Below are positions 1 to 64,000 of a stretch of DNA of 64,000 bases, one piece after another. Position 1 is the stretch's first letter. The number at the start of each line of letters is the position of its first letter. The DNA is from an uncultured Vicinamibacteraceae bacterium (lineage in GTDB: Bacteria; Acidobacteriota; Vicinamibacteria; Vicinamibacterales; UBA8438). The position numbers and the translations under genes were made by a program. Below the pieces are notes generated by a model. That model searched no databases, had not been told where the DNA came from, and saw only the letters and a list, made by a program, of their open reading frames with translations. The DNA lies in assembly GCA_964342185.1 (NCBI GenBank), contig CAYFER010000005.1, positions 18,316 to 82,315 on the forward strand. Direction: 5' to 3'.

Positions 1-1240
1 AAAGATCCTGTATCTTTTTCCGACCACCTAGGCCCAAAGGCCGAAAAACGTCCCCAGGAAGCCAACTTCTAACGATCAACGGATCAGAGAGAGTAGCCGC
101 GGACACATACACGGCGTCTGATTGCGCTGACATCCCTTCAGGCTGAGGATTCTCCTGGACGTGCTCAGCAGAAACTACCATGTCAATCTCTTGGATCTCA
201 ACCTCCCCAGGAATACAAAGTGGATAGTTAAATCCTTTCTCATCAATTGGCAGCGTTCTGGAAACACTAGGAGGACCAATTTTTACCACTTTCTTGCCAA
301 ACTTCACCCGACAGCCTGGAAAGTCAGTCTCGTGGTCTACTTCGTTCTCAGCAAGCATCATCAAGAACCGTTCAACGTGATCAAAGCCCACAAAACCGTG
401 CGACGCTTGTTCCAGCGCATGCTTAATTATCCGGCGGGACAAAGCTAAGGGTTGTCCCATCAACTTCTGGCGCGCTAGCACAATAGACTCACCTTCATAA
501 GAAGTGACCAGAGCCGCCGCCGCATTCGCTTGATTCTCAAGCCAGCTGGCATCGTGCCTAGCAATCTTTACCTCGCGAATAAGCGTGTCGACAATCCCAG
601 GGGAAAATCGGCGCTCCAAGAATGGGATCAACTCATGGCGAATTCGGTTCCGAGTCACCGCCACATCTTGATTTGTTTCGTCTTCTCTAAAATCTTGTCC
701 CTTAGCTTCCAAGTATTGTCGCAGCTCAATTTTTGAAACTTCCAATAGAGGCCGAACTACGTTATTCATCCGAGGATGGATTCCTGAAAATCCAAAGGGG
801 CCTGCACCCCGTATGAGACGCATAAGGTAAGTCTCAGCTTGGTCGTCTCGGGTATGTGCAGTAGCGATGCAATCGGCACCCAATGTAGCCATGACATTCT
901 TGAAGAATTCATGCCGAACCACATGACCGGCCTCTTCAATTGAAATTTGGTCTCCTGCTGCTCGTCCCCTCACATCGGCTTGTTCCACAACGCAGGGCAA
1001 GGCCAGACGACCTGCGAAATTGCGACAAAACTCCTCATCTTCGTCAGCTGTATTGCGAAGTTGATGGTTCATATGTGCAACGCCAGCCACCTCAAATGAC
1101 ATGGTCTTAGCAAGCTCAGACAAAAGCAACGTCAATGCAACAGAATCAGAACCACCCGACAACGCTATCGCCACACGACTGTCATCGGTTATCAGTGATT
1201 CCCGCCTAATTACGCCGAGAACCCGGTCATGAAGAGTCAT
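1..1240 (-). CDS. tilS: tRNA(Ile)-lysidine synthetase TilS, partial (C-terminus lies beyond the left window edge)
   Basis: Hand translation of the minus strand from ATG at 1240 stays open to position 1: MTLHDRVLGVIRRE...RVAIALSGGSDSVALTLLL (PP-loop SGGxDS), ...CIATAHTRDDQAETYLMRLIRGAG..., RPLL..SK.EL..YL. It is absent from the ORF track because no stop lies inside the window. Confidence 0.85.
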   Translation of the reverse strand, partial: MTLHDRVLGVIRRESLITDDSRVAIALSGGSDSVALTLLLSELAKTMSFEVAGVAHMNHQLRNTADEDEEFCRNFAGRLALPCVVEQADVRGRAAGDQISIEEAGHVVRHEFFKNVMATLGADCIATAHTRDDQAETYLMRLIRGAGPFGFSGIHPRMNNVVRPLLEVSKIELRQYLEAKGQDFREDETNQDVAVTRNRIRHELIPFLERRFSPGIVDTLIREVKIARHDASWLENQANAAAALVTSYEGESIVLARQKLMGQPLALSRRIIKHALEQASHGFVGFDHVERFLMMLAENEVDHETDFPGCRVKFGKKVVKIGPPSVSRTLPIDEKGFNYPLCIPGEVEIQEIDMVVSAEHVQENPQPEGMSAQSDAVYVSAATLSDPLIVRSWLPGDVFRPLGLGGRKKIQDL

Positions 1241-1258
1241 ACTGTACCGAAGGAGAAA

Positions 1259-1335
1259 TGGTGCCGGTGCAGGGACTTGAACCCCGGACCTAGCGGATAT
1301 GAGCCGCTCGCTCTAACCAGCTGAGCTACACCGGC
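1259..1335 (-). tRNA. tRNA with CAT anticodon (elongator Met, or Ile2 read after lysidine modification); 3' CCA encoded
   Basis: Minus strand GCCGGTGTAGCTCAGCTGGTTAGAGCGAGCGGCTCATATCCGCTAGGTCCGGGGTTCAAGTCCCTGCACCGGCACCA. Acceptor stem of 7 bp (GCCGGTG/CACCGGC), anticodon stem AGCGG/CCGCT, loop CTCATAT, T-loop TTCAAGT. Confidence 0.85.
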
Positions 1336-1373
1336 AAAAATTAATTCGCGTTAGGTTTGATTATAACTTGCCA

Positions 1374-2429
1374 CTACGTGATGAGCATCGCATCACCATA
1401 ACTGTAGAATCGGTATCGGTTGGCAACTGCCTCAGCATAGGCCTTCAAAAGCAGTTCCCGGTCCGCAAAAGTAGCAGCCAAAACCAAAAGCGACGACTGG
1501 GGCAAGTGGAAATTTGTAACTAGCGCCCCGACGACAAGAAATTTGAACCCAGGTTGAATATAAAGCTCTGTACTACCCGATGCCGACGCTAAACGGCCAC
1601 CTTCGATCTGCGCCACACTTTCCAGAACGCGAGTAGTCGTGGTCCCAACCGCTACAATTCGTCGTCCCTCATTGAGCGCTGAATTGATTTTCGCCGCCGC
1701 TGACGCAGTCACTTCGAACCATTCCGACGCTACACGATGGCCTTGAACGTTTTCCGTCCGAATCGGCTCAAAGGTTCCGTAGCCAACATGCAGAGTTACC
1801 TCTGTTTTGTCAATACCAGCCGACGCAAGGTCTGTCATTAACTCCGTCGTAAAGTGCAGACCTGCAGTCGGAGCCGCAATTGAGCCACGGACCTTTGCAA
1901 AAATCGTTTGATACCGTTCGCGGTCAGAATCGACCGGAGAACGCTTGATATAGGGAGGCAACGGCGTCTTCCCGATTCGATCGATGACAGTATTAAGGTC
2001 ATATAATCCGTTGGCCTGAAGGGCAACCGTTCGACGTCCATAGCGATACTGTTCCAATACTTGCAGTTCCAATTCGGCATCCCCGTCACCGAAAATCGCG
2101 CGTTCTCCGACTTTCATCTTCTGACCTGGACGAATCAACACATCCCACCGACCGTCATCAAATCGGGTAAGTAGTAAACATTCGACACGACCACCACTAG
2201 GATCGCGACGACCGAAGATTCGAGCAGGAAAAACCTTGGAGTTGTTTACAACTAACAGATCACCAGACCGCAGAAATGACGGAAGATCACTGATCCAGCC
2301 GTGGGTTCGCCTGCCTGTATTGCGATCGAGATGCAAAAGACGGGACTTACTACGTGACCGTAACGCCTCTTGTGCAATTAATTCGGCCGGCAGTTCAAAA
2401 TCTATTTCGTTGAGTGCAGTGAATTTCAA
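1374..2429 (-). CDS. queA: S-adenosylmethionine:tRNA ribosyltransferase-isomerase (queuosine biosynthesis)
   Basis: 351 aa. N-terminus MKFTALNEIDFELPAELIAQEA..SRSKSRLLHL, then ...LPPYIKR..., TAGLHFT, VGTTT.R.LES: typical full-length QueA. Confidence 0.9.
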   Translation of the reverse strand: MKFTALNEIDFELPAELIAQEALRSRSKSRLLHLDRNTGRRTHGWISDLPSFLRSGDLLVVNNSKVFPARIFGRRDPSGGRVECLLLTRFDDGRWDVLIRPGQKMKVGERAIFGDGDAELELQVLEQYRYGRRTVALQANGLYDLNTVIDRIGKTPLPPYIKRSPVDSDRERYQTIFAKVRGSIAAPTAGLHFTTELMTDLASAGIDKTEVTLHVGYGTFEPIRTENVQGHRVASEWFEVTASAAAKINSALNEGRRIVAVGTTTTRVLESVAQIEGGRLASASGSTELYIQPGFKFLVVGALVTNFHLPQSSLLVLAATFADRELLLKAYAEAVANRYRFYSYGDAMLIT

Positions 2430-2524
2430 GAACGGAGAATACAGAAGGCTGGGCCCAGAAGGAAAGGCGTCCTACCGCTAATGTCTAAATACAATGAGAA
2501 TACTTATATCTTATCTTGGACATC

Positions 2525-3559
2525 TCAATATGCCCATCGAAGAAGCACTGCTCCTACGGTGAAACCTGCCCCAACTGATGTCAGAAGTACCAACCCGCCC
2601 TTCTTTAGACGTCCAGACGAAATGGCATCTGCAAGCGCCAATGGTATGGTCGCCGCCGTCGTGTTCCCAAACTCTTCAATGTTAATTACGATCTTGTTTC
2701 GGTCAAGTCCTAGACGATCTGCGGCACCTTCGATGATACGACGGTTAGCTTGGTGTGACACAAAGAGATCAACATCATCAGGACTGATACTATTCTTCGC
2801 CAGTATCCGACCACAGATTTCCTCTGTCTTTCGCACGGCGAACTTGAATACGGTAGCTCCATCCTGGTGAACATAGTGCAACCGTTGTTCAACCGTCTCG
2901 TGTGATGCAGGACGCAAGCTACCACCAGCCGGCATCCGAAGAGCAGGCCCTCCATTACCATCAACTTCGTGTTCAAAATCCAAAATTCCCAATTGGTCCT
3001 GTGTCGCTGGCGAGACAACGGCCGCACCAGCGCCGTCACCAAACAAAATACAGGTGGCTCGATCTCGATAGTCTACGATCGAAGACATCACGTCAGCGCC
3101 AATCACTAACACGTGGTCGTGTGCGCCAGTTACCACCATCTGTGTCGCCGTCGTTAGTGCATAGGTAAAACCAGAACAAGCCGCACCCAAGTCGAAACCC
3201 CACGCGTTAACTGCGCCAATCTTGGCTTGAACAAGACACGCAGTACTTGGAAAAAACATGTCCGGCGTGGTCGTCGCTACAACTATAAAACCTATATCTA
3301 AGGGTTTAAGACCCGCTTGGTCGATTGCCGACAACGCCGCCTCACTGGCCAAGTCTGACGTCGCCGTCCCGGATTCAACAATATGCCGTTTGCGGATACC
3401 GGTGCGCTTCAGAATCCATTCGTCTGAAGTCTCAACCATTTCTTCAAGATCGGAATTCGTGAGAACCTGAGGAGGAACGTAAGTAGCCAGCGAGGCAATC
3501 CGTGCCAAACGGAATGCTGCCTTTCCGGCCAATCTTCCACCCTGCCGAACCGATGTCAC
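2525..3559 (-). CDS. fabH: 3-oxoacyl-ACP synthase III (FabH)
   Basis: 344 aa. Contains TSDEWI..RTGI..R, active-site context GFDLGAACSGFTYAL, SHQAN.RI and GNTTAATIPLAL. The true start may lie downstream of the ORF-track Met. Confidence 0.9.
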   Translation of the reverse strand: MTSVRQGGRLAGKAAFRLARIASLATYVPPQVLTNSDLEEMVETSDEWILKRTGIRKRHIVESGTATSDLASEAALSAIDQAGLKPLDIGFIVVATTTPDMFFPSTACLVQAKIGAVNAWGFDLGAACSGFTYALTTATQMVVTGAHDHVLVIGADVMSSIVDYRDRATCILFGDGAGAAVVSPATQDQLGILDFEHEVDGNGGPALRMPAGGSLRPASHETVEQRLHYVHQDGATVFKFAVRKTEEICGRILAKNSISPDDVDLFVSHQANRRIIEGAADRLGLDRNKIVINIEEFGNTTAATIPLALADAISSGRLKKGGLVLLTSVGAGFTVGAVLLRWAY

Positions 3560-3625
3560 TCGTGACGCCTCCGTCTTTCAATCAGACTAGTTGTAAGTAT
3601 GCTCAAATCTCGATGATAACCCGAC

Positions 3626-4645
3626 TCACCATAGCCGAGAGTCTTGTGAAGGGACTGAAAGATCGAAATACTCGTAAGCTCTCGGGGTCACTACGCGCCC
3701 TCGCGGAGTCCGATCGAGCAGGCCCGCCTGAATCAAGAACGGCTCGTAGATGTCTTCAATAGCCTCTTTCTCCTCACTGATTGCGGCAGCCAAACTGTTC
3801 AATCCAACCGGACCACCACCGAACTTGTCGATAATAGCCCTCAAGAGTCGTCGATCGGCATCATCTAAGCCATGGTCGTCGACCTCAAGCATAGCCAGTG
3901 CCTGCTCGGAAACCTCCAGATCAATGGCACCATCGGCTCGGACTTCAGCAAAATCTCTAACTCTTCGCAGTAAACGATTGGCAACCCGCGGAGTTCCCCG
4001 GGAACGACGTGCAATTTCTCTTGTCGCCGGTTTATCAATCGGAACCTTCAAGATACGAGCAGATCGCCGGACGATCTCTTCTAAATCATCACTGGAATAA
4101 AAATCGAGCCTGTGAACAATGCCAAATCTGGCACGGAGCGGCGAGGTTAGAAGCCCGGCCCTAGTGGTTGCACCAACCAGCGTGAAACGCTGGAGAGGAA
4201 CCTTTACGGACCGAGCACCAGGACCTTGTCCAATCATGATATCGAGTTCGTAGTCTTCCATTGAGGGATAGAGGATTTCTTCGATTACTGGACTCATTCG
4301 ATGGATTTCATCGATAAAAAGAACCTCCCGTTCTTTAAGATTGGTCAGCATTGCAGCAAGGTCACCAGGCTTCTCCAGCACGGGCCCTGCTGTAGCACGG
4401 GCTTGAACTCCCAGTTCCTGGGCAATGACATAGGCAAGAGTTGTCTTCCCTAACCCGGGCGGGCCATAAAGTAGAACATGGTCAAGCGCCTCATTTCTGT
4501 TACGAGCAGCAGCAATCGAGACCGTAAGGTTCTCCCGCACGCGAGCTTGACCAATATAATCACTTAGAGTCTGAGGTCGTAGACCAGCCTCGTAGTGAAC
4601 CTCATCTTCCGTCCGTGCCGAACTGACGATTCTGTCTGTGGACAT
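3626..4645 (-). CDS. ruvB: Holliday junction DNA helicase RuvB
   Basis: 339 aa. Walker [33 protein letters not shown] and a RuvB C-terminal winged helix. Confidence 0.95.
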
Positions 4646-4654
4646 AGCACCTTT

Positions 4655-5251
4655 TTATTTGGCTAGTTCTCTCAGAACTAAACGCAGAACAGTCTCAAAC
4701 TCTTCTGTTCCAGATGTTGTCTGAAGTACCCGATCAACTGCACGCTCGGTCAGTGGACGATGGTAGCCAAGATTTAGAAGGGCAGACATCACATCATCTC
4801 GAATCGCGGCAGCACCAGTATCACCTTCGTCCTGATCACTCGCTAATTCGGCAGGCAAACGGTCCCTGAGTTCAAGACCAATACGCTCAGCAGTCTTCTT
4901 TCCGACGCCTGGAATCTTAGTCAGTCGACCCACATCGCCACCTCGAACAGCGCGCACAAGATCTGGAGTCTCAATTCCCGACAAAACAGCTAATGCAAGT
5001 CGTGGGCCAACCCCACTGATAGAAATTAAATGTTCGAATACGTCTAATTCCAGAACTGTCGTAAATCCAAACAAGGCAAGTGCGTCCTCCCGCACGTGGG
5101 TGTGCACCCGCAGAGACACCGGCGATCCGATTTCTCCCAATCCATAGAAAGTGGATAGCGGCACCTGAACTGCGTAACCCACGCCCCCTACGTTGACAAT
5201 CAGGCGACCCGGTTCTTTCTCTGCCAATTGACCGCTAAGTAAACCAATCAT
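4655..5251 (-). CDS. ruvA: Holliday junction DNA helicase RuvA
   Basis: 198 aa. [27 protein letters not shown], HhH motifs ISGVGPRLALAVLS and KIPGVGKKTAERI. Lies directly downstream of ruvC and upstream of ruvB. Confidence 0.9.
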   Translation of the reverse strand: MIGLLSGQLAEKEPGRLIVNVGGVGYAVQVPLSTFYGLGEIGSPVSLRVHTHVREDALALFGFTTVLELDVFEHLISISGVGPRLALAVLSGIETPDLVRAVRGGDVGRLTKIPGVGKKTAERIGLELRDRLPAELASDQDEGDTGAAAIRDDVMSALLNLGYHRPLTERAVDRVLQTTSGTEEFETVLRLVLRELAK

Positions 5252-5808
5252 GATTCACCTGAACCCTGTGGCCGATACTGACGCCAACTGCGAATCTTCT
5301 GTGAGGATGAATCATTTCTAACAATTTCATCTTGAACAGTACCTTGCAAATGAGCATGGCAGACCGCCACGGCAAGTGCGTCTGATACGTCGAGTGGTGA
5401 GGGCCGCTCGTCCAGACCAAGTAACAACGTCACCATCTCTTGCACTTGGTGCTTCGCCGCTCTTCCGTGTCCAACAACGGCACGTTTCACCTGTGTCGGC
5501 GTGTACTCAGCTACCGCTACCCCCGCCTGTGAAGCTGCCAGCAAGACTATGCCACGAACGTGGCCAAGTTTAAGGGCACTTCTCGCGTTCTTGGCATGGA
5601 AGAGATCTTCAACCGCCACAGCGTCCGGCTGGTGTTGAGTAATTAGCTCGGCTAAACGGACATGTAACGACATGAGCTTTTCGGGAAACGGGAGACGTGC
5701 CTGCACGGATAATGCTCCGCAGACAACAATACGATGATGACTGCCAGAGGTCTCAATACAACCGTAGCCTGTACGAGCTGAACCCGGATCGACACCGAAA
5801 ATTCTCAC
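5248..5808 (-). CDS. ruvC: crossover junction endodeoxyribonuclease RuvC
   Basis: 186 aa. [14 protein letters not shown], ...AVE..F..KN..SALKLG..RG. Has 4-nt overlaps with both neighbours (yebC-like and ruvA). Confidence 0.9.
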
Positions 5809-6554
5809 GCGAGCGAGGCCTCAATCTCCTTTATGTCAATGTCAAAATTAGACCAGACATGCTGCACATCGTCTTGGTCTTCAAGCAGGTCCATCAGCTT
5901 GAGTAATTGCTGGGCTTGCTTACCTTCTATTTTGATGTTGTTCTTAGGCAACATCGCTAATTGAGCGCTAACCGGAACCACGCCAGTCGTCTTAACCGCT
6001 TCCAACACTTGGTCATAAACCTCGGGCGCACTCACAACTTCCCATGTGTCACCTTCTTCTTGGAAGTCATCAGCCCCCGCGTCAATCGCCGCACTCATTA
6101 GAGTTTCTTCATCTACGCCTGTCTTCTCCACTACGATGTAACCCTGTTTGTCAAACATCCAAGCGACACTATTAGAAGTCCCAAGGTTACCACCGTGTTT
6201 AGAGAGTAGATGGCGAATCTCTCCAACGGCACGGTTGGTGTTATCGGTCAAAACTTCAATCAGTAACGCCACCCCGCCGGGCCCGTAGGCCTCGTAAGTT
6301 ACCTCTTCATATGACACACCCGGTTCTTCGCCCGTCCCTCGGCGAATCGCACGCTTGATGTTGTCCTGAGGCATGTTCGCGGCCTTCGCATCAGCAATAA
6401 CAGTGCGAAGACGAGGATTACTATCGGGATCTCCGCCGCCGTCGCGAGCCGCAACTGTCAACTCCTTGATAATTCGGGTGAACAACTTGCCCCGCTTAGC
6501 GTCAGCCGCTCCCTTCTTATGCTTGATAGAAGCCCACTTGGAATGACCAGACAT
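5805..6554 (-). CDS. YebC/PmpR family DNA-binding transcriptional regulator
   Basis: 249 aa. [30 protein letters not shown] is the canonical YebC N-terminus. Lies upstream of ruvCAB, as in many bacteria. Confidence 0.9.
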
Positions 6555-6655
6555 ATCACGCTACTCCCGAGAACAGGGAAATGACTTAGATCCCACCAGA
6601 ACCACAATTATCTCAAAACACTAAGCTAGAAGTCAGGCGAGAAAATTAGCAAATA

Positions 6656-7423
6656 CTATCTTCGCCGCGCGACAATGACCCAGACAGTCGAGTCAGGTGA
6701 CCAAGCCCGGCCTCGATAATCCCCTAAGACGCTGTGCACATGAAATCCCGCACGTTCAAGGCGCCTCGACATTTGAGCTACCGTGAGTGTGCGGAAAGCT
6801 ATTGAAAATCGATGCGACTCTCGACGCCGACCGCTACGCTCGACATATTCTTGGTCGAAAATCGTCATGTGCCGATCGTAGTCCTGACGAACCGTCTCGA
6901 TTAAAGTTAGATCTCGGCCGTTCGAGCGTCGACCTTGCAAGCTAACCCGACGTTTGTATTCTTGCCACCTTGGTAAGTCCGGAACGAGGTCTACGGCAAA
7001 GAAACCACCTCGTGGTAATACTGCTGCCACCGATCGCAGAGTCAAGCGCAAATCTCGATCACTGAGTAACGACTGCAGGATCCCGTAGGGTGCCATTACT
7101 AAGGTAAAACGAAACCGTCTCCGAAACGGTAACGCTCGAATGTCTCCCCGGACCGCCGAAGCGCGCGCATAGAGGCCAGCCCGCTTCAATCTCGACCGGA
7201 GACGCTGAAGCATCGGCGTCGAGCGGTCTACACCGATAAAACGGTCACAAACTTTGGCGACTGGTAGCGACACGCGCCCAGTCCCGCAACCCAATTCGAG
7301 AACTGGACCCTTTGAACGACGTGCAAGATCAATCCAAAACGGTAAATCCCTCCGCCCTACGGTCTGGGCATTTTCCCAATCGTAAAATGGCGCGTACTCG
7401 TCCCATCCGTGCCAGCCTTGCAT
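6656..7423 (-). CDS. class I SAM-dependent methyltransferase
   Basis: 255 aa. Motif I VLELGCGTGRVSLPVA followed by an acidic loop GVDRS. Substrate not inferable. Confidence 0.7.
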   Translation of the reverse strand: MQGWHGWDEYAPFYDWENAQTVGRRDLPFWIDLARRSKGPVLELGCGTGRVSLPVAKVCDRFIGVDRSTPMLQRLRSRLKRAGLYARASAVRGDIRALPFRRRFRFTLVMAPYGILQSLLSDRDLRLTLRSVAAVLPRGGFFAVDLVPDLPRWQEYKRRVSLQGRRSNGRDLTLIETVRQDYDRHMTIFDQEYVERSGRRRESHRFSIAFRTLTVAQMSRRLERAGFHVHSVLGDYRGRAWSPDSTVWVIVARRR

Positions 7424-7589
7424 CAGTAGTGCGGTCCTAGAAAAGTGTCGCCGCCAGTCCGCACAACGGGCACTCTAAGAGTTACATGAATACATCTCAC
7501 GAAAATAAAATGGCCCCTGCCGCAGCGGCTCTGGGTAGGAATACTCACGTGGTTTAGACTCGTTTCTCGTTATTTCAGAGAAACAACTA

Positions 7590-8075
7590 CTATGCGCCTT
7601 CTATCCGCTTTGCCAACGGAATAAAAGCAATACCGTTAACCGTGCGTTCAGGCCCAGTCTGCCGAAAACCCAAGGCTTCGTAAACCGGAACACCGTATCG
7701 TGACGAATTCACGGTGATCCGTTCTAACTCTGCACCCAGACTTCGGGCATGCATAGTCGCTTCTTCAAGAAGCACCCGTGAGACTCCTTGACGTTGAAAA
7801 TCCTCCGCCACAAACAGCAAAGACACATGGTTGTTCTCCCGCATCTCTATCATTCCAATCAGGACATCTCCTCGGACAGCGATGATCACGAAATGCCCTT
7901 GGTCAATCCGTTCCAAGAAAGCTTCGGGTGCAGTGTATTTCCTGAATTCAGACTTTCCTTGTGCTGTGTAATGGGGAGCAATGTAGATATCAAAAACGGA
8001 ATTAACTAGAGCCGACACATTGCCAACATCCTCAATTTGCATTACCCGGCAGGTCGCATCTGACATTCTGGCCAC
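7590..8075 (-). CDS. GNAT family N-acetyltransferase
   Basis: 161 aa. Acetyl-CoA-binding motif FVAEDFQRQGVSRVLLEEA, then Y..LGF near the C-terminus. Confidence 0.7.
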   Translation of the reverse strand: MARMSDATCRVMQIEDVGNVSALVNSVFDIYIAPHYTAQGKSEFRKYTAPEAFLERIDQGHFVIIAVRGDVLIGMIEMRENNHVSLLFVAEDFQRQGVSRVLLEEATMHARSLGAELERITVNSSRYGVPVYEALGFRQTGPERTVNGIAFIPLAKRIEGA

Positions 8076-8198
8076 CTAACCAAACATCTCGCCTAGCGCC
8101 GGCAGTTGTAGTTCACTCACTCAAACTCCTCCTCCAGCCAACAACACCAAGTAGACTAGTAACAGCGATTAAGCCACCATTAATCTGTGATCGGTTGA

Positions 8199-8669
8199 TC
8201 AATGCTTTACAGCAATGCCCATCACTTCGAACCTTGCTCCAAAGAGCAGTTCCCCTGAACCAATGAATGCCCGAGCTGGCGGCATGTCGCGAAAGTAACT
8301 CGTATAGACCTCATTGAAGACGCCGTAAAGCGACACGTCTGAACAAAACACTTGTACTTGGACGAGGTTATCCATCGTCATGTCCGCTTCAGACAATACC
8401 CGCTGAATACTCTCAAGAACGTTACGCGCCTCCTGCTCGGCAGTCGCCGGCGGGCGGCCCGTCTCTTGGTCGAGACCGAGACGCCCGGCAAGATACAGAG
8501 TTTGGCCCACAAGTACGGCATCGCTGAATGGCGCCGTAGTACTGCGGCCAGGAAGATTAATTGCCTGTGGCTCCGGCGATGCTTGCGAAGCAGTCAATGT
8601 AGATACTGCGGTTACCATCAACGCTCCCATGACACTACCAATCACAAAACTAACTTTAGATATCTGCAC
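8199..8669 (-). CDS. RidA/YjgF/L-PSP family protein with an N-terminal signal-like segment
   Basis: 156 aa. Hydrophobic N-terminus VSFVIGSVMGALMVTAVSTLTASQA, then a RidA core: FSDAVLVGQTLYLAGRLGLDQETG...PARAFIGSGELLFGARFEVMGIA. Confidence 0.7.
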   Translation of the reverse strand: MQISKVSFVIGSVMGALMVTAVSTLTASQASPEPQAINLPGRSTTAPFSDAVLVGQTLYLAGRLGLDQETGRPPATAEQEARNVLESIQRVLSEADMTMDNLVQVQVFCSDVSLYGVFNEVYTSYFRDMPPARAFIGSGELLFGARFEVMGIAVKH

Positions 8670-8682
8670 AATTTGCCTCCTA

Positions 8683-9663
8683 TCACGCGCCAGTTAAAAG
8701 AACCGTTGAACCTGTCGTCTTTCGGGCCTCTAGGTCACGGTGAGCTTGAGCTGCATCTTCCAGGGCGTAGGTTTGACTCACTTCTATCTTGACAGAGCCA
8801 CTGCCAACAACTTCAAAAAGGTCTGAAGACGTGGCTTTTAGCTGTTCCGGTGTCGCGATAAACGTTGCAAGTGTTGGCCGCGTCAGAAACAACGAGCCTT
8901 TAGCTGCAAGGACTGCCGGAGAGAAGGGTTCAACTGCTCCCGATGCATTCCCGAAACTGACCATTAGACCACGCGGTTGCAAGCAATCAAGAGAATCTTC
9001 AAAAGTATCTTTGCCGATAGAATCGTAAACAACGGGCACCCCACAGCCATCAGTCAGAGTTTTTACACGTTCAACAAAGTTTTCTTCCGTGTAGACGATT
9101 GGATGGTCGCACCCGTGCGCCTTAGCAAGTTCCGCTTTTTCAGCAGTACTCACAGTACCAATCACCCTAGCGCCGAGATGTTTGAGCCACTGGCAGGCGA
9201 TAAGGCCGCAGCCGCCGGCAGCAGCATGAAACAAGACCGTCTCGCCCGCCTTGATTGGATACGTTTGACGAATCAGGTACTGCACTGTACAGCCCTTAAG
9301 CATCATGGCCGCAGCTTGCTCGTCAGTCACAGTATCAGGAAGCTTCACCAACTGTTGCGCTGGTACCACGCGACGTTGCGCGTAACTTCCAAGGCTCATG
9401 CAATAGGCCACCCGGTCACCAACCGCAACCTCCGTCACGTCGACGCCAACGGCCTCGACAACACCGGCACCCTCGTTGCCAATGGTTGCTGGAAACGACG
9501 GAACTTTATACAGACCCGTCCGAAAATAGACATCGATGAAATTAAGACCTGACGCCGTCTGCCTAATAATGACTTCATTACGACCTGGCTCCGGAAGCGC
9601 CACCTCTTCCCATCGCAAAACTTCTGGACCACCGTTACTATGAATTCGTACTGCGTGTGTCAT
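8683..9663 (-). CDS. NADPH:quinone oxidoreductase (zinc-type alcohol dehydrogenase superfamily)
   Basis: 326 aa. GLNFIDVYFRTGLY, GNEGAGVVEAVG, and nucleotide-binding AAAGGCGLIACQW. Full-length Qor-like. Confidence 0.8.
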   Translation of the reverse strand: MTHAVRIHSNGGPEVLRWEEVALPEPGRNEVIIRQTASGLNFIDVYFRTGLYKVPSFPATIGNEGAGVVEAVGVDVTEVAVGDRVAYCMSLGSYAQRRVVPAQQLVKLPDTVTDEQAAAMMLKGCTVQYLIRQTYPIKAGETVLFHAAAGGCGLIACQWLKHLGARVIGTVSTAEKAELAKAHGCDHPIVYTEENFVERVKTLTDGCGVPVVYDSIGKDTFEDSLDCLQPRGLMVSFGNASGAVEPFSPAVLAAKGSLFLTRPTLATFIATPEQLKATSSDLFEVVGSGSVKIEVSQTYALEDAAQAHRDLEARKTTGSTVLLTGA

Positions 9664-9781
9664 AACTCACTCCGAGTGCGTAATGCAGGTTAAGGGTGCG
9701 GGGCCGATCTTAGTCCTCAAACAGGGTGATGTCGAAGACGAATGACCCTTCATACCGCTTGTTACGCTACCATACTGCCTT

Positions 9782-11098
9782 ATGGACCCTGCGACTGGTG
9801 CTTTTGACCCGCACCATCCCCCTTCGTCCGACCTACTTGCCGATTGCGTGCACTGCGGGTTCTGCTTACCAGCGTGCCCGACCTACGCTTTGTGGAATCG
9901 TGAAACTGACTCGCCGCGCGGTCGCATCCATCTCATGAAAGTAGCCCTTGAGGGCAAAACAGAAATCACCGACGAATTTGCAAGACACTTCGATACTTGT
10001 CTCGGTTGCATGGCCTGCGTGACCGCCTGTCCATCCGGTGTGCAGTATGACAAGTTAGTCGAGGCGACACGGCCCCAAATCGAACGTCGCATAGACCGTT
10101 CGAAGAGCGACCGTTTGTTTCGCCGAATCATATTTTCACTGTTTCCTTATCCGACCCGACTACGCTGGATAGCATTAAAATTGTGGGCCTACCAACGCTT
10201 GGGTGTGCGATGGTTCGTGCGGAACTCTGGCCTACTCAGCCTTTTGCCCAGAAAACTCAGAGCAATGGAGGCAATGGCACCTCCGATTGCATTTGGTGAG
10301 TTGTTTTCCTCGATTCCAGCACGAATACCCACCGTAGGAAAACCACGTAAAAGGGTTGCTTTCCTACTCGGCTGCGTCCAGCGGGTCTTTTTCAGTAACG
10401 TCAATCAAGCAACGTTGCGTGTGCTGGCGGCCGAAGGCTGCGAAGTAGTCATTCCTCAGGGCCAAGGCTGCTGCGGAGCACTGATGTACCATGCCGGACA
10501 AGAAAACGATGCGATCGCAATGGCTCGACAGTTCATAGACGAATTTGACAAGGAAATCGATAATGTTGATGCCATCGTCATCAACGCCGCTGGCTGCGGG
10601 TCCACACTCAAACAATACGGCCATATCCTCGCCGACGACCCTATCTATTCGGCCAAGGCGAAAGCCCTTTCCGCTAAATGTCGTGACATCTCTGAATTAC
10701 TTGCCGAACTTGAGCCAAGAGCACCACGTCACCCACTTCCCATTCGGGTCGCTTATCACGATGCATGTCATCTTCGGCATGCTCAGAATGTCATCAGCGA
10801 ACCACGTCAAGTATTAGCCCAAGTCCCGAAACTCGACGTTCGCGAAATTCCTGAAGCCGGAATGTGTTGTGGGTCGGCGGGTATCTATAACCTTGTCGAA
10901 CCAGAAGCAGCGGAACAACTCGGTGCTCTCAAAGCGAAACAATGCCTCTCAACTGAAGCCGACACAATAGTTTCATCAAATCCCGGTTGTCTACTTCAAA
11001 TAAAATCATCTTTGGAGCGAAGTGGACGCACACTGCGGACAATGCATCTAGTGGAAATTGTTGACGCGTCGATCCAAGGTCGAAACATCAACGGATAG
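9782..11098 (+). CDS. glcF: glycolate oxidase iron-sulfur subunit (GlcF/GlpC family)
   Basis: 438 aa. Two ferredoxin-type clusters, CVHCGFCLPACPTY and CLGCMACVTACPSG, followed by two CCG domains (CCGA...; CCGSAG). Confidence 0.8.
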   Translation: MDPATGAFDPHHPPSSDLLADCVHCGFCLPACPTYALWNRETDSPRGRIHLMKVALEGKTEITDEFARHFDTCLGCMACVTACPSGVQYDKLVEATRPQIERRIDRSKSDRLFRRIIFSLFPYPTRLRWIALKLWAYQRLGVRWFVRNSGLLSLLPRKLRAMEAMAPPIAFGELFSSIPARIPTVGKPRKRVAFLLGCVQRVFFSNVNQATLRVLAAEGCEVVIPQGQGCCGALMYHAGQENDAIAMARQFIDEFDKEIDNVDAIVINAAGCGSTLKQYGHILADDPIYSAKAKALSAKCRDISELLAELEPRAPRHPLPIRVAYHDACHLRHAQNVISEPRQVLAQVPKLDVREIPEAGMCCGSAGIYNLVEPEAAEQLGALKAKQCLSTEADTIVSSNPGCLLQIKSSLERSGRTLRTMHLVEIVDASIQGRNING

Positions 11099-11147
11099 CT
11101 AGACCGTCTCCCCAACTGCGCTCTCAGATTTGACCAAGAAGACCACC

Positions 11148-12431
11148 TCATAGGCCGCCTGGACCGCGACCTACGTTCAGCAGATTCCCTGGGTCGAACC
11201 GTTGTTTCACCGCTTGCATCACCCGCATACCATCACCAATCTGCCCCCACACGCCAACCTCTTGGCGGAGCTTGGCGTCACCCTGGCGGATGACGGCCGA
11301 ACCACGCCCGACCGGCAGTCGCTCACGAAGTTGGTTGATTAACCGGGCTTGCAAAGAAAACGAGCCGTCTAGACGAACGTCAACAATACCAAGACCCGCC
11401 CGGCCGGATACGGACATACTTATTCCCTGCGAGGTCGCCTCTCTACGTAACCAGACTAATGTCGAGACCAACTCAGCTGGCACACAAACCAACTTGAGAA
11501 GTGTGCCGTCAATTGACGACGACCAATGTGTTGAGTGCTGTTCCCAACGAGTAGTCTCTTCCTCAGCCGACAAGATTCGGCTTGCCCCGCGTGCCCCCAA
11601 GAGAGCACAGACCTCTGTCGCTTGCTGAGCGACGGCCTCTTCAACTGATTCGAAGCGAACCAGCAACTGCGTCGACGTCACAGTTGATGCAAGTTCAAGT
11701 GCCGTCGGCGTTAGAGACGAGGTTGATAGGTCGCTCACTACCTCCCCAGACAGGTCAAGCGAGTCAAGAGCAAACTCAACTGTGCGAGAGGCTGGAGCCA
11801 GCGGCGCCAACTTGAATGTCGCCGTTATAATTACGCCGATACACCCGAACGAACCAGTTAACAACCGAGATAAATCGTATCCAGCAACGTTTTTTACGAC
11901 AATACCGCCTGCCTTGGCCACTGCTCCATCAATACGTGCAATCGTTAAACCAATGATGGAATCACGGACTGACCCGTAACCGTGTCGACGAGGGCCGCTG
12001 TCATTCGTTGCCACAATGCCACCAATCGTTGCGCGGTCGGCCCACGGTGGATCCCAAGGCAACCACTGACGCTGTTCTGTTAGTGTCTTATTCACCGCTG
12101 ACAACGGCGCCCCACACTCAACCGTGGTAGTAAGGTCGCCGTGCCGGTGGTCTATCACCGATCGTAGACGAGTCGTTGAGAGAAGTAGGTCGACGGGACC
12201 GCTAGGCGCTCCCCACGTTAGCTTGGTGCCGCCTCCAACCACTGACACCGTGAGACCCTCAGACGACGCCCATCCAAGGATTTCGGCAATTTGGTCAGCA
12301 GTGGATGGCTCAACTAGTAGACGCGGGCGCACACCGTCAAACACATCATCGTCAGTTGACACACGGGCCGAGTCTCCGCCTGATCGACTTCTGAGCTCGG
12401 ATAAAAGCGTGTCGATGGATACCACCGTCAT
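11148..12431 (-). CDS. glcE: glycolate oxidase FAD-binding subunit GlcE-like
   Basis: FAD_binding_4-type fold (VVGGGTKL.WG, ...KNVAGYDL.RL..GS.G). The start is placed at the internal ATG (MTVVSIDTLL), which forms an ATGA overlap with the glcD stop at 12431-12433. The ORF-track start at 12500 would overlap glcD by 70 nt. Confidence 0.7.
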   Translation of the reverse strand: MTVVSIDTLLSELRSRSGGDSARVSTDDDVFDGVRPRLLVEPSTADQIAEILGWASSEGLTVSVVGGGTKLTWGAPSGPVDLLLSTTRLRSVIDHRHGDLTTTVECGAPLSAVNKTLTEQRQWLPWDPPWADRATIGGIVATNDSGPRRHGYGSVRDSIIGLTIARIDGAVAKAGGIVVKNVAGYDLSRLLTGSFGCIGVIITATFKLAPLAPASRTVEFALDSLDLSGEVVSDLSTSSLTPTALELASTVTSTQLLVRFESVEEAVAQQATEVCALLGARGASRILSAEEETTRWEQHSTHWSSSIDGTLLKLVCVPAELVSTLVWLRREATSQGISMSVSGRAGLGIVDVRLDGSFSLQARLINQLRERLPVGRGSAVIRQGDAKLRQEVGVWGQIGDGMRVMQAVKQRFDPGNLLNVGRGPGGL

Positions 12432-14008
12432 CACAGGCGATCCGCCACCCCTAAAGTCTCGGCCGGGTGGCGACGATAGGGTCCCGGCACTTCGCCACAC
12501 AGCCGAGGTGTTGGGAACACTTTGCCCGGGTTACAGATGAAATCAGGGTCAAACGCACAGCGAACGAGTTGCATCGTGTCAAGATCACTGTCGGTAAACA
12601 TCTTGGGCATGTGCTTAGCTTTGTCGGCACCAACACCATGCTCACCCGTAATCGACCCACCGACATCAAGACAGTAAGTCAAGATCTCGGATGCAACATC
12701 TTGGGCCAGATCCGCCTGGCCCTCGATCCGATCGTCATAACAAATGAGCGGGTGAAGGTTGCCATCGCCGGCATGAAACACATTCCCGATTTTCAATCCT
12801 GACCTCTTGGCCAGTGACGCAATCCGATTTAACACTTCGGGAAGTTTCGTCCTCGGAATCACGCCATCTTGGACGTAGTAACTCGGTGACACTCGGCCCA
12901 TCGCAGCAAAAGCTGCCTTCCGCCCTTGCCAAAATCTTGCCCGCTGCTCGTCGGTCTTGGCCACCTGGATCTCTCTGGCGTTGGCTTCAGCACAGACTTT
13001 CTCAACGTGTACGAAGAGCGCGGCAACATCTGCCTCGGCACCATCAAGTTCGACAATGAGGACGGCTTCAGTTTTCGGAAAATTTGGGTGAACGGCCTCT
13101 TCAGCAGCTTCGATAGTCAGTCGGTCCATCATCTCAATCGCCGCCGGAATAATTCCAGCACCGATAATTCCAGAAACTGCGTTTCCGGCCGCTCCAGTTG
13201 AGTCAAATGCAGCCAGCAAAGTCTTAACAGCTGCCGGCTTTCGTAAAAGATTTAACGTAACTTTCGTAACAACTGCGAGCGTCCCTTCTGACCCGACCAG
13301 TACGCCCAGAATGTCAAGACCCGGAGCATCGCGTGCCGGACCACCTAAATGAACGATTTCCCCATCTGGTAACACTGCTTCAACACCAAGCACATGATGG
13401 ACCGTGAATCCGTACTTTAAGCAATGGGCGCCACCTGAATTCTCAGCAAGATTCCCGCCGATCGAACAAATGACCTGGCTCGACGGATCGGGCGCATAGT
13501 AATAACCATCACTAGCCACAGCCTTGCTAACATCAAGGTTCATGATGCCTGGTTCAACCGTAATACATCGATTCGGCAGATCGATTTCACAGATGCGATT
13601 CATCCTTGTCAGAACAATTAGGACGCCGTCTGGATGCGGCATGGCTCCCCCAGAAAGCCCCGTGCCTTGGCCTCGCGCTACAAACGGCACGCCCGACTCG
13701 TGGCACAGACGCACTACCGCTTGCACCTGCAGAGTGGATGTCGGCAAAACGGCAACGCCTGGCTTCGACCGAAGCTTAACCAAGCCATCCGTTTCATAAG
13801 TCAACAACTCGCCGGCATCGCAGACAAGACCATCGGAACCAACGATGACCTCAAGCGCATCGAGAAAATCTTTCTCCAATTTATCTACCCAATCCGTTGT
13901 CCTTGAAACAACTCTCGTTACGGCCTCGAATACTGGTCGATAACACGAGACAGCGCTCGCTGACAGACTTGACAGAATCCAACCGGGTTTCGTGTAAACA
14001 TAATGCAA
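12431..14008 (-). CDS. glcD: glycolate oxidase subunit GlcD (FAD-linked oxidase)
   Basis: Contains VVRLCHESGVPFVARGQGTGLSGGA, KNSAGY-like NLAENSGGAHCLKYG, GSITGEHGVG and RCAFDP....NPGKV. The ATG at 14008 overlaps the upstream M64 gene by about 90 nt. A TTG at 13879 (LEKDFLDALEVIVG) is a plausible alternative start. Confidence 0.85.
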   Translation of the reverse strand: MHYVYTKPGWILSSLSASAVSCYRPVFEAVTRVVSRTTDWVDKLEKDFLDALEVIVGSDGLVCDAGELLTYETDGLVKLRSKPGVAVLPTSTLQVQAVVRLCHESGVPFVARGQGTGLSGGAMPHPDGVLIVLTRMNRICEIDLPNRCITVEPGIMNLDVSKAVASDGYYYAPDPSSQVICSIGGNLAENSGGAHCLKYGFTVHHVLGVEAVLPDGEIVHLGGPARDAPGLDILGVLVGSEGTLAVVTKVTLNLLRKPAAVKTLLAAFDSTGAAGNAVSGIIGAGIIPAAIEMMDRLTIEAAEEAVHPNFPKTEAVLIVELDGAEADVAALFVHVEKVCAEANAREIQVAKTDEQRARFWQGRKAAFAAMGRVSPSYYVQDGVIPRTKLPEVLNRIASLAKRSGLKIGNVFHAGDGNLHPLICYDDRIEGQADLAQDVASEILTYCLDVGGSITGEHGVGADKAKHMPKMFTDSDLDTMQLVRCAFDPDFICNPGKVFPTPRLCGEVPGPYRRHPAETLGVADRL

Positions 14009-15492
14009 TCTATTTCAGAACGATACAGACCAAGCGCTTCATAAGAAGCGCCCTCGAAGGCCCCTACTCTGTCTGCGTATTCCATAGAACCAAGAGCCGT
14101 AGTTTCGTTCTCCATTTGTTCGGTAAATAAACGATCGATCTCGGTTTCTGCGACTCCTTGCCGGCGCAATTCTCGGCGTTCAGCTTGAGCCGCCGAACTC
14201 GCCGACTCGAACTCGTTTTTGTCCCATGGAGTCGGCAATGGGGTGTCAGCTGAAACTAAATCACGCCATTTCAGATTCGCCGGATCGTGAAGCGCGGTCA
14301 CATTGGGCTCCCAAGGTTCTGGATGATACGCGTTACCGGTCTCGTAGGCGACATCAGATGTGTAGTACTCATCAGCGAGTCCAGCAAAATGATGTCCGAA
14401 CTCGTGAACAAAGACATATTCCGAAAACCCTGTATCGGCCGCCACAGTGGCCTGAAAATTGAAAATTCCTCCACCACCATACTGTTCCTCATTGACCACG
14501 ATCTCAAGAAACTCATAAGGGGCAGCGGACGCGGCATCTCTTAACGCCCGATTATCGTAAGTGAGCAAGTAACGTTCAGAATCGAAGATGTTGTACTCAG
14601 CCGATAAAGGACTTCGACGAAACTCCATGGCCCTGGGCCGAGAAACACCAGACTCTGATGAAGGCAAGTCTAAGCCCCACACATTGAAATCGGAGCGCCG
14701 GCTCCTAAACGGCTCCTCATCAAACAACGCATTAACCAGACGCTCTGCGTCCATATGAAACTTCGGAATTTCTTCGGCCGTATATCCCTCGCTGATAACA
14801 AGAAGGTCAACCTTGTCAGACGGTGGCCCGCTGTCGATAATCGGCCAAACCTCTCCCGCCGAAACTCGGTCCGTTGGGTTGACAAAGCGGGACTCTGGAT
14901 CGATTACAGTCGACCAAATTTCGTGAAAACTGTTCTCGCTATCTCGAACTTTCAGCACGACCTGTACTGGCCGCTTCGGCCACGGAAAGCGAAGTGACTC
15001 GTGGAAGGTCGCATGAACCTGCCGCGCAGCAGGTGTTGTCTCCCACTCCCCATAAATAGATGCAAAGCCCCTTGAATAGATCACACGATTCGTCGGCCGG
15101 TCGATGACTTCAAACAGATACTTCCCCAGATTCAGATGATCGATAAGCCTGGTACGACTGCCAGCCCAGGGTCCATCAGACACGATTTGGTCAAGGGCCA
15201 AGACCTCCGTACCAAGACCGCCGGAATGAAAATAATCAACCCGCATAGTCTTATCGACGAAGTTCTCGTCGAAAACCTTGAGTTCATCGACTGGCTGATG
15301 AGCCTGGAGTGCCCAACTGAGCCCTCCCAATATACGAGTAGTTTTACTTTGAGTGAGACCGACCTTGGCGAACTGAAACACCCAGCCTGCACTAACAGCC
15401 AGAATGGCTGCCACTAAGATTCGCGCCACCCTCGTCCATATGTCTTGCATAAGACATATATTACCGGTAGGCGAGCGCGAAGAATTCCGCAT
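13918..15492 (-). CDS. M64 family (IgA-peptidase-like) zinc metallopeptidase, secreted or membrane-anchored
   Basis: 524 aa. N-terminal hydrophobic segment, and the zinc motif VFVHEFGHHFAGLADEYY that I recognise as the M64 signature (HEFGHxFxGLADEY). Confidence 0.75.
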   Translation of the reverse strand: MRNSSRSPTGNICLMQDIWTRVARILVAAILAVSAGWVFQFAKVGLTQSKTTRILGGLSWALQAHQPVDELKVFDENFVDKTMRVDYFHSGGLGTEVLALDQIVSDGPWAGSRTRLIDHLNLGKYLFEVIDRPTNRVIYSRGFASIYGEWETTPAARQVHATFHESLRFPWPKRPVQVVLKVRDSENSFHEIWSTVIDPESRFVNPTDRVSAGEVWPIIDSGPPSDKVDLLVISEGYTAEEIPKFHMDAERLVNALFDEEPFRSRRSDFNVWGLDLPSSESGVSRPRAMEFRRSPLSAEYNIFDSERYLLTYDNRALRDAASAAPYEFLEIVVNEEQYGGGGIFNFQATVAADTGFSEYVFVHEFGHHFAGLADEYYTSDVAYETGNAYHPEPWEPNVTALHDPANLKWRDLVSADTPLPTPWDKNEFESASSAAQAERRELRRQGVAETEIDRLFTEQMENETTALGSMEYADRVGAFEGASYEALGLYRSEIDCIMFTRNPVGFCQVCQRALSRVIDQYSRP

Positions 15493-15515
15493 CTACTAGC
15501 CCATTCCGAAATGAA

Positions 15516-16271
15516 TCAATCGCTGACAGCGAGTTCCCCAGGAACGATCGGCTTTGTGCGGGGTAATTTGCCACGATACGACAACCATCCTACAAACCCC
15601 AAGAGTCCAAGAAAGACTAATAACTTTCCGGCATCGGCTGTTCGACTCTGAGGAAGGACGGCCCACAAAAACCACAAAACTGGCTGTGCCAAACACACCG
15701 CCCAACACGCTCCATAGAAGTATCGTCGTTCGTGACCTTCACCCTTCGTCGACCGTTTAACTCGCGGGAGTTGGCCGAATCCACCAAGGATCCAGATACC
15801 TCCAGCGATCGGAAAATAGGCAACTTCGTATATCTGCCGCAAATACCACTGGCCTGACACTAACGCTATTACGAGACCGCTAATATTCAACACTGCAAAC
15901 GTGAACACCGCACTCCACGCGAACGTATAGCAAATGCGGCGATAGAGTGGATTCGGTTTATCCTCAGTGAAGCGGATGATATAGGGCCGAGGTTCGACAC
16001 CGGGCAGTCGGCCCCGCAGGCCAGCAATACCGGTAACAAAGAGCACCGCGCCAAGCCACATCGCCATCCTGCCGTCAAAACCGGTTTCAAACAGATCAAA
16101 CGTCAGTGGACCCGGAGCAATAAAAAACACCCAGATCCAAATCGGCCAATGTGACAACCGATAGTGAATCTTGTTGCGATGTCGAATCTTTCGATCACTC
16201 GCCAACTCGACAGGTATCCCGACACGGTCGTCAGAACCTGGATCAGCGGGCGATGGCACACTCTGCGTCAT
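15516..16271 (-). CDS. hypothetical polytopic membrane protein
   Basis: 251 aa with about 6 hydrophobic segments (WPIWIWVFFIAPGPL, AMWLGAVLFVTGIAGL, etc.). No motif recognised. Confidence 0.5.
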   Translation of the reverse strand: MTQSVPSPADPGSDDRVGIPVELASDRKIRHRNKIHYRLSHWPIWIWVFFIAPGPLTFDLFETGFDGRMAMWLGAVLFVTGIAGLRGRLPGVEPRPYIIRFTEDKPNPLYRRICYTFAWSAVFTFAVLNISGLVIALVSGQWYLRQIYEVAYFPIAGGIWILGGFGQLPRVKRSTKGEGHERRYFYGACWAVCLAQPVLWFLWAVLPQSRTADAGKLLVFLGLLGFVGWLSYRGKLPRTKPIVPGELAVSD

Positions 16272-16394
16272 TCGTTATAAATATAAATGAGATCAGCGTG
16301 GAACAGTGGGGCGTGCGACATAACGGTCGAAAATAAGCGAAGCCGGTCACAGTTCCCAACACCGGTGGCACAATCACTCGCGGCTTCAAATTCT

Positions 16395-16958
16395 TTATTG
16401 CACTACTCTTCGGCGGCGATACTCAGCTAGAACGGACAAAATACTTTGAACCGGGGCATTGTCTCCAAAAGTTTGACTTGCATGGATGAAAAGATCCTGA
16501 TTGCCTGGAGCAAAAACAAAACTGCCGCCTAGTTGAAAAGGGTCCCTACCTAATCGGTGCTGTCGGTGACCATCCGCCTTCGCCTTCTTCCGAGCCGAGA
16601 AATTGTCACGGCGGAACAAGTCAATCAGACTGGCGTTTCTAAGACTCGCTGCCCGATACGCGCGACGTTCTTCATCAACGAGAAGTGGGAAAGTGACTCC
16701 TGTTGCTTCCCGAAAGTGCTGAGCATAGTGGATATCTCCAAGGCCAATTGCAGCCAATACACCTCCCTCATCTCGAATTTGTGATTCAGAGTCCCGCAAC
16801 TGCGAGACATGCTGCCGGCAAAAAATTCAACCGTAGTGCCGCAAGAACACTACAACTGCAGGTTGGGCTTCCCAAATGGAACCAAGGAGAACTTCGCCTC
16901 CATCTGAGTCCCGAAGCTGGACGGGCGCAAGAATTGCACTTACTTCAGATTTACTCAT
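16395..16958 (-). CDS. peroxiredoxin-like (AhpC/TSA, Prx-like2 type) thioredoxin-fold protein with in-frame TGA at 16827-16829; candidate selenoprotein with a U-x-x-C motif
   Basis: ATG at 16958 gives MSKSEVSAILAPVQLRDSDGGEVLLGSIWEAQPAVVVFLRHYG-TGA-IFCRQHVSQLRDSES..., in frame with track ORF 16395..16799. That ORF's first residue is TTG codon 54 of the long reading. The TGA sits where the family has the first Cys of FLRHxGCxxCR. Confidence 0.7.
16787..16814 (-). promoter_or_regulatory. SECIS-like stem-loop downstream of the in-frame UGA
   Basis: Minus-strand RNA CAG-CAUG-UCUCGC-AGUU-GCGGGA-CU-CUG. It has a 6-bp upper stem (one G-U pair), an apical loop AGUU containing GU, and a lower CAG/CUG stem. 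The loop starts 25 nt after the UGA, within the distance typical of bacterial SECIS elements. Confidence 0.5.
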
Positions 16959-17020
16959 CTTGACTTATTCAGGAAATACTTCGCTTATGGTCAACCTCAA
17001 ACTCTCATTTCGGCATTCTT

Positions 17021-18235
17021 TCAAAACATGGGTTCTCCATTGACGATGACACAGTCAGGCAGGGTTTTCTGCAGCTCAGCGACCCCAGTAGGGGTGACTT
17101 GAGTGTTGCTGACATCCAACGCTTCTAAGAACCGTAATCCTTTAAGGTAGGTCAGACTCAAGTCGGTCACCTGGGTAGCGTGAAGTCCAAGACTCCTGAG
17201 GGTCTCGATCCGCGAGAGATCCTCCACGCCTGCATCAGTGACCGAGGTAACGGCAAGATTGAGCGTCTCAAGTATCGGCAACGCCGTCAGATGCGTAATA
17301 CCCGCATCGGTGACCTCAGTCCCGTAGAGATCCAACGTTTCCAATGCCGTTAATCCTCTTAGTTGTATCAAGCCCACATCAGTGACCAAGGTGCCCGCGA
17401 GACCAAGAAACTTTAGCTTTACCAACTCGCTGACATGCACTAAACCAGCGTCGGAAACCAAAGTGACCGCAAGATTGAGAGTCTCGAGGGCCCTTAGCTC
17501 TGACAAACTCGCTAGGCCAGTATCCGTCACCTGAGTACCGTAGAGATCCAAGAATTCTAGGGCCGTTAGTTGCTGGAAATGAATGAGACCGGCGTCCGTG
17601 ACTTGAGAACCAGCGAGGCCGAGTGTTTTTAGCGAAGTCAGACCCGCCAAATGGACCATACCCTCATCGGCAACCTCAGTACCGTAAAGGTCGAGAAACT
17701 CCAGCGTCTTCAACCCCACGAGATGGACTAAGCCGGCATCGGTAACCACTGTTCCAGCGAGACCGAGAAACTCGAGAGCCCTCAAACTTGCGAGGTGAGA
17801 CAAACCGTCGTTAGTAATTTGGGTCACTGCAAGGTTGAGAGTCTCAAGCGCAGGGAAACCCGACAAATTCGCCAGCCCGGCATTAGTAACCTGGGTTCCG
17901 GAAAGATTGAGAAAATGCAGAGCGGGCAAACCCGTCAGGCGCGCCACTCCAGCGTCGGTAATTTGGGTGTTATGAAGGTCAAGACCCGTCAATGAGGGTA
18001 AATTCGCAAAGTACTCAAGCTCGCCATCGGCAACCGAAGTGCCATTGAGGTCCACATATCCGACCGCTCCCGTCGCATCGTGGGTCAAACGACCACCGAG
18101 TGTCTGAACAATCATCTCCACAGTGACAACGGGTGATTCGATTGATTGCTGCTGTTGGGCTGTCAAAAACACATTGCCGCCCACAACATTCAACGCAACA
18201 AGCGCGGAAAAAACCCATTTACTTCTAATCATCAA
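17021..18235 (-). CDS. secreted leucine-rich-repeat (LRR) protein
   Basis: 404 aa. Signal peptide MMIRSKWVFSALVALNVVGGNVFLTAQ, then 13 consecutive 24-residue repeats of the form L..L..L.L.GT.VTDAGL.HL.G. Confidence 0.8.
   Translation of the reverse strand: MMIRSKWVFSALVALNVVGGNVFLTAQQQQSIESPVVTVEMIVQTLGGRLTHDATGAVGYVDLNGTSVADGELEYFANLPSLTGLDLHNTQITDAGVARLTGLPALHFLNLSGTQVTNAGLANLSGFPALETLNLAVTQITNDGLSHLASLRALEFLGLAGTVVTDAGLVHLVGLKTLEFLDLYGTEVADEGMVHLAGLTSLKTLGLAGSQVTDAGLIHFQQLTALEFLDLYGTQVTDTGLASLSELRALETLNLAVTLVSDAGLVHVSELVKLKFLGLAGTLVTDVGLIQLRGLTALETLDLYGTEVTDAGITHLTALPILETLNLAVTSVTDAGVEDLSRIETLRSLGLHATQVTDLSLTYLKGLRFLEALDVSNTQVTPTGVAELQKTLPDCVIVNGEPMF
17066..18001 (-). repeat. 13 tandem 72-nt (24-codon) LRR units with a 3-unit (216-nt) higher-order periodicity
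   Basis: Repeat types cycle LDLYGT / LNLAVT / LGLAGT in units 7-9 and 10-12 (and partly in 3-5). This is coding repeat DNA, not CRISPR: there are no spacers. Confidence 0.7.
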
Positions 18236-18533
18236 ACTGTTCTACCGGTGGAATCGATCGCCAAGAGTTTTAGCGTAGCACCACAACAACCGGTTCAACG
18301 GGCATTAGGATACGGGCTTCATTCCCAAGTGAACGATTAGCTCTCTGACTTACAGTTTATAGAAGGACGCAACCTGACGTGAGGCTGGACACTTCGTTGT
18401 GTCTCCTCGATGGACCAAATGCTATTCTAGCGCTCGAAGACGTGTCAGTTTGACGGGGAACGGTGAGGGCTGCATGCCCCAAAATGTCAGGCGCGACGGT
18501 GTGCAGGCTCGCAGGTTGCCAAGGAGGTGCCCC

Positions 18534-19547
18534 ATGGCAATTACATGTAGCGGAATTCAGCGCGTGTTAACAGCAGTTACCATCATGCTGTTCAGTGCTG
18601 CCTTAGTCGAAACCCAACAATCTACTCAGGACGCGCCGACGACACCAAGAACCCCGTGGGGAGACCCAGATCTTCAGGGAGTTTGGACGGGTTCCACCGT
18701 TACTCAGCTTGAACGGCCGAGAGAATACACAGCAAAGGTCTTTCTCACAGAAGAAGAAGCCGCGGCACTTGAGCGAGAGGCAATGGCACAGCAATTTGCT
18801 CCTCGACCCGTCGACCCGAACACGGGAACACCACTGACAGAGGGTGGTGTTGGCGACTACAACCCCGAGTGGTTTGATTCAGGGACAGCTGTCCTGCCAT
18901 CGCGGCGAACCTCCCTGATCGTGTCTCCGATTAATGGGCGCATTCCATACAAGCCAGAAACGTTGGAAACCGAACGACCGTACGGAATCGGCCCCTACAA
19001 CTCTTACCTCGATCTCGATACCGGAGAACGTTGTCTTGGGGACGGCGTGGTAGAGATGATTTGGCTCGGTTACAACCCGAACCACCAGATTGTGCAAACA
19101 GCTGACCATGTAGTGATTCTCCATGAGATGTGGCGTCAACGGCGCATTATTCCTCTAGACGACAGTCCACATATTGCACCTGGAATCCGACAGTGGAATG
19201 GAGACCTGCGAGGCCGTTGGGACGGAGACACCCTTGTCGTCGAATCAACGAATTTCGTCGACAGATGGCAAGACTATCGCTTTAACCCAAACCATCTCTG
19301 GCGAGCCCCATCTGCAACACTGCAGCTAATGGAATCCTTCAAGCGGCTCGATGCCACAACGATGTTGTACCGGGTGACCATCACCGATCCTGAACGATTC
19401 AGAAGACCTTGGACGATAGAGACATACCTAACAACTGACCAAGCGTCCCGGGGCGTTACGACAGGTCCGATCTATGAATACGCTTGCCACGAAGGAAACT
19501 ACGGCGCACCTAATATGCTTCGCGGTGCACGAGTCACAGACAAGTAA
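18534..19547 (+). CDS. secreted protein, unnamed paralogous family (copy 1): PRTPWGDPDLQGVW ... WNGDLRGRWDGDTLVVESTNF ... YEYACHEGNY
   Basis: The start is moved to ATG 18534, preceded by AAGGAGGT with a 5-nt spacer, which yields the signal peptide MAITCSGIQRVLTAVTIMLFSAALVETQQ. Motifs are shared with 19642-20592, 20751-22001, 35644-36675 and 40040-40978. Confidence 0.7.
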   Translation: MAITCSGIQRVLTAVTIMLFSAALVETQQSTQDAPTTPRTPWGDPDLQGVWTGSTVTQLERPREYTAKVFLTEEEAAALEREAMAQQFAPRPVDPNTGTPLTEGGVGDYNPEWFDSGTAVLPSRRTSLIVSPINGRIPYKPETLETERPYGIGPYNSYLDLDTGERCLGDGVVEMIWLGYNPNHQIVQTADHVVILHEMWRQRRIIPLDDSPHIAPGIRQWNGDLRGRWDGDTLVVESTNFVDRWQDYRFNPNHLWRAPSATLQLMESFKRLDATTMLYRVTITDPERFRRPWTIETYLTTDQASRGVTTGPIYEYACHEGNYGAPNMLRGARVTDK

Positions 19548-19641
19548 GGTTGACTCGTTTCGGGCCTTGCCGACCGTAGAGGTTAATGGAAAGAGTCGCT
19601 AAACCTCCTACACTCAGCAACCATCACTCTTACAACCAATT

Positions 19642-20592
19642 TCACCGCACATACAGTTGGTCAGGGGGCGGCACCTTACGGGTAATGTCGACTATCAAAG
19701 TTTCACCTTCCCAGCGTCTGACCAGCTGCTCCTTACGTAAATGTCCAAATTGTAATTCTTCGACAAACTCTTGGCAGCGGTACTCCAACAACTGGATATC
19801 CGGCTCCAGGCGACGGTACAGCGGCATCGATATCTTCCACGGACGGGTGAATACCTCAGGGTCATTTATGGTGACCTCATAGTGGATGGCATCAGGTGTG
19901 AGCGGAGTAAACTTCTCGACTAAATGCAATTGGTTGCTGTGGAAGTTACCCGCCCGATCAAACCAGGACTGGTCGTTGAAATCCGTCACTTCGACGACGA
20001 GCGTATCACCTTCCCATCGGCCAACAGAGTGCCCCATCCATTTGTAATCGGGAGGGCCTTCCACTTCGTCAAGATGAATAACGCGGGCGGCGTTTGAAAA
20101 GGTAAACGTCATATAAATCTTGTTAGTACTCTGAGTAATCTGAAACGGGTAGGGCATATACATAGCCCTGGGAACCCCTGGAAGGAAGCAGTCGATCTCG
20201 GGATCTCGGTCGAGCCAGTTCTCAGCATTCTCCTGCTTCTGGGCAGCAGCTTCTGGAGTGTAGGGAATCTGTCCGTCGCCGTCGACCACGCCCAGAGAAC
20301 CCGGCACCCCTCCCGCCGCACCAAATGGAAGCGAAGGTGCCGCCGGCACTTGGACGTACGGCAAATCGTAGGCTCCTTGCTGTACCACTGCACCGGCGCG
20401 CGCGGCATGGGCTTGAAGATCCCAATGAGCTTCGTTGTTGGCCTGCCAGATACCACTAAAATTTGGATGACCCTCGGCGGTGCGTGCGGCGCGAACGGTT
20501 TGCCCTGAAGGACTTATAACCGATGCGGAAATAATGGCACCCACTGCCGCCGCGGTAAATACGAGTATAGAAACGGATGTCCGGTTTCTCAT
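19642..20592 (-). CDS. secreted protein, same paralogous family (copy 2, divergent)
   Basis: 316 aa. Signal peptide, then RTAEGHPNFSGIWQ, DCFLPG, GHSVGRWEGDTLVVEVTDF, FTRPWK and LLEYRCQEF (in place of CHEGN). A second WEGETLIVD motif sits at the extreme C-terminus. Confidence 0.65.
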   Translation of the reverse strand: MRNRTSVSILVFTAAAVGAIISASVISPSGQTVRAARTAEGHPNFSGIWQANNEAHWDLQAHAARAGAVVQQGAYDLPYVQVPAAPSLPFGAAGGVPGSLGVVDGDGQIPYTPEAAAQKQENAENWLDRDPEIDCFLPGVPRAMYMPYPFQITQSTNKIYMTFTFSNAARVIHLDEVEGPPDYKWMGHSVGRWEGDTLVVEVTDFNDQSWFDRAGNFHSNQLHLVEKFTPLTPDAIHYEVTINDPEVFTRPWKISMPLYRRLEPDIQLLEYRCQEFVEELQFGHLRKEQLVRRWEGETLIVDITRKVPPPDQLYVR

Positions 20593-20750
20593 TTGATCGG
20601 TTTCCTTTCACGACCATGATTTCTATTTTCGCTGCCCAAAAGAGAGTCTTGAGGGCAAACATAACGCAGTCAAGTCCACGCCTCTATGGTCGTGGGACAA
20701 GGGCAGACAACCCTGTGGCAGCTATCCTGATTCTTTCTGCTTCCGTTTGA

Positions 20751-22001
20751 CTACCGCAAGGCCAGTGGATCGAGGCCCTCGGTGTTGAGTCCACATGTAC
20801 CAATGCACAGAGACGCAGGATGGCGACCGCTGCCCTGCTCGTAGGCTTGCTCGACTGCACGCGCCCCGGCCAACGCCCCTACCATGCCGAAATTGCCCTC
20901 ATGACAACGGGGTTCCGTATAGATGCGATTTGCCTCATTGCTCTGAAGTTTGAACTCTTGGATGACAGTCCACGGTCGGGTCCAGACTGTCGGATCCTCA
21001 AAAGTGGAAACAACCTCAAGCGTATCCGGACCGGTACGAGTCCAACGCTCGACAATATGCAGGTTCTCACGGGACCCCTGGAAATCCGTCTTTGGGGTAA
21101 AGTTAGTTACGTTGACGACCAGTGTCTCACCCTCCCATTGGCTGCGTGAATCTCCCCACCACTGACGGAGATTTGAAGGTAAATGCGGTGCCGTGGTAAC
21201 AGGGATGTTTCGCGAAAAACCTTGCCCTTGAGCGGCATCGTAGTACACCGTCACAACGCTTGGTGATTGCACAATCCGACGGTACACCCCCACAAAACCA
21301 CCACGAATGGAAGGCAGATTACCAGTCATACAGCGTTCACTTAAACCGCGGTCTTCTGGTCCGTCTGCCCGGTTGATGGGGCCAACACCCGCAGATGGGT
21401 ACTCAGGAGGGTCCTCCAAAAGCCGTGGCGACGGTGGCCCGTACTGTCCACCTTGGCAGGCAAATTCGTTGTCCCGGCAAACTTGAGTATTCTGCAAGAG
21501 AGCTAACTGGTACTGCCGGTACGCAGCCTGTCTCTCCAGCGCCTCCGGTGTGTAGGAAGGCATCTTGCCATCCGGAGGGTCGATAATCATCGCGGTGCGC
21601 TTCCCCGTGGGCCTTTGTGAGGTGTAGACCGCATTGTAGGCGCCGGTGACATCAGCCTCAGTTCCAGGCGCAGCCCGCACATGGTTACCAAAGACCGATT
21701 TGTCGGCTCGCGCGGTATCAAGCTCGGCAACTTGCTCGTCAGTGTAGAACTCCGTGGTGACTCCCGCGGGGCGTTCCAATGGAACGAGCAATTCAACACT
21801 CCAAATACCCTGGAGGTCTGGCTCACCCCATGGCGTCCTAGGCACGGAAGCTGTGGATGACGCCGGAGCGACGTTCTGCGCGGTAGCCGGACGAAGGCCA
21901 GCTACCCTGGTTTCTGCTCGGCCATCGACATTCACCATGGCCCCCAACCCAAGTGCGACCACGGACCCAATGCTGAGTCCTCGGACTAGTGAATAGCCCA
22001 C
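20751..22001 (-). CDS. secreted protein, same paralogous family (copy 3)
   Basis: 416 aa. GTG start preceded by AGGAGG with a 6-nt spacer. Contains VPRTPWGEPDLQGIWS, SERCMTGN, WWGDSRSQWEGETLVVNVTNF, WTRPWT and TEPRCHEGNFGMVGALAGARA. Confidence 0.7.
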   Translation of the reverse strand: MGYSLVRGLSIGSVVALGLGAMVNVDGRAETRVAGLRPATAQNVAPASSTASVPRTPWGEPDLQGIWSVELLVPLERPAGVTTEFYTDEQVAELDTARADKSVFGNHVRAAPGTEADVTGAYNAVYTSQRPTGKRTAMIIDPPDGKMPSYTPEALERQAAYRQYQLALLQNTQVCRDNEFACQGGQYGPPSPRLLEDPPEYPSAGVGPINRADGPEDRGLSERCMTGNLPSIRGGFVGVYRRIVQSPSVVTVYYDAAQGQGFSRNIPVTTAPHLPSNLRQWWGDSRSQWEGETLVVNVTNFTPKTDFQGSRENLHIVERWTRTGPDTLEVVSTFEDPTVWTRPWTVIQEFKLQSNEANRIYTEPRCHEGNFGMVGALAGARAVEQAYEQGSGRHPASLCIGTCGLNTEGLDPLALR

Positions 22002-22094
22002 ATGACACCTCCTACTAACGGCCGATGTTATACGGTTGCCGAACTAGAACACTCTAACCTCATTCAGCCTAACCTGGTAACTGAATGCAAAGAT

Positions 22095-22170
22095 TGGCTC
22101 CTCAGGTTGGACTCGAACCAACAACCCTCCGGTTAACAGCCGGATGCTCTGCCAATTGAGCTACTGAGGA
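22095..22170 (-). tRNA. tRNA-Asn (GTT), CCA encoded
   Basis: Minus strand TCCTCAGTAGCTCAATTGGCAGAGCATCCGGCTGTTAACCGGAGGGTTGTTGGTTCGAGTCCAACCTGAGGAGCCA. Anticodon loop CTGTTAA. Confidence 0.9.
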
Positions 22171-22355
22171 ACAACAAACAGCTTACAAGGACTCCTCACT
22201 CAACAATATTCTCCAACGTCGTCGGTAAGGATAACGACGAATAGTAGCGAATGAGATTCTAACGGGTCAAACGTGCGAGCCAGTCCGCCACGGAATCATT
22301 TGCCTCCCTGTTTACGACAAACTAGGTTCGACTAAGAAATGCTGGCGATCTTCTG

Positions 22356-22979
22356 TTAGTTCTTTTCTTGTTGTTCTTGAACCAACAGCCGACGTCGCCC
22401 GTCCCAAACCTGAACGAAGACAGCTAGTCCAGTCAGCCCAACCCAGGCAACCATAAATCCAAGATCGCTTCTCATTTCGCTCGCAGGGGGAAGATACTCG
22501 AGGTTCCCCGCTAAAACTGAAACTGCCGCGCTATTTCCGACCAGTGCCAACGACCCCACTATTACGGTCCACGCACCGAAAAATGCAGTAAAAAAGATAA
22601 GAACATAACGCCGGCCGGCAAGTGACAACAGGGCGCCAACAAGACATGCGATGAGCACCAGCCAGATATTCGGCTCTCCGTCGCGAGTTGCCCACCCAAA
22701 ATTGAGGACTAACGCCCCCAATCCCGCACCAAAAACCGCTACACCTGCCAAGTAAGCCATCATGGCGAACGCGGCTCCGACAACCCCACTTGCCATGACG
22801 ACAAGAATGGTAAACAACGTCGGCAAGTCTCCCACCAAGAAGCTACCGATTGCCAATCCGCCTACTAAACCGTAAAAGGCAAGAAGTAATCGATGCAGGC
22901 GATAACCAAAAAAACACGCAAGAAGTCCTCCTCCAAGTAAAATGATTGCCGCCGGGATATGGAAGGACACCCACGTCAT
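22356..22979 (-). CDS. hypothetical membrane protein (about 6 TM, Gly/Ala-rich helices)
   Basis: 207 aa, almost entirely hydrophobic (IILLGGGLLACFFGY, GLVGGLAIGSFLVG, etc.). No catalytic motif. Confidence 0.5.
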   Translation of the reverse strand: MTWVSFHIPAAIILLGGGLLACFFGYRLHRLLLAFYGLVGGLAIGSFLVGDLPTLFTILVVMASGVVGAAFAMMAYLAGVAVFGAGLGALVLNFGWATRDGEPNIWLVLIACLVGALLSLAGRRYVLIFFTAFFGAWTVIVGSLALVGNSAAVSVLAGNLEYLPPASEMRSDLGFMVAWVGLTGLAVFVQVWDGRRRLLVQEQQEKN

Positions 22980-22990
22980 GACGTCTGATT

Positions 22991-24712
22991 ATGCAGGGTG
23001 ACCTCAACCGCCGTCCAACGCTTAGCAGCATTGTTACGGTACTGCTCGCACTCTCCCTCTTCACATACTTCCTCCGTCGGGCGGGTATCGACGATGTCGG
23101 AGAAGGAATTCGCCGTCTTGGCGGGGTGTTCATCATCGTCGTATTGCTCGGTGGGGTCCGGTTCGTGATAAGGGCGGCAGCATGGATTAAGTGTCTGGAC
23201 GGTCCTCACCGTTTAACGGTTACAGAAGTTTTCAAGGCCGTTGTTGTCGGTGATTCGCTAGGGAACTTAACCCCGCTCAGCATTCTGGTGAGCGAACCGG
23301 CAAAAGGGATGTTTCTGAGGCACCGTGAACCCCTCGACAGAACCTTGCCGGCACTAGCTATCGAAAACCTTTTCTACACCTTAAGCGCCATCTTGGTAAT
23401 TGGTGGCGGCATGATAGCCACGCTTCTGATATTTCAAACACCGACCCAGTTGGGACCGCCCACAGTGATATTGGTTCTCACACTTGCTGGTCTCGTTGTC
23501 GCAGTTCATTGGATCATCTGGAAAAATTTTCGCATTGGAAGCAGCGTGCTCAACTGGTTTAAACGTCGTGGCCTCACTACCGAGATATTGGAGCAGTTTT
23601 CTGCGCGCGTCCGCAACATTGAGGAAACCGTTTATGCACTCTATCCGAGGCACCGTAATCAACTGGTGTCTCTGGCATTTCTAGAGTTCTCGTTCCACTT
23701 GGTCGCAATCCTCGAAGTGTTTCTGATCTTGTCAGTGGTGAGTCCCGTACCAACAAACTTGTTTCACGCGTTTATCTTTGAAGCGACCAATCGATTCATC
23801 TCTTTTGCGTTTCGATTCGTACCGCTCCGCGTCGGTGTTGACGAGGCAGGAAGCGGAATGTTTGCCGAACTTCTTGCTGTAGGAACAGCGACTGGGGTGA
23901 CGTTGGCCTTGATTCGTAAGGGCCGAATTCTAGTTTGGATAGTTATCGGCGTTTTATTCTTGTTGCGACACGGTCTCTCTTTGAAACAAATATTGAAAAC
24001 AGGATCACACAAGGTGGCAGTGGTAATCATGGCCCGATCACCCGTATCGGGTGCCCCTCCAAAGACGCGTCTGAGTGAAATCATTCCCAGCGAAAACGAT
24101 CGGCGCCGGTTGTACTCGGCCTTTCTGCGTGACACCGTTCAAGCATGCCGGACGATAGACGGAGTATCAATCCGGCTGGCGTACACACCAGAAAGCGATA
24201 GGGACGACTTTGCTGCAATGCCAATCGGACTAGCCGACGATGAACTACTTGCGCAGAGAGGCTATGACTTGGGCAAACGAGAAGAAGGTGTGTTTGAAGA
24301 CCTGTTTGCGGCTGGTTTCACAAAAATCGTAATGGTCGGATCCGACCTGCCTACCCTTCCAATCGACTACATAGAACAAGCGGTCAGCGCAGTTACGCCA
24401 AAAACAATCGTTCTTGGTCCAGCCCTAGACGGTGGCTACTACCTGATTGCCCTCTCCAGTGACACCAATAGAAGCGTGCCAGATTTATTCACCGGCATAA
24501 GATGGAGTAGCGCTCATACACTAGCCGACACCATACTTGCTGCCGAACAATCGGGATTAGATGTCAAGCTACTTCCGCAGTGGTACGACGTCGATGACAA
24601 GAATGGTCTAGAGCGGCTGCGGTCTGACGTTAAGGCACTACCAATTCAAGCACAGGCACCAACAACCACGAAGATATTGAGGGAAATATTTAAAGAGACC
24701 ACTTCGCCGTAA
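22991..24712 (+). CDS. fusion protein: lysylphosphatidylglycerol-synthase-TM-like (flippase-like, UPF0104) membrane domain plus a DUF2064/TIGR04282-like nucleotidyl/glycosyltransferase domain
   Basis: 573 aa. The N-terminal ~330 aa is polytopic with the typical GDSLGNLTP... pattern. The C-terminal ~230 aa has VAVVIMARSPVSGAPPKTRL, ...IVMVGSDLPTLP and DGGYYLIAL, as in DUF2064 proteins. Confidence 0.65.
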   Translation: MQGDLNRRPTLSSIVTVLLALSLFTYFLRRAGIDDVGEGIRRLGGVFIIVVLLGGVRFVIRAAAWIKCLDGPHRLTVTEVFKAVVVGDSLGNLTPLSILVSEPAKGMFLRHREPLDRTLPALAIENLFYTLSAILVIGGGMIATLLIFQTPTQLGPPTVILVLTLAGLVVAVHWIIWKNFRIGSSVLNWFKRRGLTTEILEQFSARVRNIEETVYALYPRHRNQLVSLAFLEFSFHLVAILEVFLILSVVSPVPTNLFHAFIFEATNRFISFAFRFVPLRVGVDEAGSGMFAELLAVGTATGVTLALIRKGRILVWIVIGVLFLLRHGLSLKQILKTGSHKVAVVIMARSPVSGAPPKTRLSEIIPSENDRRRLYSAFLRDTVQACRTIDGVSIRLAYTPESDRDDFAAMPIGLADDELLAQRGYDLGKREEGVFEDLFAAGFTKIVMVGSDLPTLPIDYIEQAVSAVTPKTIVLGPALDGGYYLIALSSDTNRSVPDLFTGIRWSSAHTLADTILAAEQSGLDVKLLPQWYDVDDKNGLERLRSDVKALPIQAQAPTTTKILREIFKETTSP

Positions 24713-24728
24713 CTTTCAGCTGTATGTC

Positions 24729-25325
24729 TTAGATCTCTCGGCGGCCGGTCATTGCCTTATGCATAGTAACTTCGTCGACATACTCAAGATCGCTCCCCAC
24801 AGGTAAACCCATGGCAATCCGTGTTACCTGAACACCTAACGGCTTTAAGAGTTTTGCCAGATAGAGAGCGGTAGCCTCGCCTTCGACATTTGGATTCGTA
24901 GCAAGAACAACCTCCGTCACGTCACCTTCACTCACTCGTTGTAAAAGGCCCTTAATCTTCAGTTCATCAGGACCGATACCTTGCAAAGGTGACAATGCCC
25001 CCATTAGAACGTGGTAACTACCTTTAAACTCTTTAGTATTTTCAATTACGACAACGTTATTCGGATCTTCGACAACACAAATCACCGTTGGGTCGCGGCT
25101 AACGTCCGTACAATAGAAGCAGGGATCCGTATCGGTAATGTTGGAACAGACTGAGCAGTAGGTCACCTGTTCTTTGAGATCACGAATAGCATCAATCAGG
25201 GCATCGACTTCGACACGTGGTTGACGTAGCAAGTGAAATGCCAGGCGCTGGGCGCCTTTAGCACCGATGCCAGGTAACCGTTGAAGTTGTTCGCTCAGTC
25301 TCACGAGCGGGCCGACCTGCGTCAT
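24729..25325 (-). CDS. recR: recombination protein RecR
   Basis: 198 aa. [17 protein letters not shown], zinc finger [16 protein letters not shown] and a Toprim domain VCVVEDP. Confidence 0.95.
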
Positions 25326-25636
25326 CCGCTGAGCCCAGGAATATTCAACCCCCCCATCATTCCCCCCATCTTGCCGGCTATCGATTCGTCGACCTTCCGC
25401 TGAGCATCGTTAATTGCCGCTACGATTAAGTCCTGAAGCATCTCAACGTCGTCTTGAGACACAACTTCCGGATCGATCGTCAACCGACGAATCTGCTTCT
25501 GGCCAGTCATGACTACCGTAACCATGCCGCCACCGGCACTGGCATCGACCTCAGTTTCAGCTAATTCTCGTTGCAGCTTCTCTTGCATCTGCTGCGCCTG
25601 TTTCATCATCAGTTGGATATTCATAAGAATCTTCAA
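25322..25636 (-). CDS. ybaB: YbaB/EbfC family nucleoid-associated protein
   Basis: 104 aa. [13 protein letters not shown]....E..A.AGGGMV.V...G. Sits between dnaX and recR. Confidence 0.9.
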
Positions 25637-25680
25637 TTCTCAATGGTGTGGTTATAAACTATGTTTGGAAAGTACTTTCG

Positions 25681-27363
25681 CTACTTAAGCTTTTCCACAT
25701 CAGCAATCTCCGCTGGAAACACCTCCAGTACCGACTGCACCAGTGGGTCGTTCATGGCCTGTTGTCTAAGATCATCCGATGCGACCTCAGCAAACTCAGC
25801 ATCCACTTTCGATTCGCCTTGCTCTGTGCTCACCATAATCTTACGGCCAATCACCGTCGATGCAATCTGCTCAAGCCACGCTCGATTCTGCTTGACTTGA
25901 GAAGCAAGTGTCTGCTGACCAGACGTAAAACCAAAAATTAACTTGTCTCCCTCCAGATCGACTCTCTGTGCCTGCGCAACGACGGTGCCGTAGAAAAATT
26001 TCTTTGCACGCTTAAGTTCAACCAAGATTTCAGCCGTTCCCGCTTCCGGCCCATGTGGCTCCGATACAGAAGCCGAAGGTTTCGATTTTTTCAATTGTTT
26101 CACCGATTTCGATGAAACAGCTGTATCCTTCAAACTCGTCGTCGCCTTTTCTGTCAAACCCGCGGCCGAGCGAGACGATTTTGATGCCTTCACACTGCCA
26201 CCACGTCCAGTTTTAGCCGTTCTCGTGGAAACAGAATCCCCGGCAAGTAGGGTGGTCAGTGGAATTAGTTTCTTGAGATGCATCCACTTGAGGACTGCCA
26301 TTTCGAAGTGGTATCTTGGCTGGGCAGCGGTTCGGATCGCGAGTTCGGCGGCAGCAAATACGTCGAAAGCCCGCATCAGATCTTCGCGTGAGAATCGTTG
26401 TACTAAACTGATTAACCGAGACCGCTCTGCGTCTCCGGTAATCTCTTGATCATCTGCACGAGTAGCATCGATTGAAAGCACGAGCAGGTCCCTTATCGCT
26501 CGTGTGAGCTCACGACACACCAAACGAAGGTCGTATCCGGCCTCAACAAAACTTCCGGACAGTTTGAACACACTCGCAGGGTCTTCGTTTGCTACAACTT
26601 CCACAACATCCAGTACGGTTTCTCGCCCGATCAACCCGAGTACAGTCGACACTTCCTCTACTCCGACTCTATCGCCTGTAAACGCTACAACTTGGTCAAG
26701 CGCGCTCTGAGCATCCCGCATACTGCCATTACCCGCACGGGCGACTAGATCGATGGCTGCATCATCGATCGCAATCTCTTCTAATGTCGATATTTTGCGA
26801 AGTGCATCCGCTATCACAGGTGTGGTAATCATCCGAAGTTGGTACACTTGAGAGCGCGACAAAATTGTTTCTGGAATCTTCCGCAACTCAGTCGTAGCCA
26901 TCATGAAAATCACATGAGATGGCGGCTCTTCAATTGATTTTAAAAGAGCATTAAAGGACGAGGTTGATAGCTGATGGCACTCGTCAATGATAAAGACCTT
27001 AAAGCGGTCCCTAACCGGCGCCATAGACAACCCAGCGATAATTACTTCGCGAACCGTTTCAACTTTCGTATGAGTTGCGCCGTCAATTTCGAGAACATCA
27101 ATGTCGCGCCCTTCGGCGATCTCATTACAGGACTCACAGGCTCCACATGGATCAGGGGTCGGACCCTTTTCACAGTTAAGGGCCCGCGCCAAAATGCGCG
27201 CTGTTGTGGTCTTGCCTACGCCACGCGGACCGGCAAACACAAACGCCTGAGCCAATCGGTCTGTGGCGATAGCATTTCGCAGGGTCTGGGTAACCCCACG
27301 CTGACCTACTACGTCGCCGAAGTTCTTCGGGCGATACTTTCTCGCTAGAACCTGATAGGCCAT
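25681..27363 (-). CDS. dnaX: DNA polymerase III subunit gamma/tau
   Basis: 560 aa. YRP..F.DVVGQ, GPRGVGKTT.ARILA, zinc module C..C..C and IDECHQLS. Confidence 0.95.
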   Translation of the reverse strand: MAYQVLARKYRPKNFGDVVGQRGVTQTLRNAIATDRLAQAFVFAGPRGVGKTTTARILARALNCEKGPTPDPCGACESCNEIAEGRDIDVLEIDGATHTKVETVREVIIAGLSMAPVRDRFKVFIIDECHQLSTSSFNALLKSIEEPPSHVIFMMATTELRKIPETILSRSQVYQLRMITTPVIADALRKISTLEEIAIDDAAIDLVARAGNGSMRDAQSALDQVVAFTGDRVGVEEVSTVLGLIGRETVLDVVEVVANEDPASVFKLSGSFVEAGYDLRLVCRELTRAIRDLLVLSIDATRADDQEITGDAERSRLISLVQRFSREDLMRAFDVFAAAELAIRTAAQPRYHFEMAVLKWMHLKKLIPLTTLLAGDSVSTRTAKTGRGGSVKASKSSRSAAGLTEKATTSLKDTAVSSKSVKQLKKSKPSASVSEPHGPEAGTAEILVELKRAKKFFYGTVVAQAQRVDLEGDKLIFGFTSGQQTLASQVKQNRAWLEQIASTVIGRKIMVSTEQGESKVDAEFAEVASDDLRQQAMNDPLVQSVLEVFPAEIADVEKLK

Positions 27364-27474
27364 GGAAATTATTTAAGTGGAGTTCACAGCTAGTTTGAGA
27401 TCAAGAAACGCCAGTTGTATTGTTCGGATCATGGACGCTCTCGAATCATTAACAACGATCTCTCGGCAAGGCAG

Positions 27475-27599
27475 CGGGGCTCACCGCGACCCGGATAAAC
27501 CTGCGGCACATGTCAGTGACTACTTAGCGCTGCTGCCTTCCGGCCCTGACGCGGTTCGTAGGCTGAAATTGCACAGGATCCGAGCCGCGGGGCGACCCG
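27475..27599 (-). ncRNA. ffs: signal recognition particle RNA (small/4.5S-type SRP RNA)
   Basis: The minus strand contains ...CCGCGUCAGGGCCGGAAGGCAGCAGCGCUAAG..., which is the conserved domain IV motif with a GGAA tetraloop. The flanks pair over more than 19 bp (CCGCGGCUCGGAUCCUGUG with CGCAGG-UUU-AUCCGGGUCGCGG). Position upstream of dnaX-ybaB-recR is a common arrangement. The ends are approximate. Confidence 0.75.
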
Positions 27600-27890
27600 T
27601 CACCGCGCGCTGGAACGCTCAGTCTAACCGGCACTGATCAGCGTGGCAAGGCACTAAACACTGCACGTCCACTAACGGTTCACTCCCTGCAACCAGCACA
27701 TCCTCATTTGAGAGAATTGTCTTTATCCTGAGTCCTTAGAGATACAAACTAAAATCGCTATTGGCAGTCGCCTGGAAAGTTCATCGACAAACCATATTAT
27801 TCAGCCTTTGAATCTATTTGCGTACAAAAGCTTATTGTTGTGATTGTCGCACTGACGGTGCCGACTGTAATCTATTGACACGATTTAGCG

Positions 27891-27980
27891 GGAGAGATGT
27901 CCGAGTGGTTGAAGGAGCACGCTTGGAAAGCGTGTGTAGGGGAAACTCTACCGTGGGTTCGAATCCCACTCTCTCCGCCA
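27891..27980 (+). tRNA. tRNA-Ser (GGA), long variable arm, CCA encoded
   Basis: GGAGAGATGTCCGAGTGGTTGAAGGAGCACGCTTGGAAAGCGTGTGTAGGGGAAACTCTACCGTGGGTTCGAATCCCACTCTCTCCGCCA. Anticodon loop TTGGAAA. Confidence 0.9.
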
Positions 27981-28030
27981 TTTGTCTTGTCCGGTCTGGG
28001 CGCGACGGAGGCTATGCAACCTTAGTGTCT

Positions 28031-28759
28031 CTAGCTCGCATCCCCGGGCTTCGACACAAATCGATAGCCCACCCCTCGAACGGTTAGGAGGTGGCGTGGA
28101 TTCGATGGTTCGTCTTCAATCGCTCGCCGGAGACGAGAAATAAAATTATCGACAGTTCTCGTGTCTGTATCCTGACGCACCCCCCAAACTTCTTCGAGTA
28201 AAACTTCTCTGCGAACAACCTGTCCCTCTCGACGAATTAAGTGGCGCAGCAGTGTTGTTTCCGTCACCGTCAAAGGTTGTTCATCCCCGGCGCGCTCCAT
28301 CACTTGCTTAGAAAAATCAATCCGCCGACCGCAGAAGCTGTATTGATCAAGCAGTTCAGTAAATTCCTCAGCCGCACTATTCTCGAGCCACATCTTGCGG
28401 CGTAGGATTCCTTGAATTCGAGCGAGCAGTATTGATAGATCGAAAGGTTTTGGCAAATAGTCGTCGGCACCTAGTTCAAAACCACGAAGCACATCACCGG
28501 TTTCGCCTCTCGCCGTAAGCATTAAAACCGGGACAAAGCTTCCGGTGGATCTTAAACGCCTAACAACCTCGAAACCGTCCAATCCCGGCAACATTACGTC
28601 GAGTAAAACAAGGTCGATGGTGTCAGGCTCATTGGTAAGCCTGCGTAGTGCTGCCTCTCCGTTTTCTTCAGTATCAACACGATAACCTTCGGCTTCAAGA
28701 TTGAACTTCAAGCCGTTTGCAATATGCTCTTCATCCTCGACGACGAGTAGTCGTGTCAT
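28031..28759 (-). CDS. OmpR-family response regulator (receiver plus winged-helix)
   Basis: 242 aa. LLVVEDEEHI, DLVLLDVMLPGLDG, LTARG, and C-terminal ...LTVRGVGYRF. Confidence 0.9.
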   Translation of the reverse strand: MTRLLVVEDEEHIANGLKFNLEAEGYRVDTEENGEAALRRLTNEPDTIDLVLLDVMLPGLDGFEVVRRLRSTGSFVPVLMLTARGETGDVLRGFELGADDYLPKPFDLSILLARIQGILRRKMWLENSAAEEFTELLDQYSFCGRRIDFSKQVMERAGDEQPLTVTETTLLRHLIRREGQVVRREVLLEEVWGVRQDTDTRTVDNFISRLRRAIEDEPSNPRHLLTVRGVGYRFVSKPGDAS

Positions 28760-29667
28760 AACGGCTTCAGTGGAAGCTCAAGTGTGAACCGGCTTCCCTT
28801 CCCAGCACCTTCGCTTTCTGCGTAGGCTCGACCGCCGTGCCGTCTGGCCACCGCACGAACGATTGACAGGCCCAGCCCGGTACCCCTGACGCGAGCACTT
28901 AAAGCACCTGGAATACGATAAAATCGCCGAAATATCCGTTTCAATTCATCTCGCGTGATCCCCATGCCTTGGTCCCTAACATTAATCGCGACACTTCTAG
29001 CACCCAGTTTAACCACCTCGACCGCGACCCTAACCCGTTCACCGGAATATTTAATCGCGTTGTCAATCAGGTTTGTGACAGCTGCCTGAAGCTCTTCCCG
29101 GTCACCCATCACCACAGCATCCTCTCCTTCCGGAAGCCGATCAATCACTTCGACCTCGCCGTCTATTAGATGATGCCGACGGCCCGCCACAGTCACGCAT
29201 TCACCGACAACTTCAGCCAGATCAATGTCGATAGGATTAGCCACGCGAGTCGCCGTACCCGTCTTCCCCGCCAAAAGCACTTGATCAATGGTTGATTGAA
29301 GACGTGCGGAATCAGCGAGCATCGTTTCAAGAAACTCCTTCCTCCTAGTCGGCTCAACGTCTCGTTGGTGCAACGTCTGGAGATATAGTCTGATAGACGC
29401 AAGTGGCGTCTTAAGTTCGTGTGTAACCGCGTGAATGAAAGCGTTATGTTGTTCGGTAGTGCGAATCTCCCGAATGAGAAAGGCCGTGTTAAGCACCAAC
29501 CCGGCAATTAGTACAGCGAAGCTGATAATCCCAATCAGCAACCAGAGGCCAGTCCGCCAATTCACTACGATCCAACCTATGTTGAGCGCTAGAGCAACCG
29601 CGATAAGCAGCGCACCAAGCAGACCGACAAACAAGACTTTCCTTCGCCGCATCTCGCTCAGTACCAT
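28756..29667 (-). CDS. sensor histidine kinase with two TM helices, a ~6-residue outer loop and no HAMP/PAS (intramembrane-sensing type)
   Basis: 303 aa. TM1 VLFVGLLGALLIAVALALNIGWIV, loop VNWRTG, TM2 LWLLIGIISFAVLIAGLVLNTAFLI, leading directly into the H-box AVTHELKTPLASI. N-box NLIDNAIKY; G-boxes DQGMGI and GTGLGLSIV. ATGA overlap with the response regulator gene. Confidence 0.85.
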   Translation of the reverse strand: MVLSEMRRRKVLFVGLLGALLIAVALALNIGWIVVNWRTGLWLLIGIISFAVLIAGLVLNTAFLIREIRTTEQHNAFIHAVTHELKTPLASIRLYLQTLHQRDVEPTRRKEFLETMLADSARLQSTIDQVLLAGKTGTATRVANPIDIDLAEVVGECVTVAGRRHHLIDGEVEVIDRLPEGEDAVVMGDREELQAAVTNLIDNAIKYSGERVRVAVEVVKLGARSVAINVRDQGMGITRDELKRIFRRFYRIPGALSARVRGTGLGLSIVRAVARRHGGRAYAESEGAGKGSRFTLELPLKPL

Positions 29668-29745
29668 GACCTAATAGGATAACGCCTTCGCGCTATTCAA
29701 CAGGAATGCTTTATTCAGGAAAAATGCTTTATACCAGAGTACCGA

Positions 29746-30633
29746 CTAAACAGCCACGTCAGCGGGCGTCTTACGTGCGATCTGAGTCGCCGTTGGAACC
29801 CGAACGTCCCAAGCGAGACCGACTTTCTCAAGCAACCTGATCTGAAGCCAAGTGAGATCGAGCTCAAATCGTCCAAGTCCGTGGCGTGCAGAAGTGGGAT
29901 GGGCATGATGATTGTTGTGCCAACCTTCACCAAAAGTAAGTAGAGCCACCCACCACGAATTCTTTGAGTCATCGGACGTGTCGAACCTGCGGGTGCCCCA
30001 CAGGTGCGTCGCTGAATTGACTAGCCAAGTGCAGTGCAATCCAAAGACCACCCTCAAGAAAACACCCCACAGTAGCCATGGCAATCCACCAAGCGCTAAT
30101 AGTGACAGGCCTAACAAGACGAGCGGAACCCAGTGCCACTTCGAGAGCACTCGGTAGAAACGGTCTTTCATGAGGTCTGGCGCGTACTTCCCCATAACAA
30201 CCGTGTCGGCATTCATTGGATCACCGAACATCGTCCAGAGCATATGCGACCACCAACGACCATCCCTTGGAGTATGTGGGTCCCCATCACGATCAGAGTG
30301 TTGATGATGAATGCGGTGGCAGGCTGTCCAAAAAATCGGACCTCCTTGAAGTGTCATTGTCGCGCAGACGGCCAAAAAATACTCAACGATCTTCGGCGTT
30401 TCATATGATCGATGGGTATGGAGACGGTGATACCCCATTCCAATTCCCCAACAGATACAGACCCAGTGCAAGACAACGGCTACCATCACCGCCTGCCAAG
30501 TCGTATAAAAAACGGCCGCCACCGCCAGAATGTGAAAACACACCATCGCGGTCAACGTAACTCGGTTAACTTTTGTCTTGTCGCCGAAATCAACGTGGCT
30601 GACGCTCAATGAACCCTCATTCTGCTGGACCAA
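29746..30633 (-). CDS. acyl-CoA/acyl-lipid delta-9-type fatty acid desaturase
   Basis: 295 aa. Three His boxes, HRLHTHRSY, HRIHHQHSDRDGDPH and GEGWHNNHHAHP, with 4 TM segments. Confidence 0.85.
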   Translation of the reverse strand: MVQQNEGSLSVSHVDFGDKTKVNRVTLTAMVCFHILAVAAVFYTTWQAVMVAVVLHWVCICWGIGMGYHRLHTHRSYETPKIVEYFLAVCATMTLQGGPIFWTACHRIHHQHSDRDGDPHTPRDGRWWSHMLWTMFGDPMNADTVVMGKYAPDLMKDRFYRVLSKWHWVPLVLLGLSLLALGGLPWLLWGVFLRVVFGLHCTWLVNSATHLWGTRRFDTSDDSKNSWWVALLTFGEGWHNNHHAHPTSARHGLGRFELDLTWLQIRLLEKVGLAWDVRVPTATQIARKTPADVAV

Positions 30634-30814
30634 TATTGCCGGAACAGCCTAACAGGCAGAACACCTACGGAGAAGAATCAGAATGTAATAGTTATGTAAT
30701 TTTCGTCACGATCGGCACCGTCAGTCCTCCGCCGTTCAATCGAGTGACCAGCCAACACACTCCAGCTCAAAAAGCTGAAACTCTAGCTAAATTAAGGCTA
30801 GCAAGGCAAAAGGT

Positions 30815-30905
30815 TGGCGGAGAGGGTGGGATTCGAACCCACGTGCCGGTTACCCGACAAGACGCTTTCGAGGCGCCCCCGTTACGACCACTTCGGTACC
30901 TCTCC
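30815..30905 (-). tRNA. tRNA-Ser (CGA), long variable arm, CCA encoded
   Basis: Minus strand GGAGAGGTACCGAAGTGGTCGTAACGGGGGCGCCTCGAAAGCGTCTTGTCGGGTAACCGGCACGTGGGTTCGAATCCCACCCTCTCCGCCA. Anticodon loop CTCGAAA. Confidence 0.9.
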
Positions 30906-30986
30906 AATAAGACTTCTTCGCCGCAAGTTGCAGGTAGCCCCAAATTTCCTTCTAGTCTCAGCCTTCCAGAGCCGCGGAACAATTCA

Positions 30987-31481
30987 TTAGGATACCGTGA
31001 GATCGGCGTTGTTCCGGCGTGACTGAAAGAACGACTGTATTAACTCGCGGCATTCATCTGCTAACACGCCATGAACAACCTCTATTTGATGATTCAACGC
31101 CCAATGGTCAAGTATCCGCGCGACTGACCTTACAGCTCCTGTTTTAGGCTCGCTGGTCCCATACACAAGCGTTCCTACTCGGGCGTGAACGAGTGCTCCC
31201 GCACACATCAGACAGGGCTCAACGGTCACATACAACGCAGTGCCGGTAAGTCTGTAGTTGCCCATCCGTCGCGAAGCATCACGTAACGCAACAACCTCGG
31301 CGTGGGCCGTTGGGTCGATTGCACCAATAGTTTGATTAAAGCCAACACCCATTATCTGGCCGTTGGCGATAACTGCGGCACCAACCGGGACCTCACCAAC
31401 ATCTTGAGCACGCAACGCCTGTTCGTACGCTACACGCATCCAGGTCTCATGCTTCAACTTCGAAGTGTCGCCCATAACCAA
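30987..31481 (-). CDS. tadA: tRNA adenosine(34) deaminase
   Basis: 164 aa. HAEVVALR...(zinc His), then TVEPCLMCAGAL (PCxxC). Confidence 0.9.
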   Translation of the reverse strand: MVMGDTSKLKHETWMRVAYEQALRAQDVGEVPVGAAVIANGQIMGVGFNQTIGAIDPTAHAEVVALRDASRRMGNYRLTGTALYVTVEPCLMCAGALVHARVGTLVYGTSEPKTGAVRSVARILDHWALNHQIEVVHGVLADECRELIQSFFQSRRNNADLTVS

Positions 31482-31601
31482 ACGCTATCCTACCTGATGC
31501 TTGCGAAACCCATCTTCTAAAACCATTAATTCCCAGAGTTTGGAACTTCGAAAGGCGACTGTAGAATCACACCACATGTGTTCGAACTCTAGGAATTCAA
31601 A

Positions 31602-31994
31602 ATGACAAGATTCAAGGCTTTATCGGAAATGATTTACTCCATCACGCGCATTGTCATCGGGTTTTTGTTCTCTCTGCATGGCATCGAGAAGATTTTTGGT
31701 GTGATGTCTCGAGACGAGCCGGCTGAATTATTTTCGCTGATTGGCGCCGCCGGTGTCATTGAACTCGCGGCAGGGGGGTTGATCTTCGTAGGACTGTACA
31801 CGCCATGGGCTGCCTTCGTTGCAAGCGGGCAGATGGCATTTGCCTACTTTCTTGCCCACCACCCTCGTGGGGGATGGCCAATTGAAAACGATGGTGAAAG
31901 AGCAGTCTTATACTGTTTTGTCTTCCTCTATCTCGCGACCAGAGAGTCAGGTCCTATTAGTCTTGATCGAATGATCGAAGGGCGCCGACCCTAA
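31602..31994 (+). CDS. DoxX family membrane protein
   Basis: 130 aa, 4 TM, with RIVIGFLFSLHGIEKIFG near the N-terminus as in DoxX. Confidence 0.7.
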   Translation: MTRFKALSEMIYSITRIVIGFLFSLHGIEKIFGVMSRDEPAELFSLIGAAGVIELAAGGLIFVGLYTPWAAFVASGQMAFAYFLAHHPRGGWPIENDGERAVLYCFVFLYLATRESGPISLDRMIEGRRP

Positions 31995-32065
31995 TGGACG
32001 TTTCCATGGGACTTCCGGTCGGACAGCTTAAAGATTTTCACCACCAATTGGCTCTTCTGAGGCCC

Positions 32066-33865
32066 TCAATCCAAATGTCCTCGCTCAGCGTCCCCCATTT
32101 CAACCCCAGCCTGCGGGAAATATTCCCTCCAGCGGCTCGAAACTCGAGTCGCAACATCTGGTTGACATCGAAGTTCCTCGGGAAACGAAGGTTTTAGTCG
32201 AGCATCAATCACAATAGGCGCACTGTATGCCAGATGATTTCGTACGACTTTGGTCGACGCCGCGTATATATCTGCGGCTGGTTCGAATCGCGTGAACGTC
32301 GTCCAGAGGAAATTCATCGAACTTTTCGCAGCCCGGACCGGCTCATCAGTCACTACAATCAATGGCCACTCAGAAAATGCTGGATGCTTTGCAATTCGAT
32401 CTGGAACGTTTACATCGTCAGCGTACGCGGAAGCACCCACAACTAAACACCCCCCACAGAACACCAGAATGTCGCTCAAGCCGCTCGGCAAGTCTGTTGC
32501 CGAGAACTCCTGCGGCAAGTGGCGAATGGGGTCACCCAATCCCAACCAAACACCCTTGGAACCCTTATTAACCTCGGGCCCTGTGTAATCGAGAGTATCC
32601 ATAGACAGGTTTGATAAAACATATAGGTCAGTCTCGGGGTGGGTCCGTTCGAGTATGTGTTCCAAAGTTCTTGGAAAGTCTTTTAAGTCAACTAGCTGGT
32701 CAGTTACTAAAAGGAACTTCGTAAGAGAGAGCTGACCCTCACCCAGAATTCGAAACGCGCTTGCCATAGCTTCCCGCGCATATCGCTGCTTGACGACGGC
32801 CGCAGACAGTGAATGGTAACCAGTCTCCCCGTACGACCACAACCGCTCGACAGCTGGCATTACCAGAGGGAACAGCGGCGACAGAAGTTCCTGCAATAGG
32901 TCGCCGATGAAAAAGTCTTCCTGTCTGGGTTTACCGACGACCGTTGCCGGATAGATAGCATCGGTTCGATGGGCAACCGTTTGAACCTCGAACACCGGAT
33001 AATCGTGTTTCAAGGAGTAGTACCCATAGTGATCACCAAACGGTCCCTCCGGCCGTCTCACCTTTGGGTGAACCTCTCCAACAAATGCAAACTCAGCGTT
33101 AGACACTAGAGGGTGCCCAGAGGGTCCCGTAGAGAGCTTCAGTCGTTCGCCAGCAATCAGAGATGCGAGCATTAGCTCTGGAATATTCTCTGGCAAAGGA
33201 GCTATCGCCGACAGAATCAAGGCGGGAGGACCGCCCAAAAAAACGGTGACCGGCAACGGTTCACCACGGCCCTCGGCGACCTGATAATGAAACCCTCCCC
33301 CCTTTCCAATCTGCCAGTGCATGCCAGTAGAACGGCCATCGTGAATCTGCAGACGATACATTCCTAGATTGTGTCCCCGACCGTCAGGATGTTCGGTATA
33401 GACGAGTGGAAGTGTGATGAAGGGACCTCCGTCATCCGGCCAAGTGGTCATTGCCGGCAGAGTGTCCAGTCGAACGTCATCAGTCACGACCTCCATAACC
33501 GGACCGCTTCGACCTTTCCTGACCCCGACCTTAAGTAATTCAAAGCCGAGGTCTCGGGCTCCCCAGAGTTTCGCCGGCGTCGGTGGAAGAATGTTTTCGA
33601 CCAGGTCCACCAGCCGATGAATCAGACGCTGAGGACGCGCACCAAACGCCAACTGTGCGCGCCGTTGAGTACCAAATAAATTAGTAATTAGCGGAAATTT
33701 AGCCCCAATGACATTGGTAAACAGAAGCGCCGGACCACCGGCTGCCACAACCCGGCGATGAATTTCTGCGGCCTCTTGATTTGCATCTACCGGCACATGG
33801 ACCTCGACTAGATCCTTGTCTTGCCGTAACTGTTCCATGAAATGCCGCAAATCTGGGAATGACAT
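32066..33865 (-). CDS. UbiD-family (prenylated-FMN-dependent) decarboxylase; likely quinone (menaquinone/ubiquinone) biosynthesis
   Basis: 599 aa. MSFPDLRHFMEQLRQDKDLVEV, ...GPFITLPLV.T..P.....N.G.YR.Q., GG.PA. Full UbiD architecture with a C-terminal extension. Confidence 0.85.
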   Translation of the reverse strand: MSFPDLRHFMEQLRQDKDLVEVHVPVDANQEAAEIHRRVVAAGGPALLFTNVIGAKFPLITNLFGTQRRAQLAFGARPQRLIHRLVDLVENILPPTPAKLWGARDLGFELLKVGVRKGRSGPVMEVVTDDVRLDTLPAMTTWPDDGGPFITLPLVYTEHPDGRGHNLGMYRLQIHDGRSTGMHWQIGKGGGFHYQVAEGRGEPLPVTVFLGGPPALILSAIAPLPENIPELMLASLIAGERLKLSTGPSGHPLVSNAEFAFVGEVHPKVRRPEGPFGDHYGYYSLKHDYPVFEVQTVAHRTDAIYPATVVGKPRQEDFFIGDLLQELLSPLFPLVMPAVERLWSYGETGYHSLSAAVVKQRYAREAMASAFRILGEGQLSLTKFLLVTDQLVDLKDFPRTLEHILERTHPETDLYVLSNLSMDTLDYTGPEVNKGSKGVWLGLGDPIRHLPQEFSATDLPSGLSDILVFCGGCLVVGASAYADDVNVPDRIAKHPAFSEWPLIVVTDEPVRAAKSSMNFLWTTFTRFEPAADIYAASTKVVRNHLAYSAPIVIDARLKPSFPEELRCQPDVATRVSSRWREYFPQAGVEMGDAERGHLD

Positions 33866-33899
33866 TGATACGGTATGTTATCCGGTTTCTCCCTACCCC

Positions 33900-33928
33900 T
33901 TGGCTATAGCTTAGCCAGAAGCGATAAT
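33900..33928 (+). promoter_or_regulatory. possible sigma70-type promoter for the cimA/leuA-like gene
   Basis: TTGGCT (33900-33905), a 17-nt spacer, then GATAAT (33923-33928), about 27 nt upstream of ATG 33955. Sequence match only. Confidence 0.3.
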
Positions 33929-33954
33929 GAAGTTTTGTCAGAAACGTTTAAGTA

Positions 33955-35619
33955 ATGGCGAGTATTACCGATAAGAAGGCTAGGATGTCGAACTCCGCCG
34001 TGGCCAGACGGCCAACCCGTAAGAGTCGCCAAAAGACGCGCTTTATCGAAGTTCTCGATACTACGCTCCGCGACGGAGAACAGGCAGAGGGCGTTTCCCT
34101 CGGCCATGCCGAGAAATTGACGATCGCGAATAGACTCCTTAAAGACGTCAAGGTCGACCGGATCGAGGTGGCGTCAGCTCGTACCAGTGAAGGTGAACGT
34201 TTAGCCGTCGAAGAAATCATTCGTTGGGCCGAGACAGAACACTTTACTGGCCGGATTGAAATCCTTGGATTTGTTGATTCAAAGGCCTCGATTGACTGGG
34301 CGCGGGCGGTAGGTGTTCAGGTCATTAATCTGTTGACGAAAGGCTCCCTGCTTCACTGCCAAGAACAATTGCGGCGCACACCTCAACAACACCGCGATGA
34401 CATCCGAAAAACTATTGAATACGGCACCAAGCACGGTGTGAAGTTCAACGTCTACTTAGAAGACTGGTCTGGCGGCATGCGCGACTCACCGCAGTATGTG
34501 ACGGACCACATACAAGCATTGGTGGAACTTTCACCAACGCGGATCATGCTCTGCGACACCCTCGGAATTCTGAATCCGATGTTGACTCGCCGCTATATGA
34601 GTGAAATCACGGCGGCGTTTCCGGAAACACGCTTCGATTATCACGGACACAACGACTACGGGTTGGCAACAGCTAATACTCTAGAGGCCGCAATTGCCGG
34701 AGCTCAAGGAGTTCATGTCACCGTCAATGGAATGGGTGAACGCGCTGGAAACACCGCGCTTGACGAAGTCGTCGTTTCCCTTCGTGACCATGGCGAACTT
34801 CGCACCCACGTCAAGGAACGTTCTCTCGCCGGAGTAAGTCAACTTGTCGAAGTGTTTTCAGGCCGGCGAATTGCAGTCAACAAACCAATCGTGGGAGAAA
34901 ACGTCTTTACGCAAGCAGCTGGCGTGCACGCCGATGGCGACATGAAGGGGGAACTCTACGCAAGCAAGCTTCACCCCGTTCGGTTTGGGTTACGACGCAG
35001 TTATGCCATGGGCAAACTCATGGGAAAAGCGAGTCTAGAGTTTAATCTTCAAAGATTAAATATCTCACTAACCAGCGAACAAAAAGATCAGCTCTTGCAG
35101 CGGATCGTTGAACTTGGTGATCAGAAGCGACACGTTACAACCGCCGACCTTCCATTCTTGATTTCTGAGCTATTACAAACACCCGAACTACGGGTGTTCG
35201 AAGTCAGAGACTACTCAATCGCCACTAACAAAGGTCTCCGTCCATCCGCCAGCATCCTAGTCCGATACCGTGGCACTGAGGTTCAGGCCACAGCATCGGG
35301 CGACGGTGGCTATGACGCGTTCATGCAAGCCCTACGGAGTGTCGAATCAAAACTCGGTTTCGTAGTTCCAAAACTCCTCGATTATGAAGTGAGAATCCCA
35401 CCTGGCGGCAAGACCGATGCTATTGTCGAAACTACGATTCAGTGGGAAGGCGGTCTAATCACCCGAGGTATCGATACAGACCAATTAGCGGCTGCGATCC
35501 AGGCAACTGAACATGCCCTTAATGCGGTTGCTCTTCACAGTAATCCGCATCCAAAACACACCGGGACCAAACGTCCTCGGCGAAATCGTCGATCGAAAGT
35601 AACGTCGGTGGCTCGCTAA
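33955..35619 (+). CDS. (R)-citramalate synthase / 2-isopropylmalate synthase family protein
   Basis: 554 aa. DTTLRDGEQ, HxH metal site YHGHNDYGLATANTL, and a C-terminal LeuA-type regulatory domain. I cannot separate CimA from LeuA by eye. The start could be the second Met (MSNSAV, 33985). Confidence 0.8.
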   Translation: MASITDKKARMSNSAVARRPTRKSRQKTRFIEVLDTTLRDGEQAEGVSLGHAEKLTIANRLLKDVKVDRIEVASARTSEGERLAVEEIIRWAETEHFTGRIEILGFVDSKASIDWARAVGVQVINLLTKGSLLHCQEQLRRTPQQHRDDIRKTIEYGTKHGVKFNVYLEDWSGGMRDSPQYVTDHIQALVELSPTRIMLCDTLGILNPMLTRRYMSEITAAFPETRFDYHGHNDYGLATANTLEAAIAGAQGVHVTVNGMGERAGNTALDEVVVSLRDHGELRTHVKERSLAGVSQLVEVFSGRRIAVNKPIVGENVFTQAAGVHADGDMKGELYASKLHPVRFGLRRSYAMGKLMGKASLEFNLQRLNISLTSEQKDQLLQRIVELGDQKRHVTTADLPFLISELLQTPELRVFEVRDYSIATNKGLRPSASILVRYRGTEVQATASGDGGYDAFMQALRSVESKLGFVVPKLLDYEVRIPPGGKTDAIVETTIQWEGGLITRGIDTDQLAAAIQATEHALNAVALHSNPHPKHTGTKRPRRNRRSKVTSVAR

Positions 35620-35643
35620 TCGGCGACCGTTTCAAATTGACAA

Positions 35644-36675
35644 CTACCGTGCCTCAGCGATCTGTTCATCAAGGCGTGCTCCACCCAAAATACCAGGCAT
35701 CGAATAATTCCCTTCGTGGCATGCATACTCAAAAATTGGATCTTCTGTGCTCTTTAAGACCAGCATCACAGTCCAAGGCTTAGTCCAAGTATCCGAATCA
35801 TCGAGCGTTATCTCATGCTGGATGGTATCGGGTGCCACGCGGGTAAAACGCTCAACGAGACGCAATCCCGCAGAAGCACCACTATAGCGTGTCTCACCCG
35901 AATAATTTGTCGTCTCAACAACCAGAGTGTCGCCGTCCCAATGGCCACGCGAATCACCTGTCCACAATCGCACGCCATCATCAACATGGGGGCGCCCATC
36001 AAGCGGAATGACACGGGAGATGTGCCCCATCTCCTGAAGGATAGCTACGTGGTCTGGTGTTTGAAGAATCTGAAAGTAGCTGTTGTAACCAGCGCTCAAA
36101 CGGGGCGCCTCAAAGTGGAGACACCGGTCGCCAAGACTTCTATCTTCAGGCCCATCCGAGGGATGCTCCCGGGAATATTCACGCCTAGAGGAAGCGAGTG
36201 CTTCGGCGGCAGTGGTTAATGCCGGAATTCGACCATCCGGTGGATCGACAATGAGAGACGTGCGGTTATCAAGGTTGCGTTCGACTAGCCAGAAAGCGTT
36301 GTAGTTTCCGGTGACGACATCGAAATCGTTATACTCTGAATTGCCCAGCGCCTGCTGAATAAGACGGTCTCCCAACAAATCTCCAGCTTGTTCGTTGTTG
36401 CGAAATTCATTCACCTTCTGGGTCAATTCAGCAAGTTCTTCGTCTGACAACACCGTCTTACCCGCCAGTTGCTCTGGACGCTGCAGAGGCGTTGCACTGT
36501 TGTTAGCCCAGATACCCTGAAGGTCAGGCTGTCCATCCGCTGTGCGGGGGACCGCCCAATCGCTTTCCTGTCCCAACGCCGAGAACGGCACCGTCGCACC
36601 AATCACAAGTATCATCAGCAAAACTGCTATGCGTCGATCTATCATTACACTCCTCCTGCATGCCGGATAAGACAT
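35644..36675 (-). CDS. secreted protein, same paralogous family (copy 4)
   Basis: 343 aa. Signal peptide, then VPRTADGQPDLQGIWANNSATPLQRP, GDRCLHF, WTGDSRGHWDGDTLVVETTNY, WTKPWT and FEYACHEGNYSMPGILGGARL. Confidence 0.7.
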   Translation of the reverse strand: MSYPACRRSVMIDRRIAVLLMILVIGATVPFSALGQESDWAVPRTADGQPDLQGIWANNSATPLQRPEQLAGKTVLSDEELAELTQKVNEFRNNEQAGDLLGDRLIQQALGNSEYNDFDVVTGNYNAFWLVERNLDNRTSLIVDPPDGRIPALTTAAEALASSRREYSREHPSDGPEDRSLGDRCLHFEAPRLSAGYNSYFQILQTPDHVAILQEMGHISRVIPLDGRPHVDDGVRLWTGDSRGHWDGDTLVVETTNYSGETRYSGASAGLRLVERFTRVAPDTIQHEITLDDSDTWTKPWTVMLVLKSTEDPIFEYACHEGNYSMPGILGGARLDEQIAEAR

Positions 36676-36703
36676 ACATATGCCTCTCTGGCTAGTTCAA
36701 CAA

Positions 36704-37482
36704 CTACAGTTGCTCGCGCTCCAAAAGTGCCGCCACTTCAAAAAAATCCTGGACCTCCCAGTCTGGAGCGTAGCCATGATGTTCTAACGGCTCATCCGCG
36801 CGATTAACCCAAATAACCTTTAGCCCGGCCACCTTGGCACCCACAATATCAAACTGCCCGCGACAAACGAATATAACCTCACTCACGTTAAGGCCTAGTT
36901 TGGCAATTGACTTGAGATAGATTCGGGATGCACTTTGTTCTTGCCCCATAGATCTGCGGTGAGATAAACATCAAAATCAAACCCCATATCGGCAAAACGA
37001 TCAACATTGCCAACTCGAACCATCTCACTGTCACCGTTCGACAAGGGACCCATAATCGGATAACCTACGGCCCGAATTCTCTTGAGCCCCTCAATGACAT
37101 CAGGATAGGGGTCGAGTTCGTGCCACGCCTGCATAAGTTCGTCTTCATCACCCTTGGTCAGTTCAACCTTGTGAAAACTAGCGGCTGTTCGAAGTGCTCG
37201 ACGAGTAACAAATGAAAACGGTTCAAACCCTTTATCGACCAGTGTGTTGTACATGATGTAGACCAACTGTTTGGACCGCCAGAGCTCGTTAAAAGTCGTT
37301 GGGTTAGCCACGATACCTTTTCGGCTAAACACTCTGGAAACCGCTAGCTCGACGCCCTCCCAAGAAACAAGCGTCCCGTAGGAATCGAACAGCACAGCCC
37401 GCGACCGTTCCTGAGCAGGAAGCTTCTGATTAACCGGCGTTAAAGCCAGAATGATAATGACGAGAAAGATACGGTGTCTCAC
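36704..37482 (-). pseudogene. HAD-superfamily hydrolase (haloacid dehalogenase type II-like) split by a 1-nt frameshift near 36911-36930
   Basis: The N-terminal part (track ORF 36895..37521) carries motif I, FDSYGTLV. The C-terminal part (36704..36949) is in another frame and carries ...VIFVCRGQFDIVGAKVAGLKVIWVNR (motif IV region). The frames meet at HPES / IYLKSIAKLG. The likely start is GTG 37482, which forms a GTGA overlap with the upstream HupE-like stop. Confidence 0.6.
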
Positions 37483-38582
37483 GACAGCCCCCAAGGGAAG
37501 AAAACACGTTGCACAAACCAAATCCCGCCGACCACGATGACGATGACCGAACCAACCGTTGCCAGACGTTGGCCAGCCAATTCGCTACGCGCCCGTAATG
37601 CCACCAACGCCGCCGCTGCGGCGAGGACAACCGCTAGTTGGCCAATTTCAACACCCACATTGAAAGAGACGAGTGACCAAGCTACGTCCCGATTCGGTAA
37701 ATCCATCGCTCGAAGAATTCCAGCAAACCCAAACCCATGGATCAATCCGAAGATAAAAGCGATCCACGCACGCATGTCTCGGCCACCACCAACCAATAGA
37801 TTATCGGCACCGACCCAGACGATACTGAGCGCGATCGCCGGCTCAACAATATTCGAGGGCGGGCTGAAAACATTTAGTACTGATAAAGAAAGGGTGACAC
37901 TGTGGGCCAGCGTGAAAGCGGTCACGACAATCAGTAACTGCCGAACACTACCACCCAGCAACAACAGCCCAACCAGAAACAGCAGATGATCGGCTCCCGT
38001 CAAAATGTGTTCTACGCCCAGTGGTAAAAACCGCTGCACCACGGCGCGTGTACCCTGCCAGGTTCCCAAGAAATACTCCGTCCTTGGATGATTCAAATCA
38101 AGGATGGCCTGATTTCTTAGTTCACCTGCTTCGTAAACATTGAGAAACGTCTGGTGCCGTGGGTCGTACGGAAACAGGAGAGCATCAATCCCAATTACGC
38201 CGGGCGTCTGATTAAAAACATAGTGAAATCGAAGTCGCACCGATTGACGATCGGGCAGCACTTCAGGAGTAAGCCAGTTAGGTTTAAATACTCGGTCTCC
38301 AGTCGACAGACGCAGGCGTCCCTCCACCAAATCAGCCATTGCGTCGGCTTGTTCCACAACAAATGCTTGGTCGAGTAATTGCTCTGGTGGATCAATCTCG
38401 AGGTCATGCGCTAGATCGATAATATGCACGACCAAGGTAGCCTCGCCGCCGCCAGTCTCTCCAAGGCGAAGATCAAGGTAGCTGAAAGGGATCGGATGTG
38501 CTTGAGCGATCCCTGCGGCAGCTAGACTACTGATTAGCGCCAGTAGCGTAAGACGAATTCCAAAAATCCAGCGTGCAGTCAT
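37479..38582 (-). CDS. HupE/UreJ family membrane protein with a ~190-aa N-terminal periplasmic extension
   Basis: 367 aa. Signal peptide, a soluble domain, then GVEHILTGADHLLFLVGLLLL, TAFTLAHSVTLS and FGLIHGFGFAG, typical of HupE/UreJ (Ni/Co transporter-like) proteins. Confidence 0.7.
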   Translation of the reverse strand: MTARWIFGIRLTLLALISSLAAAGIAQAHPIPFSYLDLRLGETGGGEATLVVHIIDLAHDLEIDPPEQLLDQAFVVEQADAMADLVEGRLRLSTGDRVFKPNWLTPEVLPDRQSVRLRFHYVFNQTPGVIGIDALLFPYDPRHQTFLNVYEAGELRNQAILDLNHPRTEYFLGTWQGTRAVVQRFLPLGVEHILTGADHLLFLVGLLLLGGSVRQLLIVVTAFTLAHSVTLSLSVLNVFSPPSNIVEPAIALSIVWVGADNLLVGGGRDMRAWIAFIFGLIHGFGFAGILRAMDLPNRDVAWSLVSFNVGVEIGQLAVVLAAAAALVALRARSELAGQRLATVGSVIVIVVGGIWFVQRVFFPWGLS

Positions 38583-38594
38583 GCACGCCTCACG

Positions 38595-39503
38595 CTACTC
38601 TTCGATTTCGTCAAAAACAACCTGCACGTAGGCCTGAAGCCGTTCGGCCGGTGGCTTGCGATACCCCATGAACCTCGGCGGAACTTGCCAGACGCGTGCA
38701 AATTCTTCTGCTGAAAAACCATCCCTTTTGGCCGATCGGGCCGCACTAACAAATGCTCCTACAAAAGTCGCATATTCGCGAAGATCGTCTCGCATCATCG
38801 GGGTACTGTGGCCCGTGATGATTGTATCGATTTCAGGAACACCCGCGTACGCATTCCAAAGAGTGACCGGGTAATCAACACCACTCCCACCGTTGTTCGC
38901 ATCCATGATTGGAACTTGCTTACCTGGGAATACATCGCCGGCGTGCATGACACGCAGCGAAGGAAAAACCACCCACGCGTCGCCGCCCGTATGCGCGCGA
39001 CCAAAGTAATGAAGATCAACCTGGTCGGCACCGCTCCCTAGGGTCAAGCTATCGGTAAACGTCTGGGTCGGCATTCCCTGTCCACCACTTGTGTCAAACA
39101 CATTTGGAGGCTCTCGACCCAAGCCAGTAACCGGGTTCCATTCACCCATCAACTGTTCGGTGTTTTCGTGAGTCACTACACTGACAGTCGTCGGAAAATC
39201 AACGTTGCCACTCACATGGTCGAAGTGCGTATGAGTATTGATAATCGTCGTTACCGGGTTAGAGGTTAGTTCACCGATCTTGTCGAGAAGCGGCTGACCC
39301 CAACCAGCCAGCTTGGTATCAACGAGCACCACACCGTCACTGGTCACGAAGGCTGCCGAGTTCCCGCCGCCGCCCCGAAGAACGTAGAGGTTATCCCTCA
39401 GCTGGTCGACCTCAACTACCTGTTCACCCTGCTGTGCCGTGCCAACCGCTAGTGATAGCGAACAAACGACTAACAACACTCCAAAAATCACCGTTCTTTT
39501 CAT
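38595..39503 (-). CDS. secreted MBL-fold metallo-hydrolase (copy A)
   Basis: 302 aa. Signal peptide, then INTHTHFDHVSGN (HxHxDH) and ...GRAHTGGDAWVVFP, TIITGHST. Close paralogue of 52279..53199. Confidence 0.8.
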   Translation of the reverse strand: MKRTVIFGVLLVVCSLSLAVGTAQQGEQVVEVDQLRDNLYVLRGGGGNSAAFVTSDGVVLVDTKLAGWGQPLLDKIGELTSNPVTTIINTHTHFDHVSGNVDFPTTVSVVTHENTEQLMGEWNPVTGLGREPPNVFDTSGGQGMPTQTFTDSLTLGSGADQVDLHYFGRAHTGGDAWVVFPSLRVMHAGDVFPGKQVPIMDANNGGSGVDYPVTLWNAYAGVPEIDTIITGHSTPMMRDDLREYATFVGAFVSAARSAKRDGFSAEEFARVWQVPPRFMGYRKPPAERLQAYVQVVFDEIEE

Positions 39504-40039
39504 TACCCTACCTCCCTAGCCACGCTTGCCAGAACCCAGCAATCCTAACGCAAAAACGACAGGGCTGCTGCCAGTTTTTTAATCAACCCTAACGAATCAG
39601 TCGACCGAGGAAAAGATCGGCGCGAAACCCAATGACTCTATTCTGGCAACCGATATGCGATGAGTGCACCAGGGAAGCCGCCGCCGCTGATAGCCATGAC
39701 GATATACTGGCTGACTGTAAACAGGTCCGGTCGAGTTTAGAGAGCAAGGAAACGTTCAGCTTTTCGACGAATTGACGGTAATCTTGCACCCATCGTGCCG
39801 AAGTAACCAGACCCTCTGTCACGCCCAATTTTCAATTAATTCAAAAGTCGCGTGACTTCTTCAAAAAGTGGACGGTCCCACAGGTTAGTACTGCCGACCT
39901 CATCATCGCACGTCACCTATCACTCGACAACAGGTTAAGGGTCTGTCTGCCCCACAGAGATGGGACATGCTTGCGGAACATTTGAAAGAGATCTATCGTG
40001 GCGAGTACCAGATCAAGAAATCATTGCAGGAGGTAGTAA

Positions 40040-40978
40040 ATGCGCACTCGCGTGGCCGGGCTGCTTGTCGTTTTGACCCTCGTCGTTTTACTGGTGCCAT
40101 CGCCAACCGTTGCTCAGTCCGCCAACGCACCACGGACCCCTTGGGGAGACCCTGATCTCGAAGGGATCTGGTCGTATGCGAGCTTGACACCCCTTCAAAG
40201 ACCAGCTGACTTGAGCAATCGTGAATTCTTCACGCCTGAGGAGGCTGCAAGTCGCAACGCCGCGACAAGCGTAGATCGACCTCCCCAACCCGGCAGTGTT
40301 GGAAACTACAATGCATTATGGTTCGATCGTGGGACAATCGACCCCAGTCTGCGAACGTCGCTTATTATCGACCCCCCGAACGGTCGACTACCTCTGACCC
40401 AGGAAACACAAGCACGGATCGCTTCCGAGCGGGAATACCGAGATAGTCATCCAGCCGATTCGTGGCTGGACCGCAGCCCGTGGGATCGATGCATCACGTA
40501 TCACGGTGTACCTCCGGTCTCAACCGGCTACAACAATACCTATCACATCGTGCAGTCACCCGGATACGTTGCCATTTTGGTGGAGAACATTCACGATGTT
40601 CGGATCATTCCTCTTGACGGACAACCACAGCTGGAGTCTTCAATTCGACAGTGGAACGGTGATTCCCGAGGTCATTGGGAAGGTGACACACTGGTTGTTA
40701 AAACCACAAACTATAGTACTCAAACGCGCCTGCGTTTTCCGTCGTCACCAGAGACAACTGCGGTGGAACGTTTCACGCGAATCAATGCCGATCTAATCGA
40801 CTATCAATTTACGGTGGAAGATCCGTCAGTCTATACAAGCGCATGGACTGCTGTTCGACCGATGCCGAGAATCCCAGACTATCGGATTTACGAGTACTCG
40901 TGTCACGAAGGCAACTACGCAATGTCAAACATTCTGAGCGGTGAACGACAACGTGAAAAAGCGACAGCGAGAGACTAA
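40040..40978 (+). CDS. secreted protein, same paralogous family (copy 5)
   Basis: 312 aa. GGAGG with a 7-nt spacer before the ATG. Signal peptide, then APRTPWGDPDLEGIWSYASLTPLQRP, WDRCITY, WNGDSRGHWEGDTLVVKTTNY and YEYSCHEGNYAMSNILSGER. Confidence 0.7.
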   Translation: MRTRVAGLLVVLTLVVLLVPSPTVAQSANAPRTPWGDPDLEGIWSYASLTPLQRPADLSNREFFTPEEAASRNAATSVDRPPQPGSVGNYNALWFDRGTIDPSLRTSLIIDPPNGRLPLTQETQARIASEREYRDSHPADSWLDRSPWDRCITYHGVPPVSTGYNNTYHIVQSPGYVAILVENIHDVRIIPLDGQPQLESSIRQWNGDSRGHWEGDTLVVKTTNYSTQTRLRFPSSPETTAVERFTRINADLIDYQFTVEDPSVYTSAWTAVRPMPRIPDYRIYEYSCHEGNYAMSNILSGERQREKATARD

Positions 40979-41133
40979 ATTAATGAGGACTGTTACCGAA
41001 TGGCGCTGAACTGAATCATTGTGTTCTTAGTAGTCACGCTGTCTCACCTAATATCTCAACCAACTGACCCGCGTGTGAGTGGTGGCCGACAAAAGCACGC
41101 GGCCTTCATATATTTTATAGATATGGCACTAAT

Positions 41134-41907
41134 GTGACGCTCACGTTTCGGCGAATCCTGTTGGTCCTTGTGCCTGTAGTCTGCGCCAATTTAGCGGTGC
41201 TCGCGCAACCGCGGTCCAGTGGTTGGGGGCAGCCAGCTCTTCCGTACGATGGTCGATTCACGTTCGTCCGCCTTCGATGGACCTCCGGAACTTACGGTGC
41301 TCCGGTGGCCGGCCAAGGTTTCAATTTCTGGCTGCATGAATTTCCCCGTGCCGAGCAAAACCTGATGGCCGTACTCGGCGATCTCACCCTCGTCAACACC
41401 CGAACAAACGGGAGCCTCATCCTCACACTTGATGACCCCGACCTCTTCAAATACCCAATTGTCATGATGTGGGAACCCGGTTTTTGGACGATGACGGACC
41501 ACGAAGCTGGACGCCTTCGCGAATACATATTGAAGGGAGGATTGGTCATTTTTGATGACTTCGAGCGTGAGCAGTGGGACAATTTCGCCGCCCAAATGGA
41601 CCGAGTCATTCCAAACGCTGATTGGATTGCCCTGGAGGAGAATCACCCCATATTTAATTCATTCTTTCGTATCGATCAAATTGACACTCCACACCCGATT
41701 AACCACCACCTGTTCGGATACAAGCCTGAATATATTGGATTATTTGAAGATAACAATTCCGACAAACGCCTGATGGCGATCGTCAATTACAATACCAACC
41801 TTGCTGAATATTGGCAGATGGCCGGAACGGGGTTCTTCCCAATCGAATCCGAAAACATCGGGTTCAGGCTTGGAATTAATTACATGTTGTACGGCATGAC
41901 CCACTAA
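41134..41907 (+). CDS. DUF4159 domain-containing protein (secreted)
   Basis: 257 aa, GTG start, signal peptide. Contains FTFVRLRW..., DFPRAEQNLM, LDDPDLFKYPIVMMWEPG, ...LREYILKGGLVIFDDF and HPIF, a pattern I associate with DUF4159. Confidence 0.6.
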   Translation: MTLTFRRILLVLVPVVCANLAVLAQPRSSGWGQPALPYDGRFTFVRLRWTSGTYGAPVAGQGFNFWLHEFPRAEQNLMAVLGDLTLVNTRTNGSLILTLDDPDLFKYPIVMMWEPGFWTMTDHEAGRLREYILKGGLVIFDDFEREQWDNFAAQMDRVIPNADWIALEENHPIFNSFFRIDQIDTPHPINHHLFGYKPEYIGLFEDNNSDKRLMAIVNYNTNLAEYWQMAGTGFFPIESENIGFRLGINYMLYGMTH

Positions 41908-42264
41908 ATTGGCCCGTAGTTTGAACAACCGCGAATAGTTACAGGCTCTTGGGCAGAAGAATCTGTCATTATTCTTTAAAGAGACATTCTGACTTCAAAA
42001 ATCATCATTATAAAATAACCAAATTTTTGGATATACATAAGTATCTTACTTATCAACAACTTATATGTTTGTGACTCATACAAAAACCAAATAATCGTTT
42101 TTGTGCCAATTTATTTTGTCTTTATCTGTCTAGAATGTTCCGTATATTCCTTAATTTTCCATAAAAAACCAAGCTGGCCCGCTTTTTGCATGTTATCGTG
42201 TCTGCTGGTGTGGGCGAACCAACCGCCAAGCGGATTCTAAAGAGCTTGAGTGGTGAGTTACTAT

Positions 42265-42294
42265 TTGACATCGTGTGCTTACACAGGCTATATA
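42265..42294 (+). promoter_or_regulatory. possible sigma70-type promoter upstream of the TonB-dependent receptor gene
   Basis: TTGACA (42265-42270), an 18-nt spacer, then TATATA (42289-42294). This would give a ~105-nt leader. Sequence match only. Confidence 0.3.
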
Positions 42295-42408
42295 GTGCGT
42301 TACTGCGTCTTTCGCCATCGTAAAATTGTTTTTTAGTTAATTTTAGATGGGGTCATTCACAGTGTTTCCGGGGGCCGGTGCCTCCGAAAATGAATGAAGG
42401 AGACAAAC

Positions 42409-45400
42409 ATGAGGATGCGTAAGCTAGGAGTGGGAAAGGCCGCGCTGGTTCTTTGCTCTTTGCTGCTAGTGCCTGCAGTGGCATCGGCTCAGGATGCCGG
42501 TATCGCTGGAGTCGTGTCGGATGATACCGGCGGTGTGTTGCCTGGTGTCACGGTCACCGCAGCAAGTCCAGCCCTAATCGAGCAACAGCGAATAGCTATC
42601 ACCGACGGTGAGGGTCGATTCGCGTTCGCCGGGCTCACAGTAGGGACTTATTCAGTCGAATTTTCCCTGCCCGGGTTTAACCAGATTCGCCGAGAAGGCG
42701 TCGAGTTAACATCTGGTTTCACCGCCAACATCAGCGTTGAACTTGGTGTGGGTGGTATTGAAGAAACCATTACGGTCACGGGCGCAAGTCCCGTGGTCGA
42801 TATTCAGAACGTGCGTCGGCAAACACTGGCCACGGCTGAAGTGCTTTCAACGCTCCCGATGAGCACCAAGCACGTCAACAATCTTGTCACGCTGACGCCT
42901 GGATTTACCGGCCTAGCTGACGTTGGCGGTCGCTACAGCTCACAGGTGGGTGGCGAATATCACGGTAAAGCCGGAACCAAAGTCTCCATGGATGGAATGG
43001 GCGTCGAGAATAGCTTTGGTAACAGCAGTTATCAGATCAATGCTGCGGCCGTTCAGGAAATGGTCTTGCAGACCACGGGTATTTCTGCTGACACCAACGC
43101 CGACGGCGCAGTCGTCAACGTCATCCCGAAAGAAGGTGGAAACACCTTTAGCGGTATCCTCGCTGGCTTTTTTGCCAATGACAGCATGGAGTCCAACAAC
43201 GTCAACGCGAATCTAAAATCCAAGGGTATTTCCAAGCCAAACTCGACGACCAAAATGTGGGACGAGTCGATCAGCTTGGGCGGCCCAATCAAGCGAGATA
43301 AGTTGTGGTTCTTCTTCGCCGGTCGCAGCTGGGGCTTCACTCGAGAGGGTGCTAACGTCTTCTGGAACAGGTGCACGCATCCCGGCCAATCGTGTGCTGA
43401 CGGACGGTACATGGGTGCGTCCGAAGGAACAAAGCGGCAGGTGGTACGGCTCGAAAATTACACCGACCGTCCGAAGGACCGCTACAGTGGCCGACTTGAG
43501 TGGTACGACTCTTACCTGAGCCGTCTCACATGGCAGGCCAGCCAGAAGAACAAATTTAATGTCACTTACGACGAACAGCGTGCTTGCAACTGCGGTTCGA
43601 CGAACGGTTCGAGATTGCAGGAAACGTCACCTGGCTATCGATTCGACCCCAACAGGCTGACACAGCTGTCGTGGACGTCGACTCAGACCAGCCGTCTTCT
43701 GATCGAAGCGGGTGCGACATTTGCCATCTCGCAGTGGAACACGTTCCTGATGCCAGGTGTTGACGCAAGTGACGTCACGATTGCCGACCAAGGTCTTGGT
43801 TTGACCTACGGGAACTATGCCTGGTTGCGTGGTGACCCGAACCACACTGACCGTTACAGTCAGCGGTTCTCGGTTTCCTACGTCACGGGTTCGCATAACT
43901 TCAAGGCGGGCATGGCCTCTGAGCAGTTGGTCGACAATGTCTACCTCCTCAGGTCTGGTGAGGTTCAGTACCGCTTCAGAAATGCTGTCCCGAACCGCAT
44001 CACGCAATATTCGACACCGTATCTCCAGAGGGACCGTGCGCGCGACCTTGGTATCTACGCGCAGGACCAATGGGTTATCGACCGGTTGACCATTAACATG
44101 GGTGTCCGACTGGATACGCTCTACGGCTACACGCCGGCACAGGATCTGCCGGGCGCACCTGATGAACCTAACCCCTGGGGCGGATTCGAACGCGTCAATG
44201 AGTGGCTTGGTGAACGTTCCTATGCCCGGCGTGAAGGCACACCGAATTGGAAAGATATCAATCCGCGTGTCGGTCTCGCCTACGACGTATTTGGCGACGG
44301 CCGTACAGCTCTCAAATGGTCGCTTGGCCGATACGTTGCCAAGATCGGGACGGAAATCACCAATGCAAACAACCCCATCGTTCGGTCAATTAACTCAGTC
44401 AACCGCTCGTGGAACGACGCGAACGGCGACTACATCCCGACCTGCGATTTGGGTAACTTCAGTGCCAACGGCGAGTGCGGAGCTATCTCGAACAAGAACT
44501 TCGGTGCGGGAAATCCAAACGCAGTCCGTTGGGACGACGCTGTGCTGAATGGGCTTCGTGACAGCAACTGGGATATGTCAGCTGAGCTCCAGCAAGAACT
44601 CACTGACGGTCTGTCAATGACGGTTGGCTACTACTTCAACAATGGTGGCTACAACCAGCAGAACAACAGCAAGAACCGCGTGACCGACAATACTGCCGTT
44701 GGCACTGCCGATTACGACGAGTATTGCGTCACGATACCGACCGATAGTCGCCTCCCGAACAGCGGCCAACAGCTGTGTGGCCTGTATGACATCAAACCGT
44801 CTAGTTTTGGAAATGTCGACAGCTACATTACCCAGAGCCAGCTCTTTGGGGATGTGATTATGCGCAACCACTTCTTCAACGTCACGTTCGACGGACGGCT
44901 TCCCAACGGGATTCAGTTCGGTGGCGGTGTGGACACCGGGCAGTCAACAAACAACCGGTGCTTCGTGGTTGACACTCCGCAGGAGTTGCTCTACTGCAAC
45001 GATGTAACGCCGTTTAGTGCGCAGACTCAAATGAAGGCGTTCGGGTCAGTGCCGTTACCGGGTGACTTCCTGGTGAGTTTCGCGTATCAGAACCTTTCCG
45101 GTCCTGAGTATGCGGCCAACTTGCTCTACTCGAGTGCACAAATCGAACCGTCATTGGGTCGGCCGCTCTCAAGTGGTGGCTATCGCTCAGTGCCGATCGT
45201 GGCTCCGTCAACATTGTTTGAAGACAGAATCACGAGGCTTGATTTCCGAGCGAGCAAGATCATCAACTACAACCGCTTCAGGTTCCAGATTAACTTTGAT
45301 GCGTATAACCTGATGAATTCCAGCTCCATCCGAACAGTCAACAGCACCTACGGATCACGCTGGGGATACCCGAATTCAATTATCGACCCACGGATTCTTG

Positions 45401-45426
45401 AGTTCGGTGGACAGATCGACTTCTAA
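42409..45426 (+). CDS. TonB-dependent-receptor-like outer membrane protein with an N-terminal carboxypeptidase-regulatory-like domain
   Basis: The start is set at ATG 42409, with GAAGGAG 6 nt upstream. Signal peptide ...VPAVASAQDAGIAGVV.D..GGVLPGVTVTA (CarboxypepD_reg), a plug-like region, a long beta-barrel, and a terminal ...EFGGQIDF (C-terminal aromatic residue). Confidence 0.8.
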   Translation: MRMRKLGVGKAALVLCSLLLVPAVASAQDAGIAGVVSDDTGGVLPGVTVTAASPALIEQQRIAITDGEGRFAFAGLTVGTYSVEFSLPGFNQIRREGVELTSGFTANISVELGVGGIEETITVTGASPVVDIQNVRRQTLATAEVLSTLPMSTKHVNNLVTLTPGFTGLADVGGRYSSQVGGEYHGKAGTKVSMDGMGVENSFGNSSYQINAAAVQEMVLQTTGISADTNADGAVVNVIPKEGGNTFSGILAGFFANDSMESNNVNANLKSKGISKPNSTTKMWDESISLGGPIKRDKLWFFFAGRSWGFTREGANVFWNRCTHPGQSCADGRYMGASEGTKRQVVRLENYTDRPKDRYSGRLEWYDSYLSRLTWQASQKNKFNVTYDEQRACNCGSTNGSRLQETSPGYRFDPNRLTQLSWTSTQTSRLLIEAGATFAISQWNTFLMPGVDASDVTIADQGLGLTYGNYAWLRGDPNHTDRYSQRFSVSYVTGSHNFKAGMASEQLVDNVYLLRSGEVQYRFRNAVPNRITQYSTPYLQRDRARDLGIYAQDQWVIDRLTINMGVRLDTLYGYTPAQDLPGAPDEPNPWGGFERVNEWLGERSYARREGTPNWKDINPRVGLAYDVFGDGRTALKWSLGRYVAKIGTEITNANNPIVRSINSVNRSWNDANGDYIPTCDLGNFSANGECGAISNKNFGAGNPNAVRWDDAVLNGLRDSNWDMSAELQQELTDGLSMTVGYYFNNGGYNQQNNSKNRVTDNTAVGTADYDEYCVTIPTDSRLPNSGQQLCGLYDIKPSSFGNVDSYITQSQLFGDVIMRNHFFNVTFDGRLPNGIQFGGGVDTGQSTNNRCFVVDTPQELLYCNDVTPFSAQTQMKAFGSVPLPGDFLVSFAYQNLSGPEYAANLLYSSAQIEPSLGRPLSSGGYRSVPIVAPSTLFEDRITRLDFRASKIINYNRFRFQINFDAYNLMNSSSIRTVNSTYGSRWGYPNSIIDPRILEFGGQIDF

Positions 45427-45450
45427 TCGAGAGGTCTGATTACATCTTCC

Positions 45451-45493
45451 GCGCTGGGGCGGCTCTTCGGAGCCACCTCAGCGCGTTTTTTTT
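45451..45493 (+). terminator. rho-independent terminator of the receptor gene
   Basis: GCGCTGGGGCGGCTC-TTCG-GAGCCACCTCAGCGC forms a GC-rich hairpin followed by GTTTTTTTT. Confidence 0.75.
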
Positions 45494-45518
45494 GTACGGA
45501 TGTTTTGAGCAAACGGCC

Positions 45519-47168
45519 CTAAGGAAGTTCTTCCTGCGTCCACGGGATACGGCAGGGTTCACCACGTTCATACCGAGCGAGGTTCACTTCGAGTCTCGCA
45601 GTTACTTCCACAAGACCAGCTTGTTGGGCAGCAATCAATAGATCGCGTTGCACGGCTGCAGCCTGAGCGTATTCACCAAGTTCGGCCAACATCATCGCGG
45701 TCGTTTCGCCAAGTTCAATGGTCTGTTGCTGCTCAAGAAGTCGTTCAATCAACTGTTGCGCCAAACTAGCGTCTCGCACCTGGTCATCCGGAGCCGCTGA
45801 CAACAAGCGCGCTAACGCATGCGTAAACAATGGATGATCAGGATACCGTTCGCTATCGGCGGACAGTCTGGTTCGCGCGTCGGCGTAACGCTCTAATCGC
45901 ACGAGGGTCATTGCGTAGCCAAACGCTGCGTCCTGATGTGCCGGATCCATTTCAAGCACGCGTTCGTATTCCGCCAGCGCCTCACGGGGTTGCCCACTGC
46001 GCCCCAGGACACCGGCAAGTTGCGTCCGTGCTTGAATGTTGACCGGATCGTGCTCCAACGCTATTGAAAAATTGTCAATGGCCTCTTGATGCCGACCCGC
46101 TGCCGCGCGAAGTATGCCCAGGCTGTAGCGCGCGGCAACATAGCCAGAATCCGCACGAATCGCCGCTTCGAATGCGGCTTCCGCGCCAGCCTCGTCTGCC
46201 AGTTGATAAAGTGCAGTCCCGAGGCGGTGATGCAATGACGGATCCGTCGGCGCGAGTTCCAATCCTCTACGAAACCAAGTGGCGGCATCAGCCCAGTTGC
46301 CAACGTCCATGGCTTGCCCCCCCCTGACGTTGTAGGCTTCGGCACTTTCAAGCAATGAACCAACTTCTTGCATCAGTGGATCTCTGGGACTGACTTCCAC
46401 GTCTCCCCGCTGGTCAAGATGTCTCTCCGCGCGGTCGAGGTCTCCCAAGTTCCGATAAGCCATGGCCAGCGGAACATGGATGGTCGACGCCTGGGGCCGA
46501 AATGCGAGCGCCGCCTCAAAGTCCTGAACTGCTTGGGTAGAATCACCGTTCGCTAGCGCCACACGACCTGCTCCAAACCTAGCCGCGGCTGACGTCGGTC
46601 GTATGGCCAATGCTTGACTGAATAACGGTTCAGCAGCTTCAACCAGGCCCTGATCAAGATAAATGTCACCGAGCCAAACGAGTGTTGCCACATCGTTCGG
46701 TGCAAGTTCTAGCGCACGCTCAAAGGCAGTCGCAGCGGCGTCGATGGGACCAGTGTTCCGATAGACATGACCCAGATAATAGGGCCATCGTCGGTCATCA
46801 GGAAGAAGTGTCTGGGCATTGCCGTAGCATGTCCCGGCAGCCTCAAAAAAGGACGCTGCCAGCAACAGGTTGCCCATATCCCCGTAGGCACCCCCGAGAG
46901 CTGCAGCACTTTGACTCCCATCTTCAATGGCAGACCTCACTAGAGCAAGTTGGACGTGCATCTGCTCGCGAACCGATTCAGCCATGACAGAAAAGTCCGG
47001 CAGTACAACGGGTTGCAGATTCCGACCCGTTGGAGGTTCAACTCTTGAAGTATCACCGGGCACCGCCAAAACATTCTGCTCCGCCGGGTCCGGGTCAGAA
47101 CCGGCACACCCGCTACTCAGCAAAGCGCAGGCCACCCAACTAGTTTGGCACCAGATTCGGATTCGCAT
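45519..47168 (-). CDS. TPR-repeat protein, secreted or possible lipoprotein
   Basis: 549 aa. N-terminus WVACALLSSGCAG, then more than 10 TPR-like units (A...Y..AL...P....A...LG..Y...G). Confidence 0.75.
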   Translation of the reverse strand: MRIRIWCQTSWVACALLSSGCAGSDPDPAEQNVLAVPGDTSRVEPPTGRNLQPVVLPDFSVMAESVREQMHVQLALVRSAIEDGSQSAAALGGAYGDMGNLLLAASFFEAAGTCYGNAQTLLPDDRRWPYYLGHVYRNTGPIDAAATAFERALELAPNDVATLVWLGDIYLDQGLVEAAEPLFSQALAIRPTSAAARFGAGRVALANGDSTQAVQDFEAALAFRPQASTIHVPLAMAYRNLGDLDRAERHLDQRGDVEVSPRDPLMQEVGSLLESAEAYNVRGGQAMDVGNWADAATWFRRGLELAPTDPSLHHRLGTALYQLADEAGAEAAFEAAIRADSGYVAARYSLGILRAAAGRHQEAIDNFSIALEHDPVNIQARTQLAGVLGRSGQPREALAEYERVLEMDPAHQDAAFGYAMTLVRLERYADARTRLSADSERYPDHPLFTHALARLLSAAPDDQVRDASLAQQLIERLLEQQQTIELGETTAMMLAELGEYAQAAAVQRDLLIAAQQAGLVEVTARLEVNLARYERGEPCRIPWTQEELP

Positions 47169-47386
47169 ACGACACCAAAAAGACTTCTCGTCGATGCTAA
47201 CACGGTCTGATGTCTCTCTGTGTAATGCAAAGCGATCAGACAGATACTTCCTTTACAGGCGACTCACTGGTGCGATACCTGTTTTTTGGGGAATACGACG
47301 ATCCAAGTCAGGACACTATCGGGCGCGACCGAATTCGAGAGAAAAGGAAGCGCGATTCAAGGATTCTGTTGCGCTGCCACCAATCC

Positions 47387-49198
47387 TCATTGTTCCAGTC
47401 CCTGCCCTTCGGTGAGCGTCACGTAACGGTCAATCTCAACATCAGGCCACAGTTCTACTCGGCCACTCGGCCAAAACACCTGAACTGCCGGAAGTTCAGA
47501 CGACTGACCCAACCCAACCAACACCCTGGAATCGCTTGCCGAGGCGTAACTGCCATCGGACCGTACTCGCCGCCAGACCGGCGACTCTGTTGATCGAATC
47601 ACCTCAACTCGTGCACCTATGGCATATCGCGAAACTTCTTGGCGGAGGTCTAATCCGAGCCAGTGCGCACGCTGACCAACTTCATTTATGAACAGTCGAA
47701 CGGGACCACTATTGTTACTCACAACAATGTCAGTATCACCATCATTGTCGAGGTCGCCTACTGCCGCGCCGCGACTAACTTCAGACAGACTAAAGGCCGC
47801 ACCAGTCTGATTCGTCACGTCGTCGAACCGGCCGTTTCGAAGGTTTAGGAAAAGCGAGTTTTGCTCGTCGTAAGGAAAAGCTTCGCCCACACGCCCCTCA
47901 ATTGCCTCTATGGCACCGTTCACAGCTACAAGGTCAAGCCACCCGTCGTTATCGACATCTAGCCACGCCGTACCAAAACCAGTCCGCCCGAGGCTCAAAG
48001 GCCCAAGGCCCACTCGGCCACTCACGTCTGCGAATACACCTGACCCGTTATTGAGATACAAGTTATTGCCCTCAGCCGGTAAGTGGGTCATAAACAGGTC
48101 TGGATCGCCATCATTGTCGAAATCAGCAGCATCCACACCCATGCTGCCCTCTGCAGTGCCGTCACCACTTAGCGCAACACCCGAGAGCAAACCCAAGTGC
48201 GACAACGTGCCATCACCTTGATTCATCCAGAGAAGATTGTCACCACCATCATTCGCCACATAAATATCAACCCACCCGTCGGAATCAAAATCCGCCGTCG
48301 ATACCCCTAACGCCGGGCCATGATCAGTCCCAAACAAAGCCACAGACGTAACATCAACGAACTGACCGTTTCTCTGGTTTTGATACAAACGATCCGCTTG
48401 TGGTGTGTAGAGATCGGGCGTGCAGTAGTCACGACGACCGGTCAAACCAGTACAGGGTTGGTCTGCTTCAATTTGGTATTGCAGATAATTACCAACATAT
48501 AGATCCAACCAACCGTCACGGTCGTAATCAACAAACGACGCCGAAACAGCCCAACCAGGATCGTTAGTGCCACTTTCGGCTGAAATATCAATAAACGTAC
48601 CGTCACAGTTATTCCGTAGTAACTGGTTCGGTCCAAAATTCGTCAAGTAGATATCTATACAACCATCATTGTCGACATCACCGGCAGCGACCCCCATTCC
48701 GTACTCAAACGTTTCAATTCCACTCTCCTCAGTAACGTCAGTAAACCGGAGTGAAGCTGGGTCACCAGTCGTCGGGTCTAAGTCGTTGCGAAACAATCGC
48801 CCGCCAAGTTCAAAAGCAGAATCCAGCTCAACGAGTGACCGGTCCAAGCCAACCTGGTCCCCAAGCATACGTCCCTGAACCAAATACACATCGAGGTCAC
48901 CATCATTGTCGTAGTCAAGCACCCCGACACCGCCAGGAATCATCTCTGGAAAAAAGAACTCACCAGACATGCCGTTGAGGTGGGTAAACCGTAAGCCAGT
49001 TGCCTCGGCCTTTTCCGTAAACCAGCCGGGTGTGTCGTCCCCAGGAGGAACATCAGTAAGAACCGGACCACCGGTGATCGCCGACTCGCCAGACAACTCT
49101 TGAACAGACTCCCCTGCACACCCCAGACAGGACATGGCTATAGCCAGTGTGTTTGAACATAGACGCATAACTGTCTGGTTACTCATACGACCATACAT
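47387..49198 (-). CDS. CRTAC1-family protein (FG-GAP/VCBS repeats plus ASPIC/UnbV C-terminal domain)
   Basis: 603 aa. Repeated GV.A.D.DNDG..D.Y..N motifs (at least 6) and a C-terminal ...GARVEV...........R.V.S..GY.S.SD..V.VGLG, typical of ASPIC/UnbV. Confidence 0.8.
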   Translation of the reverse strand: MYGRMSNQTVMRLCSNTLAIAMSCLGCAGESVQELSGESAITGGPVLTDVPPGDDTPGWFTEKAEATGLRFTHLNGMSGEFFFPEMIPGGVGVLDYDNDGDLDVYLVQGRMLGDQVGLDRSLVELDSAFELGGRLFRNDLDPTTGDPASLRFTDVTEESGIETFEYGMGVAAGDVDNDGCIDIYLTNFGPNQLLRNNCDGTFIDISAESGTNDPGWAVSASFVDYDRDGWLDLYVGNYLQYQIEADQPCTGLTGRRDYCTPDLYTPQADRLYQNQRNGQFVDVTSVALFGTDHGPALGVSTADFDSDGWVDIYVANDGGDNLLWMNQGDGTLSHLGLLSGVALSGDGTAEGSMGVDAADFDNDGDPDLFMTHLPAEGNNLYLNNGSGVFADVSGRVGLGPLSLGRTGFGTAWLDVDNDGWLDLVAVNGAIEAIEGRVGEAFPYDEQNSLFLNLRNGRFDDVTNQTGAAFSLSEVSRGAAVGDLDNDGDTDIVVSNNSGPVRLFINEVGQRAHWLGLDLRQEVSRYAIGARVEVIRSTESPVWRRVRSDGSYASASDSRVLVGLGQSSELPAVQVFWPSGRVELWPDVEIDRYVTLTEGQGLEQ

Positions 49199-49265
49199 AC
49201 TCCACTCTGGACGACCGCCAACTGGAGACTTAACCGTCTGGCGGATGGTACCACGAGACTAGACA

Positions 49266-51278
49266 ATGCACCGAACGGGGATTGGCTCGAGGATTCTCGC
49301 TGGAGGCTTGCACCGAATTCGGTTTCATTGCAACATCATGGCCTATGCTAGTGTTGGTGACACTTCCTTAACGGCCAGAGGGAAAACCGTGGCAAAGCAA
49401 TTAGACCGAGCAGTTGCCTCCAGAAAACCGTTGGCGACAACCGCCGGCATTCTCGCCATCTGTCTGTGGGCTAATTGGGGTCTTGCTCAAGACCTATCGT
49501 CAGGCACAGTCACCTACGCCGGACAAATTGCCTCGATTCTGAACACCCACTGCGTGGTTTGTCACCGACCCAGCGCCATCGCTCCGTTCAGCCTCACAAC
49601 GTTCGACGCCGTTAAAGATCGCGCCGAGCAGATTGCCCAAGTTGTAGAGAGTGGCAACATGCCCCCGTGGAAACCTGAATCAGTCGGTGAACGCTTCCGA
49701 GGAGAACGCCGCCTACAAGAAAACGACGTTGAACTGATTCGCCGGTGGGTTGATGCTGGTGCGCCGGAAGGTAACCGACAGATAACTCCAGCATCACCGA
49801 TGTGGCCTGAAGGGTGGCACTCGGGAATCCCCGACCTCGTTGTAACGATGCCAGCGTCGTATACTCTGGCGCCAGACAGTGAGATCTATCGAAACTTTGT
49901 GATTCCGATTCCAGTTGAAGAACGACGTTTCGTTGCCGCAATCGAACTAAAACCTTCTACAACCCAAGGAATCCATCACGCCCGATTAATGATCGACTCA
50001 ACCGGCAGCGCGCGACGGCAAGACAATGCCGACGACTTAGTCGGATATGACGAACCGTCCACCGACGGCACAGAGTTCCCAGACGGCCACTTTCTAGGTT
50101 GGGCGCCAGGCACACTAGCGGGCAATGCTCCAGAGGAGTTGGCCTGGCTACTCGAGCCCGGCACCGACTTAGTAGTTAAGACACACCTTGTGTCGCGTAA
50201 CACACCGGTAAACCTCCAACTGTCTGTCGGTCTCTTCTTCACTGACAAACCACCAACCGTCACGCCCGCCATCGTCCAACTTGGATCACAAACAATTGAT
50301 GTTCCAGCTGGAGACCCCACTCACGTGGTCGAAGACACCTATCAATTACCTGTTGACGTCGACTTGCTTGCTATTTACCCGCACGCTCATTTTCTAGCCA
50401 AGCAAATCCGAGCATCAGCACGATTACCCAATGGCACTGTTCTCCAACTAATTCGAATCGACGACTGGGATTTTAATTGGCAAGACGAATACCGATACAC
50501 CGAAAACATCCGCTTACCAGCAGGAACGACGATTCGTATGCGATATGTTTTTGACAACTCCACGAACAATCGCAGAAACCCGCACAATCCTCCAAAACGC
50601 GTGCGTTTTGGTCCCCGGTCTACTGACGAAATGGCCGAACTGACATTACAGGTAGTTCCGGTGAGGTCTACGGACCGAACCATGCTGGTCCAAGACGTCT
50701 GGCGAAAGGTCTCTGAGATCATACTAGCGGGAGCACAAAAGAAGCTGACTGATAATCCCAGCAGCGAAAACCACGAAAGCTTCGCAACTAGTCTCGCAGC
50801 GGTGGGACGAATCGACGACGCGGTCAGACATCTGGAAGAAGCTGCTCGCCTGGATCCGGCTAGACCGACCGTATATTACCGATTGGGAACTGCTTTAGCG
50901 CTGCAAGACAAACAAAATGAAGCGATGTACTACTACCAACGCGCCCTCAACCTAGACCCAAATTTCGTTGAGGCCAACAACAATTTAGGCAGCCTGTTTC
51001 ACTTAGCTGGAAACCTTGATGAAGCCAGCCGATATTATCGCCGCACTCTCGATCTAGACCCTGACCACAGTGGTGCCCATTTCAATCTAGGAAATATCTT
51101 CTTAGCTCGTCGACAATTTTCGGATGCCGAGTTGGAATTCAGAAAAACTCTCGAGCTAAGGCCAGACTTTGGCGACGCGTTCGAGGGTCTTGGTCAGGCT
51201 CTAGCCGAACAGGGAAAACAGACGGAAGCGCAGGAAGCCCTCAATCGAGCACGAGAACTCGAATTGAAAAACCGCTAA
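49266..51278 (+). CDS. tripartite secreted/anchored protein: c-type haem domain (CxxCH), a PHM/DBH-like type II copper monooxygenase domain, and C-terminal TPR repeats
   Basis: 670 aa. Hydrophobic anchor PLATTAGILAICLWANWGLA; HCVVCHRP...GNMPPW (planctomycete-type cytochrome c motif). Copper ligand pattern GIHHARL ... VVKTHLV ... IYPHAHFLAK ... STDEMAEL, collinear with peptidylglycine alpha-hydroxylating monooxygenase. Four or more TPRs at the C-terminus. Confidence 0.7.
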   Translation: MHRTGIGSRILAGGLHRIRFHCNIMAYASVGDTSLTARGKTVAKQLDRAVASRKPLATTAGILAICLWANWGLAQDLSSGTVTYAGQIASILNTHCVVCHRPSAIAPFSLTTFDAVKDRAEQIAQVVESGNMPPWKPESVGERFRGERRLQENDVELIRRWVDAGAPEGNRQITPASPMWPEGWHSGIPDLVVTMPASYTLAPDSEIYRNFVIPIPVEERRFVAAIELKPSTTQGIHHARLMIDSTGSARRQDNADDLVGYDEPSTDGTEFPDGHFLGWAPGTLAGNAPEELAWLLEPGTDLVVKTHLVSRNTPVNLQLSVGLFFTDKPPTVTPAIVQLGSQTIDVPAGDPTHVVEDTYQLPVDVDLLAIYPHAHFLAKQIRASARLPNGTVLQLIRIDDWDFNWQDEYRYTENIRLPAGTTIRMRYVFDNSTNNRRNPHNPPKRVRFGPRSTDEMAELTLQVVPVRSTDRTMLVQDVWRKVSEIILAGAQKKLTDNPSSENHESFATSLAAVGRIDDAVRHLEEAARLDPARPTVYYRLGTALALQDKQNEAMYYYQRALNLDPNFVEANNNLGSLFHLAGNLDEASRYYRRTLDLDPDHSGAHFNLGNIFLARRQFSDAELEFRKTLELRPDFGDAFEGLGQALAEQGKQTEAQEALNRARELELKNR

Positions 51279-51290
51279 GCCTCAAACCTA

Positions 51291-51998
51291 CTAAAACACT
51301 TGAAACAAAATTGGCCACCACGGCTGAGCCCGAAGGTAGGGCAGTAACACGCCGAGTAAGGGAAGCCATACCCATCTCGATGCACGTGCACACTCAAGTC
51401 TAAGGCGATGAATGTCTATCGTAAGGTTAGCAGGCGTCTCAAAACGCTGGGCCGACGGCCAATAGCGGGGCACGGTATCGAGATAGACTTGGTATTCGTC
51501 TCCATGCCTTACCCTGAGAAATTCTTCTTCTGCGGGCACAGTGGTGAGCATGTAAATGAACGTCACAATCAGTACAGCCATGACGCACAGCAAGCTCTGC
51601 AAAAACAGAGCTGCAGCCAACGCTAACAAAAAAGATCCTAAGTAAAGCGGGTTGCGGCAGATGGAGTAGGGGCCATCCGTGACCAGAATCTTTTCTTTCC
51701 TACCGCCGATATACAGAGTTGCCCAGAACCGAAATATAGTACCGGCAACAAACGTCACCCACGCCATTACCTCAATTACTCCAGCAAGCCATGACCCTTC
51801 TGATACAAAGGGCGTTGAGAATAGCATCACTACCAAGGACGGTAGCAACACCAAGGCTGCGACGATACCGCGCCATCTAAACCGCCGCTGATTTGACACC
51901 GTATCCGTGGTCAGCGGAGGTGCGATGTGTCCAAAATCATGAGTTTGAGAAATGTTTGACGAAGACAACACTCTAGAATCCACAAAAATGGCCTTCAC
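51291..51998 (-). CDS. isoprenylcysteine carboxyl methyltransferase (ICMT)/phospholipid methyltransferase-like membrane methyltransferase
   Basis: 235 aa, 4-5 TM. Contains ...LVTDGPYSICRNPLYLGSFLLALA... and ...AEEEFL...G..Y..Y, typical of the ICMT/PEMT superfamily. Confidence 0.65.
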   Translation of the reverse strand: MKAIFVDSRVLSSSNISQTHDFGHIAPPLTTDTVSNQRRFRWRGIVAALVLLPSLVVMLFSTPFVSEGSWLAGVIEVMAWVTFVAGTIFRFWATLYIGGRKEKILVTDGPYSICRNPLYLGSFLLALAAALFLQSLLCVMAVLIVTFIYMLTTVPAEEEFLRVRHGDEYQVYLDTVPRYWPSAQRFETPANLTIDIHRLRLECARASRWVWLPLLGVLLPYLRAQPWWPILFQVF

Positions 51999-52278
51999 TA
52001 AAACGTTTATTCCCGCGGTATTTATCTACTACCCCTGTCCTAGGCCAGTCGACGACAGCACCACTTTTCCTCGTACTCTCAACACTTGATTCTAGCCGAG
52101 ATTGCCGAGTGCCTGTAGTTTTTCTCACGAATGAAGGTGTTATCAATAACTCAGTCTATGGAGCTAAATCAGCCTAATCAAGTCAAATTAGACATTTAGA
52201 AGGAGTAGACTGATGGCCATAGATATTCTCCAAATGGTTCGAGTCAGACGGTTGAAAGAAAAACACAGGAGGCACCAT

Positions 52279-53199
52279 ATGAAACGGCGCATCGTTCTTG
52301 CCTTGTTACTAGGTGTGGGCACACTGTGCCTGTCGGTCGTCGGAGCACAAGAATCGGCCAAAGTCATCGAAGTTGAACAACTGAGAGAGAACTTGTTCGT
52401 GTTCAGAGGAGAGGGCGGTGGGGGAAACGTTGCCGTTTTCGTCACAACAGGCGGGGTAGTCGTTGTCGATTCAAAAAATCCTGGCTGGGGCCAACCCATT
52501 CTTGACGAAATCAAAACATTGACGCCCAACCCAGTCACGACCGTCATCAATACCCACAGTCACGCTGATCACGTCAGTGGGAACGCTGCGTTTTCAAACA
52601 CGGTCGAATTTGTAGCGCATGAAGTCACAAAAGCCAATATGGAAGCAATGAGACCGTATACGGGTCGCACTGAACCACCCGTGAATGTGTTTGAAGAGAC
52701 GAACGACCAAGGACTTCCTACTCGAACTTTCACCGATCGAATGTCACTCGGTGCCGGTCGCGACCAAATTGACTTATATTACTTTGGACGTGCCCACACA
52801 GGGGGTGATACCTGGGTGGTCTTTCCGGCCCTCCGGACGCTGCATGCCGGCGACGCCTTCTTGGGTAAACGCGTACCGTTTCTCGATGCGGCTAACGGTG
52901 GCAGCGGAGTGGATATCCCTGACACGCTACAAAAAGCGCACGACACAATCGAAAACGTCGACACCATCATCACCGGCCACAGCACCCAAGCGACGTGGGA
53001 AGATCTTAACGAGTGGGCGGCTTTTAATCGCGACTTCTTAGAAATGGTACGGGTAGGGCGAACTACGGGAAAGACAGTCGATGAAATCGCTAGTAGTTGG
53101 GTCAAGCCAAGTCGGTACGCCGACTACGACTCTTCAAATGCGGGCAGCATCAGACGAAACATTCAAGTTATTGTTGAAGAACTTGAGCGACTAAATTAA
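52279..53199 (+). CDS. secreted MBL-fold metallo-hydrolase (copy B)
   Basis: The start is moved to ATG 52279, with AGGAGG 6 nt upstream. Signal peptide MKRRIVLALLLGVGTLCLSVVGAQE, then INTHSHADHVSGN, GRAHTGGDTWVVFP and TIITGHST. Confidence 0.8.
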   Translation: MKRRIVLALLLGVGTLCLSVVGAQESAKVIEVEQLRENLFVFRGEGGGGNVAVFVTTGGVVVVDSKNPGWGQPILDEIKTLTPNPVTTVINTHSHADHVSGNAAFSNTVEFVAHEVTKANMEAMRPYTGRTEPPVNVFEETNDQGLPTRTFTDRMSLGAGRDQIDLYYFGRAHTGGDTWVVFPALRTLHAGDAFLGKRVPFLDAANGGSGVDIPDTLQKAHDTIENVDTIITGHSTQATWEDLNEWAAFNRDFLEMVRVGRTTGKTVDEIASSWVKPSRYADYDSSNAGSIRRNIQVIVEELERLN

Positions 53200-53369
53200 C
53201 TGAAGCAACGCGAGCCGTTAGTTCTTACGGGCACACTGACCGAACGAACTGAATCGGCAATTCAAGAAGAATAATCGTGGTTTTCTTTTAGTGAACCACC
53301 GGTAGGCTCTCAACTGGCCTGACCGTCATTCGTCGATTTAATTCGCGATGGCCGATTGCTTGCTGTGAC

Positions 53370-54500
53370 TCATCGGTCAACAAATGGCGGGCCGATTATG
53401 AGCGCCGGGTCCGCACCCATCTTGGGCACGAATTTTTGTGTGCGGCCATGCTGGTTGTCCCCACCATATAAGTTCCCCTCAGAATCTACCGATATGGTGT
53501 GCACCTCTAAGTATCCAGTCGGCCCTTCGGTCGACACATTCCAGGTGTACAAACGATTTCCTGAAAAATCAAGTTTTACTAACTTGAGGGGACCCAGATC
53601 AGACACCCAAACATGCTCGTCGTTCACAATGATGTCAAGCGGAAGACCAAATCCAGACCAAACATCAATATGATCGATTTCCGGGTGGTACTCTCCGGAT
53701 GCTTCACTCATCAGTCTGAACACTTGAACACGACCATTTGCCCGATCCAAAGCAAAAATTAGGCCGTCAGGACCGATGGCTAACGCATGTATGCCATTAA
53801 ACTGCCCTGGTCCTTCTCCGAATTCACCGAATTCTGACAGATAGTTACCTTGACCATCCAAAATCACCACACGGTGATTATCAAGACCATCCGCGACCAA
53901 CACTCTACCGTCAGGCAGAAACGCCACGTCCTGCGGACGACCAAAATGAGTCTGGTCACTGCCACCTACATTTTTCTCACCTAACGTCATGAGCAGCTGA
54001 CTGCCGTCATTAGAGAACACAAAAATTTGATGCCTTGTTTCATTGACAACCCATACTCGCCGGTCTGGATCGTAGGGACTAATTCGAACCCTGTGAGGAC
54101 CGGGTCCCCCCTCCCCGCTGTCACACAAGTGGTCCCACTGATCCCACACCTCAAGCACATTGCCATCTCCGTCAACCACCATCAGGCAGTTCTGCCATGT
54201 TCGAAATTCAGTATCACTCAACACGTTAATACCAATCGACCCCGCATATCCGGCAAACTCGGGTGGAATTGGGTTCGGCAGTCTTGTCTCTCCGCGTTGT
54301 GAGATAAATATCCGGTCGGGAGACTCCGCAAACACACCAGAATTTCCGCCAAATGCAAAACCCTCTTCGGCAAAGGGCTTGTGCCAATCGGCGACGACAT
54401 CATACGGACTCGGCCCGATTGGTCCCAAGTCTTGACTTGAAAGCCAGTCGATCGACAAAACTATGAACGCTAGAATGGTTAAAACTTGTAAATTTCGCAT
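53370..54500 (-). CDS. secreted NHL-repeat six-bladed beta-propeller, peptidyl-alpha-hydroxyglycine alpha-amidating lyase (PAL)-like
   Basis: 376 aa with a signal peptide. GPHRVRISPYDPDRRVWVVNETRHQIFVF and GGSDQTHFGRPQDVAFLPDGRVLVADGLDNHRVVILDGQGNYLSEFGE...FNGIHALAIGPDGLIFALDRANGRVQVF closely parallel the PAL segments as I recall them: PHGLSID...WVTDVALHQVFK, GSDQNHFCQPTDVAV...VSDGYCNSRIVQF and FSVPHSLAL...VADRENGRIQCF. Confidence 0.7.
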   Translation of the reverse strand: MRNLQVLTILAFIVLSIDWLSSQDLGPIGPSPYDVVADWHKPFAEEGFAFGGNSGVFAESPDRIFISQRGETRLPNPIPPEFAGYAGSIGINVLSDTEFRTWQNCLMVVDGDGNVLEVWDQWDHLCDSGEGGPGPHRVRISPYDPDRRVWVVNETRHQIFVFSNDGSQLLMTLGEKNVGGSDQTHFGRPQDVAFLPDGRVLVADGLDNHRVVILDGQGNYLSEFGEFGEGPGQFNGIHALAIGPDGLIFALDRANGRVQVFRLMSEASGEYHPEIDHIDVWSGFGLPLDIIVNDEHVWVSDLGPLKLVKLDFSGNRLYTWNVSTEGPTGYLEVHTISVDSEGNLYGGDNQHGRTQKFVPKMGADPALIIGPPFVDR

Positions 54501-54623
54501 ACGGACACAATCTTACAATGGCGGAGCGACAACTCAGTAGTGGACCGGAGGCTGATTTATTCTTATTTTCATGAAAGTGTACGGCAGAGGATAGTGTGTC
54601 CTCCGTAACGACCTAGACACCGT

Positions 54624-55387
54624 GTGGGACACAACACCACTTTCAACCTCTTTGTTTGGATGGGTGGCAGGATGCTTTTGAAGAGCCTTACGTTTTGCCG
54701 GATAACACGGCGACTTGGAATGGTCGTGGCATTGCTCGCGATTGTGATGACGCCGCCGGGATTGGTAGCACAGGGGTCATATAGGTCGGGCCAGCCGGTT
54801 TATACCGCGTACTAAGGATGGGAAATAGACGAAGATGGTTCCCGTTACTTCGTATTCGGCTATATGAACGAAAATTGGGAGGAAGAAACTAATGTCCCGG
54901 TCGGCCCAGATAATTTCGTAATGGCCGTCCAAGCCGGTCAAGAGGTTGGCACGTTCGACCAGGAGACGGCTGACCAAGGACAGCCGACCCGGTTCCTGCC
55001 GAGACTCAATCGATTCGTGTTTCGAGTTCCAGTACCGGAGGGTTATGGACTCGACGATGAGATGGCCTGGAGTCTGACAACCCGCTCTGGCGAAGACCAT
55101 CGCAAACAACACCTGGTAGCGCCCGGGGGTTGAGATTCTCTTGGTATGTCTACCGCGGGGCAGGGAAAGTGACGTTCGATCCACTCCAGACCAAAGTCTG
55201 GGAGGACAGTCGAGCACACGCCAATTCGCCGTGGGCCAATTTCTGGGAAACGCCCCCGTTGCTAGAGGACGACACATGGCGGGTAAACGCTATCTTTCAC
55301 GAGCCCGGAACCTACGTCCTACGGGCCCTCGCGTCCGACAGCGCTTTGAACGTCGACTCGGTTATTGTAGTCACCGTCACTCCTTGA
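54624..55387 (+). pseudogene. disrupted gene for a secreted hypothetical protein (in-frame TAA at 54813-54815 plus a frameshift near 55120-55135)
   Basis: Track ORFs 54624..54815 and 54864..55133 share one frame and read ...GQPVYTAY-TAA-GWEIDEDGSRYFVFGYMNENWEEE.... The third piece (55130..55387, ...RFSWYVYRGAGKVTFDP...) continues in another frame after a CCCGGGGG run. Confidence 0.5.
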
Positions 55388-55460
55388 GTAACCGTGGACT
55401 AGAAACGAGCATCCGCAGTCACAATACTGGATAAAATCATGACAGCAACAGGAAAGACGC

Positions 55461-55493
55461 CTCTGAACAACATTAGAGACACCTTGTTCAGAG
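55461..55493. terminator. perfect 10-bp inverted repeat hairpin between the pseudogene end and tRNA-Arg (possible bidirectional terminator)
   Basis: CTCTGAACAA, a 13-nt loop, then TTGTTCAGAG. It lies 36 nt downstream of the tRNA-Arg 3' end on the minus strand, where it is followed by GCGTCTTTCC. There is no strong U-tract. Confidence 0.35.
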
Positions 55494-55528
55494 CTAAACA
55501 GGCTATTCCCGTAATTGATTAAAAAGAA

Positions 55529-55605
55529 TGGCGCGCCCTGCAGGACTCGAACCTGCGGCCTCCTGGTTCGTAGCCAGACGCTCTATCCAGCTGAGCTAAG
55601 GGCGC
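55529..55605 (-). tRNA. tRNA-Arg (ACG), CCA encoded
   Basis: Minus strand GCGCCCTTAGCTCAGCTGGATAGAGCGTCTGGCTACGAACCAGGAGGCCGCAGGTTCGAGTCCTGCAGGGCGCGCCA. Anticodon loop CTACGAA. Confidence 0.9.
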
Positions 55606-55649
55606 ACGGTCACCGTTACTTCACGGCGAGTAGGGAGAACAGAATTATA

Positions 55650-57509
55650 TCAGGGAGCTTCCCGTATCAGACCGTGACCAAGTTGAAACTCCGCGCTTAA
55701 GGCAACAGGCAACCGTCCCCTGATGGAACGTTCTCCAGAAATCGCCCGTACTACTGATTCCTGGGCTAGGTCAGCAACATCATACGTCAACAGAATTGAC
55801 GGAAGTTCGCGGAGGGTCAGTACCGCATACGGATTTCCAAACATCGCCGTAACGAATGGCTGTTCGAGCTCTCTCGCCTTATGTGCAATACTTTTCAGCA
55901 TATCGGTCAACTGATCAGAGAGGTATCCACGACCGTTGAGCGCCGACGCGCGCGCAAACATTCCTACAATAACGCCATCAAAGTGTGCTGCAGTTTCTCT
56001 AATGAGCTCTATTTCAGACACTGGAGTTCGATTAGAGAGCGCCACTGCCGTCACATTAGGCCACCGCTGCCGAAGTGCTGGGATGAATGCCGCGCTTGGG
56101 GTCGTGCCGCCCCAACCGGCCAGACGATCAACGATCGATAAATACAAAAGGTCACCAGACCGTGGAATTCGTAGTGGAACATCTTGCTCGTCATCTTTGA
56201 TAAGTGTCAGGGATTCTTGACTGATCTTTTCGGCTATGGTCAAAGCTTTGCGGGTCCCAACAATCAAAGGTAGTGTGTCGAGACTAACCGCGCGGGACCG
56301 ATGTAACCCTAAGCGCGCTTTTGCACTGAGGATACGTTTCACTGACTCGTTAAGTTGACTTTCTTCGATCGTACCGACCAGAACAGCTTCCTTGACACTC
56401 TCAAATACCCCAGCTTCATCCGGCGAATGCAACACTAGGTCATGGCCGGCGTGAACCGCGCGAAGACCGGCGTCGCTGGGCGTCGCCAGTTCAGTCACCG
56501 CCCGCATTCGTAAAGAATCCGTCACAATCAAGCCATCGAACCCTAATTCCTCCCGCAACAGTTGCCGAACGATTCGAGAACTGAATGTCGCTGGCGTCGA
56601 CGTAGCAGACTCAAGACTCGGTAAAGCAATATGCGCAGTCATCACTGCGTCAACGCCTGACGAGATTCCCTCACGAAAAGGTCTCAGCTCGATTTGATTT
56701 AACCGTTCACGCGGGTGAGTAATGAGCGGCAAACCATAATGTGAATCAACATCTGTATCGCCATGCCCTGGAAAATGCTTGAGTGTCGCCAGCATGCCAC
56801 CATCTCTAAGTCCAGACACATAGGCGTTCGCGAGTTCAGCAACCTTGAGAGGACCCTCTCCAAATGACCGTGTGTTGATAACAGGATTCATTGGATTGTT
56901 GTTGACGTCGACCACCGGTGCCAAGTTGAGATGAATGCCAATTGCCCGGGCCTCACTGGCAGTGATCCGACCCGCTTCGTAGGCGAGTTGAGGGTCACCT
57001 GTGGCTCCAAATGCCATCGCCCTCGGGAAGGTCGTGCCGCCATTCAGACGAAAGCCAATCCCAGTTTCGAAATCGGCCGCCACTAATAACGGTACAGCGG
57101 AGATAGATTGAAGACGATTTATTAACGAGGCAGCATTTAACGGTTGGCCGCGTGTGTTTCGCGTGTAGGCTTGATTTAGAAGTACATCCGGCTGCGCCTG
57201 AGGCGTGCCAAAAACCAGCATGCCTCCCACGTGATATTCATGCACTAGTTTGACAAGTTCGTCGTAGGTGTCACTATCGCTGCTGACAAATTCTGAGAAA
57301 AATGAGGGCACAATTAGCTGCCCAACTTTTTCGTCTAGGCTCATTCCACTGATCGTGTCATCAACCCAGCCTCGTGCCTCTTCGTCAAGAGCCACAGAGA
57401 CAGCATTAGAACGTAGGCCAACCGATGCGACCAGAAGCGCCATTACCCACGCCGCCGCCGTCAGATAGTTCCGCAAGCTCCTCGGCACACTTCGATAGTA
57501 GGGGCTCAC
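55650..57509 (-). CDS. glycoside hydrolase family 3 protein (NagZ-like beta-N-acetylhexosaminidase with extra C-terminal domain), secreted
   Basis: 619 aa with a signal anchor. KVGQL, ...D.E.G...R and KHFPGHGDTDVDSH are typical of GH3/NagZ. Confidence 0.85.
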   Translation of the reverse strand: MSPYYRSVPRSLRNYLTAAAWVMALLVASVGLRSNAVSVALDEEARGWVDDTISGMSLDEKVGQLIVPSFFSEFVSSDSDTYDELVKLVHEYHVGGMLVFGTPQAQPDVLLNQAYTRNTRGQPLNAASLINRLQSISAVPLLVAADFETGIGFRLNGGTTFPRAMAFGATGDPQLAYEAGRITASEARAIGIHLNLAPVVDVNNNPMNPVINTRSFGEGPLKVAELANAYVSGLRDGGMLATLKHFPGHGDTDVDSHYGLPLITHPRERLNQIELRPFREGISSGVDAVMTAHIALPSLESATSTPATFSSRIVRQLLREELGFDGLIVTDSLRMRAVTELATPSDAGLRAVHAGHDLVLHSPDEAGVFESVKEAVLVGTIEESQLNESVKRILSAKARLGLHRSRAVSLDTLPLIVGTRKALTIAEKISQESLTLIKDDEQDVPLRIPRSGDLLYLSIVDRLAGWGGTTPSAAFIPALRQRWPNVTAVALSNRTPVSEIELIRETAAHFDGVIVGMFARASALNGRGYLSDQLTDMLKSIAHKARELEQPFVTAMFGNPYAVLTLRELPSILLTYDVADLAQESVVRAISGERSIRGRLPVALSAEFQLGHGLIREAP

Positions 57510-57578
57510 CGCAATAGGCGCAAGTCAACCACCCATCTCAAACGAGGCCTTAGCCTATAGAGTGGCTATAATCGGTCT

Positions 57579-58082
57579 ATGAGTCACCTAGCGCATCGGC
57601 AGGCAGCACCAAAAACTGTTCACTGCTACGTTTTAACGATAAGCGACACACGCACGAATGACACAGACTCAGGTGGGCAAACTATCGTGGATCTTTTGAC
57701 TGATAAGGGACATGACGTAGTGGGAAAGACAATTATTCCCGATGACCCGGAACGAGTCCGAGAGGCAGTCCAAGCACAATTAGCTGATGACGTCGTCCAA
57801 GCTATTCTGACCACGGGTGGCACGGGTATTAGTTCGCGAGATCAGACTTATGAAGCCATTAGCAGTATTCTCGAGAAGCGCATTGACGGTTTTGGAGAGT
57901 TGTTTCGAGCTTTGAGTTACGCGGAAGTCGGTACCGCCGCCATGTTAACTCGGGCGTTAGCAGGGACTGCCTGTCGAAAGATCATCATCAGTATTCCGGG
58001 ATCGGAGAACGCGGTCCGTCTCGCAATGACGAAACTAGTACTTCCTGAACTTGGACATCTTGTCAGAGAGGTCTCACGCTAA
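57579..58082 (+). CDS. moaB: molybdenum cofactor biosynthesis protein B (MoaB/Mog family)
   Basis: 167 aa. ...LTISDTR...D.SG..I..LL...GH.V......PD, then ILTTGGTGISSRD. Confidence 0.8.
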   Translation: MSHLAHRQAAPKTVHCYVLTISDTRTNDTDSGGQTIVDLLTDKGHDVVGKTIIPDDPERVREAVQAQLADDVVQAILTTGGTGISSRDQTYEAISSILEKRIDGFGELFRALSYAEVGTAAMLTRALAGTACRKIIISIPGSENAVRLAMTKLVLPELGHLVREVSR

Positions 58083-58088
58083 ATAACG

Positions 58089-59330
58089 ATGACGGATTCG
58101 AAACAGCATTCCGATACGAAAATGCGACCAATTCGGGACACTATCCCAATCGCCGAAGCTCTAGAACTGATTCTGAGTTCCGTGCTGCCAGTCACGAGAA
58201 CATCACACGTCGATCTGACAGATGCTCACCGACGTGTATTGTCATCAAACATCACGGCAAAGCAGGATGTTCCTCCTTTCAATCGCGCTGCAATGGACGG
58301 TTTTGCAGTGATAGCCGAAGATACTTTTGGTGCTAGTCGACAGAAGCCACAACTTTTACGTTGCGTAGAAGCCGTGCATACTGGAAACGTCCCGACAAAA
58401 ATTTTATCTCAACGCGAATGTGCGGAGATTGCGACCGGCGCTCCAATGCCGGATGGGTCCAATGCTGTCGTCATGGTCGAAGAAACGGCTCGAACTTCAG
58501 ACGGCGACATCCAAGTATTTACTCCGGTGTATCCAAACCAGCATGTTGGCCAACGAGGTGCTGACATCTCACATGGTGAAGTCATCCTGAATACGGGAGA
58601 CATCTTGATACCAAGTCGATTGGGCTCAATCGCAGCACTCGGACTCGCCAATGTTGACGTATTTGATCGGCCCAATGTGGCCATTCTTTCAACCGGGAAT
58701 GAAATCGTTCAACCCGGTCAACCACTTGGCCCAGGTCAAATTTATGACATTAATCGTTTTACGCTCGGAGCCGTCATTCGTGAACACGGTGGTGTAGCCA
58801 TGAATTACCCAACGGTGGTCGACACACTTCCTTCCTTAGCAGCAGCGGTTGACGCGTGTCTCGACAGTGACATCCTCGTTTTTTCTGGTGGAAGTTCGGT
58901 TGGCGAGCGCGATCTTACTCTTGACGTACTTGAACAGAAAGGCACCGTGGTGTTTCACGGCATCGCCGTCAAGCCCGGTAAACCAACTATCTTTGGACAC
59001 ATTGATGGCACACCGGTACTTGGCATGCCTGGCTATCCCACTTCATGCCTTTCCAACGCGTACATGTTGTTAATTCCAATGCTTCGGAAAATGGCGAACC
59101 TCCCTGCGAATCAGATGCGAATTATTGAGGTTCGTACTGCCCAGCGGTTTGTCTCCACAACAGGCCGCCATCAATTTTTCACGGTACGAATCGAAAACGG
59201 TAAAGCAGTCGCCGCCTTCAAGGCATCTGGGGACATCACGAGCATGTCGCAGGCAGACGGATTTATCGAGATTGGCGCGCAAACCGACATCGTGGAACAA
59301 GGTGAAACAGTAGAGGTGAAATTGTTTTAG
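58089..59330 (+). CDS. moeA: molybdopterin molybdenumtransferase MoeA
   Basis: 413 aa. ...PPF.RAAMDG.AV, GAPMPDG.NAVVM.E, STG.E, SGG.SVGE.D and G.A.KPGKP. Full MoeA architecture. Confidence 0.9.
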   Translation: MTDSKQHSDTKMRPIRDTIPIAEALELILSSVLPVTRTSHVDLTDAHRRVLSSNITAKQDVPPFNRAAMDGFAVIAEDTFGASRQKPQLLRCVEAVHTGNVPTKILSQRECAEIATGAPMPDGSNAVVMVEETARTSDGDIQVFTPVYPNQHVGQRGADISHGEVILNTGDILIPSRLGSIAALGLANVDVFDRPNVAILSTGNEIVQPGQPLGPGQIYDINRFTLGAVIREHGGVAMNYPTVVDTLPSLAAAVDACLDSDILVFSGGSSVGERDLTLDVLEQKGTVVFHGIAVKPGKPTIFGHIDGTPVLGMPGYPTSCLSNAYMLLIPMLRKMANLPANQMRIIEVRTAQRFVSTTGRHQFFTVRIENGKAVAAFKASGDITSMSQADGFIEIGAQTDIVEQGETVEVKLF

Positions 59331-59399
59331 TAATTACTAGATAGAAGTAGCTGGAACCACGTCCGTAACACTAGTAAGCATTCCAGAAACGACGGGACG

Positions 59400-59915
59400 T
59401 CAAGCCCGAATCTGCTTGCCAATTTCTGTATTTTGATTGTCGGAATTCTTGGCCCGCTTTTCCAGCGTTCTTGCCCATTCGAGTTCAAGTTCGTCCGCCG
59501 TGGCAAGATCGAATACTGGCGCACTTGGCTTGTAAGCACCGCGAAACACCGTGTGACAACGATAGCAAACCGTGACGTCCTTCAGCCGACGATAAACAAG
59601 CAAATCAAGAAGAGCAAATACACCGAGAACCGCGTAAGCAATTAGATCAAGTCCAAACCAGTAAAACCCCATACTAGTCAAGATCATGATGATAATCACC
59701 GACAGGCCACGGTTGGGATCAAAATCCCGACGTACATAGAAATCAGACCCTGTGCATACCGGACACACATCGACGGCCTGATCACCTCGAATATTCTCAG
59801 AAACAGCCAATGGAATCGTAAGGCCGCAGCGCCCACAAGTTGCCGCATCGGGAGCATTAACCGCGTCGAATGGAAGTTTGCCCGAGCAATCCGGACATTT
59901 CAGAATGACTCGCAT
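59400..59915 (-). CDS. zinc-ribbon membrane protein, function unknown
   Basis: 171 aa. CxxC pairs (CPDCSG..., CGRCG, CPVCTG, CYRCH) flank two TM helices (LSVIIIMILTSMGFYWF, LIAYAVLGVFALLDLLVY). Confidence 0.5.
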   Translation of the reverse strand: MRVILKCPDCSGKLPFDAVNAPDAATCGRCGLTIPLAVSENIRGDQAVDVCPVCTGSDFYVRRDFDPNRGLSVIIIMILTSMGFYWFGLDLIAYAVLGVFALLDLLVYRRLKDVTVCYRCHTVFRGAYKPSAPVFDLATADELELEWARTLEKRAKNSDNQNTEIGKQIRA

Positions 59916-59931
59916 ACAATCCTAATCCCGC

Positions 59932-60732
59932 TCATACGGGAACCTGTGTCGACAAAAGCAGATATTTCGCTAAGACTTCTCCAACCACAACCGTAAAGAA
60001 ATCTACATACAAAATACCGGTGGCCGACTGCGTCGACTGGATCTTGGCCGTTTGCCAGACCAAATACGACAATACCGCGGGAGAAGCTAATCCAAACAGT
60101 AAACGCTGCCAGAGAAACACGCCATCAAGTGAAACTGCATACTGACCGTACCCGGCCCCAGACGGTGCTTGCCAACTAGACAACGCGACCGCGACCACGG
60201 CCACCACAACTACCGTTCGGACAACAGTCGATCCAATGTGAAATTTGACCATCGACTGTAACAGCGAGACATTCATGGACGGCAAGACCAAATACCAGTG
60301 CCCGAGAATCATGGCGGTGCAAGCGCCACCCAAAAGCGCCGCGGAAGAAAGGAAACTGACCACGGTCAGTGCCGCAAATGACGGCACCTGTCCCGAGGAC
60401 AAACCCATCCCCTGAAACACCAGTGCCAGACCACCGACAACCACTGTCGTCCACAGGAGCCACGGCCTTAAATTAGCCAATCCTCGACCAAAAGACGCCC
60501 AGTAGACGAGCAGGGAACCCGTGGCCACTATAAGAGCAGTAAACCCAGCCGACTCTAGAAGATTAACCGACACCGGGGTGGGTCGAAAGGCCAACGCGAC
60601 CAACAGTAGCACCGCAGCAAGTCCGGCGTTAAACCGAAAGAACTGCGTGCCAGCTGTACTCGCAACAATCAGAAGGGTTGCAGCAATACCAATCCCAAGA
60701 TGTGCCAAGAAGAGAAAGAGGACAGAGGACAT
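59932..60732 (-). CDS. hypothetical polytopic membrane protein (about 8 TM)
   Basis: 266 aa, hydrophobic throughout. No recognisable motif. Lies on the same strand between sod and the zinc-ribbon gene with short gaps. Confidence 0.5.
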   Translation of the reverse strand: MSSVLFLFLAHLGIGIAATLLIVASTAGTQFFRFNAGLAAVLLLVALAFRPTPVSVNLLESAGFTALIVATGSLLVYWASFGRGLANLRPWLLWTTVVVGGLALVFQGMGLSSGQVPSFAALTVVSFLSSAALLGGACTAMILGHWYLVLPSMNVSLLQSMVKFHIGSTVVRTVVVVAVVAVALSSWQAPSGAGYGQYAVSLDGVFLWQRLLFGLASPAVLSYLVWQTAKIQSTQSATGILYVDFFTVVVGEVLAKYLLLSTQVPV

Positions 60733-60771
60733 TGTCTTGCGAGATTTCCGACTTCTCAGCTACCGATAACT

Positions 60772-61371
60772 TTAGCCCAGACGTCGATTTACCTCATCCC
60801 AATTGATTACGTTGAGCCAAGCTTTCACGTAGTCAGGACGCCGGTTCTGATAGTTCAGATAGTAGGCATGCTCCCATACGTCAATCCCTAGAATTGGTTT
60901 CTTCCCTTCCATTAAGGGCGTATCCTGATTTGGGGTACTTTCAACACTCAAAGTATCACCCCCGTCGACTAGCCACGCCCAGCCACTTCCGAACCTGGTA
61001 GCCGCGGCGGTAGCAAACTGTTCTGTGAAGGCCTCATACGATCCAAATACACTGGTGATTACTTCAGCCACCTTTCCGGTTGGGGACCCGCCACCAGACG
61101 GCGCCATCAACTGCCAGAACATAGCGTGGTTTGCGTGTCCACCACCATTGTTCCGCACAGCACCTCGAATCGCTTCGGGAACACTTCCAAGATCAGAAAC
61201 CAATTGATCGATATTCTTAGCCGCTAGGTCATCATGGCCATCGAGCGCCGCGTTAAGTTTCGCGATGTACGTCGCATGGTGTTTGTCATGATGAATCCGC
61301 ATCGTCTGTTCATCAATGTGCGGTTCAAGAGCATTGTAATCATAGGGCAACAGCGGCAATTCATAGGCCAT
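60772..61371 (-). CDS. Fe/Mn superoxide dismutase
   Basis: 199 aa. [32 protein letters not shown] and ...[14 protein letters not shown] did not attempt to assign metal specificity. Confidence 0.95.
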
Positions 61372-61464
61372 GGATGATTTCTCCTTTCGAGGACAACGGA
61401 ACTTAATCTCTAACGCTACAGTCTAAATCCCATCGGTCTAGAACCACGCTAGAAAGACGACAGT

Positions 61465-62595
61465 TTAGTGGATGCTAAGCATTCGGTCGAGCGCGACACG
61501 AGTCCATCGCTTCTCACGGTCGGACACAGTGATCTGATTACGCACCTCACCTTCGAGCAGACCTTCAAGCACCCACAGAAGATGATTGGGCGACACCCGG
61601 AACATCGTCGAACATAGGCAGCCAATTGGATCCAACGTCAGCACCGTCCGATCAGGAGCCAGAGTCTCTGCTAACCGACTCACCAGATGAACTTCTGTGC
61701 CCACCGCCCAGACAGAGCCTTCCGGGCTGTCGTGGATCTGTCGGATGATGTATTCGGTCGACCCAGAATCATCCGCCGCCTGTACGACGTCCCAAGTACA
61801 TTCGGGGTGAACAATAACCCGAACATTTGGATGACGTTGCCTCACGGAGTTCACTTGCTGTACGTTAAATTTCGTGTGAACCGAGCAGTGACCCTTCCAA
61901 AGAATCATTCTCGCTCGCCTCAATGCTTCAGGGTCCACTCCACCAAATGGGATATCTGGATCCCAAACGACCATCTGGTCTAACGGAACACCCATGGCAT
62001 AGGCGGTGTTTCTACCCAGATGCTGGTCAGGTAGAAAAAGAATCTGGTCGCCACGTTCCCAAGCCCATTGCAGCGTCGCATCTGCGTTACTTGAGGTGCA
62101 AACAACACCATCTCGCTCTCCACAGAACGCCTTAATCGACGCAGCTGAATTGATATAGGTAACAGGTATCACCCGATGGGCGCCCATTGTCTCCAATTCA
62201 GACCAGCAAACCTCCAACTGGTCCGACGCCGCCATGTCGGCCATGGAACATCCAGCGGCTAAATCGGGAAGAATAACCTGCTGGTCTTGACCGCTGAGCA
62301 CATCTGCACTCTCAGCCATAAAGTGAACACCGCAAAAAACAATATACTCGGCGTCCCGCTGAGCCGCAGCCTGTCTGGACAATTTGAACGAATCTCCGGT
62401 GTGGTCGGCAAATTCAATCACTTCGTCACGCTGATAGTGATGACCGAGAATCAATAATCGTTGTCCAAGTACCTTACGAGCCTCGGCGATTCTGCTGCGC
62501 ATTTCGTCATCCGGCAACCCTAGGTAGGAATCGGGCAATGATTGCCGCTCCTCAATGTGCAGCTTCTCGTAATCAGTCAACAAGTTAACAGTCAT
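61465..62595 (-). CDS. nadA: quinolinate synthase
   Basis: 376 aa. ...ILGHHYQ..EV...AD..GDS..L..., CGVHFMAE, C.MA, ...HPEC. Long-form NadA. Confidence 0.9.
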   Translation of the reverse strand: MTVNLLTDYEKLHIEERQSLPDSYLGLPDDEMRSRIAEARKVLGQRLLILGHHYQRDEVIEFADHTGDSFKLSRQAAAQRDAEYIVFCGVHFMAESADVLSGQDQQVILPDLAAGCSMADMAASDQLEVCWSELETMGAHRVIPVTYINSAASIKAFCGERDGVVCTSSNADATLQWAWERGDQILFLPDQHLGRNTAYAMGVPLDQMVVWDPDIPFGGVDPEALRRARMILWKGHCSVHTKFNVQQVNSVRQRHPNVRVIVHPECTWDVVQAADDSGSTEYIIRQIHDSPEGSVWAVGTEVHLVSRLAETLAPDRTVLTLDPIGCLCSTMFRVSPNHLLWVLEGLLEGEVRNQITVSDREKRWTRVALDRMLSIH

Positions 62596-62650
62596 GGCAA
62601 ATATTGTGAAACTTTTCTCAAGCAGTGGACGCTAAAAAGGTCAAATCTCA

Positions 62651-62674
62651 CCCGGCTTCTTGAACAAGGCCGGG
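62651..62674 (-). terminator. hairpin downstream of the radical SAM gene (possible terminator)
   Basis: CCCGGCTT-CTTGAACA-AGGCCGGG gives an 8-bp stem including one G-U pair. On the minus strand it is followed by UGAGAUUUGACCUUUUU. The U-tract is not adjacent, so this is weak. Confidence 0.3.
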
Positions 62675-62735
62675 AGCGACCTGACCTAGAGCTAGTCTAC
62701 CACGCTTAGAAACGATTCCGCGCTGTTTCAAACGG

Positions 62736-63827
62736 TCAGGACACCACGTTATATAGGGTGTCCCGTTCGATGGGTTGACGCCCGGCATCACAGATCAGAA
62801 CACCGATTTGTTCCGGCGTCATTGCTTCTGGCGTTGACGCACCTGCCATGTGGTATATCCGTTCCTCTTGGACAGTCCCATCTAGATCATCAACACCGAA
62901 CCAGAGAGACGTTTGTGCAACTTCTAAACCCGTAGCAATCCAAAAAGCTTTTACGTGGGGAATATTGTCAAGCATCAATCTGGCGACCGCATGGACACGT
63001 AATGAATCAATTGCCGTTGGCGCCGGCAACTTCTTCATTTGATTATTCTCAGGGTGAAACGCCAAAGGAATAAATGCCTGAAACCCACCAGTCTCATCCT
63101 GCAATGCGCGAGCCCGCAGCATATGATCCACACGCTCTTCAATCGTCTCAATGTGCCCATAGAGCATCGTGACGTTTGATTTCATGCCAAGACGGTGAGC
63201 CGTCGCATGGATTCCAAGCCACCGCGTCGTCCCACATTTGTCGTGGCAGATCTTTTGGCGAACTCGTTCAGAAAAAACCTCCGCGCCACCACCGGGCAAT
63301 GAATCAAGCCCCGCATCTATCAACTCAAGTAATACCTGTTCGTCAGTCTTACCATAGAGATCGGCAAAGAACGCAATTTCAACTGCTGTAAAACATTTCA
63401 GATGGATATCAGGCCGAATGTCCTTAAAGCCTTTGAGCAATTTGGTGTAGTAGTCAAAAGGTAGGTCCGGGTGTAAACCATTGACAACATGTACTTCCGT
63501 CAAGGCCTGGTCACCGCGATCTCGAAGCTTCTGCCATGCCTGCTCGAGCGACATTGTGTAGGCTCCAGAATCACCTGGTTGCAGACGAGCAAAAGAACAG
63601 AACAGACAACTCGCTACACAGACATTAGTAGCTTCGAGACGAAGGTTATGATTGAAAAAAGTCTGGGCGCCATACCGCCGCTCACGTTCACGGTTCGCTA
63701 ACCAGCCAACAGCCAGTAAGTCCGGACATTCAAAGAGGCGGACTCCGTCCGCCAGACTCAGGCGGATCCCGTCGTCAAGCTTTAATTTAATCTCTTGAAG
63801 CCCACTCGCGGCGAGCCGATCCAGCAT
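62736..63827 (-). CDS. radical SAM enzyme of the futalosine menaquinone pathway (MqnC/MqnE, CofH-like family)
   Basis: 363 aa. Cluster motif TNVCVASCLFCSF, GG.E, ...NVTMLYGHIET.EERV.H......LQ..TGGF..FIPL. I cannot separate MqnC from MqnE by eye. Confidence 0.75.
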   Translation of the reverse strand: MLDRLAASGLQEIKLKLDDGIRLSLADGVRLFECPDLLAVGWLANRERERRYGAQTFFNHNLRLEATNVCVASCLFCSFARLQPGDSGAYTMSLEQAWQKLRDRGDQALTEVHVVNGLHPDLPFDYYTKLLKGFKDIRPDIHLKCFTAVEIAFFADLYGKTDEQVLLELIDAGLDSLPGGGAEVFSERVRQKICHDKCGTTRWLGIHATAHRLGMKSNVTMLYGHIETIEERVDHMLRARALQDETGGFQAFIPLAFHPENNQMKKLPAPTAIDSLRVHAVARLMLDNIPHVKAFWIATGLEVAQTSLWFGVDDLDGTVQEERIYHMAGASTPEAMTPEQIGVLICDAGRQPIERDTLYNVVS

Positions 63828-64000
63828 GAGTACCTGAAGGCTTAAACGAGACCGGAACTGATCTCGTTTCTAATGTCGAATAACTATGTTATGCGATAAA
63901 AACTTCGTTCATCAACTGCAGGAACGTTTGCTAAATGGGGTCTCAGTTATACTATGTCCTGTTCGACGCTTCCTGGTGAGCATGGGAAGTGGGTGCAAAT

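Follow-up and report, generated by a model that had tools for sequence, protein, structure and literature searches.

A probable selenoprotein gene of the AhpC-TSA_2 family with an in-frame UGA codon and a SECIS-like hairpin in a Vicinamibacteraceae bacterium

SelL has been described from eukaryotes and marine bacteria as a selenoprotein with a UxxU motif (PMC2398784, PMC13188914), and was termed "a Prx-like protein" in PMC2398784. The deep-Sep supplement includes an "AhpC/TSA family protein, pfam13911" among the known selenoproteins, with WP_276571921.1 and the Desulfosarcina widdelii "AhpC/TSA family protein 2" as catalogued members (PMC12013277). A Prx-like thiol:disulfide oxidoreductase selenoprotein is known from Geobacter (WP_010940744.1; PMC13188914, Table 1) and appears as "Prx-like 1" in the GOS data (PMC2398784). 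For the bacterial SECIS element (bSECIS) the following criteria have been given: a loop of 3-9 nt with a G in the first two loop positions, an upper stem of 4-16 bp, a distance of 16-37 nt between UGA and loop, and a minimum free energy (MFE) of at most -7.5 kcal/mol (PMC13188914). Acidobacteria are documented users of selenocysteine (Sec) (PMC1794560; PMC12013277). Acidobacteriota are a dominant soil phylum and very few of their selenoproteins appear in surveys; for Occallatibacter riparius, the sole acidobacterium analysed in PMC12013277, only AhpD-like, deiodinase-like and FdhA selenoproteins are given.

The gene considered here lies in a stretch of 64,000 nucleotides from an uncultured Vicinamibacteraceae bacterium, which was analysed as a whole and is called the window in the following. 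On the minus strand a single frame of 187 codons (16395..16958) extends from an ATG at 16958 to a TAA at 16397-16395 and contains only one internal stop, the TGA at 16829-16827, which is codon 44. Its translation is MSKSEVSAILAPVQLRDSDGGEVLLGSIWEAQPAVVVFLRHYG-stop-IFCRQHVSQLRD...VVQ-stop. The original prediction had described one minus-strand frame that is interrupted by this TGA and runs into a 134-aa open reading frame; our translation agrees with this, and all of its statements about the sequence itself check out. In the mechanical list the frame is represented by two open reading frames, 16827..16958 (43 aa, starting with ATG) and 16395..16799 (134 aa, starting with TTG). The 43 codons 5' of the UGA (16830..16958, minus strand) are omitted by automated ORF calling. 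The TGA (16827..16829, minus strand), as putative Sec codon U44, would provide the first residue of a U-x-x-C redox motif with Cys47, encoded by TGC (16818..16820, minus strand), as the resolving partner. The region 16395-16958 is very probably one gene, coding for a 187-residue AhpC-TSA_2 oxidoreductase (PF13911, peroxiredoxin-like 2/SelL-related) in which the UGA at codon 44 stands for Sec. The mechanical search of the window for TGA-split genes yielded 59 candidates; apart from the gene described here, all are shadows in another frame or junctions of genes, lacking a redox motif.

The conceptual protein matches the Pfam family PF13911 (AhpC-TSA_2) with 57.2 bits, compared with a cutoff of 27 (E = 2.6e-15). 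A weaker match to PF00578 (40.8 bits, residues 13-107) spans the TGA. The sole match in NCBIfam is NF040769 (SelL-related redox protein), which covers residues 12-176 of the 187 with 118.1 bits (E = 3e-34). The curated cutoff of this model is 120 bits; the window protein lies just below it, and its close relatives, with 105.2-127.3 bits, lie on both sides. NF040769 is the nearest model, yet by the curated cutoff the protein falls short of membership, and the assignment is borderline. The two catalogued pfam13911 selenoproteins align end to end with the window protein and with U on U, WP_276571921.1 with 30% identity over 160 aa (E = 3e-28) and the D. widdelii protein 2 with 34% identity over 169 aa (E = 5e-26). 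Because pfam13911 is already catalogued and its members align in this manner, the window gene is, on the alignment evidence, a divergent acidobacterial clade within a known selenoprotein family. This clade is centred on Vicinamibacteria, Terriglobia and Thermoanaerobaculia and has an almost invariant GCGCAGUUGCGC hairpin.

The UGA column was compared in 82 sequences, namely the window, one metagenome contig and the closest 80 species-representative genomes (the best 80 of 327 confirmed stretches), which belong to several classes of Acidobacteriota and to a few phyla besides. A TGA is present at this column in 82 of the 82 sequences. It had been considered that the TGA could be an assembly error, but it is conserved in species-level genomes at 58-98% amino-acid identity and is therefore not a private error. 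Full-length homologues with Cys at the column read FLRHYG-C-IFC-R (FLRHYGCIFCREH), and their DNA has TGC or TGT at this position. Hence homologues place either Cys or TGA in the column, as the original prediction required. The flanks are conserved on both sides; the codon 3' of the TGA is ATC, ATT or GTG in the relatives, and the codon for Cys47 is TGC in 81 sequences and TGT in one. Two JGI proteins (P0013 and P0020) show a W at the column. P0013 was checked, and the underlying DNA (L098) is TGA.

The 81 other loci show the same gene architecture. No locus has fewer than 38 open codons in the upstream frame, and the start is situated about 42-43 codons 5' of the TGA. The residues L15, L25, G26, W29, L39, R40, H41 and G43 are invariant, and synonymous entropy there is at background. 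The alignment shows by this pattern that the 43 upstream codons evolve as expected of coding sequence in this frame on which purifying selection acts at the protein level. A structural model was available for a Cys homologue (P0003, AF2, pLDDT 90.6), which is 63% identical to the window protein, and not for the window protein itself. In this model the strands 13-16, 21-23 and 33-37 precede the CxxC motif, where helix 1 begins. Since three beta-strands precede the motif, neither fragment alone could fold according to the model, which shows the N-terminal part as needed for the fold; the earlier statement that neither the 43-aa nor the 134-aa product makes a full thioredoxin fold is borne out by the same three strands. 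Homologues that begin downstream of the TGA had been named as a possible objection. The homologues do not begin there, and the upstream frame is open, conserved and, in the model, contributes to the fold. The best structural match of the P0003 model in the PDB is human PGFS/PRXL2B (TM 0.81/0.88, Foldseek), with PrxQ and AhpE structures ranking lower. PRXL2B (9us9/9usa) is also the best PDB match by sequence (E = 5e-11), with GCvvC aligned on GUifC. The gene neighbourhood had nothing in common across the 81 loci beyond close relatives, the top "cluster" being the antisense shadow of the gene itself, and the neighbourhood therefore gives no operon-based functional hint; nor was a hint to the substrate found in the genomic context of these loci.

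Starting 12 nt after the UGA, the mRNA can fold as CAG-CAU-GUCUCGC-AGUU-GCGGGAC-U-CUG. The core hairpin GUCUCGC-AGUU-GCGGGAC (16791..16808, minus strand) consists of a 7-bp stem with a 4-nt loop (16801-16798) and overlaps codons V51-D56; its loop starts 25 nt after the UGA. The TTG at 16799, with which the 134-aa reading frame opens, is the codon for Leu54 and lies inside this loop. In the MFE fold of the window sequence the hairpin is extended by a 3-bp lower stem CAG/CUG (16787..16814, minus strand). This fold has -13.1 kcal/mol (z = -0.96) and was equalled in stability by 31 of 200 shuffles; the core hairpin alone has -9.9 kcal/mol. As the stability of the window's hairpin, taken alone, is indistinguishable from that of shuffled sequences, we left it out as evidence. 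The hairpin lies within all the bSECIS limits given above (loop AGUU, 7 bp, 25 nt, -13.8 kcal/mol). The same holds for the MFE fold of 65 of the 81 orthologues, 63 of them with identical loop and spacing; these limits are permissive, since unrelated hairpins in 4 of the 13 Cys-form controls satisfy them as well. A permissive Rfam scan of 16650-16960 gave only noise.

Among 81 distinct orthologues the core 5 bp are paired in 97-100%, and none departs from the AGUU loop. RNAalifold retains only the 5-bp core, and the lower stem is not conserved among the orthologues. The hairpin of the original prediction is thus present exactly as described and conforms to bSECIS, whereas its CAG/CUG lower stem lacks conservation and can probably be dispensed with. 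In codons 48-55 the mean synonymous-entropy deficit is 1.16 bits, compared with 0.16 bits in the other codons (Mann-Whitney p = 2e-5). This freeze of synonymous positions is confined to the hairpin region and is relaxed in the Cys-form genes. Leu54 is encoded by TTG in 81 of 82 Sec forms but in only 4 of 11 distinct Cys forms (Fisher p = 3e-7). Only one compensated change was found (G-C to U.G), a single event in three related sequences of the window's own clade, and the covariation score is 0.062 compared with 0.042 in shuffles. The element is nearly invariant, too much so to covary, and covariation is therefore essentially uninformative; with so few compensated changes the case for the hairpin rests on the conservation of its sequence and synonymous sites. 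Part of the nucleotide conservation is at the protein level, because the hairpin encodes the peptide A-Q-L-R, which is itself conserved. At the level of sequence comparison, selection on the RNA is shown to act on the hairpin. It is only through this comparison, with 82 of 82 TGA codons and the collapse of entropy at codons 48-55, that the combination of TGA and hairpin is seen to be far beyond chance.

We considered three other explanations for the in-frame UGA. The codon could terminate translation, either in a pseudogene or through an assembly error, or in a split gene from which only the 134-aa open reading frame is made, starting at TTG 16799 or another codon. Several public pipelines do call proteins of 124-140 aa, and the hairpin of the window is by itself not significant. 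With TGA at the same column in all 82 independent genomes and contigs, however, a sequencing error or recent pseudogene is excluded. A product of 134 aa would be without the first Cys/Sec and, according to the P0003 model, half of the sheet, the upstream 43 codons are under selection at the protein level, and the TTG is simply the codon of the conserved Leu54, placed in the loop of the hairpin. Termination is accordingly extremely improbable. A genome-wide reassignment of TGA to Trp or Gly (genetic codes 4 or 25) could be read from the W in P0013 and P0020, but the W of P0013 is an artefact of the gene caller over a TGA. Moreover, TGA is the terminal stop of 21 of the 52 long open reading frames in the window (40%) and of many orthologues of the same gene. 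Because TGA ends these window genes, the code is not reassigned; nowhere else in the window does a long open reading frame depend on reading through a TGA in a meaningful motif, and Trp or Gly at the nucleophile position of CxxC would inactivate the enzyme. To this explanation we attach next to no probability.

The UGA could also be read through without Sec, by a suppressor-type tRNA or by a tRNA-Sec-like tRNA-Cys together with a SelB paralogue, inserting Cys or another residue. In that case the hairpin would serve a different kind of recoding, from which a CxxC protein would result. Such systems are on record: Mukai et al. (PMC5389517) reported acidobacterial allo-tRNAs, which may act as missense or nonsense suppressors, and described selC* tRNA-Cys species with opal anticodons along with selB* copies in some anaerobic bacteria. 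It would also fit this explanation that selA, selB, selD and tRNA-Sec were not found within the 64-kb window (ARAGORN, Rfam and Pfam scans of about 50 open reading frames), where Rfam at gathering thresholds reported only SRP RNA and tRNAs; tRNA-Sec was likewise not found in 60 orthologue flanks. The selC*/selB* systems, however, are from Firmicutes, Thermodesulfobacteria, Nitrospirae and Proteobacteria, not from Acidobacteria (PMC5389517). A UGA with a recoding hairpin would be pointless for inserting Cys, since working Cys forms with TGC or TGT exist. The hairpin has the G-U loop signature of a SelB-type SECIS, the catalogued selenoproteins include homologues that share the motif, and general suppression of UGA is unlikely because 40% of the window genes end in TGA. 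Read-through without Sec is therefore very unlikely. As little credit can be given to the specific version in which UGA and hairpin are decoded by the tRNA-Sec-like allo-tRNAs of Acidobacteria (PMC5389517) and not by canonical SelB/tRNA-Sec; if it were true, such a suppressor system would have in this gene its first natural client, and one spread over a whole phylum. Much likelier than this is that soil Acidobacteriota may have in this clade a selenoprotein so far uncatalogued and possibly dominant, in which case the use of Sec in this phylum would be far wider than the three or four surveyed selenoproteins.

Decoding of the UGA as Sec thus remains the preferred explanation. The original prediction of a selenoprotein is supported, and those of its named refutation tests that were run all came out in its favour. 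We infer that decoding depends on SelB and tRNA-Sec and that selenium is in fact incorporated. The hairpin in the coding sequence (7 bp, AGUU) would fold as the ribosome nears the UGA and take the role of a bacterial SECIS. SelB carrying Sec-tRNA(Sec) would bind to it and, competing with release factor 2, bring Sec into the A site. We expect a cytoplasmic oxidoreductase of the thioredoxin fold as the product, with U44-I-F-C47 at the N-terminus of helix alpha-1. In the presumed catalytic cycle the selenolate, as the nucleophile, would attack a substrate in its oxidised state (a disulfide, a peroxide or an endoperoxide-type compound), U44 would then form a selenenylsulfide with Cys47, and this would be reduced by a thiol reductant, e.g. 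thioredoxin.

Many proteins of 124-140 aa in NCBI, JGI and ENA begin just after the U column, under the name "peroxiredoxin-like family protein" at NCBI. These entries confirm the expectation that automated annotation truncates the gene, and in soil Acidobacteriota the family is routinely cut to 134 residues by gene callers. The gene is mis-annotated here and across public databases, some JGI calls carrying a spurious Trp at the Sec position, and correction restores the active site of the protein. The nearly invariant hairpin GCGCAGUUGCGC within the reading frame, which encodes A-Q-L-R, is a possible marker for re-annotation. The gene would mark the Vicinamibacteraceae organism as a Sec user. 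As relatives are found in 327 stretches of the species-representative genome collection, with TGA in all of the best 80 of them, the sequences further suggest that Sec decoding is common in soil Acidobacteriota. Knowledge of the mechanism of Sec recoding is unchanged by the finding.

In comparison with known systems, the gene is a selenoprotein from a family already catalogued, real but ordinary. With the catalogued pfam13911 selenoproteins it shares the Pfam family, the length class of 179-187 aa and the motif context VF(L/V)RH(Y/F)G-U-xx-C-R-(E/Q)-x-V-A-(Q/D)-L, but identity to them is only 30-34% and the window gene stands in a separate clade centred on Acidobacteriota. The likeness to the SelL-related proteins (NF040769) consists in a thioredoxin-like fold with the redox motif in the same place. 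SelL itself has a UxxU diselenide motif, whereas the window gene has UxxC, the second position being TGC or TGT in 82 of 82 sequences and never TGA; lacking UxxU, the protein was rejected as SelL proper. The Geobacter-type Prx-like selenoprotein, a long-known and abundant bacterial class, likewise combines UxxC in a peroxiredoxin-like thioredoxin fold with a SECIS within the coding region. It belongs to a different subfamily, with FYRGAW-U-PYC in place of FLRHYG-U-IFC and a helical addition of about 60 residues at the N-terminus, and assignment to the type of WP_010940744.1 was rejected, as the match is weak and restricted to a stretch of 57 residues (28% identity, pairwise E = 7e-5). A typical peroxiredoxin (Prx, AhpC/BCP) with PxxxTxxC/U was also rejected; the window protein reads G-U-I-F-C, arranged like the CxxC of thioredoxins, and the position three residues ahead of the nucleophile is not Thr. 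PRXL2B, the prostamide/prostaglandin F synthase, has the same fold, and its catalytic C44-x-x-C47 falls exactly on U44-x-x-C47. It is eukaryotic, about 20-23% identical and has Cys instead of Sec, and nothing points to the handling of prostaglandin endoperoxides by a soil acidobacterium. Finally, the hairpin resembles the E. coli fdhF-type element and the bSECIS consensus (PMC13188914, Fig. 2) in its location directly 3' of the UGA within the reading frame and in its small apical loop with G followed by U. It differs from them in its tetraloop and very short length, in lacking a bulged U, in the unconserved lower stem, and in being nearly invariant in sequence throughout the phylum where those elements are conserved in structure only.

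On the minus strand, the frame opened by the ATG at 16958 continues to a TAA at 16397-16395 and is interrupted by a single internal stop, the TGA at 16829-16827. The conceptual translation reads MSKSEVSAILAPVQLRDSDGGEVLLGSIWEAQPAVVVFLRHYG*IFCRQHVSQLRD..., but the mechanical ORF list cuts this frame into a 43-aa ATG ORF and a 134-aa 'TTG' ORF. The original prediction had read 16395-16958 as one selenoprotein gene with a SECIS-like hairpin. Re-reading of the translation, the ORF list and the hairpin showed all its coordinates and strings to be correct. The diagnosis itself was borne out by the frame, the Sec/Cys pair, the conserved UGA and the hairpin, and we regard it as very probable that 16395-16958 is a genuine selenoprotein gene.

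When U is read as C, the 187-aa product matches PF13911 (Pfam AhpC-TSA_2; 57.2 bits) and, across the stop, PF00578 (AhpC-TSA; residues 13-107). The sole NCBIfam model matched is NF040769, 'SelL-related redox protein' (residues 12-176). With 118.1 bits the product lies slightly below the curated cutoff of 120 bits and thus narrowly outside this family, and close relatives score 105-127 bits, on both sides of the cutoff. SelL proper was rejected because the motif is UxxC and not UxxU. Of the solved structures, the human prostamide/prostaglandin F synthase PRXL2B (9us9, E = 5e-11) is closest in sequence, and its G-C44-v-v-C47 aligns with G-U44-i-f-C47 of the window protein. The Cys homologue P0003, 63% identical to the window protein, was modelled with a 26-sequence alignment (pLDDT 90.6, pTM 0.88). 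In the model, strands 13-16, 21-23 and 33-37 lie ahead of the CxxC motif, at which helix 44-55 begins. A Foldseek search with it returned PRXL2B at the top (TM 0.81/0.88), followed by PrxQ/BCP, AhpE and ResA. Because of these preceding strands and the Foldseek matches, the 43 residues ahead of the UGA are predicted to be an integral, necessary part of one thioredoxin fold; judged by the model, neither the 43-aa nor the 134-aa fragment could fold by itself.

Among 5.8 billion proteins searched, 1731 matched, and these fall into two length classes. Homologues of about 177-186 aa read FLRHYG-C-IFC-REH at the U column, and those of about 124-140 aa begin directly after it (MFCREH, VFCREH). Two full-length homologues called by JGI, P0013 and P0020, have W at this column. 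In the DNA of P0013 the codon is TGA (L098:438-440), so that the W apparently stems from a caller using a TGA=Trp code; public protein sets can therefore hide Sec codons as spurious W as well as by truncation.

When a GTDB set with one genome per species was scanned, relatives were confirmed in 327 stretches, and the 80 best were taken for analysis. These 80 are mainly from Acidobacteriota (Vicinamibacteraceae, Terriglobia, Bryobacteraceae, Ca. Angelobacter, Thermoanaerobaculia), including Vicinamibacteraceae loci of the window's own clade at 98% and 94% identity, with a minority from Binatus, Dormiibacterota, Limnocylindrales and proteobacterial MAGs. All 80, the metagenome contig L081 and the window have TGA at the U column, with (F/L)LRH(Y/W)G ahead of it and x-x-TGC/TGT behind. 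At every locus, at least 38 codons ahead of the TGA are free of stops in this frame, and a start codon lies about 42-43 codons upstream of the TGA. Residues L15, L25, G26, W29, L39, R40, H41 and G43 are invariant and their synonymous sites vary at background level, which argues from sequence that the part upstream of the TGA is translated in the frame of the gene.

The hairpin of the window is GUCUCGC-AGUU-GCGGGAC with CAG/CUG on either side, its loop 25 nt past the UGA. Common to 81 distinct orthologous sequences, 3' of the UGA, is GUCGCGC-AGUU-GCGCGAC: the AGUU loop is invariant, the five core pairs form in 97-100% of the sequences, and most stems reach 6-7 bp. The core stem and loop of the original prediction are thus present and conserved, whereas its lower CAG/CUG stem showed no conservation in the orthologues. 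Since the hairpin overlaps codons R48-R55, RNA and protein constraint were separated in two ways, by synonymous-codon entropy across the gene and by Cys-form genes as a control. Synonymous entropy is at background throughout the gene except in codons 48-55, where the mean deficit is 1.16 bits versus 0.16 bits outside (p = 2e-5). Within this block Ala52 is GCG in 99%, Gln53 CAG in 100%, Leu54 TTG in 99% and Arg55 CGC in 93%; all other Leu columns are mixed, with CTG or CTC commonest. Large deficits at three Ser columns are attributed to AGY/TCN codon-block effects. The Cys forms, collected with a TGY-specific DNA pattern and a protein look-up, vary in both peptide and codons at the hairpin site (Leu being CTG, CTA, CTC, TTA or TTG). 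Leu54 is TTG in 4 of 11 distinct Cys forms versus 81 of 82 Sec forms (Fisher p = 3e-7). The hairpin site is thus under selection at the RNA level.

The bSECIS model specifies a loop of 3-9 nt with G in its first two positions, a stem of 4-16 bp, a spacing of 16-37 nt and an MFE <= -7.5 kcal/mol (PMC13188914). The window hairpin satisfies it (AGUU, 7 bp, 25 nt, -13.8 kcal/mol), and the MFE folds of 63 of the 81 orthologues have the identical loop and spacing; the model is permissive, as 4 of 13 Cys controls also pass via unrelated hairpins. Taken alone, the window hairpin is not unusual in thermodynamic stability (z = -0.96), and Rfam gave nothing above noise at the site. One compensated change, G-C to U.G, occurred as a single event in the window's own clade; covariation is otherwise almost nil, as the element is close to invariant.

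Most of the hairpin sequence is retained in some Cys-form genes, namely L091 (707-736 region, the locus of P0004; GTC GCG CAG TTG CGG) and L083/L089 (GTC GCG GAG TTG CGC). Judging by their sequence, they may be remnants of genes in which Sec gave way to Cys recently, inside the clade. Near-identical architecture and the same hairpin were also seen in MAGs labelled Gammaproteobacteria, 'delta proteobacterium', Ca. Binatus, Limnocylindrales and Dormiibacterota (L004, L013, L025, L036, L051, L072, L078). Either gene and SECIS were transferred together horizontally, or the MAGs are mis-binned or mislabelled.

We considered other fates of the UGA. Termination, leaving a pseudogene or a split gene, is contradicted by the domain and fold spanning the stop and by the hairpin constraint; since relatives conserve both the TGA and the open upstream frame, the TGA is neither a sequencing error nor the mark of a private pseudogene, and a genuine start downstream is excluded as well. 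Genome-wide reassignment of TGA is likewise contradicted, as TGA is the terminal stop of 21 of the 52 long ORFs in the window and many orthologues of the gene themselves end with it; TGA is not reassigned in this genome. Read-through without Sec, by acidobacterial allo-tRNAs or selC*-like tRNA-Cys (PMC5389517), is disfavoured, as the hairpin loop is of the SelB type, TGC forms of the protein exist and work, and selC* has been reported from other taxa (PMC5389517).

Under Sec insertion as known from bacteria, the AGUU hairpin would be bound by SelB with GTP and Sec-tRNA(Sec), and Sec would be delivered at codon 44. By analogy with CxxC thioredoxin-fold enzymes, the selenolate at the N-terminus of helix 1 would attack the oxidised substrate and form a selenenylsulfide with Cys47, and a thiol reductant would recycle the enzyme. 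By analogy alone, the resemblance to PRXL2B suggests a peroxide/endoperoxide-type or disulfide substrate as candidate.

The window is ordinary chromosomal sequence (52% GC) with queA, fabH, ruvABC, yebC, a glcDEF-like oxidase set, peptidase M64, recR, dnaX, SRP RNA, ubiD, leuA, a TonB-type outer-membrane protein, moeA/mog, Fe/Mn-SOD and nadA; an LRR protein gene lies directly upstream of the selenoprotein gene. No SelA, SelB, SelD or tRNA-Sec and no other TGA-split gene with a redox motif were found within the 64 kb, no tRNA-Sec in 60 orthologue flanks, and no gene neighbour conserved across lineages. The selenoprotein gene thus stands by itself, and nothing around it points to a substrate. 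Downstream, beyond a 251-aa ORF without Pfam match and the peptidase M64 gene (13918-15492, minus strand), lies a glycolate-oxidase-like set (9782-14008; an Fe-S/CCG protein on the plus strand, two FAD_binding_4 proteins on the minus strand). This arrangement is shared with L081 and not conserved in other lineages, and is therefore probably unrelated. Its FAD-linked oxidase ORF (12431-14008, minus strand), for which the mechanical call gives 525 aa with a TTG start, runs about 90 nt into the 3' end of the peptidase gene. The equivalent in the syntenic L081 is called at 482 aa, so the true start is probably further downstream. Four neighbouring ORFs of 251-416 aa had no Pfam match at E <= 1e-5 (18399-19547, plus; 19642-20592, 20751-22001 and 15516-16271, minus); the gene calls in L081 include sizes equal or close to theirs (251, 337, 316 and 416 aa). 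The bacterial small SRP RNA (27486-27585, minus; 75.2 bits) adjoins dnaX-recR and is, like two tRNA-Ser genes (GGA, 27891-27980, plus; CGA, 30815-30905, minus), an ordinary housekeeping feature; neither of these long-arm tRNAs is a tRNA-Sec. The Fe/Mn superoxide dismutase gene (60772-61371, minus) is about 44 kb away with no evident link.

Ever since the Sargasso Sea and GOS surveys, 'Prx-like' proteins with UxxC have ranked with the most abundant selenoproteins of bacteria (PMC1088965, PMC2398784). The canonical Geobacter 'Prx-like thiol:disulfide oxidoreductase' (FYRGAW-U-PYC) is distant from the window protein (28% over 57 residues). For Acidobacteria, a 2006 survey gave 3 families with 4 selenoproteins (PMC1794560), and the acidobacterium of the deep-Sep catalogue has AhpD-like, deiodinase-like and FdhA only (PMC12013277). 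The text of a 2026 review makes no mention of PF13911 or NF040769 and lists a cd02970 'peroxiredoxin-like family protein' with UxxS. This clade may thus be undescribed so far, as may the fact that it is very widespread in soil Acidobacteriota, and the value of the gene lies chiefly in annotation and in the ecology of selenium use. Closer to the window protein are two entries of the deep-Sep supplement, 'AhpC/TSA family protein, pfam13911, WP_276571921.1', which stands there among known families (...VFVRHFG-U-LICRQQVADL...) and the Desulfosarcina widdelii 'AhpC/TSA family protein 2' (...VFLRHYG-U-PFCREQVAQLR...) (PMC12013277). Both align with the window protein over the full length, U on U, at 30% (E = 3e-28) and 34% identity (E = 5e-26), respectively. 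In the distantly related Desulfosarcina Sec forms of that supplement (UPFCREQVAQLR, UPFCRRHMAQLR), compared at the protein level, A-Q-L-R, the peptide specified by GCG-CAG-UUG-CGC, stands at the same distance after U, and the same SECIS sequence may on this ground be much older than the acidobacterial clade. Given the two full-length alignments, the family, the Sec position and the kind of SECIS are already known, and the gene is a divergent acidobacterial member of this known family.

Follow-up and report, generated by a model that had tools for sequence, protein, structure and literature searches.

Several described systems offer points of comparison for the genes considered here. XoxJ and MxaJ have a periplasmic solute-binding-protein fold, and ZinT (YodA) is a metal-binding protein of the periplasm, calycin-like and rich in His at its N-terminus. 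The Acidobacteriota, to which the present locus belongs, are dominant in many soils and hard to culture. Within this phylum, the Vicinamibacteria reportedly have genes for PqqU, which imports PQQ, but lack PQQ biosynthesis (PMC12124388). PqqT, as cited in PMC12124388, is a known periplasmic PQQ-binding protein with a solute-binding-protein fold, unlike that predicted for our family.

The window, i.e. the whole 64,000-nucleotide stretch of Vicinamibacteraceae DNA that was analysed, encodes five paralogues of an unnamed exported protein family. A first-pass annotation had placed five copies here, and a family profile run against the six-frame ORFs of the window recovers exactly these, at the same positions and on the same strands, and nothing else. 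The features are as follows.

18534..19547, + strand: c1 (copy 1), 337 aa, CHEGN type (ORF; profile score 354 bits).
19642..20592, - strand: c2 (copy 2), 316 aa, divergent short subtype (HPNFSGIW, EYRCQEF), gene 2 of the c3->c2 operon (ORF, alignment, profile).
19645..19728, - strand: C-terminal extension of c2, residues 289-316, repeating the central strand motif (RWEGETLIVD).
20751..22001, - strand: c3 (copy 3), 416 aa, long subtype, gene 1 of the c3->c2 operon (ORF, alignment, profile).
35644..36675, - strand: c4 (copy 4), 343 aa, CHEGN type (ORF, alignment, profile).
40040..40978, + strand: c5 (copy 5), 312 aa, canonical CHEGN type and the modelled protein (ORF, alignment, profile).

Because AAGGAGGTG, a ribosome-binding site, precedes the ATG at 18534, this start of c1 is favoured over the longer ORF from GTG 18399. 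The alignment of the copies, with copy 2 as a divergent subtype, shows PRTPWGxPDLxGxW...LxRP, (D/E)RC, QWxGDSRGxWxGDTLVVxxTN, RPWT and EYxCHEGN...LxGxR. The N-terminal, central and C-terminal motifs quoted at first pass are thus all found, as are the divergent features of copy 2 (HPNFSGIWQ, EYRCQEF and a second WEGETLIVD near the C-terminus). Pairwise identity over full length is 28-44%. Even c2 and c3, the most divergent pair, align with a BLASTP E-value of 9e-15, and the similarity among c1-c5 is far above chance. The C-terminal extension of c2 aligns with the c3 central strand at E = 7e-4, is kept in the alignment consensus of c2 orthologues that are 70% or more identical, and is modelled as a low-confidence beta-hairpin. 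Near the window copies lie housekeeping genes unrelated to the family (RecR, DnaX and a LeuA-like gene), and a secreted M64 peptidase is encoded close to them.

The description of the family as unnamed holds. Pfam and NCBIfam gave no match at E <= 1, the PDB gave none by sequence or profile, and database relatives are unnamed or labelled 'hypothetical protein'. A profile search returned at least 28,057 clusters at the 50% identity level with E <= 1e-3, including 15,120 at E <= 1e-10. At 90% identity, two subtypes comprise at least 7994 and at least 8000 clusters, the latter being the c2 subtype. Judged from record titles and cultured sphingomonads, the hosts are Acidobacteriota, Gammaproteobacteria, Alphaproteobacteria and one MAG labelled Acidimicrobiia, and two or more copies occur in 44 of 79 loci. 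This breadth over several phyla contradicts the earlier proposal of a lineage-specific expansion, as do the orthologues elsewhere, which are 60-97% identical to the window copies, compared with 28-44% among those copies. For c1, the nearest orthologues are 54-55% identical (L016, L022, L025), whereas c4 has a 96% identical orthologue in L041 and a syntenic position in L080. Since each copy is much nearer to orthologues elsewhere than to the other four, c1-c5 represent old subtypes and not a recent burst. The family ranks among the larger exported bacterial protein families without a name, model or structure, and is abundant in Acidobacteriota and in marine and lake Proteobacteria.

An N-terminal hydrophobic segment is present in every copy (peak 12-residue hydropathy 2.1-3.6), in agreement with the earlier view that the proteins are exported, and the conserved block begins 31-54 residues from the N-terminus. 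When a lipobox was sought, no copy had a Cys in the stretch from the hydrophobic segment to the start of the conserved mature block, and bacterial lipoproteins are rejected on this ground. The five proteins are probably Sec-exported, non-lipoprotein residents of the periplasm. Among 150 diverse family representatives, C151 is found in 100% and C288 in 95%. Because the Cys count of mature c1-c5 is even in every copy and one pair is near-invariant, this pair likely forms a disulfide, as had been suggested for the two conserved Cys residues. The bond would probably join the C-terminal E-x-x-C to the D/E-R-C of a helical insertion. The suggestion that C-H-E-G-N is a general metal or cofactor site is not supported, as its His is not universal. 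H289 is the sole conserved His (91% of the 150 representatives) and is lost in c2-type members, being Q in c2 and I, V or N in others, and it is L in a Novosphingobium homologue.

Modelled independently with AlphaFold2, c5 (pLDDT 76.9, with about 88-97 in the barrel blocks) and c2 (pLDDT 65.8) have an identical strand order. The predicted arrangement runs from the N-terminal G-x-W strand through a helical insertion of ~120 residues to eight further strands. In the c5 model, strands occupy residues 42-46 and 166-277, and the surroundings of CHEGN are of low confidence (pLDDT 54-61). Searched against the PDB with Foldseek, both models match only iLBP/FABP/CRBP/SAHS barrels (E about 1e-3, probability 0.99-1.0), and these matches are weak, with a TM-score of 0.42-0.55 when normalised to the target and 0.22-0.27 when normalised to the query, over ~120 of 312 residues. 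Nitrophorins appear low in the match lists. We predict with moderate confidence that the family core is a calycin-like (FABP/lipocalin-like) antiparallel beta-barrel. The 8-10-stranded antiparallel up-and-down barrel of calycins is seen in the predicted models only, and the N-terminal G-x-W lies on the first strand (G42 in 97% and W44 in 87% of the representatives, both invariant in c1-c5). Candidates for the late-strand Arg/Lys that packs on the calycin Trp are R188 (99%) and R244 (92%). No lipocalin or FABP sequence model was matched in Pfam or NCBIfam at E <= 1, nor was one found by PDB profile.

Two recurrent partners of the family, overlooked at first pass, are DUF6152 and homologues of PQQ-dependent dehydrogenases. 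DUF6152 (PF19649) is an almost obligate neighbour. In 159 fetched loci, 62/65 of its copies are no more than 1 kb away from a family gene, and it is directly next downstream of 33/113 and 22/161 family genes. A DUF6152-centred search of plasmids found that seven of nine examined copies abut a family gene (Novosphingobium, Sphingobium, Croceibacterium, Sinorhizobium). DUF6152 is a small exported protein of ~100 aa when mature, in which H26, H27 and H54 are invariant. Its mature N-terminal His-His and invariant NPH motif suggest a putative metal site. Searches found no PDB relative and no literature for it. It is a partner of the family and not a homologue, being co-encoded, exported and equally uncharacterised. 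A tblastn search of the window for DUF6152 found none, and no window copy is adjoined by a same-strand DUF6152 gene as in the family-DUF6152 module.

The family genes also pair with one another. The c3->c2 pair recurs in L081-L086, L089, L092 and L094, accompanied by DUF6152 in all of these except L081, a closer relative. A 417-aa c3 orthologue that has the identical extra Cys pattern (c3 has two additional Cys pairs) precedes c2-type genes, and 27 of 34 evaluable c2-type genes have a same-strand adjacent family gene. Genes c3 and c2 constitute a conserved operon, which makes a hetero-oligomer of their products plausible, and the subtypes may act in combination.

At distances of up to 1 kb from a family gene, homologues of PQQ dehydrogenases reach a density of 10.9 per 100 kb, ~4.5-fold the ~2.4 seen at 2-8 kb. 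This corresponds to 24 observed against ~5 expected within 1 kb, on a background density that is high in its own right. Within-locus permutation of gene order gave no significant excess (15 observed, 11.3 expected, p ~0.11). The association spans Vicinamibacterales, Bryobacterales and Gammaproteobacteria, and the metagenome set of c2-type genes shows it again. By the NCBIfam cutoffs, six neighbours belong to TIGR04528, named 'acido-empty-quinoprotein group A', and one belongs to TIGR03075. In Vicinamibacterales, c5 orthologues of 68-71% identity lie directly upstream of genes of this group A. Operon-like gaps of 4-33 bp separate genes in several loci, and L006 and L046 have the order family gene - cytochrome c - PQQ dehydrogenase. 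Most family genes elsewhere have neither DUF6152 nor a PQQ dehydrogenase as a neighbour. No intact PQQ dehydrogenase is present in the window, which holds a remnant.

39641..39712, - strand: remnant of a PQQ-dependent dehydrogenase gene, its final 24 codons (tblastn 87.5% identity, E = 1.5e-7).

In L041, an intact PQQ dehydrogenase gene is transcribed divergently from c5. On both flanks the L041 DNA is 90-94% identical to that of the window, from which 1907 bp have been lost. The dehydrogenase gene beside c5 has been deleted in the window lineage, and the scar remains. Together, the near-obligate DUF6152 partner and the PQQ enrichment provide an entry point to periplasmic oxidative metabolism and cofactor acquisition in oligotrophs.

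Other neighbours noted at first pass are less constant. The leucine-rich-repeat protein is not a recurrent partner of the family. The proposed link to TonB-dependent receptors finds little support in Acidobacteriota, where these receptors show only weak enrichment around family genes, but they do flank the module in three annotated sphingomonad loci. In the sphingomonad modules examined, TonB receptors and monooxygenases adjoin and those loci contain no PQQ enzyme; in Sphingobium the neighbours include luciferase-like monooxygenases and a peroxiredoxin. The module is present in cultured, genetically tractable sphingomonads, including on a Novosphingobium humi plasmid (WP_290010862.1, WP_273620494.1), and consequently the question of its function is directly testable.

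We propose, with a probability of roughly 0.45, that the family members are barrels of the periplasm which bind or process a ligand, in cooperation with DUF6152 and quinoproteins. Extracytoplasmic substrate capture or processing, as first suggested for these exported proteins, stays the best reading of their role, and from the data above we infer the disulfide, the binding of a ligand, and a coupling, be it physical or functional, with DUF6152 and with quinoproteins. The barrel's most likely task would be the binding of a small periplasmic molecule, perhaps together with its conversion. Together with DUF6152 it may form a module that often serves periplasmic PQQ-type dehydrogenases and that, in sphingomonads, would operate beside TonB-dependent importers.

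The charged residues conserved over the 150 representatives (R54, R150, E182, R188, E243, R244, D261, E285, E290, R303) look like those of an enzyme as much as those of a carrier. They raise the possibility that a conserved Arg/Glu/Asp/His site in the barrel converts compounds that neighbouring oxidoreductases use or produce, with aldehydes, lactones and quinone- or catechol-type compounds as candidate substrates and with paralogues differing in substrate. Conserved polar residues are unusually many for such diverse proteins, and R188, E243, D261 and E285 are retained even in the aligned sphingomonad homologues. Further, the family domain is found fused, precisely at PRTPWG, to two VOC/glyoxalase domains and also occurs fused to a methyltransferase-like region, and both the PQQ dehydrogenases and the Sphingobium monooxygenases and peroxiredoxin are oxidoreductase neighbours. 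However, calycin-type barrels are mainly binding proteins, no enzyme family or structure was matched, and the CHEGN His is not universal. All of the invariant residues may serve the structure, as parts of the disulfide environment, of a D-P turn and of the Trp/Arg signature of calycins, and we consider a periplasmic enzyme unlikely.

The quinoprotein homologues next to family genes, six of them of the 'empty' group A, and the reported occurrence of PqqU without PQQ biosynthesis in Vicinamibacteria (PMC12124388) are consistent with a role in cofactor loading. Here, the family and DUF6152 would capture imported PQQ and/or metal and pass it to apo-quinoproteins in hosts without PQQ synthesis. PqqT provides a precedent with a different fold (cited in PMC12124388), the conserved Arg and Trp would suit a stacked tricarboxylate quinone, and DUF6152 contributes its invariant N-terminal His-His. 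Against this, the many divergent paralogues per genome and their hetero-operons exceed the needs of one carrier, quinoproteins are not adjacent to most family genes, and the sphingomonad loci examined have TonB receptors and monooxygenases in place of any PQQ enzyme. His ligands, moreover, fit Cu, Zn or Ni and not the Ca or lanthanide of PQQ enzymes. Cofactor loading is a rather improbable explanation. At slightly longer odds still, the family and DUF6152 could form a phylum-spanning system for periplasmic delivery of TonB-imported PQQ and/or metal into 'empty' quinoproteins, with the barrel subtypes as hetero-oligomeric client adaptors. If true, this system would supply the quinoprotein dehydrogenases of bacteria unable to make PQQ.

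It is very doubtful that the family acts outside metabolism, as a structural, protective or inhibitory component of the envelope, for example like calycin-fold metalloprotease inhibitors, and that the neighbourhood signals reflect merely the abundance of genes for exported proteins. The setting of the window copies among unrelated housekeeping genes, the M64 peptidase close by and the non-significant PQQ permutation would fit such a role, whereas the near-exclusive adjacency of DUF6152 across phyla, the sharp drop in PQQ dehydrogenase density with distance and the operon-like spacing argue against it. Least credible is a redox partner that relies on the paired Cys or binds a metal or haem for this purpose, since the neighbouring dehydrogenases without a cytochrome domain, the Cys pair with its Cys-His dipeptide and the existence of calycin-fold haem proteins such as the low-ranked nitrophorins are outweighed by the lack of a CXXCH motif, a single conserved His that c2-type members have lost, fold matches listed without a cupredoxin or cytochrome, and complete operons (L006, L046) with their own cytochrome c gene between family gene and dehydrogenase.

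Compared with known systems, the ligand-handling barrel that we favour is closest to the calycin barrels (FABP/CRBP/CRABP, lipocalins, SAHS), which share the ~120-residue antiparallel up-and-down barrel with an N-terminal G-x-W strand and are the sole, weak structural matches of both models (E about 1e-3, target TM 0.42-0.55). Unlike these, the family is exported and two to three times larger, has no sequence or Pfam relationship to them, carries a helical insertion of ~120 residues between strand A and the remaining barrel, and has its own Cys pair and C-terminal E-x-x-C-H-E-G-N. FABP and CRBP proper, which are cytosolic, 10-stranded, ~130 aa long and closed by a helix-turn-helix lid, are rejected on the size of the family proteins (312-416 aa), their signal peptides and their different insertion. 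Lipocalin_5 (PF13924), of the same general fold class, is fused C-terminally to family member P0336 (E = 2e-23), in which the family profile spans residues 6-306 only; the family domain itself is not matched by PF13924. Cytochromes c are rejected because the CXXCH haem-binding motif is in none of the five sequences, and cupredoxins because H289 stands alone in place of the His...Cys...His...Met ligands of their Greek-key barrel, is lost in c2-type members, and none is among the fold matches listed.

XoxJ, MxaJ and PqqT are, like the family, exported proteins of ~30 kDa encoded beside PQQ dehydrogenases, in some cases along with a gene for cytochrome c. This likeness is positional only: there is no solute-binding-protein match in Pfam or NCBIfam and the predicted fold is a barrel, and proteins of this type are rejected. 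ZinT/YodA has no sequence match to the family and is not among the fold matches listed, yet it resembles the module as a whole, in that its calycin-like barrel and N-terminal His are here split between the family and DUF6152, with the His-His on a separate protein.

Five paralogous genes of one exported protein family, here called c1 to c5, lie in the window, and the ORF listing places them at the coordinates and on the strands reported in the first-pass annotation:

18534-19547, plus strand, c1
19642-20592, minus strand, c2, a divergent short subtype (HPNFSGIWQ, EYRCQEF)
20751-22001, minus strand, c3, a long subtype
35644-36675, minus strand, c4
40040-40978, plus strand, c5, the canonical CHEGN type, used here for residue numbering

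All of the motifs previously quoted for these proteins are present in a five-way alignment, which has 34 invariant columns. Pairwise identity among the copies is 28-44%, yet even the most divergent pair, c2 and c3, match with E = 9e-15. A family profile searched against all six-frame ORFs of the window returned c1 to c5 and no further members, in agreement with the earlier count. In each copy a hydrophobic segment at the N-terminus precedes the conserved PRTPWG block, bearing out the proposal that the proteins are exported, and a lipobox is absent from all five. The proposed starts, including the short start of c1, have good Shine-Dalgarno sequences upstream. Without the signal peptide, c1, c2, c4 and c5 contain exactly two cysteines each and c3 contains six. 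From this conserved pair we infer a disulfide, as had been suggested. The additional pairs of c3 are C175/C182, which lies in a 40-residue insertion, and the C-terminal C399/C403; locus L083 encodes a 417-aa orthologue with an identical extra-cysteine pattern.

The family was described at first as unnamed, and database and literature searches uphold this. At a threshold of E <= 1, none of the five copies is matched by a Pfam-A or NCBIfam model, apart from a chance BRISC match at E = 0.13; no confident Pfam hit to a characterised family was found. PDB sequence and profile searches, using the five-way alignment and a second family alignment, returned nothing meaningful. Literature searches on the family motifs, acido-empty-quinoprotein, PQQ with lipocalin, and DUF6152 turned up no description of the family; the hypothetical proteins in two papers on PQQ and lanthanides are smaller (about 110-130 aa) and are other proteins. 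Relatives of c5 and of c2 among the matches listed are all unnamed or 'hypothetical protein', and NCBI records agree. When 1.84 billion representatives were searched exhaustively with the profile, 28,057 clusters were recovered at E <= 1e-3, 15,120 at 1e-10 and 2,812 at 1e-30. Within the reach of these tools, this is a genuine family of very large size that has not been described.

Host loci belong chiefly to Vicinamibacterales, Bryobacterales and Terriglobia (Acidobacteriota), with others in Gammaproteobacteria and Alphaproteobacteria MAGs and one MAG labelled Acidimicrobiia. Distant members occur in replicons of cultured Novosphingobium, Sphingobium, Croceibacterium and Sinorhizobium. Among the matches listed, orthologues elsewhere are 60-98% identical to c5 and 70-97% identical to c2. 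The c4 orthologue in L041, a Vicinamibacteraceae MAG contig with 90-94% DNA identity to the window, is 96% identical, and the closest orthologues of c1 and c3 reach about 55% and about 56%. Each copy is thus much nearer to orthologues in other genomes than to its window neighbours. The earlier proposal of a lineage-specific expansion is not supported by this, and c1 to c5 represent old subtypes with no recent burst. Clustering of copies is typical of the family: two or more are present in 44 of the 79 loci, which span about 17 kb each.

An AlphaFold2 model of c5, built from a 64-sequence alignment (pLDDT 76.9, pTM 0.76), predicts the following segments:

residues 42-46, short N-terminal strand with the G-x-W motif
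residues 47-165, mostly helical insertion with the D-R-C motif
residues 166-277, eight antiparallel strands, high confidence
C-terminal segment with E-Y-x-C-H-E-G-N, lower confidence

Strand order is unchanged in the c2 model, from a separate run (pLDDT 65.8), where the additional C-terminal WEGETLIVD forms a hairpin. In the Foldseek search for remote folds advised at the outset, both models matched exclusively calycin-type barrels in the PDB (CRBP/CRABP/FABP, tardigrade SAHS, UnaG, streptavidin, nitrophorins), and the matches are weak (E about 1e-3, probability 0.99-1.0, target-normalised TM 0.42-0.55). We conclude, with moderate confidence, that the family core is a calycin-like barrel interrupted by a large insertion; the barrel may contain a cavity. 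Motifs and fold rule out cupredoxin and cytochrome roles.

Across 150 diverse representatives, C151 is conserved in 100%. Residues conserved in at least 85% are T33, G36, P38, D39, G42, W44, P51, R54, P55, E68, S107, P112, G115, P118, R150, Q172, E182, R188, G207, G211, W213, G215, T217-V220, E243, R244, Y255, T258, D261, W269, E285, C288, H289, E290, N292, L299 and R303. Ten positions (W44, C151, R188, G207, W213, E243, D261, W269, E285, C288) are constant in both subtypes and in an aligned Novosphingobium humi homologue. The histidine of CHEGN is substituted in that homologue and in c2-type members, and is therefore no universal ligand. The first-pass annotation had suggested a metal or cofactor site at CHEGN, which is not supported; as a universal metal site it is ruled out on this ground.

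Family genes recur together with DUF6152 (PF19649), with each other and with quinoprotein homologues. In 159 fetched loci, 62 of 65 copies of DUF6152, a small exported protein, have a family gene no more than 1 kb away. DUF6152 directly follows 33 of 113 family genes in the c2-query set and 22 of 161 in the c5-query set, and in a DUF6152-centred search 7 of 9 copies examined, on plasmids of cultured bacteria, abut a family gene. The c2-type operon runs from a c3-like gene (417 aa) through a c2-type gene (321 aa) to DUF6152 (146 aa), and 27 of 34 evaluable c2-type genes have a second family gene adjacent on the same strand. Bryobacterales arrays read c2-type, family gene, DUF6152, family gene, DUF6152. 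No difference in the N-terminal motif, or in the motif after the second cysteine, separates family genes that adjoin a DUF6152 from those that do not. The window itself lacks DUF6152, with no remnant 3′ of c2.

Alignment of DUF6152 shows a signal peptide with a terminal alanine, then an invariant His-His, and an invariant N-P-H; these residues are suggestive of a putative N-terminal metal site. PDB searches with DUF6152 gave no meaningful match, and nothing was found in the literature. Example copies lie at L082:9049-9489 and L167:8612-8995, with about 65 others in the fetched loci. The C-terminal extension of c2 (residues 289-316; 19645-19728, minus strand) repeats the central barrel strand motif RWEGETLIVD, and is kept in close c2 orthologues, whereas c2-type genes at greater distance lack it; one possible role is strand donation to the c3 partner.

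PQQ-dehydrogenase homologues (PF01011) are found in 31-40 of 79 c5-type loci, varying with threshold. Within 1 kb of a family gene they reach 10.9 per 100 kb, compared with about 2.4 at 2-8 kb, a pattern seen in Acidobacteriota and Gammaproteobacteria, and 3.7 against 1.1 per 100 kb in an independent c2-type metagenome set. This enrichment rests on distance-density analysis against a high background density of homologues, and within-locus permutation of gene order gave no significant result (p about 0.11). For TIGR04528, 'acido-empty-quinoprotein group A', six neighbours of c5 orthologues reach the NCBIfam cutoff (downstream in L006, L011, L012, L013, L015 and L020), and one reaches that for TIGR03075. 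All six TIGR04528 neighbours carry HDTHDWDSA, and hence a D-x-D, which we take to be the position separating lanthanide-type from calcium-type methanol dehydrogenases. A cytochrome c gene stands between family gene and dehydrogenase in L006 and L046.

A stretch of 1907 bp present in L041 between a metallo-beta-lactamase-fold gene and c5 has been lost from the window, and with it a PQQ-dehydrogenase gene; L080, a more distant relative, has another family copy at the site of the deletion. The surroundings of the family genes in the window are as follows:

1262, 27891, 30818 and 55532, tRNA genes
11148-15492, minus strand, and 45519-51278, other exported or envelope-type genes: secreted M64 peptidase, two FAD-linked oxidase genes, FG-GAP/ASPIC protein and large TPR proteins
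22098-22170, minus strand, tRNA gene 97 bp 5′ of the c3 start, with the c3-c2 operon directly 3′ of it
22991-24712, plus strand, 573-aa protein, N-terminal half multi-pass membrane, C-terminal half DUF2064/CofC-like nucleotidyltransferase-type
27486-27585, minus strand, SRP RNA
37479-39503, minus strand, and 41134-45426, plus strand, in the order HupE/UreJ, metallo-beta-lactamase-fold gene, variable slot, c5, DUF4159 and CarboxypepD_reg-type outer-membrane barrel
39641-39712, minus strand, final 24 codons of the lost PQQ-dehydrogenase gene
39707-39713, deletion junction with a 7-bp overlap

The order from HupE/UreJ to the barrel is syntenic in L080 and, over the extent of its contig, in L041. 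The metallo-beta-lactamase-fold protein matches TIGR04559, 'quinoprotein relay system zinc metallohydrolase 2', weakly (55.6 bits, cutoff 280).

The association with TonB-dependent receptors proposed earlier holds in three annotated sphingomonad loci, those of Novosphingobium sp. PP1Y, Croceibacterium and Sphingobium, where the receptors flank the module. In Acidobacteriota the enrichment is weak, and adjacency (4 observed vs 2.7 expected) was not significant by permutation. Around the Sphingobium module there are, in addition, luciferase-like monooxygenases, a peroxiredoxin and genes for sulfonate utilisation. The LRR protein noted earlier beside the family genes is not a recurrent neighbour and is rejected as a partner. 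Planctomycete-type gene pairs are repeatedly found a few kb or less from family genes, in Gammaproteobacteria and Acidobacteriota alike: PSCyt/DUF1549/DUF1553 with DUF1501, or PSD/PSCyt3 with HXXSHH (L019, L029, L066, L082-L086). Natural fusions also occur. In L082-L085 (position 1-1541), a 582-aa protein has two VOC/glyoxalase domains fused to an entire family domain beginning exactly at PRTPWGEPDLQGVW (the PRTPWG block). One member has a C-terminal Lipocalin_5 (Pfam) domain, and fusions to a squalene-hopene-cyclase-like repeat region and to a methyltransferase-like region occur as well.

An envelope role is supported in general form. Our best reading, with a probability of roughly 0.45, is that the family is a periplasmic barrel that binds or processes small molecules and works with DUF6152 and PQQ-type enzymes. 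The barrel would be held stable in the periplasm by its disulfide, and its subtypes may act in hetero-combinations such as c3 with c2. It would bind or process a small molecule, usually alongside DUF6152, and the module would assist PQQ-type enzymes in periplasmic oxidation, as well as TonB-dependent uptake in sphingomonads. That the members are true enzymes in their own right seems to us unlikely. A system loading PQQ or metal into apo-quinoproteins would suit Vicinamibacteria, which are reported to encode the PQQ importer PqqU and lack PQQ synthesis (PMC12124388), but fits poorly with the many paralogues and the sphingomonad contexts, and we hold it to be distinctly improbable. An unrelated structural or inhibitory role is more doubtful again, and a redox carrier is hardly credible, as complete operons have a separate cytochrome c gene and both CXXCH and a copper ligand set are absent. 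The rest of the probability is assigned to no reading.

This dark family is very large; its partners are newly defined, and a tractable model organism is available, with the Novosphingobium humi genes WP_290010862.1 and WP_273620494.1 as an example pair. Its closest structural kin are the calycins, in fold class alone: sequence models give no match, and size, insertion, export and cysteine motif all differ. XoxJ/MxaJ and PqqT have a similar operon position but do not share the fold. The family is best described as belonging to no named family, a new one inside a known fold class, and together with DUF6152 as a new two-gene module.

What the first reader, a model, noticed from the sequence alone, without database searches (positions are those of the whole stretch)
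49266..51278. Bacterial PHM/DBH-like copper monooxygenase domain fused to a c-type haem domain and TPR repeats
Seen in sequence: after a membrane anchor or signal segment the protein has a CxxCH haem-attachment site (C96-VV-C-H100, nt 49551-49565) with a downstream GNMPPW, as in planctomycete-type cytochrome c modules. From about residue 205 it is collinear with the catalytic core of peptidylglycine alpha-hydroxylating monooxygenase (PHM) as I recall it. EIYRNFVIPIPVEERRFVAAIELKPSTTQGIHHARL matches DTYFCMSMRLPVDEEAFVIDFKPRASMDTVHHMLL. FLGWAPG...DLVVKTHL matches ILYAWARN...YFVLQVHY. LLAIYPHAHFLAKQI matches VFAYRVHTHHLGKVV. RSTDEMAELTL matches TSSDEMCNLYI. All six canonical copper ligands (CuH: His-His...His; CuM: His-x-His...Met) therefore appear conserved in order. 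The C-terminus is a TPR array. Established knowledge: PHM/DBH enzymes use ascorbate as the electron donor. Inference: the fused haem c could supply electrons in the periplasm, and the TPRs could bind a peptide or protein substrate. I know of no biochemically characterised bacterial member with this architecture.
Basis: partly seen in the sequence, partly recalled or inferred. Interest (0 to 1): 0.7.

Follow-up and report, generated by a model that had tools for sequence, protein, structure and literature searches.

The report
Bacterial cytochrome-c-fused PHM-like copper monooxygenase
This acidobacterial gene encodes an exported protein in which a haem-c domain is fused to a copper-enzyme core of the kind animals use to make amidated peptide hormones and noradrenaline; it belongs to a very large bacterial family that databases label only as "TPR repeat protein".

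Summary
ORF 49266-51278 (+), with a probable start at GTG 49389, encodes a signal peptide, a mono-haem cytochrome c-like domain (C96-VV-C-H100, invariant M132-PPW), a two-domain PHM/DBH-type core and about five TPRs.

An AlphaFold model of the core (pLDDT 90) matches only PHM and DBH in the PDB (31 top hits, E about 1e-12). Profile-profile comparison with animal PHMs gives 96.9% probability (E 1.8e-10). All six copper ligands are in register: H237/H238/H307 for CuH and H373/H375/M456 for CuM. They are invariant in 121 close homologues and nearly invariant in 147 distant ones.

The family is very large (11,301 clusters at 50% identity; at least 582 species genomes, mainly Acidobacteriota and Gemmatimonadota). 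It almost always keeps the CxxCH domain and is annotated only as "TPR protein".

It is not a PHM orthologue. The peptidyl-glycine-binding residues (R240, N316, Y318) and the disulfides are absent, and single-sequence Pfam scores fall below threshold.

The haem's role as built-in electron donor and the TPRs' role in docking are inferred, and the substrate is unknown. Recurrent neighbours are TonB-type outer-membrane barrels, a thioredoxin-like protein and ASPIC/TPR pairs.

I rate it a new variant of a known kind, interest about 0.65.

The parts
49266..51278 (+). Longest ORF (670 aa) encoding the whole protein. The likely true start is GTG at 49389 (629 aa).
   Evidence: start-codon context and homologue N-termini
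49389..49487 (+). Probable Sec signal peptide (V42..A74: basic n-region, hydrophobic LATTAGILAICLWANWGLA, predicted cleavage before QDL)
   Evidence: read directly from the sequence. All homologues have an equivalent hydrophobic N-terminus. No signal-peptide predictor was run.
49503..49823 (+). Mono-haem cytochrome c-like domain (residues about 80-186)
   Evidence: 25/25 family members hit Pfam Cytochrome_CBB3 (best 1e-5), 19 Haem_bd, 15 PccH. Top PDB profile hits are all c-type cytochromes, with PccH 4rlr best at E 0.011. AF2 model is 4-helical, pLDDT 80. The fold search was not significant.
49551..49565 (+). CxxCH haem-attachment motif (C96-V-V-C-H100)
   Evidence: invariant in 121/121 homologues; CxxCH present in 124/127 diverse representatives that have an N-terminal region
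49659..49670 (+). M132-P-P-W, candidate distal (axial Met) haem ligand motif
   Evidence: M132 invariant 121/121; MPP[WF] in 121/127 representatives. The axial-ligand role is inferred.
49824..50255 (+). PHM/DBH-like N-terminal (CuH) beta-sandwich domain, residues about 187-330
   Evidence: AF2 pLDDT 90; Foldseek full-length matches to PHM/DBH; hhalign
49974..49979 (+). H237-H238, equivalent to PHM CuH ligands H107/H108
   Evidence: invariant 121/121 and 147/147
50184..50186 (+). H307, equivalent to PHM CuH ligand H172
   Evidence: 121/121 and 146/147
50256..50675 (+). PHM/DBH-like C-terminal (CuM) beta-sandwich domain, residues about 331-470
   Evidence: Pfam Cu2_monoox_C hit in 22/25 members (best 1.7e-5). 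Family member P0207 passes the curated cut-off (27.1 > 23 bits). Also.
50382..50390 (+). H373-A-H375, equivalent to PHM CuM ligands H242/H244
   Evidence: invariant 121/121 and 147/147
50631..50633 (+). M456 (in S-T-D-E-M), equivalent to PHM CuM ligand M314
   Evidence: 120/121 and 147/147
50763..51269 (+). TPR array (about 5 repeats, residues about 500-668), joined to the core by a long helix (residues about 468-491)
   Evidence: Pfam TPR_1/TPR_2 E about 1e-26; helix H283-306 of the model
42394..45426 (+). CarboxypepD_reg + OMP_b-brl_4 (TonB-type) outer-membrane barrel. It is the most recurrent neighbour of the family. This is a genomic association only, and in this window it lies 3.9 kb upstream.
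   Evidence: Pfam. Within 10 kb in 35/79 loci and immediately adjacent on the same strand in about a dozen divergent loci.
45519..49198 (-). TPR protein (45519-47168) plus FG-GAP/UnbV_ASPIC (CRTAC1-like) protein (47387-49198), transcribed divergently from the target. This is a recurrent neighbouring pair.
   Evidence: Pfam; seen again next to homologues of 63% and 50% identity; ASPIC within 10 kb in 16/79 loci

Best explanation
The gene encodes a periplasmic, self-contained copper monooxygenase of the PHM/DBH ('non-coupled binuclear copper') type.

Proposed mechanism:
1. After Sec export, the N-terminal domain receives covalent haem at C96/C99, with H100 and probably M132 as axial ligands.
2. 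In place of ascorbate, this tethered cytochrome c takes single electrons from the periplasmic respiratory pool and passes them to CuH (H237, H238, H307).
3. CuH relays them to CuM (H373, H375, M456). There O2 is activated and a C-H bond of the substrate is hydroxylated, as in PHM and DBH.
4. The C-terminal TPRs act as a docking module for a protein or peptide substrate or for a partner, possibly one linked to the TonB-type outer-membrane barrels that so often lie next to these genes.

The substrate is not a glycine-extended peptide bound in the PHM manner.

Shown: fold, ligand conservation, haem motif, domain order, family size and gene neighbourhood.
Inferred: haem and copper occupancy, direction of electron flow, monooxygenase chemistry and the role of the TPRs.
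For: Fold: the AF2 model of residues 186-492 has pLDDT 90.1 and pTM 0.86. The top 31 Foldseek PDB hits are all PHM (E about 1e-12, about 290 of 307 columns) or human DBH (E 2e-9, TM 0.64). The next hits are unrelated, with TM about 0.2.

Homology: hhalign against rat PHM gives E 9.3e-6. Against a 24-sequence PHM family profile it gives probability 96.9%, E 1.8e-10 over 232 columns. 22/25 members hit Pfam Cu2_monoox_C, and P0207 passes its curated cut-off.

Ligands: all six are in register and invariant in 121 homologues. In 147 representatives that are less than 50% identical to each other they are kept in 146-147 of 147. The PHM Q170 equivalent is Gln in 105/147.

Haem: CxxCH and MPPW are invariant. 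124/127 diverse representatives carry CxxCH upstream of the core. All 25 N-domains hit cytochrome c models, and P0121 passes the Cytochrome_CBB3 cut-off.

Export: signal peptide read from the sequence.

Precedents: a c-type cytochrome domain (CjX183) reduces bacterial copper LPMOs (PMC8981238). [quoted passage not shown]
Against: - The window protein itself does not reach Pfam thresholds (Cu2_monoox_C 14.5 < 23 bits; no Cu2_monooxygen hit; cytochrome models 20-21 < 27 bits).
- An HMMER profile of the core finds no PHM among PDB sequences.
- The haem-domain model gives no significant fold match.
- The PHM substrate-binding residues and all disulfides are absent.
- No substrate gene is evident, and in this window the gene is monocistronic, between a divergent and a convergent gene.
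- The thioredoxin-like partner seen in other loci is missing here.
Confidence: 0.62

Rival explanations
1. It is a true bacterial PHM that alpha-hydroxylates C-terminal glycine. It would work with the PAL-like NHL propeller encoded 2 kb downstream (53370-54500, minus strand) to amidate peptides, forming a bacterial PAM pathway split into two genes.
For: The NHL protein is 31% identical to rat PAL over 236 aa (E 8e-23). The three Zn-binding histidines (H585, H690, H786) and R706 are aligned to identical residues. PHM-like and PAL-like genes lie within 2.1 kb of each other.
Against: The PHM residues that bind the glycine carboxylate and backbone (R240, N316, Y318) are replaced in the window protein and across the family. 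R240 is never Arg in 147 representatives. PAL's catalytic Y654 aligns with Leu and D787 with Thr. The NHL gene recurs near the target in only 6/79 loci, two of which are about 95%-identical relatives. It lies on the opposite strand with two unrelated genes in between. TRIM-type NHL domains score higher than PAL against it.
Confidence: 0.06
2. The haem-Cu-Cu chain works as a periplasmic oxidase or reductase, or as an electron-transfer or copper-handling module, without hydroxylating an organic substrate. Examples would be reduction of O2, H2O2, superoxide or nitrite. The TPRs would anchor it to an envelope complex.
For: Three redox centres in series and a periplasmic location. No substrate gene is conserved. 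A thioredoxin-fold protein is translationally coupled in about 13 loci and fused in P0155, which would suit a redox or metal-delivery role.
Against: The Met-containing CuM site and the PHM Q170 equivalent are conserved exactly as in the C-H hydroxylating enzymes. No member of this fold is known to have a purely oxidase or electron-transfer role (my own knowledge). The core cleft is retained in the model, which aligns over its full length to PHM.
Confidence: 0.2
3. The PHM-like core is a catalytically inert binding module, comparable to the related PNGase F or carbohydrate-binding beta-sandwiches, within a TPR scaffold protein of the cell envelope.
For: Databases name the family only as TPR protein. 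Single-sequence HMM scores are weak. A peptide:N-glycanase appears among distant fold hits (rank 34, E 1e-4, TM 0.35).
Against: All six metal ligands and the haem motif are essentially invariant over 11,301 clusters' worth of divergence, which is not expected for an inert module. The TPR tail is the variable part: it is replaced by EF-hands in P0121 and absent in P0207.
Confidence: 0.04

Closest known systems
Peptidylglycine alpha-hydroxylating monooxygenase catalytic core (PHMcc; PDB 1PHM/1OPM/3MIC; Pfam PF01082 + PF03712)
   Same: Two-domain beta-sandwich fold over the full length (Foldseek E about 1e-12). CuH His-His...His and CuM His-x-His...Met ligands are in register. The Q170 equivalent is usually Gln. 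The S-x-D-E-M motif around the CuM methionine is kept.
   Different: About 16-19% identity. No disulfides (0 Cys in the core against 5 disulfides in PHM). The peptidyl-glycine binding residues R240, N316 and Y318 are replaced. It is bacterial and periplasmic. It has a fused cytochrome c domain where PHM depends on soluble ascorbate, and a TPR tail where PAM has PAL. It scores below Pfam thresholds.
Dopamine beta-hydroxylase / tyramine beta-hydroxylase / MOXD1 (PDB 4ZEL)
   Same: Same catalytic core (Foldseek E 2e-9, TMq 0.64). It also follows the principle that the core is fused to an N-terminal accessory domain and a C-terminal interaction domain (PMC4846438).
   Different: DBH's N-terminal domain is a DOMON beta-sandwich with no haem ligands, whereas here it is a helical CxxCH cytochrome c-like domain. 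DBH's C-terminal part is a helical dimerisation domain, whereas here it is TPRs. No DOMON hit was found.
CjX183 c-type cytochrome domain of Cellvibrio japonicus Cbp2D, which reduces bacterial LPMOs (PMC8981238)
   Same: A small bacterial c-type cytochrome domain serves as the protein electron donor to an extracytoplasmic copper oxygenase in place of ascorbate. This matches the proposed working principle.
   Different: The acceptor there is a mononuclear histidine-brace LPMO on a separate polypeptide, and the activity has been shown experimentally. Here the cytochrome is fused to a binuclear PHM-type core and nothing has been tested.
PccH-type and cbb3-CcoP-type mono-haem cytochromes c (PDB 4RLR; Pfam PF22297, PF13442, PF14376)
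   Same: Best sequence-profile matches of the N-terminal domain. They share the motif 'VT(F/Y)xxDIxPIlxxxCxxCH'.
   Different: All matches are below the curated thresholds for the window protein. The fold search is inconclusive. The downstream MPPW(K/L)P motif and the W-rich linker are specific to this family.

Membership tests
PHM/DBH copper type II monooxygenase superfamily (catalytic core) | Two consecutive beta-sandwich domains with the PHMcc topology | tested here: met
   AF2 pLDDT 90.1. The top 31 Foldseek PDB hits are PHM or DBH, E 8e-13 to 2e-9, about 290 aligned columns.
PHM/DBH copper type II monooxygenase superfamily (catalytic core) | CuH site: His-His ... His | tested here: met
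   H237/H238/H307 align with H107/H108/H172. Conserved 121/121 and 146-147/147.
PHM/DBH copper type II monooxygenase superfamily (catalytic core) | CuM site: His-x-His ... Met | tested here: met
   H373/H375/M456 align with H242/H244/M314. Conserved 120-121/121 and 147/147.
PHM/DBH copper type II monooxygenase superfamily (catalytic core) | Significant profile-level sequence homology to authentic members | tested here: met
   hhalign of A1 against a 24-sequence PHM family gives probability 96.9%, E 1.8e-10.
PHM/DBH copper type II monooxygenase superfamily (catalytic core) | Pfam PF03712 (Cu2_monoox_C) at the gathering threshold | tested here: not met
   The window protein scores 14.5 bits against a cut-off of 23. 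However, 22/25 relatives hit it and relative P0207 passes with 27.1 bits.
PHM/DBH copper type II monooxygenase superfamily (catalytic core) | Pfam PF01082 (Cu2_monooxygen, CuH domain) at the gathering threshold | tested here: not met
   No hit for the window protein or any of 25 relatives, even at E <= 1.
PHM/DBH copper type II monooxygenase superfamily (catalytic core) | Two copper ions bound about 11 Å apart; O2-dependent C-H hydroxylation | not testable with these tools
   Model coordinates are not exposed, and metal content and activity need experiment.
PHM/DBH copper type II monooxygenase superfamily (catalytic core) | Ascorbate as physiological reductant | not testable with these tools
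   Needs biochemistry. The fused cytochrome c suggests a different donor (inference).
PHM proper (EC 1.14.17.3, peptidylglycine monooxygenase) | Residues binding the C-terminal glycine of the substrate (R240, N316, Y318) | tested here: not met
   The equivalents are Y371, E458 and T460 in the window protein. Across the family they are Y/A/Q, E/D and M/T/W/L, and the R240 equivalent is never Arg in 147 representatives.
PHM proper (EC 1.14.17.3, peptidylglycine monooxygenase) | Conserved intradomain disulfides | tested here: not met
   No cysteine in residues 186-492, whereas several Cys columns are invariant in the PHM family alignment.
DBH/TBH/MOXD1 subfamily | N-terminal DOMON domain | tested here: not met
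   No DOMON hit. The N-terminal domain is helical with CxxCH.
c-type cytochromes (class I-like, mono-haem) | CxxCH haem-attachment motif in an exported polypeptide | tested here: met
   C96-VV-C-H100, invariant, preceded by a signal peptide.
c-type cytochromes (class I-like, mono-haem) | Distal axial ligand (Met) downstream | tested here: inconclusive
   M132 in MPPW is invariant, but its ligation cannot be shown without a structure containing haem.
c-type cytochromes (class I-like, mono-haem) | Match to a curated cytochrome c model at threshold | tested here: not met
   The window domain scores 21.5 bits against 27 for Cytochrome_CBB3, and 23.5 against 27 for Haem_bd. 25/25 relatives hit below threshold, and P0121 passes with 34.1 bits.
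c-type cytochromes (class I-like, mono-haem) | Cytochrome c fold | tested here: inconclusive
   AF2 gives a 4-helix model with pLDDT 80. The best Foldseek hit is the haem-c-containing hydrazine synthase alpha subunit at E 0.2.
c-type cytochromes (class I-like, mono-haem) | Covalently bound haem | not testable with these tools
   Needs haem staining or mass spectrometry.
TPR repeat proteins | Tandem 34-residue TPR motifs | tested here: met
   TPR_1 E 2.2e-26 and TPR_2 E 3.6e-26, 4-5 repeats between residues 500 and 668.

The most novel reading that the evidence does not exclude
A very large, so far unrecognised bacterial family (more than 11,000 clusters at 50% identity, centred on Acidobacteriota and Gemmatimonadota) consists of self-sufficient PHM/DBH-type monooxygenases whose reductant is a fused cytochrome c wired to the respiratory chain. 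On this reading they hydroxylate a new class of periplasmic or imported substrates in concert with TonB-type outer-membrane barrels, and they are the prokaryotic stock from which the eukaryotic peptide-amidating and catecholamine-forming enzymes derive.
Probability: 0.4. Interest if true: 0.8.

Novelty: new variant of a known kind. Interest (0 to 1): 0.65.

Why it matters
PHM, DBH and TBH are textbook 'non-coupled binuclear copper' enzymes. They have been studied almost only in animals, and they depend on ascorbate. How electrons cross the roughly 11 Å solvent gap from CuH to CuM is still debated.

A soluble bacterial version with no disulfides or glycans and a covalently tethered haem would offer three things:
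- A spectroscopically visible, triggerable electron source for studying that transfer.
- An easily expressed scaffold for C-H hydroxylation biocatalysis.
- A functional lead for thousands of soil and sediment proteins now labelled only 'TPR repeat protein'.

The conserved neighbours (TonB-type barrels, a thioredoxin-like protein, ASPIC/UnbV-TPR pairs) point to an uncharted envelope pathway in Acidobacteriota and Gemmatimonadota. The size and ligand conservation of the bacterial family also bear on where the animal neuropeptide and catecholamine enzymes came from.

Tried and rejected
1. Whole-protein Pfam and NCBIfam scans returned only TPR families and weak cytochrome hits. Whole-protein PDB phmmer was swamped by TPR proteins.
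2. phmmer of the core alone and an HMMER profile (A1) against PDB sequences found no PHM, only chance uS4 matches at E about 1. HMMER is not sensitive enough here; hhalign and Foldseek were needed.
3. The fold search of the haem-domain model found nothing significant, so the cytochrome assignment rests on motifs and sub-threshold HMM hits.
4. A 'planctomycete-type cytochrome' (PSCyt1) assignment is not supported (1/25 members).
5. The PAL-like NHL neighbour was considered as a functional partner and rejected as a conserved one (6/79 loci; Y654 replaced by Leu).
6. H275 (GHFLGW) was considered as an extra universal metal ligand. It is invariant among close relatives but only 75/147 in diverse representatives, so it is specific to one clade.
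7. Neighbour cluster 5 (about 790 aa) was dismissed as a spurious antisense ORF in GC-rich DNA.
8. The sigma-70 promoter and intrinsic terminator scan around the gene was no better than shuffles.
9. A lipoprotein signal was considered (the 'LAIC' near the cleavage site). It was rejected because the Cys is not conserved in homologues.
10. Seven literature searches for bacterial PHM/DBH homologues found none. The library lacks most subscription journals, so this is absence of evidence only.
Full report
**1. The observation**

The codons tgc-gtg-gtt-tgt-cac at 49551-49565 encode C96-V-V-C-H100. GNMPPW follows at residues 130-135. The C-terminal 170 residues are canonical TPRs (Pfam TPR_1 E 2e-26, TPR_2 E 4e-26).

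The longest ORF probably over-extends the gene. GTG at 49389 (codon 42) is preceded by GAGGG with a 6-nt spacer, and it coincides with the start 'MAKQLDRAV' of the 94%-identical homologues P0002 and P0003. From there the N-terminus reads as a Sec signal peptide: basic residues, then LATTAGILAICLWANWGLA, then QDL. This reading is by eye; no predictor was run.

**2. Is the centre PHM-like?**

Single-sequence methods barely see it. The whole protein gives only TPR hits plus weak cytochrome hits. The isolated centre gives Cu2_monoox_C at E 0.025 and 14.5 bits, below the 23-bit cut-off, and nothing in PDB by phmmer.

I collected homologues (more than 3,218 hits) and trimmed 25 diverse cores into alignment A1. 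An HMMER profile of A1 still found no PHM among PDB sequences. Three independent lines then converge:

- 22 of the 25 cores individually hit Pfam Cu2_monoox_C (best E 1.7e-5) and essentially nothing else. A distant member, P0207, passes the curated threshold (27.1 > 23 bits).
- An AlphaFold2 model of residues 186-492 is confident (pLDDT 90.1, pTM 0.86). In a Foldseek search of the PDB, ranks 1-29 are PHM structures (E 8e-13 to 4e-10, 285-307 aligned columns, TM 0.51-0.62). Ranks 30-31 are human DBH (E 2e-9, TMq up to 0.64). After that come unrelated beta-sandwiches with TM about 0.2.
- hhalign of A1 against rat PHM gives E 9.3e-6. hhalign against a 24-sequence animal PHM family profile (A3) gives probability 96.9% and E 1.8e-10 over 232 columns.

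In both alignments the six ligands are in register: H237/H238 with H107/H108, H307 with H172, H373/H375 with H242/H244, and M456 with M314.

The ligands are invariant in 121 homologues (M456 in 120/121). In 147 representatives that are each less than 50% identical to the others, they are kept in 146-147 of 147. The PHM Q170 equivalent is Gln in 105/147. So the fold and both copper sites of the PHM/DBH class (CuH with 3 His, CuM with 2 His + Met; PMC4846438) are present. Ligand geometry could not be measured because the model coordinates are not exposed.

**3. What it is not**

The residues that hold the substrate's terminal glycine in PHM are R240, N316 and Y318 (my knowledge of the 1OPM complex). 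In the window protein they correspond to Y371, E458 and T460. Across the family they are Tyr/Ala/Gln, Glu/Asp and Met/Thr/Trp/Leu, and Arg never occurs at the first position in 147 representatives.

The core has no cysteine, whereas several Cys columns are invariant in animal PHMs. There is no DOMON domain. The protein is therefore a member of the PHM/DBH superfamily but not an orthologue of PHM or DBH. Glycine-extended peptides are unlikely substrates.

**4. The haem domain**

C96, C99, H100 and M132-P-P-W are invariant. All 25 trimmed N-domains (A2) hit Cytochrome_CBB3 (best 1e-5), 19 hit Haem_bd, 15 hit PccH and 14 hit Cytochrom_C. Only 1 hits the planctomycete PSCyt1 model.

The A2 profile's best PDB matches are all c-type cytochromes: PccH 4rlr at E 0.011, then CcoP, then the haem domain of hydrazine synthase alpha. 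The AF2 model is a 4-helix domain (pLDDT 80). Its fold search is not significant, with the best hit being hydrazine synthase alpha at E 0.2, which is common for apo-cytochrome models.

Among diverse representatives with at least 100 residues upstream of the core, 124/127 carry CxxCH and 121/127 carry MPP[W/F]. The distant member P0121 passes the Cytochrome_CBB3 threshold. The cytochrome-core pairing is thus the constant feature of the family. The tail varies: TPRs of different length in most members, EF-hands in P0121, none in P0207.

**5. Family and organism**

The window is about 95% identical to a Vicinamibacteraceae MAG (Acidobacteriota; L006). These include Vicinamibacterales and other Acidobacteriota, Gemmatimonadota, Latescibacterota, Planctomycetota, Verrucomicrobia and Sumerlaeia. 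All the listed loci are MAGs.

The A1 profile finds 11,301 clusters at 50% identity with E <= 1e-3, and 2,629 with E <= 1e-30. Source names are only 'tetratricopeptide repeat protein' or 'TadD / mono/diheme cytochrome c family protein'. No precomputed Pfam domain covers the core in the top 120 hits. Seven literature searches found no described bacterial member. From memory, superfamily-level databases (SCOP/Gene3D 'PHM/PNGase F') may flag such proteins, but I could not check that here.

**6. Genomic context**

In the window the gene is monocistronic. Upstream, transcribed divergently, lie an FG-GAP/UnbV_ASPIC (CRTAC1-like) gene and a TPR gene. Further upstream is a CarboxypepD_reg + OMP_b-brl_4 (TonB-type) barrel. 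Downstream, convergent, is a PEMT/ICMT-like methyltransferase, followed by a metallo-beta-lactamase-fold gene and an NHL propeller.

Across the 79 related loci:

- The OMP barrel is the commonest neighbour. It is within 10 kb in 35 loci and directly adjacent on the same strand in about a dozen divergent ones. Such barrels are numerous in these phyla, so the background rate still needs to be computed.
- ASPIC/UnbV + TPR pairs recur in 16 loci.
- A PMT_2 + TPR membrane protein lies divergently upstream in 9 loci.
- Tandem paralogues of the target occur in 14 loci.
- A roughly 190-aa secreted thioredoxin-fold protein, with invariant DCPISNRYAP and AVGCxIxD motifs and weak AhpC-TSA/Redoxin hits, overlaps the target's start codon by 4 nt in about 13 loci. 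It is fused N-terminally in P0155 but is absent from this window.

**7. The PAL-like neighbour**

The NHL protein at 53370-54500 (-) is 31% identical to rat PAL over 236 residues (E 8e-23). PAL's three Zn histidines and R706 are conserved, but the catalytic Y654 is replaced by Leu and D787 by Thr. It accompanies the target in only 6/79 loci. Finding PHM-like and PAL-like genes this close together is notable, but the evidence does not support a conserved two-gene amidation pathway.

**8. Mechanism proposed**

This is an exported, haem-c-driven PHM/DBH-type monooxygenase. Electrons from periplasmic carriers enter at the tethered cytochrome, pass to CuH and then to CuM, where O2 is activated for C-H hydroxylation. 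The TPRs dock a protein or peptide substrate or an envelope partner.

The nearest working precedent for a cytochrome c feeding a bacterial copper oxygenase is CjX183 with LPMOs (PMC8981238). Fusion of the PHM-type core to varied accessory domains is characteristic of the class (PMC4846438).

Fold, ligands, motifs, architecture and distribution are shown. Cofactor loading, electron flow, chemistry and substrate are inferred.

**9. Verdict**

The finding is a new variant of a known kind: a widespread, unannotated bacterial branch of the PHM/DBH superfamily with a built-in cytochrome c. Interest is about 0.65.

Noticed in passing
window 53370-54500 (-): A secreted NHL six-bladed propeller 31% identical to rat peptidyl-alpha-hydroxyglycine alpha-amidating lyase (PAL) over 236 aa (E 8e-23). 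PAL's three Zn histidines and R706 are conserved, but the catalytic Y654 is replaced by Leu. It lies 2 kb from the PHM-like gene yet recurs beside it in only 6/79 loci.
   Followed up: partly
L057 9024-9614, L070 3178-3714, L033 8940-9629 and about 10 other loci; fused in protein P0155: A roughly 190-aa secreted thioredoxin-fold protein (weak AhpC-TSA/Redoxin hits) with invariant motifs DCPISNRYAP and AVGCxIxD. Its stop codon overlaps the start of the PHM-like gene by 4 nt in about 13 loci, and it is fused to the N-terminus in P0155. It is absent from the 64-kb window. It may be a copper chaperone or a thiol redox partner.
   Followed up: partly
window 42394-45426 (+); also L027, L045, L047, L052, L053, L070, L077, L078, L081: CarboxypepD_reg + OMP_b-brl_4 (TonB-type) outer-membrane barrel genes lie directly next to the PHM-like gene on the same strand in about a dozen divergent loci, and within 10 kb in 35/79 loci. 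The background frequency of such barrels in these genomes was not computed.
   Followed up: partly
window 45519-49198 (-); L001/L002 10653-17668; L003: Repeated pairs of a roughly 550-aa TPR protein and a roughly 600-aa FG-GAP/UnbV_ASPIC (CRTAC1-like) protein recur near the family, duplicated in tandem in L001. Their function in bacteria is unknown.
   Followed up: partly
L015, L019, L032, L034 and 10 other loci: Two or three paralogous copies of the cytochrome-PHM-like-TPR gene sit in tandem or within a few kb of each other. Some genomes also carry copies at distant sites, for example CAXXVU020000002.1 and OZ253580.1.
   Followed up: no
protein P0121 (1064 aa): A variant with two PHM-like core stretches, a cytochrome c domain that passes the Pfam threshold, and EF-hand calcium-binding motifs in place of TPRs.
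   Followed up: no
window residue H275 (nt 50088-50090), motif P-D-G-H-F-L-G-W: An extra histidine in the CuH domain is conserved in 120/121 close homologues but only 75/147 diverse representatives, where Gln or Phe replaces it. It aligns with Ile in PHM's 'ILYAWA' strand. Its role is unknown; one possibility is an electron-relay or interface residue facing the haem domain.
   Followed up: partly
window 51291-51998 (-) and 52213-53199 (+): A PEMT/ICMT-like membrane methyltransferase converges on the target, with its stop codon 12 nt from the target's. It is followed by a secreted metallo-beta-lactamase-fold protein. Both recur near homologues in only a few loci.
   Followed up: no
L012 (CAZCEL010000222.1) and L025 (VFZL01000049.1): Family members occur on contigs binned as Bifidobacteriaceae and Acidimicrobiia (Gram-positive lineages). 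That would be odd for a periplasmic cytochrome c fusion and may reflect MAG mis-binning.
   Followed up: no
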